A stretch of DNA of 64,000 nt, taken from positions 3,722,001 through 3,786,000 of the forward strand of contig CM119371.1 in NCBI GenBank assembly GCA_051294905.1, read 5' to 3'. The notes beneath the pieces are model-generated. The model made no database searches and had not been told where the DNA came from. It was given only the letters and a program-made list of their open reading frames with translations. Below are positions 1 to 64,000 of the stretch, in pieces. The translations under genes were made by a program, and so were the position numbers. This DNA is from Botryllus schlosseri. Its lineage: Eukaryota. Position 1 is the stretch's first letter. The number at the start of each line of letters is the position of its first letter.

Positions 1-1278
1 ACATTTGCTATTATCATGCTGATTCGATAGTAACGGAACTGGATTCAATGACCTAGTTTTTTGCGGACTCAGAAATTCTAATCCCAATCTAATTTGGAAA
101 AATGTATAGCTATAACTACAGTTTTAATCTATTATGAAAAAAGTATCGCGGTAATTATAATTTTACCATAAATTGGAAATAACTGTGTAGCGTCAATTCT
201 TATTCTACTGTATGTTGAAAGAAAAGTTAACTGTAATTATAATACTAATCAATTTTGTAAAAGCAGGAAATCTTCTAGATGACCGAGTCTGACTGGAACT
301 TATCTGAAATCTTGTCGATTTGCAGCACAACTATTGAGCACATTCAATACGAAGTTTACGAAAAATTTGTAAGTTGTCACTTGCGATTACCTAAGAAAAG
401 TATTCGACAACCAGTCCCAGTAATAATATTTGAAATGCACATACTCCAGTACTTTTCAAACTTTCATTTACACGATTGCTACATGCACCCGAGCAAAAAA
501 TGGAACGGGATCACTCCAACTTCTGTTCGAGTTTAATCAGTGACTATTTCGATAGTCTCATTAAAAATTATGTGACAACATATTACGACCAATAACTATA
601 TTCATTTCACCCCCAGCAGCTAAGCAGTCCGGACGCCTTAATTCTCGACCTACGCCGTATTGACATATAAATTCTTCGAGTATCTCATCGAATCTCAGTT
701 TCATAATACAACAAATATTTCTCCCAATAAAATGAAATCTGTGTGGTCTGAATGCAGCAAGTAATCATGAATTGAAGTGACGCATTACTGCCGAAGATCA
801 ACTTTAGTATATGTTGACAGAAGTGGTCAGTAACAAACGAACTCCACGTTTTCAAAGTATAAAAGTACGTTTTGCCCACTTACACTACTTACTTAAGTAG
901 TTAATAGTTCAGACTACTTCTACTTCTATTCGACAACTTTAATTTCTTTTAGCAATGTGATGCGTGAGTGATGTCAAAAGTATGTTGCGACTCGATCTGA
1001 TATGATGCATGACAGAGCTATTATATTCTTGCAGAATAAACAAAGTCTTTTTTCCACAAAGCTATGTGTGATGCATCGCGTGTCAACGTTATGATGTCAC
1101 TATCCGACATCACATCAGTTAATATTGTATAATAATTTATATTATACACAGTTTGCGTCACAATATTTCTAAGCTGTTGTTTGAAACCGAATGTGTATGA
1201 GAATGGATCGACGATATAATGGAAGGATAAATCTCAACTCTCATTTTAGAACGGTCAGACTTCGCAACATCTACTCAC

Positions 1279-1330
1279 CTCAGAAAAAACTCGTAGTCAA
1301 GTCGGTTCCAGGCACCCGTATCTTGGCCCA
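1279..1330 (-). CDS. Isolated candidate exon (GQDTGAWNRLDYEFFL) of an unidentified gene
   Basis: Strong acceptor ttatttcttatttcag| and donor GAG|GTGAGT around 52 nt of open frame. Confidence 0.35.
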
Positions 1331-1759
1331 CTGAAATAAGAAATAAGTTATATATCTGAAAATGCTTGTTAGCAAAAGATGTATGCATTCTATGAATTGT
1401 GCTCTGTTGCTGAGCCTATTGCGTAATATCTGAAACAGTCATCAGGCTCGAAGAGAGTTGAAATCATCAAAAATATAAATGAATTGTGTCCTACGATACA
1501 CGGTGATTTAGTTATGGTAGGTAGGCGTGCGGAACTTGCGCTTATCTACTATTTTAAATCCGAATCCTATTCCTGATGATACATTCAAATCCAAGTACAA
1601 ATCCATATTTTATTTTGTCTCGCGTCCATATCCACGTCCAATCCGGTAATGGCTGAAACTTGTTCAAAAAGTCACATGAAAATGAAAGTTACGTGAAATT
1701 CTATGTTAGAGTACGGATGAAAATCCATCTTCGAATGAATTATAAACCATTATATAATG

Positions 1760-2099
1760 CAGTGGTTCCCAACGTGAGCGATTTGGCAGTCTAGGGGGGC
1801 GAAAATGGACAAAGGGGGCAAAAATAACGAAGGGGACGATAGGGGAGCGATGGCGCGTTCAACGGATATATTGGAGTCAAGTCGCAGAAATGATCTTCTT
1901 TTTTTCGTCAACCCATGAAAATTTAGTTGTAAAAGTGTAAAACTTCGATGTCGAGCCGAAAATTTGACCTTTTTTTTTATTTAACCCGCCGGTGGTTACA
2001 GTTTGTATGCCCATTTTTCGGTTCACGAAATTTGGGGGGCAATGATCGGTGTGGTGCTTGAAAAAGGGGCGTTTAGTCGAAAAAGGTTGGGAACCTCTG
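1760..2099. mobile_element. hAT (Charlie-like) MITE
   Basis: TIRs CAGTGGTTCCCAAC / GTTGGGAACCTCTG; degenerate TSD; same family as 46597-46912. Confidence 0.8.
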
Positions 2100-2786
2100 A
2101 TCTAAAGCCAGGCAAAAGCGATGACACATGACCTCAATACCATAGAGATGCATAGAGTGGATTCGTAAAATCGTGAAATTAGTTGTTATAGTTTCCGTTC
2201 AAAAGCGGTGGCTTTCAAAGGGAACATTGCAGCGGCCAAAATGTTTTTCACCCACTTTCATTTCAGACATCATTATATTTAGAGCGCAGTGACGTTTTAA
2301 TGTGTTATAGTTATGTCAGTGGGCAGTGAAATGAGAAATTACACACAATATGATGCCCAGCAGTACAATGTATATTACGTATATCTAATCCAATTAGATA
2401 TGGGAATGAGTGAAAGTAACTCTAATCCATTTGTAAACATTCCCTGCAATATGAAGCTAATTATTTACGTACTGTCAATCGATTAAAATCACAGAATTCA
2501 TATTCGCGCCGGTTCCACGTTCTGTGAGATACTTTAACAAAACAATTATGAACTCGCAAATTCGTTTTCGTATCAAAGGTAAATCGAACAAAGTAATCCC
2601 GAATGCTATTTCTAGATTCAGAGTAGGCAACTTGATTAGGTTGGACGAAACGATTTCGGAATTAATGAAATGTTGTCGATTATAATTCAGTTCTACCTAA
2701 AAAAAGCACAATGCACAAGAAATGATTCGTATCAACGCCAATATAAAAAGTGGGATGCTGTATGGCATAAAACCACGAATCCTGCA

Positions 2787-3359
2787 GATAGGTGGTCAGT
2801 AACGGAGTAACTCTACTTTATCAGACTACTCAAGTAGTGCTGTCTACTTGCATCGCCTAATCAAGGGGTTGTCATTTTAGACTACTTCAGTTTCTGCTTC
2901 TTGTCACAGTTGTTAGTCAAAACTACTTACTTTATACAATATTGATTTTGAAAAGTATCAAGTTGTTCCTAGCTGCGTACTCGTCATCGTTTTCAGTGAA
3001 ATTCTTATAGGAGCCGCCTTAAATAGCCCATGTATCACGGTGACTGCATGAACATATTTTCAAAGATTCCACTCACTTGCAGTGTCATTAGTCACTTTGC
3101 ATTATCCGAGAAGACATATCTTGCAATTTCGAAAGTAGATATCTCCTATAAACTGCTAAAAATATACGGCCCTTCGACCAAATCTACTTTTTAAACTACT
3201 TATTTCGCTACATTTCAGACTAATACATTTTCTACTTCTAACTCAAGTCAATTTGTGATTTCTTGGAAATTGCTACTTTTACTTGCATATCAGCAGCAAC
3301 TTACGACGCTATTTATCGTTCTACATGAGTCTTAACTCAGACTACTTTGACTACCTCTA
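2787..3359. mobile_element. Degenerate MITE of an AAGTAG/TACTT-rich family (other remnants at about 818-930, 6905-7191, 7990-8400, 9670-9845, 50450-50542)
   Basis: Shared terminus ggtggtcagtaac and repeated tactcaagtag motifs. Confidence 0.55.
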
Positions 3360-4010
3360 ATCTTTCATGAACTCGTGTTAGCAACTCTCAGAACCGATCG
3401 GAGTACGCTTGGTCACCAGATGTCGTAAATAGCTGCATTAAGTATTAAATTTTGTTCCATAGTTATGAGTATATGAAAGAGGTATACAAGCTTCTTTGAC
3501 TCATCGTCCACTTATCAAGCTCGACATATCTTTATCACAACCCATAATAGTAGAAGTACTATCAGCAGCAAAGTAGTTGTGCTTTTCCGTAGTACTTATT
3601 ATTATATACTTGTTTATTTTACTCAAGTAGTTTTGTTCGTATACTACCTCTACGTCAACAATTTTTATATGGTGAATACTAATTTTTGCATAGTTGACAT
3701 TGTCAAGTAAAAGTAGATTTTGACGCACTTTAACGATGCCTTGCTTCGAAATTGATATGCAAGCTCACAATCAACAACGTGTGAGAGATTATGCCTGAAT
3801 TCCCTACTACAATTAATCGTATTAAGTATGGGATATCGAATGAAACTAAAATTCATGAATTCCGTACGTTATCACATAACCCTGATAACGACATTATGTC
3901 ATGCATGAAACTAAAGCCTCATGATTTCTAGCGTTAGTAACGAATTGGACCTGAATTGACCATTTCATTCAAAGTGATCGCGCTCATTTAATATACCTAA
4001 TAAAACGGAT

Positions 4011-4232
4011 CTAAGATACGATGCAACCAAACAATGACTCACTGTATAAAACTTCCAACTCAGAATCGAGATCATTTGCAATCTTCTGGACTTTCTGCAA
4101 TTCGGCTCCTTTCAACATATCATTTTTATCCCGATATATCAATGTTGCTTTCTTCAAGTTAGAGTTGTTGACGAGAGACGAAATGTCATCGAGTGAAGCC
4201 GGATACCGTAATATGCATCGGATATATTCGAT
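4011..4232 (-). CDS. Probable NLR terminal exon ending in a CaaX box (IEYIRCIL...SLFGCIVS*)
   Basis: Acceptor ctgcag| in phase 0; ATTAAA about 20 nt after the stop (3987-3992). Confidence 0.6.
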   Translation of the reverse strand: MEYIRCILRYPASLDDISSLVNNSNLKKATLIYRDKNDMLKGAELQKVQKIANDLDSELEVLYSESLFGCIVS

Positions 4233-7200
4233 CTGCAGTGACAAATTATGACTAATCATATTGTGTATTACAATAATGCTTACCGTACCACTATTGTTGA
4301 CCATTTCACCAGGGGCCATCATGTATTACAGTATACTTTGGATCACCAGTTTGGACGGTTTAGTCTGGCCCGCTAGGCGATTCTGAAAAAATGGCCGTAT
4401 TATCCGGCACATTTCTGATGCATGTTGAGATTTCTAGTCGGAAACACTTACATTCTCTCAAGTCAGAAAATGTCGAGCATGTTCATAGGCCACATTTTAA
4501 CCATCCGACCGTGGTGTTGAGGTTACACTGTAGTCACCATCAGCAACAAGTCACTGCCATTGACACTAGTGTTACCATACATCCTCTTCTCTGACTTTTT
4601 TTTAAGTGTTCTAGGAGTACTAGGGGTGTTCAAAAAAAACTTTTTTAAAAAAAAATTTCATGGGCTTAGTTATCAAATCATCAGGTTACCTAAAAAAAAC
4701 GTTGCACACCAAATTTGGCTCAATTCCAACTAGTAGAAGCCATAGGTCACTCAAATTGAAATTTCGGTCATTTTTAAAATAATAATATTTACAGTGACCA
4801 ATTTCGTCACACCGACGTGACCAAAAATCGTGTTCTAGGTATGCCCGAAGTGGCTGGGATGTCTTATTTACAAGTTTTGATCTTGATATGGGCCTAGGGT
4901 GAGGTTTGGATGAAGACATCGCCAGTAAACGAAAAAAATATATGACACAGTCTACCTGGATATCGTTCAACTTTATTAAAATAGACATGTTAAAACGATG
5001 GTGAGATAATTTTCAAATAAATTACTTAACACACTAAAATTAGCGACCACGAAAAGAAAATGAACTGACAAGCAGGTAAAATCCAAGTAAATATATTTCT
5101 CAAGTGATCTAACTTCCTGGTCGGTGCAATATAAATTTCTTCACGTTACAATTTGATATTGTATGATATTTTTTTATTTGCTCTGCACCACTCCTACAGT
5201 ACTATCACAGGAGAATTAAAAGAGTTATGGGCATCGTGACTGATCTTCTTTCCATCAAAAGTTATTGTCCTCTATTCTTGTCATCCTCCTCCTCCATATT
5301 TGGTTACTATAATCAAATTGTATTCATATATCGCGGTAAAACTCCAATACCTTTTATAACTCTATGACAACAGGTTCTGGTGATATTGAAAAACCAAAAA
5401 AATGACTAATGTGCTTTATAAGCTCACTGGGTCACCATTTGGTTTCCCCGAATCTCGCATATGTGAAGTATCAGAAATGTTTTCCAACTCATAAATACTA
5501 TTCAGTGGCATAGCCCATTCTAAATTGCAATCAGCACCAATTTCAACGCTCTGGATCAGTCAATGTCAAACAGCAGAGAAATATTCGAACACTGAGCTGC
5601 TGAGGAATGCAACTGATGTCTCTGTGGATGAGGTTTTGGGAATGGCGACTTTGCAATTGGTAATAACTTTGAATCAAGGCAGAGAGTATGCCCTGCATAA
5701 CTGGGATAGATTTCGTCAAATCTAAATCTGTCCGACAAAAAATACTTCTAGATATGACTAGCACTTGAGAAATATATTTACCTGTATTTTACATGCTTGT
5801 CAGTTCATTTTATTTTCGTGGTCGTTAATTTTAATGTGTTCAGTACTCTATTTGAAAATTATCTCACCATCGTTTCATGTCTAATTCAATGAAGTGAACC
5901 AATTTCCAGGTAATCCGTGTCATATATTTTTTTCGTTCACTGGCGATGTCGTCATTCAAACCCTACCCTGAGACCATGTCAAGATCAAAACAAGTGGAAA
6001 AGACCTCCCTGCTACTTTGGGCATACCTGGAACACGATTTTTGGTCATGTCGGTGTGATGAAATTGGTCACCGTAAATACTATTATTTCAGAAATGACAG
6101 AAATTTCTACTGGTTGGAATTGAGTCAAATTTCGTGTGCAGCGTTTTTTTTAGGTAACCTGACGATTTGACAAATAAGCCGATGAGATTTGAAAAAAAAA
6201 TTTAACACACCTAAGGAGCACGGCAGCATTTAATGATTAACGTTGGATGGTGGGGGAAGAACGTTCAATATATCCAATGCAACTAATACTGGATGATAAG
6301 CACTACCTTCTTTTGCTGACAAGCTTCTAACATCTTCCTGAATTCATCTGCTTTATCAATGTAAAACACGGCATGGATATTGCCAAAAACGGAAATTGCT
6401 GTCCTGCGCTCCAAAATTCGGCTGCAATCCTGGACAGGTATCAGGCCATTCACGACAATATCCAGGAGATCCAACTAAAATGTGAAAAAAAAAATTTAGA
6501 GTTGAAGATAGCCACGGAAGAGATAATTGGGTCCGAAGTCGCATAAAATCAGGGGTAAATATAAATGCGTTTGGAAATACTTTATGAATAGAATCAGGAA
6601 TCATACTTGATACTTTTCCCAGCAAGTCTCAATCATCGACCAGTCGATGTTTTCTTCTTCTGTGCAATCGAGCACGATCTTACTTATCTGAACACAATAT
6701 TGGTTTCATTGGGTAAGATTACTTGATTGTTACGATGTATTCCCATCTGAATAATTATTTATATAGTTTCAGTAGAATAGTGATTAGTATGAATTCTTCG
6801 ATTCTCCATAATGCATATACTACATCGGTTTTAGTCACATCCAAGAACATGCTTTTCTTTAAATCTACTTATGAATATGATATGCATTGTACAGACGGAT
6901 GATATAGAATTTGGTGGTCAAAGTAGTCATCGTCGGTGGTCAAGCAGAAGTAACGCCTTCCATTTCTACTCAAGTAGAGGTAGAAGAATCAATATGCAGG
7001 TAGTAAAAAAGTGACTACTCAGGGCCTACTTTTGTCTGAAAAATGAAAACCGCCTTTTGTCTGAAAAATGAAAACCGCAAAAAGAATTGAAAGTATTCTA
7101 AAATCATAATCACTTGAGTAAGTGATTAATTAGGAATAATTTACTTGAATTACTACGACAAGTATAAGTAATTTGTTACTGATCACCTCTGGATATAGGT

Positions 7201-10200
7201 TGTAAGGAACTCTTGCTATGTAACGTGGTCACACATGTTTACCCGAACTTACCTATATACTTGGCACGGAGAAGGATAACTTATTTGAATTGTTAACTGC
7301 CAGCTTTCCAAAACCATTATTTGTAGCATGCATTGTTGATTTTCATCTCTGACAACGCCAGTGCATGAGCATACAATATCACTTATAAAATGGACTAAAA
7401 CTTATCCGTGAAGTACTTTATACTTTTCAGAATCAAAATTTATGAAAACTTAACACAAACTACTGTCTCCGTATCAGAATACAAAATACAACAAGCAATT
7501 AGTCTTGTAAAATAGGGTTTTCATATTCTGGAATCGGGTAAAAATGGTAAACTTCTTCCACTTCGTAGTCGGTTGACTATGAAAAAGGTGAGCTTTCGCA
7601 CATCTCACGAAATACCCGCCTGACAGTTGGTTCAGTGTTATTTTATGGTATCTCGGTCGAATTTTGCCCTGTGTTTCAGCAAAATTCTGAAAAAAGAGGA
7701 CAAAATCTCAAAAAGGAGGACATTTAGGCGTCCTCAGAGGACATTTCCAATACCCCAAAAAAGGAGGATAAGTCCTCATAAAAGAGGACGTGTGGTAACC
7801 CTATGTAAAAGAACTGCTCAAGTAGAATTGGAAGTAGTCAAAAACATTGCCGCTTGAGTAAGTAGCGGAAGTAGGCAAAATTTATTTGGGTATTCTGGAG
7901 TACAAGTACTAGTTTGCTAACCACATCTATTAACGAGTCTCTTACATATTCCCAGAGTACATGACAATTTCACTCATAATTTTAACTTGCGTAAGTACTT
8001 GAAATATGAAAACTGTATTGACCCCATCCATCAAAAGACCACTTTTCAGAGTACAAAACAGGTTATTCCTACTTACATTACTAGCCCAATTGGTTTCGAT
8101 TTTAAGCTACTTTCATTTCTACTCGAACAGCTCATTCACAAATGCACGCACTTTTCACGCATTAGATTTCTAAAAGCAGAAATTCAAAAGTAGCCACCAC
8201 TGATAAACTGCAAAATATTTGCAAAAGATCGACTAAAAATACTTTTGAAAACTTTTTACTTGAGTACTTTCCAGGCCTTACATTTTCTACTTTGAACAGG
8301 TGTTTTAAGAGCTAACGTTACTTGGAATTGTGTATAAATTCAAACCATTACTTCTGCTTGGACTTGATTAGCGACGCTGACAACATTAACCACTTCTGCC
8401 TATACTCCAGACCGACTCGCAATATTATGAACGCAAGTCAAGTAGAAATTGACAGCACAAGTTATAAATTGAAACTTGCATCTTACTGTACTGCGCATTC
8501 TCTTGTTACTAAAAATATGGAATTCGATATCTTATAAGATTAATGCATTATATGCTCTTATTAAAATAAGACCATATCCAATGTGCTGAAATTGTAATAG
8601 CGAGACATGAAATGATGCCTTGAACCCCAAAACGAATTGGTCACCTGCAAACTACCCAACCATAATTATTATTATTTCAAGCGCACACAAGAAATCATTT
8701 GGTTACTTATTTTTGTTAGATATTCAGGTATTGATTACTGGATTACCTACTGAAAGATGAAGTACATTTGAAAGTAGAAGCAAATAGAATAGTCGAATCG
8801 GTCAACCGTGATTCATAGTTCAAATCCACACCAAACATGAAACTAAATAAATAGCATAGGAAAAATATATCTGTAGCAGACCTTTTTTACTTTATACTCT
8901 GATAACTCCCGTAAACCAGCCTGCTTGACATACATTTCTTCAATCAATTTGACGAATTCTGCATCGAAGAGATTGATAAAATATTCCACTGCTGCGGAAC
9001 TAACCGTTTTGAATGATAGAGTGGAATCCTGCGAAAATAAAGTGTTACGAGTGAGGTCACAATCCACCAACAAGCATCCCTAAGATATGTATGTGACTGA
9101 AGAATTTTATTAACAAAATTCAAAAGAAATATCAATGACTTGCAAACAGATAAATCAAAGTCAAGACGGGAAATTACTCCAACAACTCACACCGTAAGTG
9201 ATAAAATACGATGTTTTCGAAAATTGTTAATTTGGCGCGCCGCCCAAGAAAAATAACCGTCGTACAGAGCACTCAAACACAAACTCAATGAGAAAGCGCA
9301 ACAGAATGTACAAAGTAGATAATGCACACTAGGAAATTAACTGAATGAAAAAGAAATCAAGCAACTAAGCGAGTCAGATCGCTTTCGGCTTGCGTATCGT
9401 ACGATCACTCAAGGTTCGCTTTACCATAGTGACTACTACTGCGGGCTAGGCTGAATCGTCGCGTTCTGAGAACATATCTTTTTAAACGAGTCACCTGAGA
9501 TAGCGCACATGAACCACGTAACCGCTACATTCATTATATTGATCGAAACTTTTTAGGAAATATATTAGTCCGTCAACATCTATTTTGCGCCAAGCTTGAA
9601 GAAATTTTGGACTCTGCACCTGAATTTCTTCGTCTTGGTCTCTCTCTCTCTTCCTCTCTTTGTGGAGTACATAAAACTTGTACTTGATAATTTGTAAATA
9701 TCGAAAAGTAAGTTGGTAAATCTCAAAATATGACAGAATACAATTACAAGTAGTGTGTCGGAAATAGGATTTACTTGTTTAAGTGCTACAAGTACGGGAG
9801 TACTTGAGTACTTCGGAAAAGTAGAAGTACTTGGTCATTGACAAAGTCTGGGTTTGAATTAACAGAATATTTAAATTGGCTTCAACTCTTAATCACCGTG
9901 TCATTGTATCGGTTATATGAATTGACCAAAGTTGACTCACGTTAGATTCAAGGCTATTTGATTTGAATAAACCAAGCAATTCGATTCCAAATCGCATCCC
10001 GTACAACGTTGTTTTAATATATCGAAACAGAACTTTGTCCAGAATATATGTTGAAAGCCCCCCCCCCTACTCCCACACACAATGATTCAGGATGAAGCTC
10101 TTCACTTATTCAGTACCAGACTTCAAAATATTTTAAAAAGTTGTCTTGCTTGCTCAAAACAACAAATGGCAAAAACCCCATTCCTCGATTTAAAATGATC

Positions 10201-13200
10201 TAAAATCCCGAAGGAAATTGAAAATTAAAGTACAGTGACAACAAAAAATCTTCAATTTTAGCAGCGAAAAAATGACTTATAAAATTATCACAAGCTGTAA
10301 GCTTACTATTCCCTACAAAATTATCGCATCTTCAAAACGCTCATAATTACGTCATGAGCTACAGCTTGGCGATACTACACTGCGGGGTGATCGCTACACG
10401 TGCCTAGCGTTGCGTGAAGTCAGTGAAATGAGCGAACGTTCAATCCAATCAAAAGTATGGACTCGTTATCAAACTTGAATCAACTTGCTATCCAACCTTG
10501 ATGTGACCTTCAATCTGGTAACCACTTATCTTGATGACATCTTCTTCGTTCTTCAATTCAACCCATCCATCTACAGACAGCTCGACAACCTGAATATTGT
10601 TCGGATGTGAAACTCGAGATCGTGCATTTTATTGATCATCCACCATATATGGTGACGTCATATCGCAGATGCAGTGACTACCGAAGCATCACAGATCATC
10701 ATGCGTTACACGTCATCGACACAGGTCACTGATTTCACCGGCGTTTTTGTCAGTGGCGCCATTTTGGGACATTTGCTACTCGATATCTCCGCAAACACTC
10801 GTTTATATGAGGCATGAATTATATTGGCGACATCAGGAGAAAAAAACTCCACGAATCGAGGCAAAGACATTTTGGTCAATCTAGTTGATCTTTAAAGCAA
10901 ATCGTTAGCACCCAAAACCGTATTCCTGTATTAACACGAATTCACGATGGAATTTCGTCTTTTGATCCGAGCGCGAAATTGGACAGTTTCCTAGTGTGAG
11001 CATGTAAATCAGAATTACTCCATGGACATCATATTTACTCCTATATTACATGAGAAACAAAATGTTGCATTCCAAAACGCTGTTATGTTCATAAAGATCT
11101 TTTTCGATGCACCCTTTGTTGATAAGGACCGGTATATTTATATGTTGCGTGCCGGTAATGTCCACATGCGCACTCCAGAATTGTGACGATGCTAGCAATG
11201 TTACTTGTTACTCACGCAGTGCATTTTTTAGCGGCACATGGCGTTTGATTCCGTAAAAGGGACATAATTTGTCAAAATATTGATGCACAACTTGATCACC
11301 GCTAGACTGACGGGTATCGATCACACCAATACCAAATTCCATACATTGCATTCATTTCATTCATTCTCAATTCAGTAAAAAGCGTTGTTCACGAGGTCAG
11401 CGCTCCTATTGTTGCCACTACGCTACATGATCCCGCGTTTCACCAAATTCGATTACATAGCTCGATATTAATGGCACAGTGCGTATATTAAAACATCATA
11501 TCAGTGGGTAAATACTGTACGGCTTAGGGATGAAAGCAGAGTGGGACTGTTAGAAAATATTCTTCAGAATTCACTGGCTATGTGATAAAATTGTTAGGTT
11601 GGTTGAAACAACGCTGTAAACCAAATTTTGCTACAAGACAAACTAGTAGAAACAAGATTCTTGCTGTAAAAAGTTTTGAATTTATAATTTAAAAAAAATT
11701 CAAAGTTTTTCTTTCAACCCCATAAAATTGTTAGGCAATCAGCAGTGATGATGCATACCAAATTTGGATCAATTCCAACAGCTAGGAGCGAAGTTATTGC
11801 CGTAGTAAAATTTCCAATTCCATGAGTTTATAGGAAATAATTATAGCTTTCAATACAACATCCATTGTAGTACAATATTTAAACTCAAATACTTTCCGGC
11901 ACTCTAAAGGGATTTAAATGGATTTAGAAGCAAAAACAAATCTGTTTAACTCCCTTCAGTGTGCCGTTAACTCTTGAAAGAGGCAACAAAAAAGTCTTCG
12001 AGTTTAATAAATATTCTACTACAATGGATTTTGTATTGAAAGCTATATTCAAGTTCTGTACCACGAGTCAGCTATCTGAATAAATAATTAAAGAGTTAGC
12101 AACCGTAAAAATATTTTATTCGAGTCCAAATTTTTTCTACCGCAATAACGTCGCTTCTAGTGGTTGGAATTGAGCCACATTTGGTGTGCATCGTCTCTAC
12201 TGGCAGCCCAACAATTTTACATTGTTGAAAGAAAAATTTTAAAATTGTAACTTTTAATTACAAATCCAAAATTTTCTACTGCAAGAAAATCGCATCTACT
12301 GGTTGCAATTGACCCAAAGTTGGCCTGCAGTGTTGTTTTCGCCAACCTGACAATTTTATAACATAGCCGAATAAACCAATCACATGCGATTGTCACGTCA
12401 CAAGTCTCCGCATACCCACATAAAATTATAGTGGCTTGTTAGTATTCAACTAAATCATAGAACCGATCTCACTTCCCAATCCAATTTTCCAGGTAGCGAT
12501 TCAATCCGACGATGTCCGATAAGTGAACGCAGTGCTGTTGCTGACAACTTATTTTCACGCAAATCCACTTCCTTCACCTGGAATGATGAATGAAATATGA
12601 ATACAATGTCTGCCAATGTCATGTCAAACTAAAAAAGCTTTACACAGACTTATCCAGGGCATATTTTGGAAGCTGCGTATGTTCAACATCATTGTGATCC
12701 TTATAATTAAGGCAAACGACCCTAGGTTTAGAGGTCTTTTACTAATCCATTCAAACGGCTTCAATAAATTCTAGGAATACACCGTACTCTATAATTGAAA
12801 TTACGATTTGATTACAGTGAATGATGGCTAATTTTATTCACTTTCGATTTCATTTTTACGAGCGAGTTGGCCACAGTAGGATCAACTGTAATTTGTAATT
12901 GAGCTGCATGTAATTAATTATATTTTTTCATGTTATTTTAATTGTCATCGAAGCATTTCTATTCTGTGTAATTGTAATTGTAATTTGATAAAAATTTTCT
13001 AATTACAATTTCAATTGCATTGTTATTGAAACCTGACAATCACAGCATAAAATAATTAGCCCATTAACATGGGGGTTCTATGCGTATCTCGTCAACTAAT
13101 TCAGCCATAGCCTACTAAACTGTTTCCCATATAAGCCAACTTCAGCTCCAACAGAAAACTTGGTGAATTACAATATAGGCTATTGAACCAAAAAAATCCT

Positions 13201-16200
13201 ACTATTTCATAAATGGACGAAAAGCAAATGAACTCTTCTGTAACCTGTGCTGAACCATTTCCTACACCACGGTCAGCGTTTTTTTTTAATCTCTTTGCAG
13301 TGCTGAGGCTTGCTGTAGCAATTGCAAAAAGAAATTCAAGTTTTCAACCAAGACTTCATCACGCTAGATCACACATTTGCAGATATGTTATCCCAATCTT
13401 ACCTCCTATCTTAGCTTAATTTACTGGGGCCAGAACCTTTCCGCATCCTAATGTTCATCAAATGCAGTCGAACAGTTTTGAGCAAGTGAAAATGTAAGTG
13501 CGAACCAAAATTTTGTATTTGGTAGTTATCAGGAGCTTCTTTACTCGTGTATTTATTTTAATTTTACACACCTTATCGGTATCATCCTTATTGCCTTACC
13601 AATTACATTTCATTCACCTTACTCAGCTCTGAGTATTCGTTTGAGTACATTTCATTGAAGTCTTGTATCCTATTCGCTATTTGTCGTTGCCAGTTGCTCG
13701 AACTTTTGATTGTTAGTAGTCGCTTATAAAAATATTCTGTGTTTTGTATTTTTCAGTGCTCATGATTAGGAAATTTCGAATACGTCCAAGTTTATTTTTT
13801 TCTAATAAAAGGATAATCTACGTAGTACAAATCATGAATGAAACATGAATAGCTTGAGATTGTTGCTAAATACGTCGCTACAGTTGTCAAAGAACACCTC
13901 TCTAGTCTCTACTGAATCAGTCAGACTTTTACCAGTAATTGTAATGATAATTGTACTTACATGTTTAACAGTAATTGTAATTGTAGTCAGGGTTTTAAAA
14001 AGACTCGAGTTACGATTTTCTGATGACTCGACTTGACACGAGTCATTTTCGCAAAATTCGGAAATGACTCATCACAACTCTAGTCAATCTGTGTATTGAC
14101 TCGACTTGAACTCGAGTCATTACGCATGACTCGAACCAAGTCATATGACTCGAGACTGAGACGGCCAAGATCGACATCTCATTGTAATTTCAAATAATAG
14201 TAAAGTGACCACACTATTGGCATTTCGTCTATTGGTACTAGTACTTAAAATGCGACCAGAAACTGCTACGAATGAGGAAAATTACTATATTAACATGCCA
14301 ACCATTCGATATCAACAACTGGGTTACCAAGACTTTAACTGGAAGCTGAGCCGTCGACACAATGACTTGGACTCGAGTCATAATACCATGACTCGGACTC
14401 CACCCTTTGATTGCTGGCATGGACTCGGTCGTGAATTGAAAATGACTCGATTTGACTTGAATCAAAACTATGAAAATGAGATTAACTTGTTACTCGGAGC
14501 CTTCGTGACTAGGTTACAACCCTGATTGTAGTTGTAATTTGATATTTTTAGCATAGAGTAATTGTAATCATATGTAATTAAAACATGTAATAAAGTAATT
14601 GTAATTGAAATCGAATTGATTTAATGCAATTGATCCAACTATGGAGGTCGCCCTATATTTAAATTAATACAAAGTGTACTAAATACCGCCAATAAAAAAT
14701 TTCAGTGGCATAAATCTGCTATTATTTGGAAAAGAGTTTGAGCGTACTTCAAGCCTTAAAAATTATGGACTTTGAGGTATATATTAATATTTTTATCCAG
14801 ATACAACGTGAACAGTTAAATTTCGAACATGTCCCGGAAAATCCAGTCGTAAGGCAATCCTAATAACTTGAGAATTTCGGACAATCAACAGGAGCAATGT
14901 TTTTCTGATGTAACGATGCGTTCGGATAATACCCACACCGCCCTGCGATGATCTAAATCAGTGATGGCGAAGAAAACGAATGTTGAGAAATATTCATAGG
15001 CCAAATTATACCCACTCTAGTGGCAAAATGTGCGCACCAAGTCCACAGGTTTGTGTAAAAATGCATCGCAAAGTAGTTCTTCATTGAAGCGAAAACGCAA
15101 TGCAAAATCGTTATATACTGGTCACCCGGAGATTAAAAAAGTGACAAAATATGGTTTTAATATCTGTTTTCGCAGCGCTACGTCATTTTTGGGTCAAACG
15201 GTCCCTGGCCCCAACAGAAACCTGAAACGGGATACAATTTTGATGAACCAAATTTCAACGTCACTGTTTATAGTTAAATCTATCTTATTCCGCACAACGT
15301 ATAGTCAGGGCTAACACCAGATCAGACCTAAAACAATGAGATAGCGTAGAAGCATACCAACTTATACCATCATTGGGGTGACTGCTGCAGCTGTTTATAG
15401 GCTATATCTATTAAACTCGCAAATTGTACTTTTGCCAAATTGATTGCTTGGGAATAAAAGTGTTACTAGATTAGAACTCACATGATCTGACAAATAATGT
15501 ACCATATTATTATGAACACCGGCTTCGTGATTAAGTAGTACAGTGACAAAAAGGGCATTAGAATTTGAATTAACATTTTGGAATAATTTGACTGGACAAG
15601 TCCACGAGCTATTCTAACGTTTGAATCCGGCCAACTACCAAGGTTGAGTTTGACACCCCTGTTCAATATCCTACCCTCTTATCGAGATGATTTTATTTGG
15701 ACGCCGGCATTAAATGGGAAATATGTCTAAAGATGGAAAAACTAGTATTCGATACACGATGCGATTTAAGTTGAAGGATAGGCTACTGCTTTTTTTCACT
15801 ATTAGTATACTGCTGGAAGTCACGCTAGTTATAATAGACGACCGTGAACTCACATGTTGATTACACGGTCCGTGGACATGGTACTCATTCGGGCCAGACA
15901 TGCGACTTACAATATACCTTCCGAGTGGCATATAAATTCAGTGGTGTTTTGTGCCTAAACTCACATGTATTCTTTTTTTCAGACACCCCGTAATGATCGT
16001 CAATAGCTCATCATTTATCTTGCAGATGAATAACTTCAAGCACTTCAGGCTTTCACTTCTTGCTGCAAGCGATCCAACGATATGAGCCTCATCGCGACTC
16101 AATGAGATCTCAGATGCATTGATTTCGGAAATTTGTTTCATAAGATCGCTGTCTCCTGATTCATAGATTGCTGTATAGAGTTCCATGCGAGCGTGCTTGT

Positions 16201-17370
16201 CCTCCTTGAGATGTGAACGAATCGATCCGACGAGAAATCGCTTTTTCAGCGACCGATTTGACACTGTTAGACAAATATTACACCTCACTATACGATATTA
16301 CAATGGAGTAAAGAGGAACCACAGAGGCACAGCCAAGCGGTAGAGTTGAAGGCATATTTGCCCACAAATGTTTGACTCGTACGCCCGTTTTCACAACGAC
16401 GCAGTGAATCCAAGACGTTATGTCATTGTAGTAGACTATAGAACCTAGAGTTGCATTGTTAAAATTTCCAATCACCCGTTGCAGATTTTTCGGCTGCTTA
16501 CGCGACTAATTTACGCTTACTGACTGAATATGAAACAGTTATGACTGGATTGATCTATTACAGCATTGTCTTGGGATAATAGCGCGACAAAGCACAGATT
16601 CAATAAGCTCATTGGATCCGTGCCCACCATACGGTCATGCGTTTACGATTGATTATTCCCACAATATTCAAAACAGTGGTACGAAGTAGTATACGAAGGT
16701 ACGCACGCTATCAGAAATGACATTTCTGTGAGGTCTTGATAAAACTACAGCATTGTCACCAAATCCAATGTGGTTGGTATGACCAAAAATATTAAATAAT
16801 GGCCATGTTATGGACACAGTACTGTTTTTGTGGCTTTGCGTATCATACGGTCAGTGGTGGTGTCATGGGTCATGCTCGCATACTCCACTGGTCTTATAAC
16901 AAATCTAATGACAGTAGAGGTCGGCCGATATTGATTTATGCAGGCCGGTACCGATTATCGACACACTCGAAAGGCCGACAACCGATATCATAGGCCGATA
17001 TTAATATGGAAGGAGCAGGGAACCATTTCGTTAAAAATATTATATATCAAGCATGATGGCATTTGTCCATGCCACAGAAAGCTGAACAACAAACGAGAAA
17101 AATGAAATTAGAATGAAATATTGCTCGATGGTGCCCATTCATTGATATTTGGGGTAACCTGGCCAGCAAAACATGATACAGAATTGCTGATCAGCCAAGT
17201 AGAGGTAGCTTGTAATTTGGGGAAGCATACTTTGCCTGCATACTCACTGCTCAGTGCTCACCCAGTTAAACTCGTGCTGCAAGGTTAAATCTGTCACGTA
17301 TCGCCTTTGATGGTGCCGATTTCTCGAGATTGGAAACACGGAGCATTGAATTTTCAATATTTTTGAATAT

Positions 17371-17401
<31 letters not shown>

Positions 17402-20400
17402 TATTCGTCAACCATGAAATATAGTAAAGGCAAACATTCACGTCCAATAGTATACATTTTTTTAAATTTTCCTAACTATAATTTACACGGTATAGACTGG
17501 GAGACCCGATATGACCGAAGTCTTCTAGGCCGGAGTCACCCAAGCATATTTGCAGTATTAATTATAATATGGATCAATTTCTTCTCTCAGTCAAGTAGCA
17601 CCGCAAAGAGTAACGAAATAAACAAAAGTAAATAAAATATATATATATAAAATATGGTACCCGATCCCAGCATTTCATGGGCTGATATCGATAATCAGGA
17701 AGGTTCCAAATATCGGCCTCGATATCCGGTCAGGTTTATAATCGGTCGACCTCTAACTAATAGATTCGAAACTCCAGTCGTTACGCTGGAATCCACAATG
17801 CTGAGCATGTCAATAATAGCATAATTATTACTAGTGGCGACCAGAGTGTTAAAATCATTAAAACTGAATTTAATCGAAAACAGATTTTGAAAATATCAAT
17901 TAAAGTTTGATCAGAGTAATGAAACCACCCCTAAATAGCACTGAAAGGTCATGAAATCGGCATTGTTCGAACAATCGGACCGCCACAGCACAATGACGAC
18001 AACAATGGTCAAATGCGTCGCGCGACCGTTTTGAACAACGAGGGATCACGATTAGTAATCAAAAATTGGACTCAAAGCCTGACACTCAGTTCAGAATTGA
18101 ATCACTCCGATACTTGATATATGATCAGACCACACTCGCATCTAGGGACAAATGTGTGCTTTCTCACAGATTCATATTTTCAGTCTTGAGAGTAGCGGGA
18201 ATACGATAACTTTTCGAGAAAAGTAGCCAACATCACGGAAAACTATACTCTCCGATGAGACTCACCTTCATGAAGGTTATCCTGTGTTTCGTCGTAAATG
18301 ATGCCGCACACGAATCTGCGGACGACCGACCATCGCTCTTTGTGCAAGTGTTTAGAGTTGAACCTTATGAACTTTGGAAGCGTCATTTCCACTACAAAGC
18401 CCGCTGCAAGAAATTCCTGGAGACTTTGATGACAGAAGAAGAAAATGAAACTGCCATCCATCAGATTGCAATTGAGGAAGTTATTTCCGGATCCGGGAAC
18501 CTTCATCATGAGATCTCGAACTTCTTCTTTTGAAAGTCCAAACTTCTTCAAATCATTTTCAGAGAATGTCACTCTTCCTTCTTTCATGCCACGATATGCC
18601 ATCGCTTTCAATTTATTGATAACTCCGGCGATAGCATCAGACGTTCTAATATTTTTCACGCTGCTTAAAGTGGATATAATTTTCTTGTAGAGTACTGTGA
18701 CCGTCTTAGGAGGAGGCTCGTTCGGATTCTTGGCCATGATCACTGCGGTTAAAACCAGAAAAACGGGAATGGAAACTAAATTGATCAGTCTTGGTGACAT
18801 CTTTTCTATCTTTTCCCATGCTTCATCACCGTTTTGACGTATCAGAAACACAAAAAGCTTCTTTGCGTCATCCAGGGTCAGACCAGATAGTGTGATAATG
18901 TCGGCAGGTCGCGCTTCCGCGGGTAAATCCGAGACTTGGAATTCCCGGGAAGAGATGACGATTTTTGTATCACCGAGTAGATTACGTGAGAGAATATTGT
19001 ACATGATCGTTGCTGCTTCAGCTTGAGTATATGGATTTATGTTCTTGTCGCCATCTCTGTTGATTTTCCACGTAGCCTGATCCAAGCCGTCGAAAAATAG
19101 TACTGCTTCTGATTGATGTTCGAACAGCCACTGATACGCATGATCCTCGTCGATCTCATTCTGAAAGAGGCCACCGAAGAGAAATTTGGATGGTTTGATC
19201 AATCCTTCATCTCGCATGTCTTTTATTTCTATATAACATATCAATTTGTACTTGAGCAGAGAGGGGCTGACTATGCCTTCCGTATTTGTAAGTGAATGGG
19301 CTAAATTTTCTCTAGCGATTCTGCGCATGAGAGTGGTTTTCCCAGATCCCGCAGACGCAACTATAGCGGTGATAGAACTTTCCCCGGTAATAAGTTGTTG
19401 CAAAACTTCATTTAGCTTGATGAATTTGTTGTCGTCAACTTCTTGTCGGAGAAATCCGAATTCCTTTCTGAATTGATTTTTGACAACCTCTTTCTCTTTC
19501 CAGAAGAATAATTTTCTTTTCACTTCGACTTCCATTCCGTGCACCTCTTCATAATTGCCTTTGAAATATTCCGACTTAGTGACTCTTCTCATCTGGGGAT
19601 GTACTTGGAAATCAGGTTTGCTGAGATCGTCGGCGCCGATGTCTTCGAGGATTCTGTCCGCCGTCTTTTTAGACGCATTATCGTTTATGCATTTTATCAG
19701 GGTTGAAGCTTTTTCTGGAAGATAACAATATCCTTTCTTCATTATATTTTATGAATAGAAATGATCGGACAAAAGCTGTTACCGCTTTTTGGTGATATTT
19801 TATATGACCTAGGACCTAGGTATTCAAGAAAGATGTGGAGATTTATACTGTGAATATTGCAGAATTTAGAGGGGCACCGGCGTTCTCAACCTTTGTTCAG
19901 CCAATATTCCGGTTTTAAAACTTCATGTGGCTTATCCTAGAGTCCTGGTCCTGTTCAGTGCGCGGTAATCGCCGCCGCGGATATGCCTATTTGTCTAAAA
20001 TATGTGCATTTATCTCTTACTAATCATATTTAAATTTATACCTCTATACCAAGATTGATCCACCTGCCGGCGTTAAACAAATTTTGTGCGGTTTACAAGC
20101 AACTCAATTAGTATGTGTTGGCGGCCGTCGACATGCAAATTGAATAGACTGGCTAATTTTTGAAAGATTTCAATCATTCATTTTCAATTCATTTATCGCG
20201 TCAACGACAGGCCTGAACAATCGCATAAATAGCACGCCATGTGCGCAAGATATAATCGCTGGCCTAAACACTATAGTCGCATTTCCAACAGACCTGGTGC
20301 CAGTGTTGGGATCAAGTCACTACCTTCGAGTCACGAGTCATTTCGAGTCATTGCACATTTTGACTCGAGTCAAGTCAAGTCAATCGGTTTTCGAAGGTGA

Positions 20401-23400
20401 TTCGAGTCAAGTCAAGTCACTCGATTTTTGGAAGTGACTCGAGTCAAGTCGAGTCAAGTCACGAGTCCAGTCAAAATTCAAGTCAAGTTGCCTTTTCGTA
20501 GTATGAGGCAATATTACGTAATTACATTAGGCTAGCTGTCTGAAATGCAGATTGAGTAGTCATTGATTTTGAACCGATGAACGAATATAGAGTTGAATAT
20601 ACACCAAAGAAGGCTCTGTATTGCTCAGACGCTCGCATATACGTAGCCTCAGTTTATAGTTACCAACCAACATACAGAATAGAGAAAGGAATTATTAAGA
20701 TGCAATACATTACCCTTTACCCATTTACATATTGATATGAAACAATTCGAGCCTGCTCCAATGGCTGAGGAGTATATAAACTATATTCGAATTCAAAATA
20801 ATAAAAATACAAGAGGTTTGGTTACGGTAGATAATTTTCTATTATATTACTTTACTACTAGTTTACCACAACGTAAGCTGTGAGCTTCGATCACTTCGTT
20901 TGTGGTCAATTTATTTGTGAGATAACAATGGAGGCTCAGTAAAACGCACGATCATTGAATGATTGGTCGCTCTCACGGGTTACACCAGCGTCTCGCGAAC
21001 AATCCGAACATAAACAAGATATTGTGATTTTTATCGACACCGATTAATTGATGACTTGAAATTGACTCATGAATTTTGCTCTGAGTCACGAGTCAATCCT
21101 CATTTCTGATACGCCGAGTCAAGTCAAGTCATATTAGCAAAGTGACTCGAGTCAAGTCAAGTCATGCGAAAAAGGTGACTCGAGTCAAGTCATGACTCGA
21201 GTCATTCCAACACTGCCTGGTGCGCACAACGCTATCGTTTGCTTGAGCAATCACATCTATAATAGGCCTCATGCACAAGATATCGTCGCTGGCCTGAACT
21301 ATCGCGTCTCGGGCCTCGCAGGCTTTGGCTGTTATCTACTATCGTTTTGAGACAATGCCGTTAAGTGTATTATGATTAGCTATGGTTGTTCAACAGTACA
21401 GTGACATCGCAAAACAGAATGAAATCGAATACAAAAACATAACTATTCATATACTGCGAATGCGGGATGCGTACTATACATGGGTACAGGCTTTTTACCA
21501 GAATTTACACGCCATTATATTCGGAAAATGTGGTAGTAGCGCCATTTTTCAGCTAAGCCCCACAGTACAGATCGGAACAAAATCGGAAAATGATGCACCC
21601 CATATAGAGAAACCAAATTGGAATCATCTGTTTATAACAGGGGTTCTCAACCTGGGGGGCGCGAGAAATTGACAAAGTCAGTATAAATTGTACGTGTCTG
21701 AACATGTGTTTCACATCCATTATGAGAAGACGATTAATGAAGATGAAATTTATTCCATATTCAAGAAAGCTTGCAAAATACAAACTCTAGCAACCGCGCT
21801 CAACGGAGTATAGTCTGATTTCAACTTCATTTGAGCAAATTTTTGAAATTCTTTGGAGATATAGACAGCAATTCCCACGTGTAAGTCATTCATTGCTTCA
21901 GTAGCCTAAAGCTTGTCGCGCTGGGCAGCTCTTGTTAGTAGCTTGCGAACTGCACTGCCTAAGACAGACTTAGATGCAACATAGGTTGCCCGGTTTCGCC
22001 CAATTAGGCTATAAATCAACACAATTTAATTAATTTCCAAAACTGATCAAATTTAGCCTGGCAGGACAGAACGACGCCTTGCTCGCTGTACTCACTACCA
22101 GCATCAGGATTAGTCTCAGGGTGACCTACCTTGAAATTAATTAATGAATGTCTTGTTCCATTTTTGTTATTTTCAAACAAGTTTGGAGAAATTTGTCAGC
22201 AATGTAAAAGACTCAACAAGTGAAAGGCAGATTCAAAACTGGCGTAAGATATACCTTATGTATAATACTACTAGATCAGTGGTGGGCAGCCTGTGGCCGT
22301 ATAAGGGAATTTGAGCGGCCGTCGACGCCTAATTCAATTAGTATGTGTTGGCGGCCGTATACATGCAAATTGCAATTACGAAGTCACTCCCGCATTTTCG
22401 AGAGATTTTAATTAATCTTGAGATTTCCTTCGCCCTCCGCGCAATTCAACAAGACTTCATTTTTCAATTTTAATGCAGTAGCGCCCTTCTTAATCTGAGC
22501 CAGAATGGGAATTGGCAAGAAATAACAATTGGTTCACGGCCCTGAAAAATTTTCGCGCTCCGCGCAACAAATGCACCTCCCGGCAACTATTCATAACATT
22601 TTCACTCGCGATTTCGGTGCGTACAATAGGCCGATGTGAAAAGTAGAATAGTCCGGAGTTCACCGGGAATGGATATGGACAGTTTACCGTAGGAATTTTG
22701 CGTCCATATCGTTCATTGCGGCTATGCCCAGGAATGCGGTCTCACGCTACATAATCAATCGAAATGCGGCCATTATTATCGGAAACGTTGCCCACCTCTG
22801 TATTAGATGATGTGCTCTTTTTGACATGACGATAAATGCAACGGGGGTCAGGGGGGCGCGATTTTTCTGACCATCTCCAAGGGGGGCGCGTGTCAAAAAA
22901 GGTTGAGAACCACTGGTTTATAACGAATGAAATTTGTTTCTGGTACGTTTTGGCGATTCCAATATATTTCCACTCCAGCGACAATCGTAATGGAATGTAA
23001 AGAAATAACAGCATGCAACTAAGTGACTGATAAAAATTGGCCCATGCGAAGATCCATCATCACTTATAACTTGCCCTAAATTTTTGAAAACACCTCCTCC
23101 ATCAACTCTACCGGTTAATATGAGCACACGGGCTGAGAAAAAATGAATGTGAATAGGAATATGACAAATTTCTAATAATAATGAGAAAATTCATAACTAA
23201 ATCTTAAAATTTCTGTGTGACGATGACTATCCCAGCCTTACATGACCACTGACCAGTCACCACTCACGATTTCGGTGTTTATAGTAAGCAGATATGTGTG
23301 AATGTTTTTGTCCTGAGGTCACCGGAAATAGATACCGAACCATTTTAACATTCCAGTAGGCTATAGATAGGCCTATATCATGTCCAGTTCATAACGACCA

Positions 23401-26400
23401 TGCCCTTGTATGAGGCCATAGTGTATGGGTACATTAGGCATAGGCGGGTGCCTATCAGCGGGAAGTGTTGTGCTATTTAGCGAGATTCGTTTTCGCTGCA
23501 CAACGGCAAGCGATCTCTTGCTGAGTGGGTTTGCAATTTTTACGCGAACAAAATCAGGTCATTGATTGCTGTACATGCGCGATCCTCGCAGGCCTGATTT
23601 ATCACGTGAACAACAGGCCGGAAGAATTGCATCTACAGCAGTCCAGGTGTACAAAATATCATAGCTGGCCTAAACAGTCACATCTGCAACAGCCCGGTCA
23701 CGCACTAAACATCGTTGTTAGTCTGAAAACTATCGCATCTCGGGCCTCGCAGGCTTTATCTGCTTTATACAATCGTTTGGAGATAATGCCGTTTAAGTCC
23801 AGAGCCAATGATTAGCGATGGTTTCGCCATGATGGTGCAGCAGTGACGTCACAAAATAGAATGACATCATATCGCCGCGAGCATACTATAATGTGCGTAA
23901 TCTATTTCCGGTAATACTAAAACACAACCATCGCTGGTAACTTGTCATACATGTAAGTTCGTCAAAACAGGAAGCTTTTATAACGAGCATATACTCATTT
24001 GCTATGCATGCACTGTACAGTAGTTGCTCTCAATCTTCTTGACCTCACGGACTGGTAAAACTTCAAAAAATGTTGAGGACGGTCATACTTCAAAAATCGA
24101 AATTAACTCTAAATTCAATCAGGGTACTGGTACGACAATTGTATACAGCTCTGCCAACTTACATGTGCTATTGAAAACTACATTCAATATTGTTGTTTTG
24201 ATATTGGATATTTATACATGAACATTTTCGAGTTTCTGCTCGGTTAAGCTAGCGAAGTCCTGTTAAAAACCACTTGGTTGTGATTGTTGGCTTTTCTCCG
24301 AAAGATATTGCTATATGCTATTCCAGTGTTTATTAACCTTGTCGCCAGCACGCCCAACGGGCGTTTTGGATTTTGAAGGGGGAGGAAACGCTGAGGGGGA
24401 CAAGATGGGGGTTGCTGGGCTCAGGAAAGCGTAAGGGGGGCCCTGAAGAGAGTGCAGTAGCGACATAGTAGAACAACATTTCCATATATCCCCAAGTTCT
24501 CATTGTAAATTAGCATTCGACAAAATCTGTAACATCTCGAAATTTTTCCTCGCACTGCGCGCGACATACATGCTGGCCTTGTTTGCAACATGTTTCCATG
24601 TATGCAGTGATCTATAATCATTAGGGCAAGTTTTGTTGCACTAAAATCGCCGAAAGCAGCCTAATTTTATCAAAGGTTACAGTAAAAAGGTGCATTTATA
24701 ATTTTTGTTCAAGTATTAGGGTATGAGATAGTCAAAAGGGACCGTTGTATAACTTAGTTCCTCCAGAGCTGACAAATTTGTTACTTCGTCATCTAACTGT
24801 CTGACGAAACCGCCGAAAATTACATTTTTCACGGCAAACAGCAATTAAGAAAATCAAGCAATCCGGGAATAATTTCCCCCCAAAAGCCAACAGCATAGCG
24901 ATTACCCCCTCCCCCTATAACAAGTCAAATAACACACCCCAAAACCTTTCGGTCTGCAAGCTTGACCCAAGCCATTACTAAAAAAACTCACTCCTGGCGA
25001 CTTCATCAAAATCAATAGGCTCTAGCCTGAAAAAGGTGACCCAGGGTAAATGTAATTTTCAGCGGTCTCGCCTTGGCGTTCGTGAAATGGGAAATTATTG
25101 TAAATTTTGACGAGAGAATTAATACAGTAATCTATTTCCATATCGTTCGGTCACGGTCGTGCTAGGCAGGGGTAGTTGAACAATGAACATGCTAGCATGC
25201 CATTGTGGCATAGATAACAGTGAGACGCAGCTAACCAGTCAGATAGCTCTTTGTTATGCAAATCAATGAGAATAGAGCCATACTAGAAGTTGTTTATAGC
25301 ATGTTTTTAAATCACTCCTTTACATTTTTACGCAATAGTTGATCAAAGTTACGGTAAAAATTAGCATGAAATATAGAAAAAAGTTGCAGAAAGTTGCACT
25401 ATAAAATCCTTTCAAACAGCTTAAAACATTATAGTACATAGATTCCGAGATTTCAAGTATTAGAAATGGACCTTCACAATTTGAGAACTTGACATAAGTC
25501 ACTTTGATTCCACGGCGACGATATATTTCCGATATTGACCGTGCCTACTGTCTCCTCTGCTAAGCAATCAACGAATTATGTACCCACCATTGCAAAGCGA
25601 TATCAATTTTCTATAAGCCGTTTCTTAGCTGTACCGTACTAATTAGACATGATTTTCATTGCAAGATGATGATAATCCTACCTATTACCGTGGTAGCATC
25701 TTTATCGGCAGGCAGCTGTATCATTCAACAAATTGACAACTGACAGCCTATAACACGTTTTCGCATTATGATGCCACACACAACGCCACTTGATTGAAAA
25801 CTCAGGACACCTTAATCAAAGCCTCGACTAACTAGCAGTAACCATAGGGCGTGACCTTTTCCAACTTTCCGCGTTGCGATTAGCAGTATTGATTCACATG
25901 ATTGCCATTTTCTGGATCAACAAACTTTCTTATCTTCGCCCTAAGATCGCTAATTCCCGTTAAAATACTACCATCATCATACTACCATCACTTTACCTCG
26001 GGTTAATTTCTACAAAATGCTTTGAAATAAGTATTTTATACCGCAGCGAATAACGTGTTGACATTGAAGAAAGAGGCACTGCCCCACTTTTGAAAGTGAG
26101 AGTGAGAGCCATTTGTACATTGAAGATGCTTCAAATCTCTTTGGTCAAAATGATTAAATAAATATATTTGTATATGATAGTTACAAAATTAAATCTTCAG
26201 AATATTTCTTCATCGTATCATCAAGGATGATACTCTTTAGTGTTGCGCAACCTAACATGATGTTTTTATGAAATGGGTTGCTTTGATCGGAATACCATCA
26301 TGTTGAAGTTGATGGGCCAGATGGTATGAGCCCGTACCCTATGGTTGTTACGACAACCTAGATTTGATCCCGAATATAGCACATACAATTATCATAGCGT

Positions 26401-29400
26401 TAATTGGTCGAGTGGTCGTCGGGCAAGACAGCTATTTCCAATAGTGAAGTCACATAACCCAAAAATAATGACCCAACTTCGAACTCTTACCCTTCGTTTT
26501 TACTGCCGTCCTAGAAATACGGGGACGCCAGACACAGGCAATTTTCGAAAGGGCGCTGCAGGATAAAAAGTTGAGAACCACTGTAGGCTACTATAGCCTC
26601 TACCATGTGTCACTTCTGTTTAAAAGTCTGTTTAAAAGTAGCTTTCACATATAATCTGTCCGAAACGCGTTGTAAGCTACTTTTGAATAGCCCCATACCA
26701 CACTCGCATGAACACCCGAAAAATACAGCTAATTTGTTATTACAACCCAGTGCAAAATACGTCGTAAACCCCAAGCTTCTTTCATTTTTAAATTCAGATA
26801 AAAAATTTAATATATTTGGTGGACCAGCACTGGTGAGATCCACTGCTGTACCGTAGGGCTCTTCAAAAATGAATTTTTTCTCAAATCGCACTGGCTACTT
26901 GATAAAACTGTTAGGTTACCTTATTTAAGCCTACACGTAAAATTTGGTTCAATTCCAAGCAGTAGCCGCATTGCTACAGGAGAACAAAGTTTCTATTTAT
27001 TATATAGGCTAAAAATAAATAACAAAAAATTTGAGAATTTTCTGTTCACCCCATGAAAGTGTTAGGTTGTCTGTAGAAACAATGTTCACCAAATTGGGTT
27101 CAATTCCAACCAGTGGAAGCGGAGTTATTGCCATCGAAAAATTTGGATTGTAATAAAGTAGTATTTACGGTGGGCGCCATTATAATTAATAATTAAATAA
27201 CTATCACCTTTTCCACTGTCTAAAGTTAGCCCATTCTGATAAAATATGATAGGGTAACTTTGGACATCATATTTTCTTATACTGATCGAAGATTGAGCCC
27301 ACTGAGATTTTTGCCGTGGATTAAGACTGAGGTATCTACAGCCGAGTTTTGAATCTATGACTAACATGCCATCTATGATTGGTTGAAAGAAATTCAATGA
27401 CCATTAATTTTGATGAAATTGACCACCACCGTTAATTTATCAATGTTGGGTCAAGTTTATCTCGTGACACGACACATCCAAGATATATGCAGTTTCGGTC
27501 AACATGTGACTTCACGAAGTGTGCTAGAAAAAAGCCATTGGCTGAGGCTTTGTGCATGTATCCATTGTCCATACCCGCGCTGGATGGGCGTGAAGAATCT
27601 TGTCTTGCTACTAATCAGTAAGGGCGATTTTTTGACATGTCAAAAAAGTCAAAATTAGGTCAAAATTGTAGCGTTTGGTCAAAAAATGTCAAAATTGTTG
27701 TCAAAAAAAAATATTTGCAACCTGCATTTCGTTTGTGTCGTAGATTTTGCACTGTCTATGAACTTATCATTTTACATTTTACAGCTTGTAGCCCACTTCA
27801 TAGGCCTACCGTTGTAGACGGCCCGTTGTCTGCTCATTGTGAATTATGAACATTCAAATTAAACGTGGTTGACGTGCTGTTATGCTTAATGTACCGCAAT
27901 ATCCTAAGTGAAGCAAGACTCCATAGGCATTGCATGGTTTTTATATCAAGAAGCGTATTGTGAAAAGTTGTGATGTCCACGATTGTCAGAATGAAGCAAC
28001 ACGGTGTTCTACCCGCAGTGTACGCACAACATCGGTGTTGTCAGCCAACAGCTGCTACAGTTAAACATTTTCTCTCCATTCTTGGCAAGCTACTTATTAA
28101 GGATAGACACTTTCTACTAGGGATGGTGTGAACCTCTGAAAGGTTCAGGTTCGTGTGAACGTGAACCTTTTTGAAAGGTTCTGTGTGAACACGAACGTGA
28201 ACCTCATGACGTCACGTGACGTCATATTGCTAATTTAAACCCCAAATTTCAATTAGGTGATTGCCTATATTAATCTACTGTACACGATACTGAGCGACGA
28301 CTCGCGGCCACATAATAGCTCAGTACTTAAGTACATATTCACGTTTGAAACGTCGCCAAATGAATCAACTGGGGCAATCAAATGATATAATAATCCCATA
28401 AAATCAGTATCTTGCGTCGCTTTGCTAACAATTTTGACCTGATCGGACAATGTATTCGGCGTCCGAGTATTGCCACATGGATATTGAGCAGAGTGTAAAA
28501 TGGGTTTCTATACTTGCTACCGATCAACAAGTTATACAGCAGTATAGCCAACACCCCAGTCGCACGAATTTGGTTTTTATGATACAGTATACATATGTAG
28601 TCAAGATTGACCCCGTACGCCTGCTGAATTTTTACATCAGAAGACGATATCAATCTCATTGATTGGTTGAATAAGGATCATTTGCTGACAAAATACAGTG
28701 TATTTCGCTCTTGATGTCATGTGATTGCGGGTCAAGCTCACAGCACAGAGACACTAATTGTGCACAAACGGAAGGCTGGATATTTCGAGCAAACTCTTGC
28801 AACAATACGAGTAAATTTTTGAGATTGTCAAGGGCATGCTCGTTTAGAGTTGAATGTTTATGCTGCCATCCCCTTGCATAGAGTGGCCCGCAGTTGAAAG
28901 TCAATAAATTTGGACCAAGGATGTTATAATGAAGTGAAAATTGCAATATCTGAAAAAGGTTCACAGTGCAGAACCTACCAAGGTTCTGTTGTGAACGCGA
29001 ACCTCAAATTTTCCGAGGTTCACACACAGAACACGAACGTGAACCTCACGTTCACACCATCCCTACTTTCTACCCGAGAATGTAGGAAAGTATCTTCGTT
29101 GTACTCCAACAAATTCGGATTATTTCTACCATATTACGTAATGTAACCACTGGAATTCTTAATAGGGCCAGATTTCATTCAAATAAAATAAATGTAATGT
29201 AAAAATTTTGTCACATATTGAGTCAAAAAGGTTTTTGAGGGCAAACTACTTCGTAAGGACAGACAGTTCGAACTAGAAATGATGATAAGTAGTACAATTC
29301 TAAACACCTAATTAGCATAAATTACGTCGAAATTTGGTTTATATAGGTAAACAAATGTCAAAATTTATATTTTTAGGTAAAAAAAATCGTCCTACTAATA

Positions 29401-30075
29401 AGCTTCCCACTATGTAAATGACACATGAGCCGTCCACAGAGGAAAATGATGCGCCCCGTGAAAAAATGACAATTTGTGCGTGCTTCTCAAAAATTATTTA
29501 TTTTACTTTTCCTGTAGGTTACTACGTTTGGGTGGCGTGATTAAGAAGCAATCGTAATCGCAATCGATTACATTCATGACGTAATCACGCCATGTCTGAC
29601 AGGCTGCACTACAAAGTTCCTGGTAAAACACTTACGTTGGTCTGTTGGAATTGCTTCAATTTCAGAATGCATGGTGTAGTTGTTGGTGATCTTGTTCACG
29701 GTAATCTGATCTCCCGCCACAACGTTAACCGAGCTGTTTATGATCCGTTGATTGACGTTTTCGCCTACTGCCAAACTTGCTGATTCTGAGACGCGCGAGA
29801 ATATTGTAATAGTTCCGATGCATACTCATTTGTAAGCATTTGCATATCAAATTGCGATCATGGAAACTTCCCAGAATGTCTTACTAGTACTAGATTATGC
29901 AGCGCGCTAATAACATTATATTTCAATGACTTTAACATGATTTTATATGGATAATATTGAGGAAATAAATAGGAACTCAAATAGACAAGTATAATCACTT
30001 ACTGCTTTCCCCGGCTGATAATGATGAAGGCAAAACTGGGTCACCAGAATTTCGATATTCACCCCCTTCCGCCAT
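4011..30075 (-). CDS. Multi-exon NLR (NACHT) gene, about 928 aa. Exons: 30075-30003, 29785-29636, 19714-18266, 16263-15965, 12577-12473, 10589-10497, 9028-8882, 6687-6607, 6474-6307, 4232-4011
   Basis: All junctions are GT-AG and phase-compatible (1,1,1,0,0,0,0,0,0). Exon lengths sum to 2787 nt = 929 codons including the stop, with no internal stop. Starts MAEGGEY and ends SLFGCIVS*. The distal 3' exons are less certain than the core, and further small exons could have been missed. Confidence 0.7.
4623..6211. mobile_element. Non-autonomous DNA transposon with about 450-480 bp TIRs, TA-flanked
   Basis: 4623-5106 is the diverged reverse complement of 5763-6211; TA on both flanks; solo TIR copy at about 58278-58620. 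Confidence 0.85.
6307..6474 (-). CDS. Probable NLR exon 9 (LDLLDIVVNG...ACQQKK)
   Basis: T-rich tract then ttttag| acceptor; donor AAG|GTAGTG; 168 nt, phase 0. Confidence 0.65.
6607..6687 (-). CDS. Probable NLR exon 8 (ISKIVLDCTEEENIDWSMIETCWEKYQ)
   Basis: Acceptor gttcag|, donor |GTATGA; 81 nt, phase 0. Confidence 0.6.
7513..7803. mobile_element. hAT-type MITE (TAGGGTTACC family)
   Basis: TAGGGTT...GGTAACCCTA termini; tgtaaaa repeated on both flanks; AGAGGAC motifs shared with 45261-45700. Confidence 0.65.
8882..9028 (-). CDS. Probable NLR exon 7 (DSTLSFKTV...SEYKVKK); alternative in-frame acceptor at 9079
   Basis: Acceptor tttattttcgcag|, protein-like ORF, donor AAG|GTCTGC. Confidence 0.55.
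10497..10589 (-). CDS. Probable NLR exon 6 (VVELSVDGWVELKNEEDVIKISGYQIEGHIK)
   Basis: Acceptor attcag|, open frame, weaker donor AAG|GTTGGA; 93 nt. Confidence 0.55.
11576..12368. mobile_element. Palindromic (foldback) MITE
   Basis: Left half is the diverged reverse complement of the right half; shares the aaatttggntcaattccaac motif with the 4623 family. Confidence 0.8.
12473..12577 (-). CDS. NLR exon 5: RI-type LRR (VKEVDLRENKLSATALRSL...)
   Basis: LxxLxLxxNxL-like pattern; acceptor tccag|, donor |GTGAGA; 105 nt, phase 0. Confidence 0.8.
13988..14524. mobile_element. hAT MITE (GACTCGAG-rich) inserted in an older GTAATT-rich element
   Basis: CAGGGTT...AACCCTG termini; perfect TSD attgtagt. 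Confidence 0.88.
15965..16263 (-). CDS. NLR exon 4: HD2 and first LRR-like repeats
   Basis: ELYTAIYES...LKCLKLFICKINDELLTII; acceptor ctaacag| in phase 1, donor CAT|GTGAGT. Confidence 0.88.
16915..17755. mobile_element. hAT MITE (CCGATA-rich subterminal repeats) containing a (GA)n tract
   Basis: TAGAGGTCGGCCGAT...ATCGGTCGACCTCTA; degenerate TSD. Confidence 0.75.
18266..19714 (-). CDS. NLR exon 3: NACHT NTPase, HD1, winged helix and start of HD2
   Basis: Walker A ASAGSGKTT, Walker B LFFDGLDQ, sensor ISSRE, SIPVFL, WHD motif FFCHQSLQEFLAA; acceptor ttatcttccag|, donor G|GTGAGT. Confidence 0.95.
20301..21215. mobile_element. hAT MITE (GAGTCAAGTC subterminal repeats)
   Basis: CAGTGTTGG...CCAACACTG; perfect TSD cctggtgc; sister copy at 43389-44307. 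Confidence 0.92.
21638..22915. mobile_element. hAT (Charlie-like) non-autonomous element
   Basis: CAGGGGTTCTCAACC...GGTTGAGAACCACTG; perfect TSD gtttataa. Confidence 0.9.
28118..29065. mobile_element. hAT MITE (GTGAAC subterminal repeats)
   Basis: TAGGGATGGTGTGAAC...GTTCACACCATCCCTA; perfect TSD ctttctac. Confidence 0.92.
29636..29785 (-). CDS. NLR exon 2, RHIM-like N/V/I-rich segment (SASLAVGENVNQRIINSSVNVVAGDQITVNKITNNYTMHSEIEAIPTDQ)
   Basis: Acceptor tctcag|, donor C|GTAAGT, 150 nt, phase 1-1; joins in frame to the NACHT exon. Confidence 0.75.
30003..30075 (-). CDS. NLR exon 1 (MAEGGEYRNSGDPVLPSSLSAGES)
   Basis: atcATGG start context; strong donor A|GTAAGT in phase 1, matching the next exon. 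Confidence 0.7.
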
Positions 30076-30694
30076 GATAACAATCACGCAATGTTAAATA
30101 GTTGCTGTATCAGACAATACTAAAATTGCAAGGACAGTCAATTAACAGCCTAAAATATTTGAGAAATTTATTTGAATAGCGCGTCGAGAATAAAGGACTC
30201 AATTCGAGTACTCTGATTCAGGAGCTGTTAACATCCAAAATTTGGAACACACAATAACCATGTGAACAAATAGGATTGGTGTAACAAAATACAAGAATTA
30301 TGCTCGCGGCGCTCAGCTTAATTTCTGGCCGTTTCAAGACGTGATACAGTAAATAAAAGAAATTTATCCCACAAACATAAATTCACAGTTTATCATTTCC
30401 CAGGAATGCTCAGCCGCCTAGCGTGCCGAATACTGCATCACATGACGTCTGACGAGACAAACCAACGGAACCCAGTTTAGACCCACTTTTTCAACTTCAC
30501 ATCACAAAAAATGCAAAACTTGTACCATTCAAAGGATGAATCGTTAGAAAAAACTATCGAGACAAAATCCACGTGGTGACCAGTAGCATGGAACAAAAAT
30601 TTTCATGAGGAGGGTGGCGGAATGAGGAGGGTGGCGGCCACCCCATACAATACGATTAAACGCCCGCCGTCTGCGATTGCAAAAGTAGTATATG

Positions 30695-31200
30695 TGGTCG
30701 GTCGTGACTTGGTGTTTTTTGCATGGGGTAGTATAGGCCCCGCTGGTGAGGTGCCGCGAAACTCGTGGTGGCACATCGTACTTTTTGACCCCCCCCTCTC
30801 GGTCGCACATCGTAATGCGTTCTTATGGGTGCGCTCGCACATCGTACTTTCAGGTATAGGCATCTGTCGCACATCGTATTGAAAACTCGTGTTGGCACAT
30901 CGTACTTTTAGGTATAGGCATCTGTCGCACGTCGTACTTTCGCATGTCGTATTTCTCGTATAGGCAGTGGTGGTGACTCGCCATGTGTTCTTATGGGTGC
31001 GGTCGTGATTCGCCTTTTCAGGTATAGGCCGCGGTCGTGATTCGCCGTGAAAACTCGTGGTCGTGACTCGCCTTTTTTGCTATAGGCGGTGGCGGTGATT
31101 CGCCTGTCATGTATTCTTACGGGATCTGTGGTGACTCGCCATATGTTCTTATGGGTGCGGTCGTGAATCGCCCTTTCGGGTATAGGCATCTCTCGCACTG
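30695..31200. repeat. Composite tandem repeat array (gcacatcgtact and gtcgtgactcgcc units)
   Basis: About 25-32 bp units with recurring modules ggtataggc, ttcttatgggtgcg and gaaaactcgt. Confidence 0.85.
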
Positions 31201-34200
31201 TGTTGAATATGTATCACCTCTTAGGAATCACTTGCTTGGTAATATTTTGGTAATTAGTTTGCCACAGAGCCGACGTAGACGGCGATTCGAATACCAACAA
31301 TAGCCGCGTTCACAAATTAACACTTCAAAAAGGTGTGAAATAGTTTGCAAAACCCCGCGATCGCCCACAAGATAACACCTCGGACATAACCATCTTTCGC
31401 GACTTGGTGTTACAGGCATATCGATCGCTCACGCGGTGAAATTTTCGTAAGCAGTTTGTCAGAGAACTTGATTTCACTCGTAAGATTTAATAAGTAACGA
31501 ATAACAGACCGTCAGTGTCGGTGGTAACTTGAATAGCGACAAATTGTCACTTATTTCCGCTCTAACCCTAATTCTTTGTGAAGTGAACGCTTATTCAAAA
31601 AGGTGTGAAATAATTTTAAAATCCTACGACCACTCACAGGGTAATACTTCAGACATAGCGATCGCGCATGATTTGGTGTTACAGACATACCGATCGCTCA
31701 CAAGGTAATATTTCGTAATTAGTTTGTCACAGAGTCGTCGCAGACGGTGATTCGTAAACCAACAATTTGACACTTTCTGGTATGGTCGCTATATGTTTTT
31801 GACACTTTGTCCGTGTTTGACTTTAGTTGTATGATAAGAATCATGCGAATATTCAAACAATGTATCAATTGAATGAAATGAAACTTACTACACAGCTCAA
31901 GTTGATTCGTATTTGAATGTGTTGATCCGGTACAATTCTAATTAATTTGAGAAATCTTTTTAACGCGATCTTTTGATTCGACCGTAACCTGAATATTACT
32001 GACGCCGACTTTCAGTCACATTGAATTATTCACACATTCCACGCCGCTGTTTTAACAGTTATAGAATCAATACCAACTATCTCTAACCCGATAATATTCA
32101 ATCATTTTGGTAATTTACCAACTTTAAATCCATTCGCGGATGTACTAAAGGTAAATCCAAATAATCCAAAATGAAATATTTGGACTTTGACATAGTCTGA
32201 ATTGAAATAGATTGACAAACATGACTACCAACTTTCCCGCAGTCCCATTTCGATATTATATGCACATTGATTTGAAACAAGTAATGAAACATTGCAACTC
32301 TATTCGCGATCCCGCTTTCCGTTTGTCAAAGAGATATTTTAACATCTTACCATACTCAAAAGAATTCTTCACAACATTAACAATTGTTAAAAATCTAGTT
32401 TTCACTTACTTGATTATATCACTACAACTCACAAACTCGAATTAATTCATCCTGGCTGTATTCGTATGATCGGTCTTTTTTATTCGATTGTAAAGGTCGT
32501 TACTATTCTGAAGACAAAGTATTTACTAATCGGTACATATACGATTTGACTTGGACATATTATATTTTGAGTATACGAGATTTGAATGTCCAAACAATAA
32601 CTGAGAATTAATTTATCACAATTAAATCCGTATATTACAGCGTAAAAGATATTGGGGTGTCAGCAACTCTGTACGGTCGTAGTTACAACCACATTAACTA
32701 ATCTACCCAGGCAACTCGTCATGATCATTCCTGAAATCAACACAAACACGACCACTGACTTGAGTTAACCGCGAAACAGCATCAAGTTTTAAATCCGCTT
32801 GCAGCTGACGGATTATTCGAATGCATCGATGGAGAATATTATTGAACTCGTCGGTATTGTTACTTCAACAAATTACACCGACTGCGAAAGTTAATATCGA
32901 ATGGTAAGACTTGATCACATATTTGTTGATCACAGACATGACAAAAAACATTACCGAGATTTTATAAACTATAGTCATATTACTCTACACATCTATCAAT
33001 ATCAAAATGCGAGTCATCCAATTTTTCTACTAAAGTAACATTGCACTTTCGGATTCGGTATAGTCATACAAATTGTATTAAATCCAACATCAAAACAAAA
33101 GGATTTTTTTTTTTAGTTTATTGAAATCAAATCATTCGTCTTCGACTTGTGCTTTTCTAGATTGCACGCAACAATTCGTTACGAATGAGCTGTAACCAAA
33201 GTTGAGAATTCTTTGTGTCCACAGATATAGAAGATGAATATAGCTAACACAATCACGAATCGACGTTTCAGAGTATTTCACGGATGTAATAAACTTGTTA
33301 GTGTCGCCTATCTAAAAGTATGCATGCGTTCGATTTCCATACCGACTGTTGCGATGTTTAGGATTCGCTTACAATGACCAAGAGTGAGGATTTAACATCA
33401 ATGTCGTAACTGGAGGTATTCACAACAGAGAATCGAAACATTACACAGGGTGAAAATATATCTTTGATATCAAAGCACTATCCCAAGTACACGATTAATA
33501 CTCAACTCCGTTCACACTTTCTATAGAACGTGCTAAATGTAAAATATCACGAGGTTGCACTCTAAGACTTTGATCATTACAAAAGTAAATTGAATATGTT
33601 TGCTCGACGCATTCATTTCAACTAGAAATGTCTAGTGCACAACAATCGTAATATTAAGGAAGTACTTGCTACACTGTAATTCACTAAACGTGTTTTGCAT
33701 TGTTGTTCATTTGTAGCATTGATTGAAATTGTTTTTTGAACCCTCAAATAATAATTCCCGACATGAAACCAAACCGCTGAAAGTCGTTACCAACACAAAG
33801 AAACACTTTGTACGATGTTTGCCAAATGTACCCTATGGTTAGGTGTACTAGAATTATTTGTGTAACACATACACCTACAATGTAATCGAAAATTTTTCCG
33901 TTGTCATTCGCTAAAGTAAATGTCATCACAATACTCTGTCACTAAAGATCTTACTTGTATCTGATTGAATCACCGATAATTAACTCGCTAAATCAAACCA
34001 TAAGGAAATTTCACTCACTCATCAGATATGAAACAGCGTCGCTTAATCGGTGTAGATCGTTTTTCTAAATGCAAATCATACCTGGCCAACAGAAAACAAT
34101 TTCCACTCACCTTGTAATGAAACCAAGTGGTGGACCTTTCGTTCAATATTTTGTTTGTGTCAAATACTTTGCAATAAACACAGTGGAGTGGTCGAGCTTT

Positions 34201-34715
34201 ACATCAGCAGACTGTAATCTGTAAATCAAGCTTACATCCGACTTGTAACTGTATCGTTTACCTAACCGAGTTGTATGCACAGTTTGATATTTTTTGTTAT
34301 TTGGTAATTGCTGAATATACTACTTCGAAATACTCCCTTGAACGTAATTTCCATCATCGTAATAATCGAAGTACATTTGTGTCGAATTCGTAACAGCCGA
34401 CTATGACATGATAAATTTTTGACAAGTTATGCTTGGAAGATTGGTTGTATATCACGAAAAATAATTACCGCTCATATTGATACTGCTATCCATTGTTCGG
34501 TATTTTCAAACGAGTAAAATTTATTACTTGAGTTACTCCGCTTAATGCAAATGTAAACACAACCGTCTTTCAACATCGCAAAGACATCGATACAAAGTAT
34601 ACATTATACAATCAAACGCAACAAGTTTTACTTTTGTAGGTTGTGTATGGTTATCCTGCATAACTCATTTCTTACCAAAGCCATATGAAATATATTCATG
34701 TTACACGAAAATATT

Positions 34716-35516
34716 CACTCATGCTACAAACCTGTGCAATGATTGGTGGTGCTTTCAAACTGTTTCGATACCTCAAGAACTTTATTGTCTGAATGGTTGT
34801 TCATGTATCGTAATAATCAAGTAGTTCAACACAGAACTAGTATTAACAGAAACACCAGAGTTGTTTACACAAAAGTTTGTATGTGTACAGTATACGAATA
34901 CCATGTGTAAGTCCAGCACAATTGTGGTATCCATACGAGTTTAGTTAACACAATTTACGACACCGAGGTCGCGTCATCTTTCGTAAGACAACAAACCAAG
35001 GCTTCAGGATATGTCCATGTCATAGCAATGAATCGGCTACTCCAACAACAGAGTGCATATGTTTTCTAGTTACGGTGCTTACATCTTACACACAAATCAA
35101 TCTACTTTGCTAACGAAAAGTGGTGAGTCATCATATGGTTATCCTCACTAGTAAAACATACTATCATACAAAATGGTCGTTATAGTTTGCACACCAACGG
35201 TACATCGTACAAGTAACAAGTCTCGAGAATCCAGTTATTCAAAAAACGTGAAAGTATTTCTACACCAAGTCGTTATGTTGACGAAAGCGTATATTGTAAT
35301 ATCATGATCGATTTGCATTCGTTGGTCACTAACTGTCACTACTCTAAATAATTCTTTTTCACTCAAACACAAACGCATACTTGTCACCATTCGTTTTCAT
35401 CAAGTACGAGTTCAAGAAACTTACTACGACATGAATTTTTATTTTTATGTTGTGTAAATAGGTAATAATTAATTCAAGTAACACTATATCAACATCATCG
35501 ACTTGTGCTAATAGAT
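34716..35516 (+). repeat. Left arm of 801-bp inverted repeat
   Basis: Reverse complement of 37732-38532; one mismatch noticed by eye. Confidence 0.93.
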
Positions 35517-36819
35517 AATTGTATCGAGATTTAACGCAGATTACTATCCGTTCACTGATTCACTCGATGGTTTTAGCAACTTGTAACAACACAAGATAGA
35601 TACGACTGGAATTACTAATATTCATAATGTTTATGATAAGTGTCGTTACCGATCGTTCACTAAGTCGATATGAATATTCGAAAAATCGGATGTCACTACT
35701 CTCAACACCAGTGATTCGGTTTAAGTTTGAAATCGATTTGATAATGTAATCCAAGGTGTGTTTCTGTGGGATATGCTAACCTTTACGAGAGAGTGCTGTC
35801 GCTTTGACGCATGAAACAATTATTATTAACCACACCTTGCGTGCATCGATTTGTCGGCGTCGTACAATTATTGTGACCAGGCCCCATATTTACCTGTGGA
35901 TATATCACTCTAATGATAGGCGTTGCATACTGTACCGTTCGCTGTATCGAGAGCACCAATGGTAGTTGAGTGAATAACCAAGATGGACAAATATACCCGT
36001 TTGTTTGTCTGAATTTTACATTGGATCTCCAAGCCTTCTGTCGTCTATGCCACCGATTGATTTTATTGACCTCACGATGCAATAACGAAGTCCTGGAGGG
36101 TATGATGATGTTGTCTATGGGTCATACCGATGTGTGCATAAACACCCAACATTGATACACTGATACATTGTATGTAATGTCATAAATCACATTCACGTGA
36201 ATACTTGGTAGGGTTGAACCATCGTAAAATATATATTCGATATGTATTGTCATTTTTCACGAAAAAAATCAAGGGTTGTGAATCTACATGTTTAATTACA
36301 TTTGGTCATTGGTTCTGCTTTATCGCTTTGCATTGAATATCCGGATCCGGTTATGAACTGACCTGTATTGGGTTTGTAATTCCATACTGAATGGGGCGAT
36401 ATGTATTGACCAAACCGATTACCGCTACATATCGCTGTACGTATAATCTGTATAGGGTGAGCAAGGAAATTAATCACAAGTAACCCGGAATCGTTAGCAC
36501 GATGGGTAGTATGCGTTCCTACATTTTCCGAAGATTGTTATCCGTGTATCAACCAGTTAACAAAGGTGGGGGATTACAACTTTAGACGGATTGGTTCTGG
36601 AAAATCTAAAGCACGAACCCGGACATCGCAGTCATATCGAAATAGCGCATTGTTATTGTGTTTGTGTGTGTGTGTGTGGCTAACCGTCGATTTTGATGGG
36701 ATGCGCCAGAGCAAGTGAGTATGCGATTACACAAATGTATCGGAGTCGTTGTTGGTGTATATTTTGTCACTGTCCGTTGTAACAATATACAAAAATATCA
36801 AATTGGCCGGTGTGGTTGT

Positions 36820-37485
36820 CAGTTTTCAAAACGAAAATGGTATTGTTACCCAGGGAAAAAATGTATTTCCAAGTGAAAACGGTATTGGTACTCAGTTAAA
36901 TGATAGTTTCCAGACGAAAAGGGTTTGTTACCCAGGAGAAAATGATTAGTTACTCTAGGTAAAAGTATTTTTTCAAGTGAAAATGTATTGTTACACTGGG
37001 TAAACGCCGGATCTCCAAAGGAAAATGATATTTTTATTCGGGTAAACGACGGACCACCAAGTGAAAATGGTTTGTTGCTCAGGGAAAAAGGGTTGTTACT
37101 CTAGGTAAAAGTATTTTTCCAAGCGAAAATGTATTGTTACACTGGGTAAACGCCAGATCCCCAAAGGAAAATGATATTTTTACTCAGGTAAACGACGGAC
37201 CACCAAGTGAAAATGGCTTGTTGCTCAGGGAAAAAGGTTTGTTACCCGGGGAAAAGGTTTGTTAACCAGAGAAAAAATATATTTCCAAGTGAAAAAGGTT
37301 TGTTACCCAGAGAAAAAATATATTTCCAAGTGAAAAAAGGTTTGTTAGCCGAGGAAAAAAATATTTACAAGTGAAAATGGTTTCCTACTCTGGGTAAACG
37401 TCAGATCTCCAAAGGAAAATAATATGTTTAGTTAGGTAAACGATGGACTGGCAAGTGAAAGTGGTAATTTTACATAGGTAAACGT
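36820..37485. repeat. Higher-order tandem array (ccaagtgaaaa / ttgttaccc / ggtaaacg)
   Basis: About 36-bp subunits; a 146-bp block is repeated at 36951 and 37097. Confidence 0.85.
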
Positions 37486-37731
37486 CGTGGGTTCAGTGTC
37501 GTTGGTCTTGTTAAACGTTATCGCTTGACGTTGGTATACTATTACGAGTGTGAAAAGGCTATGCATGTCTTGTGCGGAGTATCGCGACAGTGAACATATT
37601 TTTGGTGTGACGAAACAAGATCGTTGTTTACATGTTAATGCATTTCGATTACCGAGTAGCTGTACAACAGAGAGGAGTCTACAGTTAGTTCGTGCTGTAT
37701 GTCCCGATGAAAACCACAAGACCACATGTAA

Positions 37732-38532
37732 ATCTATTAGCACAAGTCGATGATGTTGATATAGTGTTACTTGAATTAATTATTACCTATTTACACAACA
37801 TAAAAATAAAAATTCATGTCGTAGTAAGTTTCTTGAACTCGTACTTGATGAAAACGAATGGTGACAAGTATGCGTTTGTGTTTGAGTGAAAAAGAATTAT
37901 TTAGAGTAGTGACAGTTTGTGACCAACGAATGCAAATCGATCATGATATTACAATATACGCTTTCGTCAACATAACGACTTGGTGTAGAAATACTTTCAC
38001 GTTTTTTGAATAACTGGATTCTCGAGACTTGTTACTTGTACGATGTACCGTTGGTGTGCAAACTATAACGACCATTTTGTATGATAGTATGTTTTACTAG
38101 TGAGGATAACCATATGATGACTCACCACTTTTCGTTAGCAAAGTAGATTGATTTGTGTGTAAGATGTAAGCACCGTAACTAGAAAACATATGCACTCTGT
38201 TGTTGGAGTAGCCGATTCATTGCTATGACATGGACATATCCTGAAGCCTTGGTTTGTTGTCTTACGAAAGATGACGCGACCTCGGTGTCGTAAATTGTGT
38301 TAACTAAACTCGTATGGATACCACAATTGTGCTGGACTTACACATGGTATTCGTATACTGTACACATACAAACTTTTGTGTAAACAACTCTGGTGTTTCT
38401 GTTAATACTAGTTCTGTGTTGAACTACTTGATTATTACGATACATGAACAACCATTCAGACAATAAAGTTCTTGAGGTATCGAAACAGTTTGAAAGCACC
38501 ACCAATCATTGCACAGGTTTGTAGCATGAGTG
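37732..38532 (-). repeat. Right arm of 801-bp inverted repeat
   Basis: Reverse complement of 34716-35516. Confidence 0.93.
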
Positions 38533-41500
38533 TAGTATAGAATTGATTAACCAATTGGCACTGGCGGGTTTTTCCGAAAAATTTTACTTCACTTTTCAAA
38601 ACTGAAAAACACGAACTCAATGGGATACATCGTTGGACTCAATATGTTAACACCTAATCAACTATGCCAAGAAGCGAGAGGAGATCAGTTCAACCGCGTG
38701 TGTATATAATCGAGAAGACAAGAAAACCTTGTTGTGAAAATGCACACGTTTCGGTTACTTCCTTATAGAGTCCACTACGTATACGCAGTGCTAAAAGGTA
38801 CATGCTGTTCGAACAAGACACGAGTGAATGCCTTCGCTCAACTTATGCAATCAATACTATCAAAACACCGCAGAGCGCTTGACCGTAATCATCAGTCTGA
38901 CTGATGCGTCAACAGGGTATTCAATATGATGTAGAACCGGCATCATATTGTTTCTGGTCGCATGGAATACAAATATTAGCACTTCCCACATTTCCATACT
39001 GTTGTGATAGCCCTACTCATGAATACTACAAGGGGATTGTCAGTGGTTACCAACTCTCACAAAGCCCCATGTTTCTGGGTTTCCCACAAGAATTGAACTT
39101 CAACACATGGTATAAGAGACCTTGACAGACGTATTGATGAAGAAATTGTTTGGTAACAATATAGTTCACAGAATTGTGTATATTCCATAAAATGCCCTTA
39201 CTAATTCTAATGTCTTGATATAATAAAAGGGTTTGTCGATTTAAAAGAGTTTAAAAGGCATTATGTTTACTATTGTTTCGAGTTACGGCGATGAATAAAT
39301 ATTCCTTTGTAAATTAACCGTTACTTTCTCATTGTGTATCCTCAATATATCCACTGAGAAACATGTATTAACACTGTGATTCATTACTTTCAACATAGAG
39401 TAAAAGTTGCGACAGCTTTTGTACAACGACTTGTCGCAGCTTCAAAAACATTATATTACGGCACATTATGCCAATAATATCGGGCACATATATAGGCCTA
39501 CCTCACCTCAAAACTAACGCATCAAAAATTAGAATTTCATATAAACGGAATATATGTAATAAATGGCTATCTCTGCTAATGTTACCCACTGCATGCTGTT
39601 AACAGCGCCCGAAAATAAATATCTCAAATCATCACAAATTTCTCCTACTGATCTGGAGAATAATTGCGAAATAAGTACTTCATGATACTAATTATATTCC
39701 CATTCGGGCTGACATTTAATTGCTGCGAATTCCAAGTTTGTAAATCCCACATTACCACAAATAACCTGCTTCAACGGCGTCCCTATCACTGTATTGTCCA
39801 TAGTTACATTGCGCCGACCAAGTAATAGCGTTCTTGGACAAGAATTCTACGCCCCATGCATTTCCATCGGTTACGCTGCTACGATCGCTGTGAAATATTG
39901 AAACACGATATCTGTCACAATCCAGAAATGCAGTCTAGCGTGCAAGCGCTTCGCTTATATTGAGAGTATATAATCACTGATGAATTTGCTTGGTATGTCT
40001 GAGTACGAGATATTGCACGGGTACTTCGAGAATCAAGACGCTGGTAAGTCGTTACGCGCATTGGTATTACCGTATTACTTAGGGTTACCATATTTCGGAA
40101 ATCTGAAAAGAGGACACTTTTCCAGAATTTTTGGACTTGCAATACCGGAGGGGAATCTTGAAATAATGGTAATTTTTTCACACTTCGTGGTCGATTGAAT
40201 AAAACAAAAGGGTCAACTTTCTCGCTCACCGACCAATATACAGCTTTTGCCTTCACATTGTCAGGTGGTTGATTATTTACGTCGTATTCCCCACTCACCA
40301 CAAAAAGAATTCGTGGATTTCTAGGATTTCTAGCATATTTCGTCAAAGCCATGGTTCTGCGTTACTTAGCAACGAGAGGCAATCAATGATTGTCAAGATA
40401 TAATTCATCTATTTATTCATTTACACGAGCCCAAAACTGTTTATCTCGATATTCTTTTGTTTCCTATTTTCTTTTGCCCTTTTCATTAAATCTAATTGAA
40501 AAGTCGATATATATATATATTTGCTGAAAGAACTTATTGTTTTATGAGGCCCCATCAATAATACTTTTTTCCAACTTCCTCATTAGATTGCCGGAACAAC
40601 GCAGCACAACATATGCGGTTACGAGCTATTTTGAAGTCGTTTTTTAAAAAAAGGTATTCAGGTTGGCAAATTTCATCATATCAGCATGATCAATGACCAT
40701 GACACCGTCTTCCTTAGATGCCTAAAATAACAGTAATCCATCATATTTTACTATTTGAGAGTGGACTGTAGCATATAGTGGTATTTTTACTGCACAATTT
40801 CGAACTTGTATACGACGTTGCATTCTCCGAATGATTATGACGTTAGCCAAGATCTGCTATAAGTTCACAGGCTTTTTGACGGTGAGTCACTGCGAACGAC
40901 TCATTTGCGTCCTCGTGTCCTTAATTCCCAGTTTACGCAATAACAGCCATTATACTTCATGCAAACACTCTTGATTTTTCGAAATGCAAAGCGAAATATG
41001 GATAATGATAGCTGAATATACTTTGGAAATTTGCAGGCATCAGTAGTGTCATAATTCATTTTATATTTCAATAATGGTTATGCTCACCCGACATGGGACA
41101 ATTAATCTCGATAAGTAATCGTAATCGATTACGACGATTACAGCGTTTTGAAGTAATCGCAATCGCAATCGCTTATATTCGAAAGAAATACGAAGTAATC
41201 GTAATCGTAATTGAATACTTCACATAATTATTCGATTTCTTTGAAAAATATAATGATTACCTTTTATTTGTACTAGGACTATGACATAAATTGAACATTC
41301 GTGAACGATGAGGAGATATTATACCATGTTTATTGATAGCGTCAACGTCCGATTTTCAAACGCCACTGCTCATTATTACGTCAGAAGTATTAGCTTTGCT
41401 CGTCATTTCGTAAACTGTATCAACTCAACACCTAGTAAATAGGTACTCGATGTACATTGTACATTGTAGTGTGATTGTAAGAACACTCGCCATGCTGTAT

Positions 41501-41640
41501 ATCAGGTTATCGATACACTTTAGAGGCCACTAGCTCGCAGCAAGAAAATAATCATCACTCCGCCTAGTTTCAAATATACTCAATTACTCATGTATTGATG
41601 TTGGACCGATGTTGCTTGGCTAGCAGTAGGCCTATGTACG

Positions 41641-42427
41641 CAGGACTTTGGAGCAGCCGTAAATTTAAACAGCTCCAGCTCCGGCTCCGGAGCTCTCTTC
41701 CATCAAACATTAGCTCCGGCTCCAGCTCCGGAGCCGCATTATTACCACTGCTCCGGCTCCAGCTCCGGCTCCGGCTCTGAAATTATCGAATGGTCCTGTC
41801 TATATCAGGGGTGGTCAACCCGCGGGCCAAATGTGACCCACGAGAGGGTTTTGCGTGGCCCACGAGGTAATTTCCTATTATATTATCGAAAATGAATGGC
41901 TCAGATTGAGAACTTGCAATGCCAACCAAAAATTACAATTCTGGCTGCGACACTTGGGATGTTGATGACTAACATATCAGTTCCGACGCATTGGCAGATC
42001 CAGGGCATAGGTTAGTTATCTATAGTAATCTAGAGTCTCTCAGCCATCAGTAACGTCCGATGTAGCAACGAAGACATATATATAGGTGCCGCCGTGCCGG
42101 CTTGTGACTTCATACTGAATACTTGTCAATTGTCGACACATCATAGTTGCAGTAAAACGCACTTTACTATATGCCATTGCTGTGCACAGCATTAAAATTT
42201 AGGCCTGCTGTTCAATTATGATAAATCAGCAGATGTGGTCGTTGCATATATAATAGCATCTTATGAAATAGGTCGGAGCCGGAGCTACTCCTCAAACAAC
42301 GAGCTCCAGCTCCGGCTCCGGCTCCGGCTGAATTTTATGTAGAGCTCCAGCTCCGGCTCCAGCTCCGGTGAAAATGCACGGCTCCGGGGCTCCGGCTCCG
42401 GGCTCCGGCTCCGTCTCCGAAGCCCTG
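41641..42427. mobile_element. hAT MITE with (GCTCCG)n subterminal repeats
   Basis: CAGG...CCTG termini; perfect TSD tatgtacg. Confidence 0.9.
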
Positions 42428-43388
42428 TATGTACGTGCGTAAGTACATCGGACAAAGATTTGAAATTTTTTACTCGTCAAAACCAACGGCTTCTGATATG
42501 TATCAGGACCGAGCAATTCTTTTCTGTTTCATTTAAGGTCAGCTTGCTGTGTCTGTGACAAGTGGATGGCAGAATTTTATGTCCACTTTATCTTTTACTC
42601 ATGCGGCTGTACTTGAAACGGGCGCCAATCGCTATTTAGCAATCCTTTACTCAACATTTGGACCTGCCGCCATAACCATCTGCTTATTCAACTAGTTAGC
42701 GTAGGTTGAGTTAAAATCAGGACCATAACAGCAATTCATCCACGACCACAAACGTTGGTCTTGGGCCCGACAGGGTCGTCAATTTGCAGGTCAATGACCG
42801 AATGTCTTCAGTAATGTTGATGATCGCATTATATTACCAATAATTGATAATCCTCTCTCAGCCCCCGATGGTCACATTTACCGTTAGAGCTGGGAGCACG
42901 TAATTCACAATTATAACATCTTATATGTTGTTATAATTACTTTATTGCATGTATTTCGTTACCTCCCGTCTGTTATATAATCAAAAGATATTGTGTATTC
43001 ATCCAAACGTATATCAGACTGAAAATTTCGCGAGACACGCACACAAATTGTAATGTCTTGATTCCTCTGTGGGGGTCCCGGGTGACATTTGTATTGTGTG
43101 GCAGTCACGCCCATCCAGCGTGGCTATATTCACAATGGACACATCCTAAAAGTTTCGGCGTAGGTCTTTCTTAGGTAACACACTTCGTGAAGTCGCTAGT
43201 GCGGAGCATGGACCGGAGCCGGATTGGTTATTGGATATTTTGAGGTCTGGATACACAATTCAGTCAAATAGAAATACTCTCACTGGAATCGGGTTGATTA
43301 TTTCGCCGTTGCCTTTTCCCGCTCGTGTTTTCAGTGCCGTGACAAAGTATCTGACTCACAGCAGCAAACGCGACTCGACAGTAGGCCT

Positions 43389-44307
43389 CAGTGTTGGGAT
43401 CAAGTCACTACCTTCGAGTCATGAGTCATTTCGAGTCATTGCACATTTTGACTCGAGTCAGGTCAAGTCAATAGATTTTCAAAGGTGACTCGAGTCAAGT
43501 CAAGTCACAAGTCAAGTCACATTTCAAGTCAAGTTGTCTTTTCGAAGTATGTATGAGGCATGATTACGTCATTGCAATTTGCTAGCTGTCTGAAATACAG
43601 TTTGAGTGGTCATTGATTCCAAACCGATGACTGAATATAGAGCTAAATATGCACGCAAGAAGACGCTGTGCCACTCACATATACGTAGAACTGTTAAACT
43701 ACGTAATTTCATAGCCACAGTTCATAGTTACCAGGCGGAATAGAGAATGGAGAAACGAGTTGATAAGCTGCAATACATTACTCATTTACAAATCGATATG
43801 ATACAATTCGAGCCTGCGCCAAGGGTTGAGGACTAAACGATATTCGAATTCTATTCCAATAAAATAATAGGTTTAGTTAAGGTAAGAACAGAGAACGGAA
43901 ATATACATTTTGCTATTTTATTACTTTACTACTAGAATTACGCCAACGTAAGCTGTAAGCTTCGATCACTTCGTTTGCGGTCAATTTATTCGTGAGAGAA
44001 CAAACGAGGTTCAGTGAAACGCACGGTCATTGAATGATTGGTCGCTCTCACGGTTTACACCAGCGTTTCGCGAACAATCCGAACATATGCAAGATACAGT
44101 GATTTTTATCGACACCGATTACTTGATGACTTGAAATTGACTCGTGCATTTTGGTCCGAGTCACGAGTCAATCCACATTTCTGATACGTGGAGTCAAGTC
44201 AAGTCAAGTCATTTTAGCAAAGTGACTCGAGTCAAGTCAAGTCATGCGAAAAATGTCACTCGAGTCTGACTCGAGTCAAAGTCATGACTCGAGTCATCCC
44301 AACACTG
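43389..44307. mobile_element. hAT MITE, same family as 20301-21215
   Basis: Perfect TSD gtaggcct; colinear with the 20301 copy. Confidence 0.92.
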
Positions 44308-44329
44308 GTAGGCCTACATCAAGTTGACA

Positions 44330-44541
44330 CTGGGGCTTCTCGAGGGGTAGGTCGTGGGTTCGATCCCCGGCCGAGTCATACCAAAGACTCGAAAATTTGT
44401 ATCCGCAGCTATTGCTAGGCGCTCAGCAACCACGGATAGCATGGAGGAGAAAAGAAACGGGGGCGCAGACTATAGATGACCTCACGGCCGTATCGCAACT
44501 CCGTCAAAGTATCTCGATGGTGCTAGGCGAGAATGAATATC
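44330..44541 (+). mobile_element. tRNA-derived SINE
   Basis: Pol III B-box GGGTTCGATCCCC followed by gagtcataccaaagact body and a simple-repeat tail; A-box not clear. Confidence 0.7.
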
Positions 44542-44677
<136 letters not shown>

Positions 44678-45260
44678 GACGAGGATGATGATTACAGCAG
44701 CTTCATCCGTCTCATTATTAACTGTGTAGAAAAACTTTCGTTTTATAATTCGACTCCAATGAAGACAAATGGAATTCACCTACCGAATCGTTGGGCGAGG
44801 CCGTTCACAATTACATTTGTGTGCCTTGCAGTCGAATTTTATCAGAATACACCAACGAAAACTATGTCAACAAAAGGAGTTCGTGTACCACCTAAAACTA
44901 GTACATTGAACGCTCTCTCATTCACGAAATTTCATGCTGGTGATGTCATATTTTGTGATTCGATTGTTGATATAAAATGTTCTTTCCAATTCTCTACTAG
45001 TTGCTGACGATTACCCCTGACGAGTGTCTGCCGAAAATATTCGGGTTCATTTCAATATGAATATACTATTCAATTGTATATTGAAGTTCTGTACCTCCAG
45101 GCCGCTCTTTTGATACATTTCGTGAATTTTAAAAAGTCAGCATGTACTTCAGTATGGTGGCATAATGTGGCTTGAGTCGTCGCTAGGTATCGTGTACGTA
45201 GGCACGTTGCATTTGGAACAAACAGTGTTTTAAAACACTTTGTTTAAAACACGTTTTAAA

Positions 45261-45700
45261 TAGGGTTACCATACGTCCTCTTTTAAGAGGATTTGTCCTC
45301 TTTTTTTACTTTTTTGAAAGTGTCTTCGGAGGACGCCCTTTTGTCCTCTTTTTTTAGATTTTGTCCTCTTCTTTGCAAATTCAGGTCAGATTTAGAGCAA
45401 ATTGCGAGTGATATGCCGTAAATTAGCACAGAAGTGACGCTCCGGCGGGTATTTCGGAGTGAAAAAACGGCGATTTCAGCTCTGAGCGAAAAGGTGTCCT
45501 TTTTTATAGTCATCAACCTAGAATTGTGGAGAAAAAAAACTGTATTTAGAGCTCTAAGCGGAAAGATGACTTTTTTTTTAATCAACCGATATCAAAGTGG
45601 GAAAAATTCACCGGCTTTTGAAAATTCTTCTCCGGTTTTGCAAGTCTCAAATTTCTGAAAAAGTGTCCTCTTTTTAGATTTCCAAACTATGGTAAGCCTA
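45261..45700. mobile_element. hAT MITE (TAGGGTTACC family)
   Basis: TAGGGTTACCATA...TATGGTAAGCCTA; TSD gttttaaa / gttttgaa; fragment also at about 40080-40270. Confidence 0.85.
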
Positions 45701-46596
45701 GTTTTGAACAGTGTTTAGGAAAAGGCCTGTTTAAAAAAACAAAATTGTGTTCTTTTCAGTTGTAAAATTTTGCCATAATTGTGTAAATACTTTACAAAAA
45801 CATATGTCGTGTGAGCCTACGGACAATTACCACCCGATTTAGCCGACGTATATCGATATGGGATGGTTGGAACCCTAAAAATAGTCGGTTCAACAGCAAT
45901 AGTACGTATATTTCGTCAAAGAAGCTATTTTAAAACTATATTTTTAAATGTCAATGTCTATCCACTGTGACGTCACTATTGAATATTCGTGACGTCGTGC
46001 CTTTAATAAAAACATAAAAACAATAAGAAACATGTTTTAAAGTAGGCCCTTATTGTTTTAATCATGTTTGTTTTAAATTGATTTTTGTTTTAAATCCAAC
46101 CCTATGTAGGTACATTTATACACCGCTTCACTGATATGTAAAGTTACGGACGCGACGAGAATGCATATCGGTGGGTGCGAGAAATCATCCCCTAACTTGG
46201 ACGATGTACCCATTATGTCGTAACAAGCAAATGACGTATCGTCTACAAACAAAGTTGTTATCACATTTTAGGCCTTCTGTCGCAATCCTCATATTGCCTT
46301 CAAAATATCTTCTAAGATTGGTTCTAAGAAGCAAAATAAATGTAATCTCGAGTATTCGTCATTACTTTTCCAATGTAATCGTAATCGATTACTTCCTGAT
46401 TGAAGAAACTCTTTGGGGTACAGAACTTTAATATACATTTTAATAATATATTCATAGTAAAATATATTAACCCTTTTGAAATCTCCAACTTTACCCTGAA
46501 TTTTAGTCGGTTCACTATAATTGAGATTTAGTCGCATCTGCATGCTCGATCGTGGCGTCTTTGGTATCATAGAAACAAGGAGATCGCCCTCTAGAG

Positions 46597-46912
46597 CAGT
46601 GGTTCCCAACGTGGGCGATTTGGCGATCTAGGGGGGCGAAAATGACGAAGGGGGCGACGGAGGCGAAAATAGCGAAGGGGGCGATGACACGTCAAAACGG
46701 CTGACCTTTTTTTTTTAGTCATCCACCTAGCAATGCTGAGAGAAAAACGTTATTTTCAGCTCTGAGCGGAGAAAGATGACCTTTTTTTTTAGTCAACCCG
46801 CCGGTGATTACAGTCTGTATGGCCAATTATCGGTGCACAAAAATTTGGGGGGCGATGATCGGCGTTGACCTTGAAAAGGGGGCGATGGGTCGAAAAACGT
46901 TGGGGACCACTG
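46597..46912. mobile_element. hAT (Charlie-like) MITE
   Basis: CAGTGGTTCCCAAC...GTTGGGGACCACTG; perfect TSD ctctagag. Confidence 0.92.
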
Positions 46913-48409
46913 CTCTAGAGTATTACGCCATCGAAAAAGCTATCCGCAAGGTGTATTATAGGGCTATTGGCTGTTGAAAGCGAAAATATTAAGTTTTCCT
47001 CAACAATTTTGTTTTTATAACTGCTGATGAACCCTGATAAACTGTTCTGCGGCATCAAACATGTTGCTATTTGAAAAGATAATTATCTTCTCTTCTCAGC
47101 GAAACATCAATGCTTTCTTTACCGTTATTTGTCTCGAAATAGTGTGTGAATTTATGACCTCGGTTTATAGAATTTCGGTAGGCCTGGTATCTCGATGCGA
47201 TGCCGAGTAATCAGCACGGCCGAGTGAACACTTCTTGAAATAGTGATTACGCGATGCCTACGCAATGTCGACGGCTGGTAGCTGTAGCTAGCTTGCGTTC
47301 AACGATACAGTCATTGGAGTGATTGGACACAAATCATAAAACAGATATGAACAAAACTTGAATGAATTGCCAAAAAACTATGTACATACATGATGCTCAC
47401 AAAATGAAATATTCATAACATAACAGGATTCGTGTTCAAGTCAAGAATAAAATTAGACTTTTTGGTGATAGAACATAAAGCATTTACGTTCCTTATTCAA
47501 GCCAAGATGAACCCCACAAATTATACACATGACGTTAGATCAGTAGTTGCCGAATGTTTTTGTGTCCTCTTTTGCCAACGCTTTCTGCTCCAAGCAATAA
47601 ACGCAGCATTTGCGCGATTCTTCGACGGAAGGTAGATGTGATAACGAAGTGTCGAATCGTAGCTCTTCATCCGGCCGCATACTATAATTGTCATACTATT
47701 TACCATGGTGAAATTTTTGAGACAAAACAACATCCACTCTAATGGCACTCTCTATCTATAAGCTACTTGCGGCCATTGTTTATAGTTACACTGAAAACAA
47801 CATAAAGTGGTCGGCCTCTAAGCATTGCTTCCTTGATTGCGTGTCGTAAAATCGTTAGTATTCATGAAGTGCGTGGCGTGTGCATATGATTTTGGTTTTA
47901 AATAAATCAGGGAATCACAGTCTTTTCAAATAATACCAGGGTACACGTGTTACACCTACACAAACTGTGATATAGCGAGATCAGTCGGCATATCTATTCA
48001 GACAATCTGCCGAAATATACTAATGCGATACTCACGAACGACCACCGCACTTATAAATGTTTGTGAACAGAAGTTATCTGACTTATACCTACAAATATTA
48101 TGATAAATAAATCAGAAGACTGCTGACTTTCAATAAATACTAACCTTGGCCAACTACCACGTATACATACGGAGAAATTTGCAAATAAAGTCTACCGACG
48201 ATTGGGGCCGAGATCCATGTCCACAGACTTCAAAAGGGTTAAAACCCGAAGCTTTTCGAGCTGACACTTTTCAAGGGCAATCGTCAGCAAATGGAGGATT
48301 TCAAAAACATGCATCTAGCTACATTGCAAACAACCAATTATGACGTCATAGAAACAAACAACATGAAATACAGGCAAACCGCGAGCGCAGCTAGTGGCCA
48401 ATTTTTAGA

Positions 48410-48562
48410 TTCACTAAAAATTCCTTCTGCTGACGAATCAAAATTCAAGACACTTGGTCCCGATGCGGAATTCGATAACATCGCCAAGATCGAAAGACGG
48501 ATACAGCGCCGACTATTCAACCTCAGGAAAAACGGCTCCATAACACCTGAGGTCTACGCCTC
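48410..48562 (+). mobile_element. Penelope-like retroelement RT remnant, 5' part
   Basis: DESKFKTLGP...DNIAKIERRIQRRLFNLRKNGSITPEVY is typical of the pre-RT region of Penelope elements. Confidence 0.75.
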
Positions 48563-48816
48563 TGTTATGTTCTTGATCTTGTTTGAACAATAACTCAATA
48601 CGACGAGGTTGCAATATGAAATCAGTATATTATCAGCAGAATAACTTTAAGGCAGCGACACGATCCAGAGTACAGGTAAACGAAAAGACCACGAGACAAC
48701 AAACACAGGATATAAATACAAGCACGACACACGAGAAAATAATGATTGGCGGTAATTACTAATCCTATAGAAAGAAAGAGTTGTACGACACCGAACGTAA
48801 ATGCACGAACATAACA
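48563..48816 (-). mobile_element. 3' LTR of the Gypsy element (254 bp)
   Basis: TGTTATGTTC...GAACATAACA 10-bp inverted termini; preceded on minus by polypurine tract AGGGGAGGA just after the integrase stop. Confidence 0.9.
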
Positions 48817-48849
48817 GTCCTCCCCTGTAAGTTAGAGGGTTGCCCACAT

Positions 48850-50139
48850 TTACGGTCTATAGAAATCGGTGGGTTTCCTATTTCTAAGAGGATAACGTCT
48901 GCCCGACGATCGAGCAGGACTAGCTGCAGGACGTTGTGCCCTATTCCTAACCAATGGTTGCTCAGCTTGCGACTGCCGAGGCTGAGCAACTTCCTGTGTG
49001 GCTATATTATTGCCAGCTGAAATCAAGCGTGGTTGGAGTTGGTTTTTGTGCCTTCTCCAATACCCATGATCCGTTTTAACAATGTACACAACACGCCCCA
49101 GTATTTCCGTCACCACGCCAGCAACCCACTTTGGTCCGCTTCGGTAACTGCGAGCGTAAACCGAGGAACCAATCTCGAAATGAGTGACTGATTGTCTAGG
49201 CGTAACGGGTTTCGATTTATCGAAGGGCGAGCACAAACTTAACAAATTGCGCGGCTGTCGACCATGTAAAATCTCGGCAGGCGTTTTCCAGTCTATGCCC
49301 GGGTGCGGTGCACATCGGTAAGTAGCGAGAAGTGTTTGGAGCGCGAAGTTAATATCTTTTCCCCCGTCGCAATTTTTTATCAATCCAGCTTTCAAAGTCT
49401 GGACGAAACGCTCCGCTTCCCCGTTTGATGCAGGGTGAAAAGACGGTGATACGATATGGCTGATTGCCAAATTAGAGCAAAACGTATCGAATTCATTCGA
49501 TGTGAATTGCGGCCCGCCATCCGCGACAATTGTTACGGGCAAGCCTTCAATAGAAAAGACTTCTCGCAAAGCGTTGACAACACACAAGGTTGTGGTAGAT
49601 CCGACATTCATTACTTTAACGAAAGGATATTTCGAATGCGCATCGACGATGACAAGAAACATTTTGTTGTTTATTGGACCTGCGAAATCCAAGTGAATTC
49701 GATCAAAGCTTTCGGAAGTTTTGGGCCATTCGCGATACTGACGATCAGGCGCTTTCATTACCTTACGGCAAGCGTCGCAACTCTTAACGAGATTTTCAAT
49801 GTCGCGATTAATGGAAGGCCATGCGATGTAACGTCGAGCCATCTGCTTCATTTTCGCGATACCCCAATGTCCTTCGTGCAACAATGATAAGACTCGCGAG
49901 CGAAGTGACTGCGGAATTACTACGCGCTGAAAACCATCAATATTGAGCATGACTATGTCTTCGTGCAGAGAAAGCGAATGTTTGCGAGTCGAAAACCAAG
50001 AAAAATCATCAATGTGCGTCTTTGGATTCCAATTACCATGAGTGACAGATAATTTTACTAGTTTCATGGTTTTGTCCTTCAGCGTCGCGTCGCGAATTTC
50101 ATTGCGAGTTAACGGTAAGCCATCGAATGCCAGTAACAA
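48850..50139 (-). CDS. Gypsy LTR retrotransposon pol C-terminus (integrase), 5'-truncated
   Basis: HHCC zinc finger (LHEGHWG...CDAC), D-D-E core (HLDFAGP, VADGGPQF, NGEAERFV), open 429-aa frame. Confidence 0.95.
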   Translation of the reverse strand: MLLAFDGLPLTRNEIRDATLKDKTMKLVKLSVTHGNWNPKTHIDDFSWFSTRKHSLSLHEDIVMLNIDGFQRVVIPQSLRSRVLSLLHEGHWGIAKMKQMARRYIAWPSINRDIENLVKSCDACRKVMKAPDRQYREWPKTSESFDRIHLDFAGPINNKMFLVIVDAHSKYPFVKVMNVGSTTTLCVVNALREVFSIEGLPVTIVADGGPQFTSNEFDTFCSNLAISHIVSPSFHPASNGEAERFVQTLKAGLIKNCDGGKDINFALQTLLATYRCAPHPGIDWKTPAEILHGRQPRNLLSLCSPFDKSKPVTPRQSVTHFEIGSSVYARSYRSGPKWVAGVVTEILGRVVYIVKTDHGYWRRHKNQLQPRLISAGNNIATQEVAQPRQSQAEQPLVRNRAQRPAASPARSSGRRYPLRNRKPTDFYRP

Positions 50140-50140
50140 T

Positions 50141-50260
50141 TGGTGTCAGAAGTCGGATTCATATTTATTTCTGCGACTGAGATACAGCATGGATTCAGGT
50201 ATAATGAAGCTTCTAGAGAAGCAGCAGGAAATGATGGCGAGTCTACATGAAACGATGGGT
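50141..50260 (+). mobile_element. Gypsy primer-binding site (tRNA-Leu type) and gag start, inverted relative to the integrase
   Basis: TGGTGTCAGAAGT PBS preceded by TAACA-AT, then MDSGIMKLLEKQQEMMASLHETMG. Confidence 0.75.
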
Positions 50261-50281
50261 TAGGGTTAGGGTTAGGGTTAG
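50258..50281 (+). repeat. Interstitial telomeric repeat (GGGTTA)4
   Basis: gggttagggttagggttagggttag. Confidence 0.9.
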
Positions 50282-50447
50282 ATCGGCGCAGCACAAGCTC
50301 GCGAAGTGGCTTCGGTATTTTGGAACCAGTGCGTTCCATGTATGATTCGCATTGCGTCGCTGATTCGTTTACATTCGCGCACGAGATGAAAACCATCACC
50401 GACTTTCCAAACTCGAATATGTTTCTTGGTTCATATGATATCGTTAG
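50281..50447 (+). mobile_element. Penelope-like retroelement RT remnant, 3' part
   Basis: SAQHKLAKWL, frameshift, ILEPVRSMYDSHCVADSFTFAHEM...FLGSYDIVS (RT motif A region). Confidence 0.8.
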
Positions 50448-50935
50448 CGAAGATTCTATCTACTTGAGTAAGTACCAGAAGTAGTGGAAAACTACTTGAG
50501 TACTTCTAAAAAGTAGAAGTACTTCGTTACTGACCCCCTCTGCAATTAGTTATATAAACAACCAAATGTGGTTAGCAAGAGATGGCAGCGTTGTTCACCA
50601 GGAGCATCTATATTCCATTGCGAAATATTTTCCAGTAGCACGGAGTTGGTTTATTCACTATATTCGTGAGGCCAGGTATTACTAATTAGGAGAACACATT
50701 TGTGCTAAAGTTTTGAGTCATGTGACAAGGTCGAGTAATACGAAACGACTCGAAAGTCATTTTCAGCATTAACGAAATTGACTCAGATCAAGTCGAATCA
50801 CCAAAAAATCGCGACCGTGTAGCAAACAGTGCTGCCACGTGCTGTACATGTATCAGGTTGGTTGTGTATAGCGTTGGCAGAAAATACCAACTACAAACTC
50901 AGTCGCACTTGGTACGTTTTTCAAGTACAACTTAC

Positions 50936-51442
50936 TGGAAGAGGCGCGAGCGTATTTCAAAACGAGATCACAAAACAATCTGTATCTGCCAGTAGCGTCT
51001 TCCTTGATTTCCTGGCGTCTCCCACGAAGGCTGTCTATTCTTGCTTGCCTTTTACACTCAATTGTTTTTCGTGACTTTCCGCTGCTTGGAATCGCTGTCG
51101 AGTTTTCTGCTACGTTGCACTTGTGCCACATTCTTGCTCTTTCCCGTTTCGTATGATTCGTCAACGCTGGGCGCCGTACTGACTTTGCCTTGAAACGGAA
51201 GTATAGTCGCATCTGAGGAATACGTGGATCGAATGTTCGTTTTTTCCATTCTGCAACCTAGAGTTTTATAACGTTCTCTGTCTTTTCATGCGAGCGACTG
51301 AATATTCCGATCACTTTCTCTTGAAACTTGGCGGTTTGGGTTTGATTCAACATTGGTTTCATTCGACGAGTCAATTTCCTTCTCTTAGCTTCTGCTTTGT
51401 TAGGAATTTCGCTTTATGGTGTTTTTGATTTCGGGAGCTTCC
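50936..51442 (-). pseudogene. RBM28: RBM28-like basic C-terminal exon remnant
   Basis: Acceptor cttttag| is phase-compatible with the RRM4 exon; K/R-rich with stops; ends LFCDLVLKY; donor A|GTAAGT. Confidence 0.45.
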
Positions 51443-52364
51443 CTAAAAGGTTGGAATCGATTGATTTGAGCGAGAAAAATAGCCTTCGTATCACAGTAAC
51501 TTGATATATTTACGAAAACAGCACTAATAATTGGGCTAGCCACAATGACCAAAGGACTCGCATCTGAAATCAGTATACACTCTACCAATTTGAACCAACT
51601 AAAGTAATTAATCGTCTCCTTACCAATAGGGTACGTGAGTGATTTGATACTGAATCACACATTAGGCTTTGAGCCTAGTGGAGTGTTCGAGTATCACTCA
51701 TTATGAAAAAATACCATTATGTAGGACAGAGGTCTCAAACTCAAATGTGCTCGCGGGCCAATTTTCCAGTTTTGGCGACGCCGCGGGCCGCAGCATTAAA
51801 AGGGGTATATATTCCATGTCTTTCGAAGTAGGCCTTATTCGACGGGATGAAATTGTCTTATTTAATATGAGCCGGACTGACATTCAACACACATCATAAA
51901 AGTATGATTCAATTTGGTATCAATTTAGGCCCGGCATGAAAAAAATCATCACAATTATTACTATTTGAATACAAGTCTTGTTGTACAAGCTCACGGTCAA
52001 ATACCTCCGAATATTGGAGCATAAAAATAACAATATAAATATTATAATGAAGGTGTCATAGTGATAGAAATGTCGGTAAGCCGAATAACCCATTTTTGTG
52101 ACATCGTTGGAGCGAACCACTACGGTACTCGGTACCTTTAAGTGGCCTAATAACATGGTTTAGCGACACAAGATGTAAATAACAGATTGTCAATGGTTGC
52201 CATAATAACTCGCTTATAGTTAGAGAAATACCAAACTGTGACTTTCTGATATATTATACTATTCCCATGATACGCGAATAGTTTGTTGCGTCCATGGTTT
52301 TAACCAATTCACGGCCTTCCGAGTCACTTCGAGTCAACTCGGGTCATTTTTTTTGACCATCGAG

Positions 52365-52875
52365 TAGGGCTGGGCACAATGATTCGAGTACTCGAATCTG
52401 AATCGAGTATAAACTTTAATGATTCGAGTCGAGTAGTAAAAGAAGATTTTTTCGAGTACTGAAATTATACGCTCCTCGCCACAGAAAGTTAATTTATTAA
52501 CGAGAATTATAGTTTCGATACTAAATTTCACTATTAAAACTTGAAACCTTGATTGGCCGTATGGCAGCATACGAAACATATAGTGCAAAGTTACGAACGT
52601 GACTGGAAATGACACATTTCCGAAGTCATGATCATCCCACAACATTGTCATCAAGTGCAATGGAATCGGTAGGGTCGAAAATATACCAAAGTATCTTTAA
52701 TGTGATGGATAACAGGAAATATATTCTTTGTGGTCGCATTAAAGGTACATATGTGAACCTTGGCATATTATATTATGATGTGGCGTCACAAAGTGTGATA
52801 CTCGATTACTCGACTCGAAACATTTTACGTGATTCACAATCGAATCACTCAGGTACTCGATTTTGCCCAGCCCTA
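52365..52875. mobile_element. Nested hAT MITE
   Basis: TAGGGCTGGGCA...TGCCCAGCCCTA; perfect TSD ccatcgag. Confidence 0.92.
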
Positions 52876-53024
52876 CCATCGAGTCAGCCCGAGTCCGAGT
52901 AATTCTAACGAAGATCGCGTCCAAGTCTAACTCACAAATTTCATTCAAGAATCGTCTAAGCATATAGTCCCACGAATCGTCTAAGAATAATGTTGCAAAC
53001 GGCTATCGTCTATATGGGTTAGGG

Positions 53025-54727
53025 CAGTGGTTCTCAACCTTTTTGACCTCGCGGCACACTTCGAAAATTAAAAATAGTTCGCGGCACACTAGCACAGTGG
53101 TTCCGAACTCTTTTGGCTTATGGCACATGCAAACTACCAGAATGCGTATAGCAGCAACCATCGTTTTACAGAGGTGGTCACTGACGATTGACGAAGTACT
53201 GCTACCTTTTCGGAGCACTCAAGTAGGCGTTTCTCTGCGTGAGTTTACTTTTATCTCTGCGGACATCCTACAAATGCATCTACGAATGGTATCATTTGAC
53301 ATGGCAATCGTTTTCAATTCTTCCCAAACATTTTTCTACAATTTTATTGCGGGCCGGAAGAGGAGCTCTCTCCGTTTACGTGTGAGGTTTTGAATTATCA
53401 GCTATTACCTCTGTTACCACATAACTGGCCTGCTGAGATCTCGTTTAAACTTCAGGTTCAGCTTAATTTCATAAGATTGACTTGATAATAAAGTCTGCCC
53501 ACTACCGCATTGTCGATGTAATTAACCATCGCATCGAAGAGTCCATCGCCACTAACAAATACAGAGGTGTTTATACAATATACATGGATGCCAAACGCAT
53601 CGTGTAATAGCACATGTGAGGATAGTGTACCTCAATAATCTTACTGGCAGCCACCCGCAGTTCACCTATAGTTCCAACAAATCGGAATAATAAACCTCAG
53701 CGGCGGGGAAATTTGTAACTGATATAATTTGATCAACTTTACTTATCAATTCTCGAATTTGTCGCCGGTAACATAACATTGCGCACTGAGCCTAAAGCCT
53801 ACATTTACCTGCACTCTGCAGTGCTGACAAGCTACCTAACAATCGTAATGTGAATGCCTATGTTGGCAATTCTAATTTTTAAACGTGAACGTGAACATCA
53901 CTTTCAAATGAGTTACTTTCTCGATGGTGAGAATGCCTTCCTAGGTGTTGGAGGTTTATGTAGGCTCCTACTCGTCCTCCGGTCTGCAAAGTGTCTTACA
54001 AAAAGTGAGCCGTGCTATAAGTTGGCATCTCAGGAATCAAAATATGTAATATCGGCATGGTGTAAAATGATAATCGATGACGAAGACATGGCAAGAATAC
54101 GACTACAAATAGAAACATAAAAAGGCCATCAACCTGCGTCACGTCCCTGTTCTACCTACGGCTCTGATGGGAGTCACTTCGGCCACACCTCAATATCACT
54201 ATAGATTACTAACCTACGTCGTAGGTTAATAATCTATAATATCCAATTACCCGAGTTTAGTTATCACCGTCCTAAATGCTACTGATGCTACTGTGGGCAA
54301 ACTAGCATATCACACCCATTGACGGTGGAGGCCCCAATTTGATTCATGGCAGTGCAGTAGCAAGTTACAAAGCGTTGCAGATTTATTAGATTATCCGCCC
54401 CTATACGTTGCTGTGCTCAGAGCGTCTTTACAATAAAAAGCCCAGAGAAAGACCCAATCCATGACATAATGGGGATGCCAGATTGAAATACTAGATTGAG
54501 ATACCGTGACTACGGTCGCCTCGGCATCCTTATATCTGTTCACTGCATCGGATTGTGCATCGCGTGTCTTGATCGGGTAAATTCAATAGAAAAACCACCA
54601 ACAATGACACACTCAAAATTGGGGTTTTTGTTAAACTTAGACATAGTTTACCACATTTGCTCGCGGCACACCTGAGCAGTCCAATTGGCACACTAGTGTG
54701 CCGCGGCACACCGGTTGAGAACCACTG
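53025..54727. mobile_element. Nested hAT (Charlie-like) element with GCGGCACAC motifs
   Basis: CAGTGGTTCTCAACC...GGTTGAGAACCACTG; perfect TSD ggttaggg. Confidence 0.92.
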
Positions 54728-56616
54728 GGTTAGGGTTTACCATAATGAATTGGAAACGTGGCGAAAGAGTGAATATTCAACCACGTGGTCGTGGTTAGTG
54801 AAGTTTGATGAAAAGTTTCAAGCTTTCGGAGCAATTTGAGAGGGAATTTTTACTTTATAACTTGAAAAGATATATGTGGCACTTATTTATTGTAAAATTA
54901 TTGAAAATGTAAAATGTTGTCGCGGGCCGCACAAAATGCTCTGGCGGGCCGCGTGTTTGAGACCTCTGATGTAGGATATCAAACGTCATATTGATACCTT
55001 ACACGCTACTACAAAGAATACATTGTCTGTACTTTGATATTTTATCCACAATACCTATCTCATTGCACTTTGTGACAATACTGTGGGTCTATCATGACTT
55101 CAGAAATATGTCAATCCCAATAACATTCATAACTTTGTACTACATTTTCCATAGGCTCCGATACGGCCAGTCTAGGTTTCAATGCTCCCACAGTAGAAAA
55201 TACCGTCGAAACTATAATTCTCGTTATTCAATTACATTTCGTTGGCAAAGAGCGTAAATATTCAGCACTCCAAAAATTTCACTACTAGACTCGAATCATT
55301 AAAGATATTAATCGAAGCAGATTCAAGTATTCGTATCATTGTGCCCAGCCCTACTAAACACTATGTGGTAATTCATTAACTAAATTTATCGTTTGGATCG
55401 TATTTCCACTGTGGAAGCCTTGGAACTGTATTCATATGACAGCATACGAAAGCTTTTGTATATAACTACGTTAACGGAAAGGAAATATCTGTAAACCCGC
55501 AGCATTTGCAATGAAATAGGCAATGCCTATTAGGCATGGTTGACAAAAAACATATCATTTTTAATATGACGTAGATACGGCATTATATTCTTTATAGTTG
55601 CATGAAAAGTACATATTTGCACTATCTACATTTCCCATACCCCTATGATGTCAGAAGTAGTGGTACTTGACTCGACGGCTACTATTCAATTCATAGTCAA
55701 ATCACTCAGGCACTCGATTATCACACTACCAATGAATATACTACAAGGAGATTGTCAGTGGTGATCAACTCTCACAAAACATCATGTTTCCATCATGAGT
55801 GGCAGTATCTGAAAATTTACTCGGGTGGCCAACAAGCTCTATATCACATTATTAAGAGAGCATTCTTTCACATATTATTTCAGGCTTCACGGAGTTCAAT
55901 ATAATTGGCTGGTATGCAGACTTTTACAAGCTACCAATCTAGTTAGTTGACGGTCAACTGACATATGACTAGTTGCCAACAACTAGAAAACTTGCGTCAT
56001 CGTTTGACGTGAATCGCGATCCCGGCGTTTTATCGTGTGATGTTCTTGCAGACATTTCTACCTCAGAATCATCACTGCAGAGACTGGCGTGGCCAGGCTG
56101 TTAGGAGTTTACAGCCTCCCCATTTCAGCTAGGACAAACTACTTCGTAAGGACAGACAGTTCCAAACAGAAGTGAAGATAAGTAGTGCAATTCTAACGTT
56201 ATGTGGGAAAACACCTAGTTTGCATATGATAGGTCAAATTTGTTCAAAATTAGGATTTTTTAGGTCAAAAAATGTTAAAGTTTTGATTTTTTAGGTCACA
56301 ATCTTTGTTTTTTTAGGTAAAAGAATCACCCTATTCAAAACCATCCATGTCATCAAACTCTCCGTTGGGACTGCCAGCAGTCTGATTGCATTTGTGACAT
56401 GACGATAATGGGGGCGCCAAATTTTCCACCATCAAAAATGGGGCCGTGTCAAAACAAATTTGAGAACCGCTGTTCTAGATCTAATTGAAGTTGCTGGTTT
56501 TGCAAAGACAGTACGGATTTTGGAAATCCTGTGGTTTGTTCAAGTCTGGGTATAGCACCTGAATAGTGGTTTAAAAGTACGGTAAGCATGAACGATTCTA
56601 CCAACGTTTTCCTTAC

Positions 56617-56718
56617 CATTCAGAGACTCGATACAATTTTCCACTTTGTCGGAAGTGAGGTCTTGAATTGGACGAGACCACATCCCTTTGACATGCCAAT
56701 GGTGGAATTGATGGCGAT
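56617..56718 (-). pseudogene. RBM28: RRM RNP1 exon remnant (RBM28 RRM3-like)
   Basis: IAINSTIGMSKGCGLVQFKT, frameshift, DKVENCIESLN; acceptor attcag|, donor G|GTAAGG. Confidence 0.65.
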
Positions 56719-58078
56719 CTGAATAGAAGATGTCAAAAATGTGACAGCAACATATTGAAATATATGAATATGTGCAGGGAAAAAATGTACTTGCATCTGA
56801 GATCTGACGACCATTAAATACGGAGGCAAAGCTATCCATAGCAGCAAGTTTCCACCTCTGATATGCAATAAATCGGTGTTGCTAAAAATCGCTGTATACG
56901 TTACAATCGTTCGGATTGTTCTCGATACGCTGTTGTGACTGGTGAGAGCGACAAATCATTCATTCAATCATTTTGCGTTTACTGAACTTTCATTATTCTA
57001 TAACAAATATATTGACCGCTTACAGTGTGCGTTGTCGCAGTAGTAAAGTAATATAATAACAACAAGGTCAATGATTGGTCAAAGATTGGTCAATGGTCAT
57101 TGTTGTAGGTGATAACCCTAACCAAATCTCTTATTTGATCTAGCATTCAGAATTGTATTCGAATATACTTTACAAGTTTATATTACTAGTCAAGCATTGG
57201 CGTAAGCCTAATTTATATGTCATGGATAAGTAGTTAGGTAATGCTTCATATCAATTCGTTTCCGCTATCTAAGGTTTTGTGTTCACTATTTTGGTGGATA
57301 AATTAATGACTGCGGGTATACAACAGTTACTTCGTTTGACAGTACTATGCATTTGGGTGCTATACAACGCATTTTTCCATGTATATTCATCTCTATCTTC
57401 ATCCCTCGGTTTAAAATAAATGACGGCTCAATCTGAATTTCGAACAGCTAGTAAAATGCAATGTGATGCCTTGTACTTCGAAAAGACAACTTGACTTCAA
57501 TTGTGACTTGACTTGACTCGAACCAAAATGCGCAATGAATCAAGATGACTTGTGACTCGAAGGTAGTGACTTGATCCAAGCACTGCTGGCTGAAGAGAGA
57601 GACATGGGATATTTTGCATCATCTACCCATGTCTCAGCGACTATACATGATACTACAATAGAGTTGTGCTACACACAGATGAAAAGCTTCGTGCAGCATG
57701 TAGGCAACTAGAGTGGAACATGACGGTATTTAAAAATAATTTATTTGCAGATCCATTATGGTATGTTTCTGAAGAAAATGGCTACAAACAAATTTTTTCC
57801 CACAATTTTTTGTTTAATTTGATAGCACATCATCTTTAGAGCGCAGTGACCATTGAAAACAATCATTCTGGAATATATTTGTACCACAACATTTCTCAAT
57901 AACCGTTAAACATTTTTCCCTATCGAATAACAAAATGAGGTCGCACGTAAATGCTGGTTTTATTTTCGTTTTAATTGGGGTCACCCATTATAAAGTTGCC
58001 GACCGGTGTTCTAGAGTAGGTCAGCCCCACAATACTGACAATTGTTTTTGCTGAATATTGGACCGCACATAGGCCTAC

Positions 58079-58223
58079 CTGGTCGTACGAGTCCGTCCCT
58101 GCCGAGATACAAATTCCTTTTGCCGTCCTTCTCCTTCTTTTGCTTCTTCTGTTGATTTAACATCCTTTCACGTCTGTTCACAGCTTAATCAACTCAAATC
58201 TCATTCCCGTCCAGGTTGTTGCC
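58079..58223 (-). pseudogene. RBM28: RBM28-like exon (LDG...NLYL), copy 2
   Basis: GNNLDGNEI*VD*AVNRRE...KDGKRNLYLGRDGLVRP with two in-frame stops; donor G|GTAGG. Confidence 0.85.
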
Positions 58224-59496
58224 CTGCAATGGTAGTCAGATAGTCGCAAATATGTTTACAGACAGACTTGTACAATAGGGGGGACTTTTTTTCAAATTTC
58301 ATCGGCTTTATTGTCAAATCGTCAGGTTACCTTAAAAACCTTTCACAACAAATTTGACTCCATTCCAACAAGTAGATGCCGAGGTCAGTCAAATTGGTCA
58401 TTTTTTAATAGTGGTATTTACGGTGACCAATTTCGTCATACTGACATGACCCAAAATCCTATTCCAGGTATGCCTGAAGAGGGAGGAATATCTTTTCCAC
58501 TGGTTTTGATCTTGACAAGGGCCTGTGGAGGAGTTCGGATGAAGACATTGCCAGTGAACGAAAAAAGATATGACATGGATTAGCTGGAAATTAGTCCACG
58601 TCACTCAAATAGACACGTTAAAAATCAATTCATGGTCGAGTCGCTCAGGTACTTGATTTTGACAACCCTACTCATGAGTAGTACAAGGAGATTGTCAGTG
58701 GCCATTAACTCTCACAAAACATCATTATTCAATAACGAGTGGCAGCATCTCTAAATCTATTCGGGTGGCCAACAAGTTACAAACCCCTTGGTAGTGTATT
58801 TTTTCACATACTTTTTCAGGCCCCGTCGATTATAATATTATTTACTGGTATGCAGACTTGTGTAAGCTACCAATCTGGATAGTTGAAGGTCAACTAAAAA
58901 CTGGTTGTTTGAATAGTTAGTGTTGTGGATTTTGAAAAGTGAGTAGTTTTAGTTACAGTAGCGCATTAAAGAACTAGTTGCCAATAACTGGAAAACTCAC
59001 GTCATCGTTTTGCGTGAATCGTGATACCGTCTTTGTGTTCTGTGATGTTCTTGCAGCCATTTCTAGCTCAGGGTCATCGCTAAAGAGACTGCCGTAGGGG
59101 TGTTAGGGGTTGAAAGCCTTCCCATTTTAACTAGAAACCCTTACTTTTAGAAGTGTCGATTCTGTATCCAGTATTTCCTATCTCGTTAGCGATTCAGTAA
59201 TTTGTATTATCAGTGCTGCCAATTATCGACGATTGACAGTGCACAATGGTATGCGATCTGGTTAGTTAGTTGCAGAGCTTTAATGGTCGTGGTTCCAGTT
59301 ACGCATCTCGAACACCCAGCAGTTTGTAGAAGTCTGTTGGTATATATTATTTTAGGAAGTGGGTAGAGTTTTATCCTCATTGGCCGAATGATTATGATCA
59401 AGTGTTGTAAAGGAAAAATGATACCATAAAATGAAACAGAAAACGTGAAAAGGTAATGTCAAAGTCACAAAACGTCTGCTTTACTTGCAGTTTTAC

Positions 59497-59714
59497 CTGT
59501 TTTTCAATGCAATTCAACTATGGGCCTCTTGATCGGTACGAAGATGCCAGGATTGTCATCAAAACTTTTCGTAGCTTTCAAAGCGTGCTCGTTCTTGGTG
59601 ATGTTAATGAATGCGTATCAGAGCGGTCTTCCGACTCCGTCTTTGTTGAAAGTCTTCTCGAGAATCCATGATAACTGCACCATGTCGATCTTTGAATTGG
59701 GCCAGGAGAAGCTC
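59497..59714 (-). pseudogene. RBM28: RBM28-like RRM4 exon remnant
   Basis: GVGRPL*YAFINITKNEHALKATKSFDDNPGIFVPIKRPIVE; acceptor ttttcag|, donor AG|GTAAAA. Confidence 0.85.
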
Positions 59715-62364
59715 CTGAAAACATAATGGAATCACTTTATCGAAGTACTTCTCAGAGTAAACGAGTTAGTCACACAAAACGGCTACAGAAAAGTATAGAA
59801 CAGCGCTTCTCTACTTTATCAGCTTGTGTAACGGTAAAATTTCCAAAAATCAAGGTCAACACAGAATGTAATGACGACAACAGCAGGCAATTTGAAACCA
59901 AGAATCTTAACATTAATCAAATGAGAAATTTGCTACTGTCCGTTTGATATCACACCTGTTATATCAGGTGACATTGAAGCCTCTGAGAGACGGGATAAAA
60001 CCAAGAACTCACTTTTGACCATTTGGTGTATTTTGGAAGAAACGCGACCAAATGTTTGCCGGATATATAATACTGTCAAATATCGCTAATTTGGTATTTT
60101 AGAATGTCCTCAAATTTCGGAAAGTATTTATGACTCATGACTGGTCTTTAACGAGTTGTAGGCTACTTTCAAACATGGTACAGCACGTGAAGCATTGTTC
60201 GCTGAAGACTTCAAGGTTAGCATAAGGTTAAAAACCACTGCTCTAGTCATTTAGTATACTACCTTGATGACAGCACTTCATAGAACACACACATATTTCA
60301 GCAAAGAAGTTGTGTCCAGTGATAATCAGTTTAACGATAGACTTGTGTCATAGTTATGAATGGAAATTGTTAACTTGACGGATCGAATATTCTCAACCGA
60401 TGCTACTTGTTCGAGGTTCTTATGTGAGGACAGTGGTTCTTAACCTTTACTAACCCGGTGAACCGTTACATTAATCTGAAAGCATTTGGAGAACCCCGTA
60501 TTTTCGGCAAGTCACTAATAAGCTACCAGGTAAAACTTCTAATACACTACCGTACTATAGAATACTGGTCCACTGAATCAACATTGCATTACAATCACTG
60601 TTGAAGGAAAAAAAACATGTAACATGATCACACAGCATATATTACAGTAAATGATTGAGACTTCTGCTGTATGAGTCTGGTTCAGAATGACTTGGGCAAC
60701 TAAATAATTCTGGTTGTTTGATTTCACGAATTATAGAAAAATGTCGGTAATATAATTCTATAATTCTATAATTCTTTGCTGTAATTCTAATCCGATTTCT
60801 TAATTCTAATGTATTTCCTGGTTCATCCAGAATTGCTACAGGAGAACTGTACCGTGCAAAACGAGTCGAGCATAGTGTGCTGACATTTGTCAGCTTCATG
60901 CTTATGAGAATAAGGCCTGATATGATATGAACTCGACTTTATTCCATGTCAAGCTTTTGCAAATTGAGTAATTCTAATTACAATCTAATTTGGTAAAACT
61001 GTGTAACTATGCAACTTGAAGTCTGGTCTAATTTGAAAAGAAAAACGGTCCAGTTATTATTCGAATTCTAGTCTAATTTGGAGAAGAAAAAAAATGTGCA
61101 GCTATAACTCTAATTCTAATCTAATTTCGAAAACCTGAAAATCATGAACTTGTCCAAGCCTGGCACATAAAACCCCTGGGGTAATCGTATGAGCCCCGGT
61201 TAGTAGGCACTGCTCCAAGGTAAAATACAAAGCATGCTAACAGTTGTGATTCTGACATACCTTCAACTTTTTACCGTTCACACTTTTAGGAAGATTGTCA
61301 AAATAAAGTCAAAAGTTGCAGAGAGACATTGGTATTTTTTCTGTTTGGACCGTTTGGCATTGTTGATCTTTTCACGTTTCATCCATTCTACTGCATTGAG
61401 ACCTTACGCGGCACGCATTCCTACACAAAAAAAACACAGCCGGTCATTGTAGTCAGCACTGCAATTTACTACAAGTGTTAATCGGATGTGGCTACTTTCG
61501 AAGTAGGTTCTCGATTAGAGCAAAATGATTCACACAATACACTGGAAGAATATTGGAAACCATTTTCAACTACAACGACACAGGGGGCTGTAACTCAGTA
61601 AAATAAGTGTTGTCACTAATCTCAAAACTACTCTGCAGTTTTCAAAATCAAAATGCAATAGTAAGTACCGTAGTTTGGTTGTGAAGTATAAATGGAAGTA
61701 GTCATAACATAACCAATTTAATTAGTTACCGGTATACTAAGCAAAACATACTAAAAAGTTTTAGGAATCAAAATGGAGTCCAATGCCATCCAAGCGGAAG
61801 CAGTAATCTTCACAGCAAACAAAAACTTCATGTTGAGTGAAAATGAGCTTTCAAAGTTGGTATGTAATAGTTGCAAAATTAGCTAAAATAGTTGAGAATC
61901 ACTGGGTGATATGAACTCAAACGGGAACTGTACCACCCGGATACTATGATGATTAATTATGATAAAAATGTACGAGAATGGGTCTTTGATAAAAATGTGT
62001 TACATGATACCATGCCATAGACTGCAGGTCTGTCAGATGTAATACAATTTTATATATATCAATACGCTAGTGCATTGCTTTTCAACCTTTTTGAACACCA
62101 TCAGCACTTTTTTCTGCAAGATGAATTTCATGGCAACAAACCAACCGAAAATTGGTATACAAAAAGAAAATGTAGATACTTAACAAGATTTTGTTTATAT
62201 GTGCAAGAATTAGTCGACTGGTTCAGGCTATTAAATGTCTCATTAAAAATACCACCCTATTCCGTAGTTTCGATTTCAACTATAGTGCACTAAACCCTTT
62301 TCGGCGAAATAAGTGTTCAGTTTTGTACAAGAATTTCTAGTCCTTGGATATCCAGGTGTTTATA

Positions 62365-62503
62365 AGAACCATCCCGCACTCCTATCCAGAATACAGCGTC
62401 TTTTCCATGTGCAAAAAAAGGTTTCCGACAAAGGTCTCACAACGTCCAGTTCGTCGAATGGCTGCAAAACCCGCATGTCTGCTTCAATGCTTCTCTCATA
62501 GGA
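62365..62503 (-). pseudogene. RBM28: RBM28-like exon remnant (linker and start of RRM4)
   Basis: ADMRVLQPFDELDVVRPLSETFFCTWKRRCILD aligns without gaps to recalled [33 protein letters not shown]; expected position in exon order; 3' boundary approximate. Confidence 0.45.
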
Positions 62504-63811
62504 CTTGGAAAGTAAGCTCCAAAACTAACATGAAGAATAAGCACATATGAGCTGGACACCTTGTGATACGCTGATAAACAGTGACCTTGGATATATAAAA
62601 ACAATGTGCAAGAAATTCCACAAATTTTACCTGCATATTATCAGCACACTTAGGTGGCGTGCAGACTCAAAATTATACCATTTGCAACCCATACTTTGAG
62701 GAGCCGTGACGGGGACAGAATTTAAATAGTATATTCATATTGAAATGAACCCGAATATTTTCGGCTGACACTCGTCAGGGGTAATCGTCAGCAACTAGTA
62801 GAGAATTGGAAAGAACATTGTATATCAACAGACAGAATTTGCTTTACAGAAACTTGCAAGTGTGAGTCTGTGAGGATGGTATGTATTACTATCTTCGTGC
62901 CTCGTGCTAATCGAACCATTTGTACGAAAATATGATGATTTTCCAGAGAATTAAAGCAGAAATTCATTTTTAAGTCATTAATCCCGCGTGTCGCAAGCTC
63001 AGAGTTAGCTGTGTACTGCAGCCTATACATGCCACTACACTCGGTTTTGTACCACACTTTTTAGTAGGTAATAAATGCAGCGCACAAATAGTAATTCACT
63101 ATGGCTGGCGTGAGACAAAGTTATTGTAAAAGAGACGAATAGGTCAAACACGTTTTTGCATTTACGTTTCAATGACCAAGGTTATGGAGACACTGCACTC
63201 GAATTTCCTATCAGGTTTATTTAAATTATTCCACGCCAGAACAAGTACGGTGACAATTATTCACTATTTTCATCCGCATTCATCTGCATCGATTTATAAA
63301 TTCGTAATGTATTTATCTGCGTCTTGTCATGACAGAGTTCATGCTCTACTTTGGTCTTGGCATACATCACAATTCACAATAATGTAATTGCTGGACCAAG
63401 CTTTTTGAAAGTAACCTACCTTTCAACTACTTGAAGAATATTTATATGTGATTGTGTAACCGAAGAAGACTTGTAAACCAAATCCTTACATATTGACTCT
63501 ATCTTTTGGAGAGATCTGTGAGTATATAATGTAGTCTGGAGTCTAGCCCACACCAAAGTTGTTGCCTTTTGAAAAGAAATCCAAGAATCTAAATCAAGTT
63601 AGTGCTTTTTAATAGAGCCACATACAACGAGTGTGATATCAAAAAGGCACTAGCAACCGTCTAATTAAAATGAGCCTCTGATATTTGCTTTCAAGTTGCA
63701 CACTTGCTTTATATACGATTTAGGTTGATTTTGACTTTTGATGACTGGTGTATAGAGTATGGCGGCACCACAATACTGAAAAGCTTGTGTTGGATATTGG
63801 CCCTCATGTAC

Positions 63812-63961
63812 CAGGTCGAACGAGACATTACCTGCCGCGATACGAATTCCTCTTGTTCTAATTTTCATGATTTCGGTTCTTCTGTTGAGTGGGAATCCTT
63901 TTCATATCAGTACTGCTCACTGCTTGATACGCTTGAATCTCTTTCACGTTCAGGATCTTGC
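63812..63961 (-). pseudogene. RBM28: RBM28-like exon (end of RRM3 plus NLYL linker), copy 1
   Basis: GKILNVKEIQAYQAVSS...NKRNSYRGR*CLVRP; homologous to 58079-58223, including the flanking intron (tttacagacagacttg). Confidence 0.7.
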
Positions 63962-64000
63962 CTGGAATGGCAGCCATAGATTTATTTACAGACAGACTTG

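Follow-up and report, generated by a model that had tools for sequence, protein, structure and literature searches.

What stands at the signalling end of an NLR, probably from a tunicate, that has no death-fold domain? The signalling end of an NLR is normally its N-terminus, and the gene analyzed here, on the minus strand of a 64-kb window (the whole stretch of DNA under study), would devote only 75 residues to it ahead of the NACHT exon. A first-pass annotation had read these residues as a RHIM-like, amyloid-like motif. We analyzed the gene model, the composition and relatives of the proposed motif, and the known systems with which it might be compared.

The NACHT exon (exon 3; 18266..19714, minus strand) follows the acceptor ...ttatcttccag at 19714 and ends at a GTGAGT donor. 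It encodes a pre-NACHT region of ~115 residues, a NACHT domain with the Walker A motif ASAGSGKT, a winged helix and a helical domain, the elements of a NACHT-type STAND ATPase. Pfam detected NACHT at 6.2e-14 (52.6 bits; cut-off 26.7) and NOD2_WH at 26.7 bits (cut-off 23.1), with NLRC4_HD2 scoring 18.3 bits, under its cut-off. An AlphaFold2 model of the exon had a mean pLDDT of 77.3 and a pTM of 0.75. The gene is an NLR of the NACHT / NOD2-type winged-helix class. By sequence comparison, tunicate NLRs are its closest annotated relatives: Styela clava P0024 is a homologue at 38% identity (1.4e-75) and the Clavelina NLRs share 27-29% identity with the NACHT protein, the best non-tunicate match being NLRC5 (23-25% identity). 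Sixteen unnamed Logan ORFs are 33-51% identical to the NACHT exon. These paralogues have no conserved initiator Met and their homology begins 4-5 residues past the predicted acceptor, which gives the NACHT exon an internal position throughout the family. A search of metagenome contigs with the NACHT alignment produced 598 pattern matches and no relatives, and the ESM Atlas (best feature score 0.81, every match a 'hypothetical protein') provided no lead. An Rfam scan of the window returned no matches.

Upstream of the NACHT exon, on the same strand, lie two short coding exons. The coding part of exon 1 (30003..30075, minus) extends from an ATG at 30075-30073, with A at -3 and G at +4, to its last base at 30003, where a GTAAGT donor follows; it encodes 24 codons (MAEGGEYRNSGDPVLPSSLSAGES) plus one base. 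An in-frame TAA is located upstream of this ATG (30096-30094), with no AG between the two, and therefore an upstream coding exon cannot join in the frame of exon 1. Intron 1 (29786..30002, minus; 217 nt, GT..AG) leads to exon 2 (29636..29785, minus), which has its acceptor AG at 29787-29786 and a donor GT at 29635-29634 within GTAAGT. Exon 2 is entered and left in phase 1 and contains 49 whole codons (peptide P0002), embedded in a stop-to-stop frame of 83 codons (29574-29825). The interval to which the first-pass annotation had assigned its motif proved to be exactly this one minus-strand exon, with consensus acceptor and donor, and both strings that it had quoted fall inside the 49 codons, one isoleucine being common to both. 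Putative intron 2 (19715..29635, minus) would span 9,921 nt that are full of repeats, including a 948-bp element bounded by terminal inverted repeats of 16 nt that match perfectly (28118-29065); read depths in the thousands were recorded over bins 19696-21687 and 27664-29655 in runs X8 and X15. When exons 1-3 and a proposed exon 4 (15965..16263, minus; acceptor ...tctaacag in phase 1, donor GTGAGT in phase 0) were joined by coordinates, we obtained 657 codons without a stop, with 75 residues ahead of the NACHT exon and GSGKT at residue 197.

Exons 1 and 2 had been proposed to splice in frame to the NACHT exon. Joints were taken from runs X23 (bulk RNA, of which ~6% was read), X6, X8 and X15; 24 sequencing runs were listed for the stretch, 20 of which contain part of it and none half of its words. 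The first portion of the proposal held, as the exon 1-2 joint (30003/29785) was present in one contig of run X8 at a depth of 70.1, with 76 letters on the shorter side. This joint skips 217 bases and has the ends CT..AC, corresponding to GT..AG on the gene strand. The joint had no occurrence in X23, X6 or X15, and record 8 of X15 (29733-29901) crosses the boundary of exon 2 and intron 1 unspliced. The second portion did not gain the same backing: the phases match, with exon 2 leaving and the NACHT exon entering in phase 1, and the junction itself (29636 to 19714) was absent among the 15 joints listed of 285. We regard the joining of exon 2 to the NACHT exon across 9.9 kb as putative, drawn from phase, orientation and analogy.

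A death-fold exon, sought as the refuting alternative, was not found by Pfam, among the intron-2 ORFs or by AlphaFold2. Nor was one found upstream, where the in-frame TAA precedes the ATG. Pfam detected no CARD, PYD, DD or DED before NACHT, none of the 99 minus-strand ORFs of at least 30 aa in intron 2 matched a death-fold family, and no six-helix bundle was present ahead of NACHT in residues 1-110 of the AlphaFold2 model of exon 3. The pre-NACHT part of this model consists of one confident helix (2-16) and otherwise low-confidence strands. The predicted protein therefore differs from a death-fold NLR, which has an N-terminal six-helix bundle, and the earlier description of an N-terminus of about 75 aa lacking CARD, PYD and DD agrees with the spliced model. 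On the putative exon 2-3 junction, a short motif would occupy the extreme N-terminus of the NLR in place of a globular effector.

Exon 2 contains a core of 34 residues, VGENVNQRIINSSVNVVAGDQITVNKITNNYTMH (29667..29768, minus), with 26% N+Q, 29% V+I, 12% charged residues and no proline, flanked by P/S/G/acidic linkers. None of 25,809 background 34-residue windows, which overlap and were drawn from related proteins, reached this composition (N+Q at least 26%, V+I at least 29%, no proline). The composition of the core is unusual beyond chance. AlphaFold2 predicted a low-confidence beta-hairpin for the exon-2 peptide (residues 26-33 and 36-43; mean pLDDT 60.5). The 'two beta-prone pseudo-repeats' seen earlier in the exon are at chance level, since 305 of 2000 composition-preserving shuffles reached the observed score. 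Comparison of the exon-2 peptide with proteins longer than the 27-86 aa class produced 32 word-sharing candidates, none at E<=10. Together, the analysis supports an NLR with no death-fold ahead of NACHT and with an unusually N/V/I-rich, proline-free, beta-prone stretch among its first 75 residues.

We next consider whether this stretch belongs to a described motif family. As excerpted from PMC9444067, the defining feature of a RHIM is a core tetrad, (V/I)-Q-(V/I/L/C)-G. The tetrad occurs nowhere in the 657-residue model and in none of 39 tunicate/Logan family proteins. The closest strings are LAVG, VVAG and VNVV, in keeping with the earlier remark that the tetrads deviate from the canonical form. 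Scoring against RHIM and amyloid-motif models had been suggested as a check; Pfam-A returned no family at E<=10 for the exon-2 ORF or its peptide (note that the HMMER filters discard most weak matches), and the Clavelina N-termini had no Pfam RHIM match. Profile and single-sequence searches of the PDB yielded no RIPK1/3 chain and no HET-s chain. N.G.Q.G, the pattern of PP-like motifs, is absent from the spliced model. By these Pfam (E<=10), PDB and N.G.Q.G searches, exon 2 was not placed in any of the described amyloid motif families (HET-s/HRAM, sigma, PP). The RHIM-like identity given to exon 2 in the first pass was lost with the tetrad, the Pfam match at E<=10 and the PDB match to RIPK or HET-s all absent, and exon 2 is not a RHIM family member by any test run.

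A comparable N-terminus was found in the Clavelina lepadiformis family (P0004 and P0027-P0044; database names 'NACHT domain-containing protein' and 'NLRC5-like'). Sixteen of the 19 Clavelina relatives begin M(A/T)EQS(T/A)SS..NIT..AVLNQS.VI..A..V.INY.., with 26% N+Q and 26% V+I, followed by an S/D/E linker, the pre-NACHT region and Walker A at 135-182. One of them, P0004, also carries a C-terminal caspase domain, and in another relative, P0005, the corresponding place is taken by a Q/N-rich stretch (N+Q 44%). When exon 2 was compared with the Clavelina motif, the score was reached by 60 of 2000 shuffles for P0004, 498 of 2000 for P0028 and 1417 of 2000 for P0040; for the P0005 stretch it was reached by 662 of 2000. 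As these scores are not significant, the feature common to exon 2 and the Clavelina motif may be composition only. Homology between the two was considered and not established; MAFFT aligned them collinearly, but the shuffles show that the score is compositional. Among the Clavelina paralogues the motif has a mean pairwise identity of 0.887 (rank 207 of 493 windows) and is no better kept than the rest of the protein. None of the three Styela relatives has a comparable motif. The Clavelina NLRs resemble the present protein in a related NACHT domain and, in 16 of 19, in a short N-terminal N/V/I/T-rich motif, a linker, a pre-NACHT region and the absence of a death-fold, with the elements in collinear order. 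In contrast, their motif is 16-24% similar to exon 2, contains proline and begins at residue 9, and one member has a caspase, of which none was found in this window.

A search of the proteome for effectors carrying the same motif had been suggested as a check. No second copy of the motif was present in the 64-kb window (best other match E 2.9). Against 1.84 billion representative proteins, the motif profile obtained 14 matches, of which two are truncated NLR-family proteins. The remaining 12 are unrelated long repeat proteins, and bacterial Ig-like, SWM-repeat or surface-protein domains are present in 10 of these. We rejected the bacterial repeat proteins as kin, the match being limited to a short '..VTVNYT.P'-type strand that is repeated many times. 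The search for effectors thus came back empty in the window and among the 1.84 billion representatives, a weak absence with respect to the organism's own proteome.

How should the N-terminus then be understood? One alternative is that the gene model is wrong, with exons 1-2 belonging to another transcript or splicing elsewhere and the NLR having a different 5' end. The junction missing among the 15 of 285 joints would fit such an error, as would the 9.9-kb length of the required intron, an ATG in the same frame 25 nt upstream of the NACHT-exon acceptor, and the ~one-in-three chance that phases are compatible by themselves. However, exon 2 ends in an open frame and at a consensus donor. The next coding exon found on the same strand is the NACHT exon, whose acceptor is strong. 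Moreover, the NACHT-exon paralogues have no conserved start codon, and therefore the family needs upstream coding exons. The Clavelina gene models keep the order motif, linker, L.K.CI helix, VHP and NACHT, with a similar NYT-to-CI spacing of 21-22 residues (counted on the alignment; 135 of 1000 shuffles, not significant alone), and in both X23 and X8 the depth of exons 1-2 is similar in magnitude to that of the NACHT exon. We consider a wrong model improbable. Far less probable still is a divergent true RHIM, homologous to those of RIPK1, RIPK3, ZBP1, TRIF and the amphioxus RHIM proteins. On visual inspection, I-I-N-S-S...V-N-V-V-A-G...N-N-Y-T-M is reminiscent of the layout I-Y-N-S/C-T/S...(I/V)-Q-(I/V)-G...N-Y-(M/L) quoted in the first pass, and the place ahead of NACHT is that of the RHIM in amphioxus BF82280 as excerpted from PMC4262963. 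Against this stand the absent tetrad, the lack of a Pfam RHIM match at E<=10 or a PDB RIPK match, and the statement, in an excerpt of PMC12119088, that RHIM-bearing RIPK1 homologues were not found in tunicates.

The reading that we prefer, tentatively, is that the 34-residue core acts as a homotypic beta-strand (amyloid-like) adaptor motif standing in for a death-fold. If so acting, it would be a lineage-specific motif of a sequence family other than RHIM. This reading follows the logic of the fungal and bacterial NLR amyloid motifs and of the amphioxus RHIM-NACHT protein. The core of exon 2 would be a homotypic beta-strand assembly motif in place of a death-fold adaptor. Ligand-driven oligomerization of NACHT would gather several N-termini, whose motifs would form a cross-beta (amyloid-like) nucleus by stacking. 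This nucleus would in turn recruit further chains that carry the same motif or a compatible one, be they other NLR paralogues or an effector. Nearly as probable is the alternative that the first 75 residues form a disordered leader, or else a short linear or regulatory segment of an ordinary kind, with no amyloid role, serving for example in intramolecular strand docking on NACHT or as a site for a non-amyloid partner, in an 'effector-less' NLR that works through its NACHT oligomer or C-terminal part. Several results favor this alternative: no known amyloid-motif family was matched, no motif-bearing partner was found, sequence conservation to Clavelina is not significant and that among the Clavelina paralogues is not elevated, the Styela relatives have no motif, and the AlphaFold2 hairpin is of low confidence. 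On the other hand, the composition is extreme relative to the rest of the family's sequences and recurs at the same position in the NLR family of a distant tunicate, and the N-terminus is where NLRs normally signal. An extension of the adaptor reading holds that a lineage-specific amyloid motif of non-RHIM type has taken the place of death-fold adaptors in tunicate NLRs. Exon 2 would then be one divergent member of this motif family and the Clavelina N-termini another, the motif in Clavelina linking sensor paralogues to the caspase-bearing P0004; this we consider unlikely.

The design had been presented as new for an animal, which is too strong a claim, since a RHIM-NACHT protein of amphioxus has already been published. 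In excerpts of that work (Kajava et al. 2014, PMC4262963), amphioxus BF82280 consists of RHIM, NACHT and repeats, the place of RHIMs in amphioxus is described as 'at positions usually occupied by' CARD-related domains, and tunicates are reported to be without RHIMs. As far as these excerpts go, BF82280 resembles the present protein in having a short non-globular beta motif at the N-terminal death-fold place, for which proximity-induced amyloid nucleation was proposed; its motif matched the RHIM profile (p<0.01, PMC4262963), whereas exon 2 has no tetrad and matches no RHIM model. The fungal and bacterial NLR amyloid motifs (NWD2/HET-S HRAM, PP of PNT1/HELLP, sigma, BASS) likewise lie at the very N-terminus of receptors with a NACHT or NB-ARC domain, are rich in N/Q/G and V/I and have unstructured linkers on their flanks. 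In contrast to the present case, where neither the window nor the protein library yielded a partner, their motif is also on an effector encoded beside the NLR; exon 2 has no sequence match to their Pfam models, and the host here is an animal with multi-exon genes. RIPK1, RIPK3, ZBP1 and TRIF and the Drosophila cRHIM proteins (PGRP-LC/LE, IMD) likewise have a short segment that is beta-prone and contains N, S/T and branched hydrophobics, and a role in innate-immune signalling, but they are kinases, adaptors or receptors rather than NLRs, and their core tetrad is absent here. Vertebrate NLRs of the NLRC3/NLRC5/NLRX1 type have the NACHT, NOD2-type winged helix and helical domain and also no classical N-terminal effector domain; unlike the present protein, with its 75-residue N-terminus and no LRR detected downstream, they have long LRR arrays and folded, atypical N-termini. 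If the extended reading on tunicate NLRs were true, their motif would add a second class to the signalling amyloids of Metazoa, and would do so in the vertebrate sister group, which is reported to be without RHIM and RIPK1. An amyloid-type adaptor other than a RHIM, if present on a chordate NLR, would show how an NLR repertoire can signal without death-fold domains. Should the motif prove inert, the gene would be ordinary, a further lineage-specific NLR whose N-terminus is short.

Downstream of the NACHT exon, none of 77 minus-strand ORFs of at least 40 aa matched an LRR, WD40 or TPR repeat family at E<=0.1, a search that short LRR exons could escape, and no caspase exon was found downstream in the window. 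The Clavelina relatives are short as well: 17 of them measure 517-758 aa, and the longer ones are P0004 and P0005. The proposed exon 4 encodes the post-NACHT helical part (...ELYTAIYESGDSDLMKQISE...) and has a weak tblastn match (E 0.2) to residues 445-542 of Styela P0006. By eye, it also resembles the Clavelina stretch DLYACVGEGKDSSIATKAAE.

The NLR gene, on the minus strand, opens with exon 1, whose ATG at 30075 has a favourable context (-3 A, +4 G) and is followed by 24 codons (MAEGGEYRNSGDPVLPSSLSAGES) plus one base before the donor GTAAGT. An in-frame TAA is located 21 nt 5' of this ATG with no AG in between, and therefore no further 5' coding exon is possible in that frame. Intron 1 (217 nt, GT..AG) leads to exon 2 (29785-29636; acceptor side ...gcgcgtctcag, donor GTAAGT), which contains 49 whole codons (SASLAVGENVNQRIINSSVNVVAGDQITVNKITNNYTMHSEIEAIPTDQ) and a split codon at either end. 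The next coding exon on the same strand encodes the NACHT domain in an open frame of 501 codons (19748-18243). Its acceptor, at which the exon begins (19714), is strong (tattgttatcttccag), and the phase is 1 both here and at the end of exon 2. Pfam detected NACHT (6.2e-14; 52.6 bits, cut-off 26.7) and NOD2_WH (26.7 bits, cut-off 23.1) in this exon, with NLRC4_HD2 scoring under its cut-off. A likely fourth exon is found at 16263-15965. Joined by coordinates, exons 1-4 give a predicted model of 657 codons free of stops, with Walker A (GSGKT) at residue 197 and 75 residues ahead of the NACHT exon, in line with the ~75 aa of the first-pass annotation. The window is AT-rich (36-44% GC) animal sequence dense in introns and repeats. 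Degenerate tandem repeats of 17-nt and ~32-nt units (TCGCACATCGTACTTTCAGGTATAGGCATCTG-like) occupy 30605-31200, 0.5-1.1 kb 5' of the NLR's ATG.

Four sequencing runs (X23, X6, X8 and X15) were aligned over 10400-30300. One contig of X8 (depth 70.1; shorter side 76 letters) joined 30003 to 29785, skipping exactly 217 nt whose ends read GT..AG in gene orientation; this joint was seen in none of X23, X6 or X15. X15 contained an unspliced contig (29733-29901) crossing the exon 2/intron 1 boundary. The kind of run is not on record for X8; its depth (152-280 in NACHT-exon bins versus 14-15 in the two closest intron bins of low copy number) looks like that of RNA. In X23, a bulk RNA run of which ~6% was used, depths were low and comparable in magnitude for exons 1-2 (1.35 and 0.86) and for the NACHT exon (0.9-2.1 and 0.5-1.3). 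No initiator Met is conserved among the 16 NACHT-exon homologues found as unnamed Logan/ENA ORFs (33-51% identity), and their alignability begins 4-5 residues past the window's acceptor, indicating that the NACHT exon is internal across the family. Gene models of NLR relatives in Clavelina lepadiformis present motif, linker, L.K.CI helix, VHP and NACHT in this order, and the spacing agrees with the window's predicted spliced model, the alignment not being significant alone (135 of 1000 shuffles). The internal NACHT exon and the Clavelina order and spacing lend indirect support to the predicted link between exons 2 and 3. Thus, of the in-frame splicing claimed for exons 1, 2 and NACHT, the first joint and the matching phases stood up, while 29636->19714 was absent among the joints listed (15 of 285).

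No death-fold family was found in intron 2, either among 15 minus-strand and 5 plus-strand ORFs of at least 60 aa (E≤1) or among 84 minus-strand ORFs of 30-59 aa (E≤0.05). In the AlphaFold2 model of exon 3 (27-sequence alignment; mean pLDDT 77.3, pTM 0.75), the pre-NACHT residues 1-110 contained a helix modelled with confidence (2-16) plus strands of low confidence, and no six-helix bundle was seen in this region. The earlier statement that CARD, PYD and DD are lacking from the receptor is thus upheld. This is a genuine NLR gene of tunicate type, with a short non-globular tail as its signalling end. Intron 2 is packed with high-copy repeats and contains a 948-bp non-autonomous DNA transposon (28118-29065) with perfect 16-nt terminal inverted repeats (TAGGGATGGTGTGAAC) and an apparent 8-bp target duplication (CTTTCTAC), which looks hAT-like. 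Skips of this element (28108->29065) occurred in 7 reads of X23, 3 contigs of X8 and 2 contigs of X15; thus the element is polymorphic, or it sits within a repeat of which empty copies exist elsewhere.

The closest annotated protein was P0024 of Styela clava (38% identity, 1.4e-75), followed by a large Clavelina family (27-29% identity); vertebrate NLRC5 was far weaker (23-25% identity, E ~1e-4). The window is most likely of tunicate origin. Sixteen of 19 Clavelina relatives start with M(A/T)EQS(T/A)SS..NIT..AVLNQS.VI..A..V.INY.., after which come QPPSTSSSDEDEW and the pre-NACHT region; two further ones, P0005 among them, are gene models with a later start. A comparable N-terminal motif was present in 0 of 3 Styela relatives, one of which is clearly truncated N-terminally. 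The Clavelina protein P0005 (1125 aa) carries ~400 residues of Q/P/H/S-rich low-complexity ('prion-like') sequence ahead of NACHT (residues 1-450), ending in a Q/N-rich stretch (N+Q 44%) at the place equivalent to the motif. P0004 (Clavelina, 1280 aa), a receptor-caspase fusion, carries in a single chain the N-terminal motif, NACHT and, at its C-terminus, a caspase domain (Peptidase_C14, 2.8e-17).

The N/V/I-rich core of exon 2 comprises 34 residues with 26% N+Q, 29% V+I, 12% charged residues and no proline. Both enrichments without proline were found in 0 of 25,809 34-residue background windows (overlapping, and taken from other eukaryotic proteins that are related), and the Clavelina motif is nearly equal in composition (26% N+Q, 26% V+I). 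The motif is beyond chance in composition; it is not beyond chance in sequence. Smith-Waterman scores of exon 2 against three Clavelina N-termini were matched by 60, 498 and 1417 of 2000 shuffles, and that against the Q/N-rich stretch of P0005 was equalled by 662 of 2000. The two pseudo-repeats previously read in exon 2 were not upheld, as 305 of 2000 shuffles reach their score. Among 15 Clavelina paralogues the mean pairwise identity of the motif was 0.887 versus 0.90 for NACHT and 0.96 for the linker (rank 207 of 493 windows); these paralogues are a recent expansion, and motif identity is uninformative on special constraint. AlphaFold2 predicted a beta-hairpin over QITVNKIT/YTMHSEIE in the exon 2 peptide (mean pLDDT 60.5), which shows a beta tendency and nothing beyond.

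The text of PMC9444067 defines the RHIM by the tetrad (V/I)-Q-(V/I/L/C)-G, which neither the window's model nor any of the 39 family proteins scanned contains. No Pfam-A family was matched at E≤10 by the exon-2 peptide or ORF, nor in the N-terminal parts of five Clavelina proteins that carry the motif. Neither the motif profile nor the exon-2 peptide alone matched RIPK or HET-s chains in the PDB; the one match (E 0.91) was unrelated. Tunicates are reported to be without RHIMs (PMC4262963), and a 2025 survey reports RHIM-bearing RIPK1 as not found in them (PMC12119088). With the Pfam-A, tetrad and PDB tests all negative, the RHIM kinship proposed by the first-pass annotation found no support, and it is highly improbable that the motif is a true RHIM.

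We tentatively prefer a mechanism in which the core would act as a homotypic beta-assembly (amyloid-like) adaptor, nucleated upon NACHT oligomerisation. This reading is favoured because of the core's position and extreme composition, because no alternative adaptor was found, because compositionally equivalent motifs recur on distant tunicate NLRs, one of them caspase-fused, and because of a precedent in amphioxus. A nearly as likely reading takes the N-terminal tail for an ordinary segment, disordered or regulatory. An error in the gene model is rather unlikely. As to the amyloid-like adaptor, an animal NLR with an amyloid-type motif in the place of a death-fold has been published before, from amphioxus (PMC4262963), and the design is not new for an animal. 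The amphioxus motif occupies the same place as that proposed here, but is a RHIM, whereas the window's matched no RHIM model. New, if true, would be a non-RHIM motif family serving as death-fold substitute in tunicate NLRs, which bears on a question posed in the text of PMC7889193. Literature listings and article passages turned up no account of a motif of this kind in NLRs of tunicates.

No second copy of the motif was present within the 64-kb window. A profile of exon 2 and eight Clavelina N-termini, searched against 1.84 billion representatives, gave 14 matches at E≤0.001. Twelve were long proteins aligning in 3-26 repeated stretches, 10 of them with bacterial Ig-like, SWM-repeat or surface-protein domains; in the sequences inspected, similarity was limited to a '..VTVNYT.P'-type strand. 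The motif-sharing effector for which the first reading had proposed a search was found neither in the window nor, as a non-NLR protein, among these representatives, which do not include the host's own proteome. This is a weak negative, because the profile is Clavelina-dominated and short diverged motifs miss significance in so large a library. The other two matches were short Clavelina-type NLR fragments. P0045 contains motif, pre-NACHT and Walker A. In P0046 (176 aa) the N-terminal motif is fused straight to the post-NACHT segment without NACHT, and this protein may be a pseudogene or an isoform, or else serve as a small, motif-only adaptor.

Elsewhere in the window, a minus-strand open frame of 431 codons (48850-50145) corresponds to an LTR retrotransposon's integrase region (integrase zinc-binding domain 4.6e-16, rve core 8.2e-09), and a long CT/GA dinucleotide run at 44400-44700 reads (SL)n in two frames.

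Follow-up and report, generated by a model that had tools for sequence, protein, structure and literature searches.

The window, a stretch of 64,000 nucleotides from the genome of Botryllus schlosseri, carries on its minus strand a gene whose first three exons and probable next exon are collected in Table 1. The gene is an animal NLR, with a Walker A-bearing NACHT NTPase followed by a winged helix; besides NACHT, the Pfam scan of exon 3 gives NOD2_WH (5.8e-6) and a weak match to NLRC4_HD2. The coordinates and the reading of exons 1 and 2 given in the initial annotation agree with the splice sites and phases read directly from the minus strand. Exons 1, 2 and 3 have canonical splice sites (the acceptor of exon 3, which starts at 19714 in phase 1, reads ttatcttccAG), all junctions are in phase 1, and the frame is kept. 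The claim that a short motif product can be spliced straight to the NACHT exon without a death fold is likewise borne out, the 75 residues of exons 1 and 2 matching no Pfam family at E ≤ 10. From the genomic sequence we infer that the three exons are joined in the mRNA.

Table 1. Features of the NLR gene, in positions of the window.
Feature	Position	Strand	Description
Exon 1	30003..30075	-	ATG at 30075; 24 codons (MAEGGEYRNSGDPVLPSSLSAGES) plus 1 base; donor A/GTAAGT; ends in phase 1
Exon 2 (motif exon)	29636..29785	-	150 nt; acceptor tctcAG; donor GTAAGT; phase 1 at both ends; encodes K-SASLAVGENVNQRIINSSVNVVAGDQITVNKITNNYTMHSEIEAIPTDQ
Conserved core of the motif, LAVGENVNQRIINSSVNVVAGDQITVNKITNNY	29676..29774	-	From paralogue alignments; two 17-residue pseudo-repeats (LAxGENVN / VVAGDQIx)
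Intron 2	19715..29635	-	9.9 kb; packed with high-copy repeats
Exon 3	18266..19714	-	Pre-NACHT region (about 120 aa), NACHT, winged helix, helical domain; phase 1 at both ends
NACHT NTPase domain	18852..19361	-	Pfam PF05729, 6.2e-14, residues 130-299 of P0001; Walker A GSGKT
ORF with probable next exon (..RMELYTAIYESGD..)	15941..16297	-	Homologous to the post-NACHT part of paralogues; limits approximate (those of the ORF)

The contig depth over intron 2 is very high, as is typical of repeats, and neither an ORF with a family match nor a further coding exon was recognised in it. The peptide RMELYTAIYESGD of the probable next exon is also found 3′ of the NACHT exons in the paralogous loci L045 and L047; its ORF has no Pfam family, and an ORF-level scan of 23 downstream minus-strand ORFs of the window gave no Pfam repeat that could form a C-terminal repeat region (LRR).

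When RNA-seq data were compared with positions 15500-30400 of the window, 694 of 695 reads in one run (X16) and 598 of 603 in another (X20) matched only partly, on repeats. The NACHT exon reached a depth of no more than 0.32, and none of the 15 joints listed, out of 155, falls on an exon border. Contig runs X1 and X8 over the same interval are DNA-like, with contigs that continue from exon 2 into the introns.

The motif exon in the Botryllus genome

Exon 2 is a symmetric phase-1 exon, of which a word-seeded search found at least 142 copies in the 495-Mb genome of B. schlosseri; the sequences of 52 loci were retrieved. The splice sites lie at the same positions and in the same phases in 27/28 and 22/23 of the copies examined, and the exon is under purifying selection, with a median dN/dS of 0.21 and values below 1 in 743 of 746 usable pairs. 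The motif is thus kept in paralogues, a point on which the initial annotation had made its reading depend, and its conservation is far beyond chance. A NACHT exon is located on the same strand less than 40 kb downstream in 56 of the 88 copies with E < 0.01, and three more were found among 20 re-examined "unpaired" loci, giving at least 59 NACHT-linked copies among the best 88; no NACHT exon was assigned to 29 of them. A homologue of exon 1, in the same phase, precedes the motif exon in L021 and L033, and the acceptor of the NACHT exon is in phase 1 in all five paralogues examined. In L021 and L028, intron 2 is as short as about 440 nt and about 800 nt, respectively, too little space to hold a death-fold exon. 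In L039, L045 and L047 the NACHT ORF contains no ATG in frame 5′ of the conserved start, and an upstream coding exon is therefore required.

A death-fold N-terminus (CARD, PYD, DD) was considered and rejected, as no Pfam match was obtained and AlphaFold2 models the pre-NACHT 120 aa as a mixture of strands and helices (pLDDT 62) rather than as six helices. Deletions of 30-40 residues occur in this region in some paralogues. The 40 kb downstream of the motif copies contain none of the 116 Death, 5 CARD, 4 TIR and 76 caspase places (CARD checked by eye). In the protein databases the motif profile found 12 matches, all of them short ORF fragments that read through into the intron; among longer proteins it matched one 107-aa fragment, and no annotated full-length motif protein is among the matches listed.

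The initial annotation had called for a proteome check for effectors carrying the same motif, and effector-like genes that share it do exist, namely IRE1-like kinase genes. The motif lies upstream (less than 20 kb, same strand) of only 7 of the 71 listed kinase ORFs, at six different motif places, the distance being 1-5 kb for six of the seven ORFs. Phase-1 junctions keep the frame from motif to kinase in the genomic sequence of all three loci examined (L042, L051 and L052), and in L042 and L051 the kinase ORF reaches the glycine loop without a preceding Met. Predicted motif-kinase junctions lie at C3:20.09 Mb and C5:3.18 Mb. The partner kinase matches Pfam Pkinase with 3.2e-39, and IRE1 accounts for the top 16 PDB matches (E 7.5e-28). 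No KEN domain was detected within 6 kb of the L042 kinase or in the Styela clava model P0054. Since a KEN RNase domain accompanies a single motif-kinase gene, at a distance of 8 kb downstream of C3:55851, the effector chemistry is stated here just as that of a kinase. The motifs of the L042 and L051 kinase genes are sister to the window-type NLR motifs (tree support 89/84), and among matches outside the kinase genes the L042 motif comes closest to that of the window itself, with 71% over 28 aa. In kinase relatives from other samples, the motif HMM gave just a 12-residue, 4-bit match in P0052. The exon structure, the conservation of the motif and the selection on it, its NACHT linkage and the in-frame linkage to kinase exons are accordingly established in the genomic sequence.

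Downstream of the motif exon there are also NHL-repeat ORFs, in all four loci of a cluster on chromosome 8. A motif-NHL fusion was rejected, as no in-frame junction was found and the NHL ORF, which starts with an ATG of its own, offers no acceptor other than one in phase 2. Some motif copies may therefore be passengers that lack a joint function.

Character of the motif and related systems

The motif is 45-50 residues long and has a core of about 33 residues, composed of V 15%, N 14.5%, A 10%, S 9.6%, I 8.5% and G 6.5%, with only 0.2% P. The columns A2, L4, A5, G7, N9, S17, V19, D25 and Q26 of the core are nearly invariant (alignments A1 and A3), E6, E8, D25 and K31 are conserved charged residues, and the family core V21 V22 A23 G24 D25 Q26 I27 is followed by a variable residue. 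AlphaFold2 assigns no secondary structure to the motif (44 sequences, pLDDT 56). The look-alikes of the motif peptide in the ESM Atlas reach at best a score of 0.81, below the useful range, and all belong to unnamed clusters, while the PDB profile search with the motif returned no RIPK, HET-s or HELLF chain. The best reading is that the motif is non-globular and strand-prone and takes the place of a death-fold domain. As to the two pseudo-repeats noticed originally, support is weak: an offset of 17 residues scores best, but 94 of 2000 column shuffles reach that score, which makes the repeat marginal.

The proposed kinship with RHIMs was not upheld. In 64 scans of 56 different sequences, the Pfam families RHIM, HET-s, Ses_B and NACHT_sigma gave no match at E ≤ 10; this holds for RHIM (PF12721) with the window peptide and with 28 and 35 family peptides in two scans. 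The whole-genome search for Pfam RHIM at E ≤ 1, with prokaryote genomes as search controls, had no match either. The G-phi-Q-phi-G signature of RHIM, PP and BASS3 is absent from the motif, as is the tetrad (V/I)-Q-(V/I/L)-G within it: position 2 of the tetrad is not Q, Q-phi is not followed by G, and the V-V-A-G-D-Q-I core resembles neither G-phi-Q-phi-G nor (V/I)-Q-(V/I)-G.

Nor would this be the first fungal-style design in an animal, because RHIM-NACHT-repeat proteins such as BF82280 have already been described bioinformatically in amphioxus (Kajava et al. 2014, PMC4262963). Judged by that description, the two cases are alike in that a short non-globular motif replaces the death-fold domain in an animal NLR-type protein, and in that the motif also occurs on other innate-immunity proteins of the same genome. 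They differ in that the amphioxus motifs match the RHIM profile, whereas the Botryllus motif does not, in that the Botryllus partner is an IRE1-like kinase and not a RIP kinase or a death-domain protein, and in the lineage, since tunicates are reported in published surveys to have neither a RHIM nor a RIPK1 homologue (PMC4262963, PMC12119088). As with the mammalian RHIM (RIPK1, RIPK3, ZBP1, TRIF), a short motif is common to sensors or adaptors and a kinase, and the proposed logic, nucleated polymerisation leading to kinase activation by proximity, would be analogous to that of the necrosome. In contrast to the mammalian motif, that of Botryllus has the V-V-A-G-D-Q-I core in place of the tetrad, is N-terminal and not C-terminal to the kinase, and is attached to a kinase of IRE1-like type. 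The Drosophila cRHIM (PGRP-LC/LE, IMD; PMC13506858, PMC9387487), compared by its published description, is likewise a divergent RHIM-like motif of an invertebrate found on receptors and an adaptor, but its receptors are of a different class, without NACHT.

The fungal motifs HRAM (HET-s/NWD2), PP/HELLP and sigma and the bacterial BASS/Bell motifs are described as standing at the N-terminus of NACHT/NB-ARC receptors and on a second protein (bioRxiv 10.1101/2020.01.06.895854). The Botryllus motif would have the same placement, judging from its in-phase spliceability and the NACHT linkage given above. Further likenesses to these systems, as the source presents them, are the two pseudo-repeats of HET-s (weak in the Botryllus motif), the N/Q/G/hydrophobic composition, and the restriction to a lineage, many such motif families being mutually dissimilar in sequence (same source). 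Against this, the Botryllus motif has no Pfam match to HET-s_218-289, Ses_B or NACHT_sigma. Its kinase partner genes lie apart from the NLRs, where the second protein of those systems is typically encoded beside the receptor, and the kinases bear the motif N-terminally, where the HeLo/Bell partners are described as membrane-targeting with a C-terminal motif. With the death-fold N-termini (CARD, PYD, DD) the motif has in common its position and a presumed homotypic recruitment after NACHT oligomerisation; it differs from them in that Pfam finds no death fold and the pre-NACHT 120 aa are modelled, at low confidence, as mixed alpha/beta. Taken as a whole, the interpretation in the initial annotation is partly supported.

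Proposed function and alternative readings

We propose that the symmetric phase-1 motif exon may have been shuffled also onto IRE1-like protein-kinase genes, and that the motif probably couples NLR sensors to kinases. Ligand-driven oligomerisation of the NACHT would cluster the motifs, which would then bind one another and nucleate a beta-sheet-rich assembly, perhaps a two-rung amyloid-like stack. Kinases with the same motif would be recruited into this assembly, downstream of the receptor, and switched on by induced proximity, the mode of activation of IRE1-type kinases. In its full form, that of a large lineage-specific NLR family whose oligomers are linked to kinases by an N-terminal motif for homotypic recruitment, possibly amyloid-like, as RHIM and the fungal or bacterial amyloid signalling motifs do, we give this proposal about an even chance of being correct. 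Weighing against it are the absence of sequence kinship with any validated amyloid signalling motif, the marginal pseudo-repeat, the small share of kinase ORFs with a motif upstream, the scarcity of KEN domains near them, the 29 motif copies to which no NACHT exon was assigned, the lack of homology with the Clavelina N-termini, and the EAD10 match and in-frame ATGs described below.

It may instead be that the motif is a homotypic adaptor of a non-amyloid kind, similar to bacterial EADs or death-fold domains: a small domain that assembles into discrete oligomers and acquires its fold on binding or jointly with exon 1. EAD10 (PF19954; Kaur et al. 2020, 2021) is described as a small adaptor on STAND NTPase cores and effectors, as EADs are more generally, and as mixed alpha+beta (PMC7159879). 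It is weakly matched by 3 of 28 members of the motif family in a consistent register (profile 32-68 against motif 4-40, best E 0.0098), which hints at a small folded adaptor. The charged residues conserved in the core are in line with this, and a spread over NLR and kinase genes suits any adaptor. However, the EAD10 score of 16.4 bits stays below the Pfam cut-off of 24.1, EAD10 matches nothing genome-wide, and a pattern scan of prokaryote genomes for motif relatives gave 31 pattern matches, none of which was confirmed. Furthermore, EAD10 is described as a folded domain of 77 positions, while the Botryllus motif is shorter, its core of about 33 residues having an amyloid-motif-like composition and no fold predicted by AlphaFold2. 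We consider such an adaptor unlikely. A non-homotypic role is quite unlikely in our view: here the motif exon would be a shared 5′ leader acting, for instance, in localisation, as a degron or by autoinhibition, and duplication and exon shuffling among fast-evolving immune genes would have spread it along with exon 1 and the promoter. Exons 1 and 2 do travel together, the exon 1 homologue being present in L021 and 5′ of the NHL-cluster copy L033, and the copies in the four NHL loci are not joinable in frame to the NHL ORF. Yet it is the peptide itself that is under strong purifying selection, no NLR-type exon 1 is recognisable with the motif exon of the kinase genes, and the position of the motif is that of the signalling modules of other NLRs.

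Exons 1 and 2 could also lie outside the NLR mRNA altogether, as a separate small gene or as decayed remnants, with the NACHT exon translated from its own ATG. An in-frame ATG is indeed present at 19742, 28 nt 5′ of the proposed NACHT-exon acceptor, and a similar one in L028, so that motif-less isoforms or products are possible; the exon borders missing from the RNA-seq joints listed and the lack of an annotated motif-bearing protein among the database matches listed would fit this. This is nevertheless very improbable given the same-strand NACHT linkage of the motif copies, the phases that match in all five NACHT exons, the three loci without an upstream ATG, the dN/dS, and the analogous short N-terminal exon product borne by annotated Clavelina NLR models.

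Returning to the recruitment motif that couples NLRs to kinases, a more far-reaching version is possible, though on balance doubtful. According to it, tunicates, which are reported to be without RHIM and RIPK1, would have evolved an amyloid-like templating motif of their own. Through nucleated polymerisation it would wire a repertoire of about 60 or more NLR sensors to IRE1-like kinases, and the LAVGENV-type and LAEGEN-type subtypes would be cognate receptor-kinase address codes. If true, animals would here have invented the NLR amyloid-signalling design of fungi and bacteria independently, with a new effector class. Templated polymerisation would also add the motif to RHIM and cRHIM as a third animal case, unrelated to them in sequence, and the first with IRE1-type kinases, and would back the view that NLR systems repeatedly invent amyloid-like signalling. 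If there is no polymerisation, the motif is still a new adaptor family for the annotation of tunicate immune genes. The N-terminal modules of NLRs set the output of the activated receptor, and many non-vertebrate NLRs are listed with "no effector domain"; the missing domain is here a conserved, selected, exon-sized motif that also heads kinase genes. A whole expanded receptor family in the sister group of vertebrates is thereby given a concrete signalling route that can be tested.

Homology of the motif with the N-termini of Clavelina NLRs was also considered, but hhalign and the HMM search found nothing, and an alignment made by eye was dropped. Of the 17 Clavelina NLR models at NCBI, 15 begin with a short N/V/I/T-rich stretch that is free of domains before the NACHT.

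The NLR gene and its motif exon

The exons of the window NLR gene (see table) are all in frame, because the good acceptor ttatcttccAG at 19715 gives the NACHT exon a phase-1 start at 19714. The ATG, splice sites and phases, read directly on the minus strand, bear out the coordinates, reading frame and peptide of the initial annotation, as well as its statement that exons 1 and 2 encode no CARD, PYD or DD, their 75 residues giving no Pfam match at E ≤ 10. The NACHT domain is matched by Pfam at 6.2e-14. As a caveat on the gene model, an in-frame ATG is present at 19742, immediately upstream of the NACHT-exon acceptor. Exons 1 and 2 and the NACHT exon are splice-compatible, and every mechanistic step past that compatibility is one that we infer.

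Features of the window NLR gene and other elements of the window
Feature	Position	Strand	Description
Exon 1	30075-30003	-	ATG start, 24 residues plus 1 base, then GTAAGT donor
Exon 2 (motif exon)	29785-29636	-	tctcAG acceptor, 150 nt, 1 extra base before GTAAGT
NACHT open frame	19748-18243	-	501 codons; NACHT and NOD2-type winged helix
Degenerate tandem repeats	30580-31200		17-nt and 32-nt units, directly upstream of NLR exon 1
Microsatellite	44537-44680	+	long, CT-type; reads as SLSLSL... open frame
Retroelement integrase frame	48853-50145	-	431 codons; Integrase_H2C2 4.6e-16, rve 8.2e-9

The 49-residue motif peptide has 142 matches in the 495-Mb genome of the animal. In a first splice-site survey of 30 loci, 28 fitted the first pattern and the other two were recovered by a looser one. 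Among the 28, the acceptor AG is found at the same position in 27 (locus L025 has CG instead) and the phase-1 GT donor in all, while both sites are kept in 22 of 23 further copies. The median dN/dS is 0.21 (first 29 codons, 41 copies), with values below 1 in 743 of the 746 usable pairs out of 820, and the mean nucleotide identity among copies is 0.76 in the exon vs 0.61-0.64 in the flanking intron. In the consensus, SAxLAEGENVNQxFxNSSVNVVAGDQIxxNK..., L4 is invariant and A2, A5, G7, N9, S17, V19, D25 and Q26 are nearly so. The matches, shared splice sites and dN/dS support conservation of the motif in paralogues.

A search of the same genome yields at least 86 main places for the NACHT exon, a lower bound, as 86 of 213 candidates were scored. 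At E < 0.01 there are 88 motif places; in 56, a NACHT exon follows on the same strand within 40 kb (distance 466 bp to 39 kb), and three more pairings emerged when 20 of the other 32 were fetched again. At loci L021 and L028, where the intervening intron measures only ~440 and ~800 nt, phase 1 is kept at the junction and the downstream peptide is alignable with that of the window; the NACHT exons of L039 and L045 have phase-1 acceptors too, and, in L039, L045 and L047, the NACHT frame has no Met ahead of its conserved start. The 120 residues from the junction to the P-loop, which carry 30-40-residue deletions in some paralogues, are predicted by AlphaFold2 as mixed strands and helices (pLDDT 62), with no six-helix death fold.

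Comparison with known amyloid motifs

The RHIM likeness originally proposed for the motif did not hold. No Pfam scan of the motif peptides matches RHIM, HET-s, Ses_B or NACHT_sigma at E ≤ 10, and a PDB profile search with the motif returns no RIPK, HET-s or HELLF chain. Pfam RHIM has no match at E ≤ 1 in the whole genome, in a search whose control genomes were prokaryotic and which is unvalidated. The core here reads V-V-A-G-D-Q-I-x, whereas the signature common to RHIM, PP and BASS3 is, in the available parts of the literature, G-phi-Q-phi-G. Judging from these comparisons of sequence, the motif is not a RHIM. The sole recurrent weak match is to the bacterial effector-associated domain EAD10 (3 of 28 sequences, at most 16.4 bits vs a cut-off of 24.1); no EAD10 was seen genome-wide, and the search for prokaryotic relatives of the motif found none.

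V, N, A, S, I and G are abundant in the 34-column motif core, of which proline makes up 0.2%. When the sequence is compared with itself, the score is highest at a 17-residue offset (LAxGENVN vs VVAGDQIx, 0.457; other offsets ≤ -0.01), and 94 of 2000 column shuffles reach this score. AlphaFold2 with 44 sequences predicts no secondary structure for the motif (pLDDT 56).

Motif exons on kinase and other genes

The initial annotation proposed a search for effectors carrying the same motif, and effector-like genes that do so were found, namely IRE1-like kinases, in frame at the three loci examined. At L042 (chromosome 3, 20.09 Mb), which has no NACHT pairing, a 282-codon protein-kinase frame (Pkinase 3.2e-39) lies 1.6 kb downstream of the motif; the motif exon is again phase 1-1 and the kinase exon, following a ttaAG acceptor, also begins in phase 1, which keeps the frame. 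The frame is likewise kept at L051, where a phase 1-1 motif exon joins a phase-1 kinase exon, and at L052 the join proceeds via a 33-nt phase-1 mini-exon. Ahead of the glycine loop, a Met is absent from the kinase frames of L042 and L051 but present in that of L052. The top 16 PDB matches of the kinase are IRE1. At least 71 IRE1-like frames are present in the genome at E < 1e-20 (from 272 first-look candidates), most with no motif detected and no KEN domain, the RNase domain of IRE1/RNase L, nearby. Upstream of seven of the 71, one of six distinct motif places lies within 20 kb (at 1-5 kb in six cases). One motif-kinase gene has a KEN domain 8 kb further downstream; no such domain was seen up to 6 kb from the L042 kinase, and a 386-aa 'IRE1-like' model of Styela clava is also without KEN. 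The expansion of these kinase frames is large and located chiefly on contig C3, at 16.1-17.6 and 20.0-21.7 Mb.

A tree built from 44 motif peptides over 49 columns leaves many forks unresolved but groups the kinase motifs of L042 and L051 together (support 99/95), as sister to the window-type NLR motifs (window, L002, L003, L007, L035; 89/84); the L052 motif lies apart from them on a long branch. Among non-kinase motifs, that of the window NLR gene matches the L042 motif best. This match and the tree placement fit a passage of the motif exon from NLRs to kinases, which would have occurred on at least two occasions. The data also allow the motif subtypes to be cognate receptor-kinase groups.

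The motif exon also occurs upstream of NHL-repeat frames in four loci of one chromosome-8 cluster, whose motifs form a separate clade (96/90). The cluster (L031-L034, C8:3.86-4.02 Mb) is made up of four tandem units; in each, an NLR-type exon 1 and a motif exon are followed, 3.5-6 kb downstream, by a six-blade NHL frame with its own ATG. A motif-NHL fusion was considered and rejected, no in-frame junction being found at these loci. L031 also contains a near-identical copy of the window integrase element.

The caspase and TIR effectors also envisaged were not found: the 40 kb downstream of the 142 motif places contain none of the Death (116), TIR (4) or caspase (76) places, nor, as checked by eye, any of the five CARD places. 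Elsewhere, many chromosomes carry ~100-aa Death-domain frames of identical score, often as inverted pairs 9-15 kb apart, and identical 257-aa caspase-like frames lie ~16 kb from them (e.g., C1:36371542+/36392876+, C4:18159766-/18143713-, C13:24726282-/24710226-). Together, these frames look like a recently amplified multi-copy element with Death and caspase-like genes as its cargo. At C8:2.35-2.40 Mb, there is a cluster of single-frame genes of 521-569 codons, each with a Death and a caspase domain.

Proposed recruitment and tunicate relatives

The best explanation is that the motif serves homotypic recruitment, since it is selected, exon-sized, unstructured and strand-prone, sits at the position of an NLR recruitment module and recurs on kinases. 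Motifs concentrated by NACHT oligomerisation would form an assembly, possibly of stacked beta-arches as in HET-s or RHIM, that would capture the motif-bearing IRE1-like kinases. Kinases of the IRE1 type are activated by oligomerisation. The exon and motif structure of the initial annotation is thus confirmed, and its interpretation survives in part: RHIM identity is lost, and the motif is predicted to represent a new lineage-specific family that is functionally of the RHIM kind and has a kinase as its partner.

The available part of Kajava et al. 2014 (PMC4262963) describes RHIM-NACHT proteins in amphioxus and states that RHIMs appear to be absent from tunicates, and that of a further study (eLife 2025, PMC12119088) reports no RIPK1 homologue found in tunicates. 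A full-text literature search, at the level of titles, abstract beginnings and the passages cited here, returned no tunicate NLR-linked amyloid or RHIM-like motif, nor the present one.

Among named NACHT proteins, the nearest belong to the tunicates Styela clava (38% identity) and Clavelina lepadiformis (27-29%), with further ORFs closer, up to 50%. In 15 of 17 Clavelina NLR models, a short N/V/I/T-rich start leads straight into the NACHT region, with no Pfam domain recorded ahead of NACHT. The Clavelina N-terminal stretch has no detectable homology to the motif and therefore supports the general architecture only. The Clavelina models (P0032-P0049) have a common N-terminus containing ..DAENVTINY..., and an IRE1-like kinase model of Styela clava (P0054) contains ..GASNVTINQ.. 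within its N-terminal 100 residues. The ENVTINY and SNVTINQ stretches may represent a second NLR/kinase pair with a shared motif in other tunicates.
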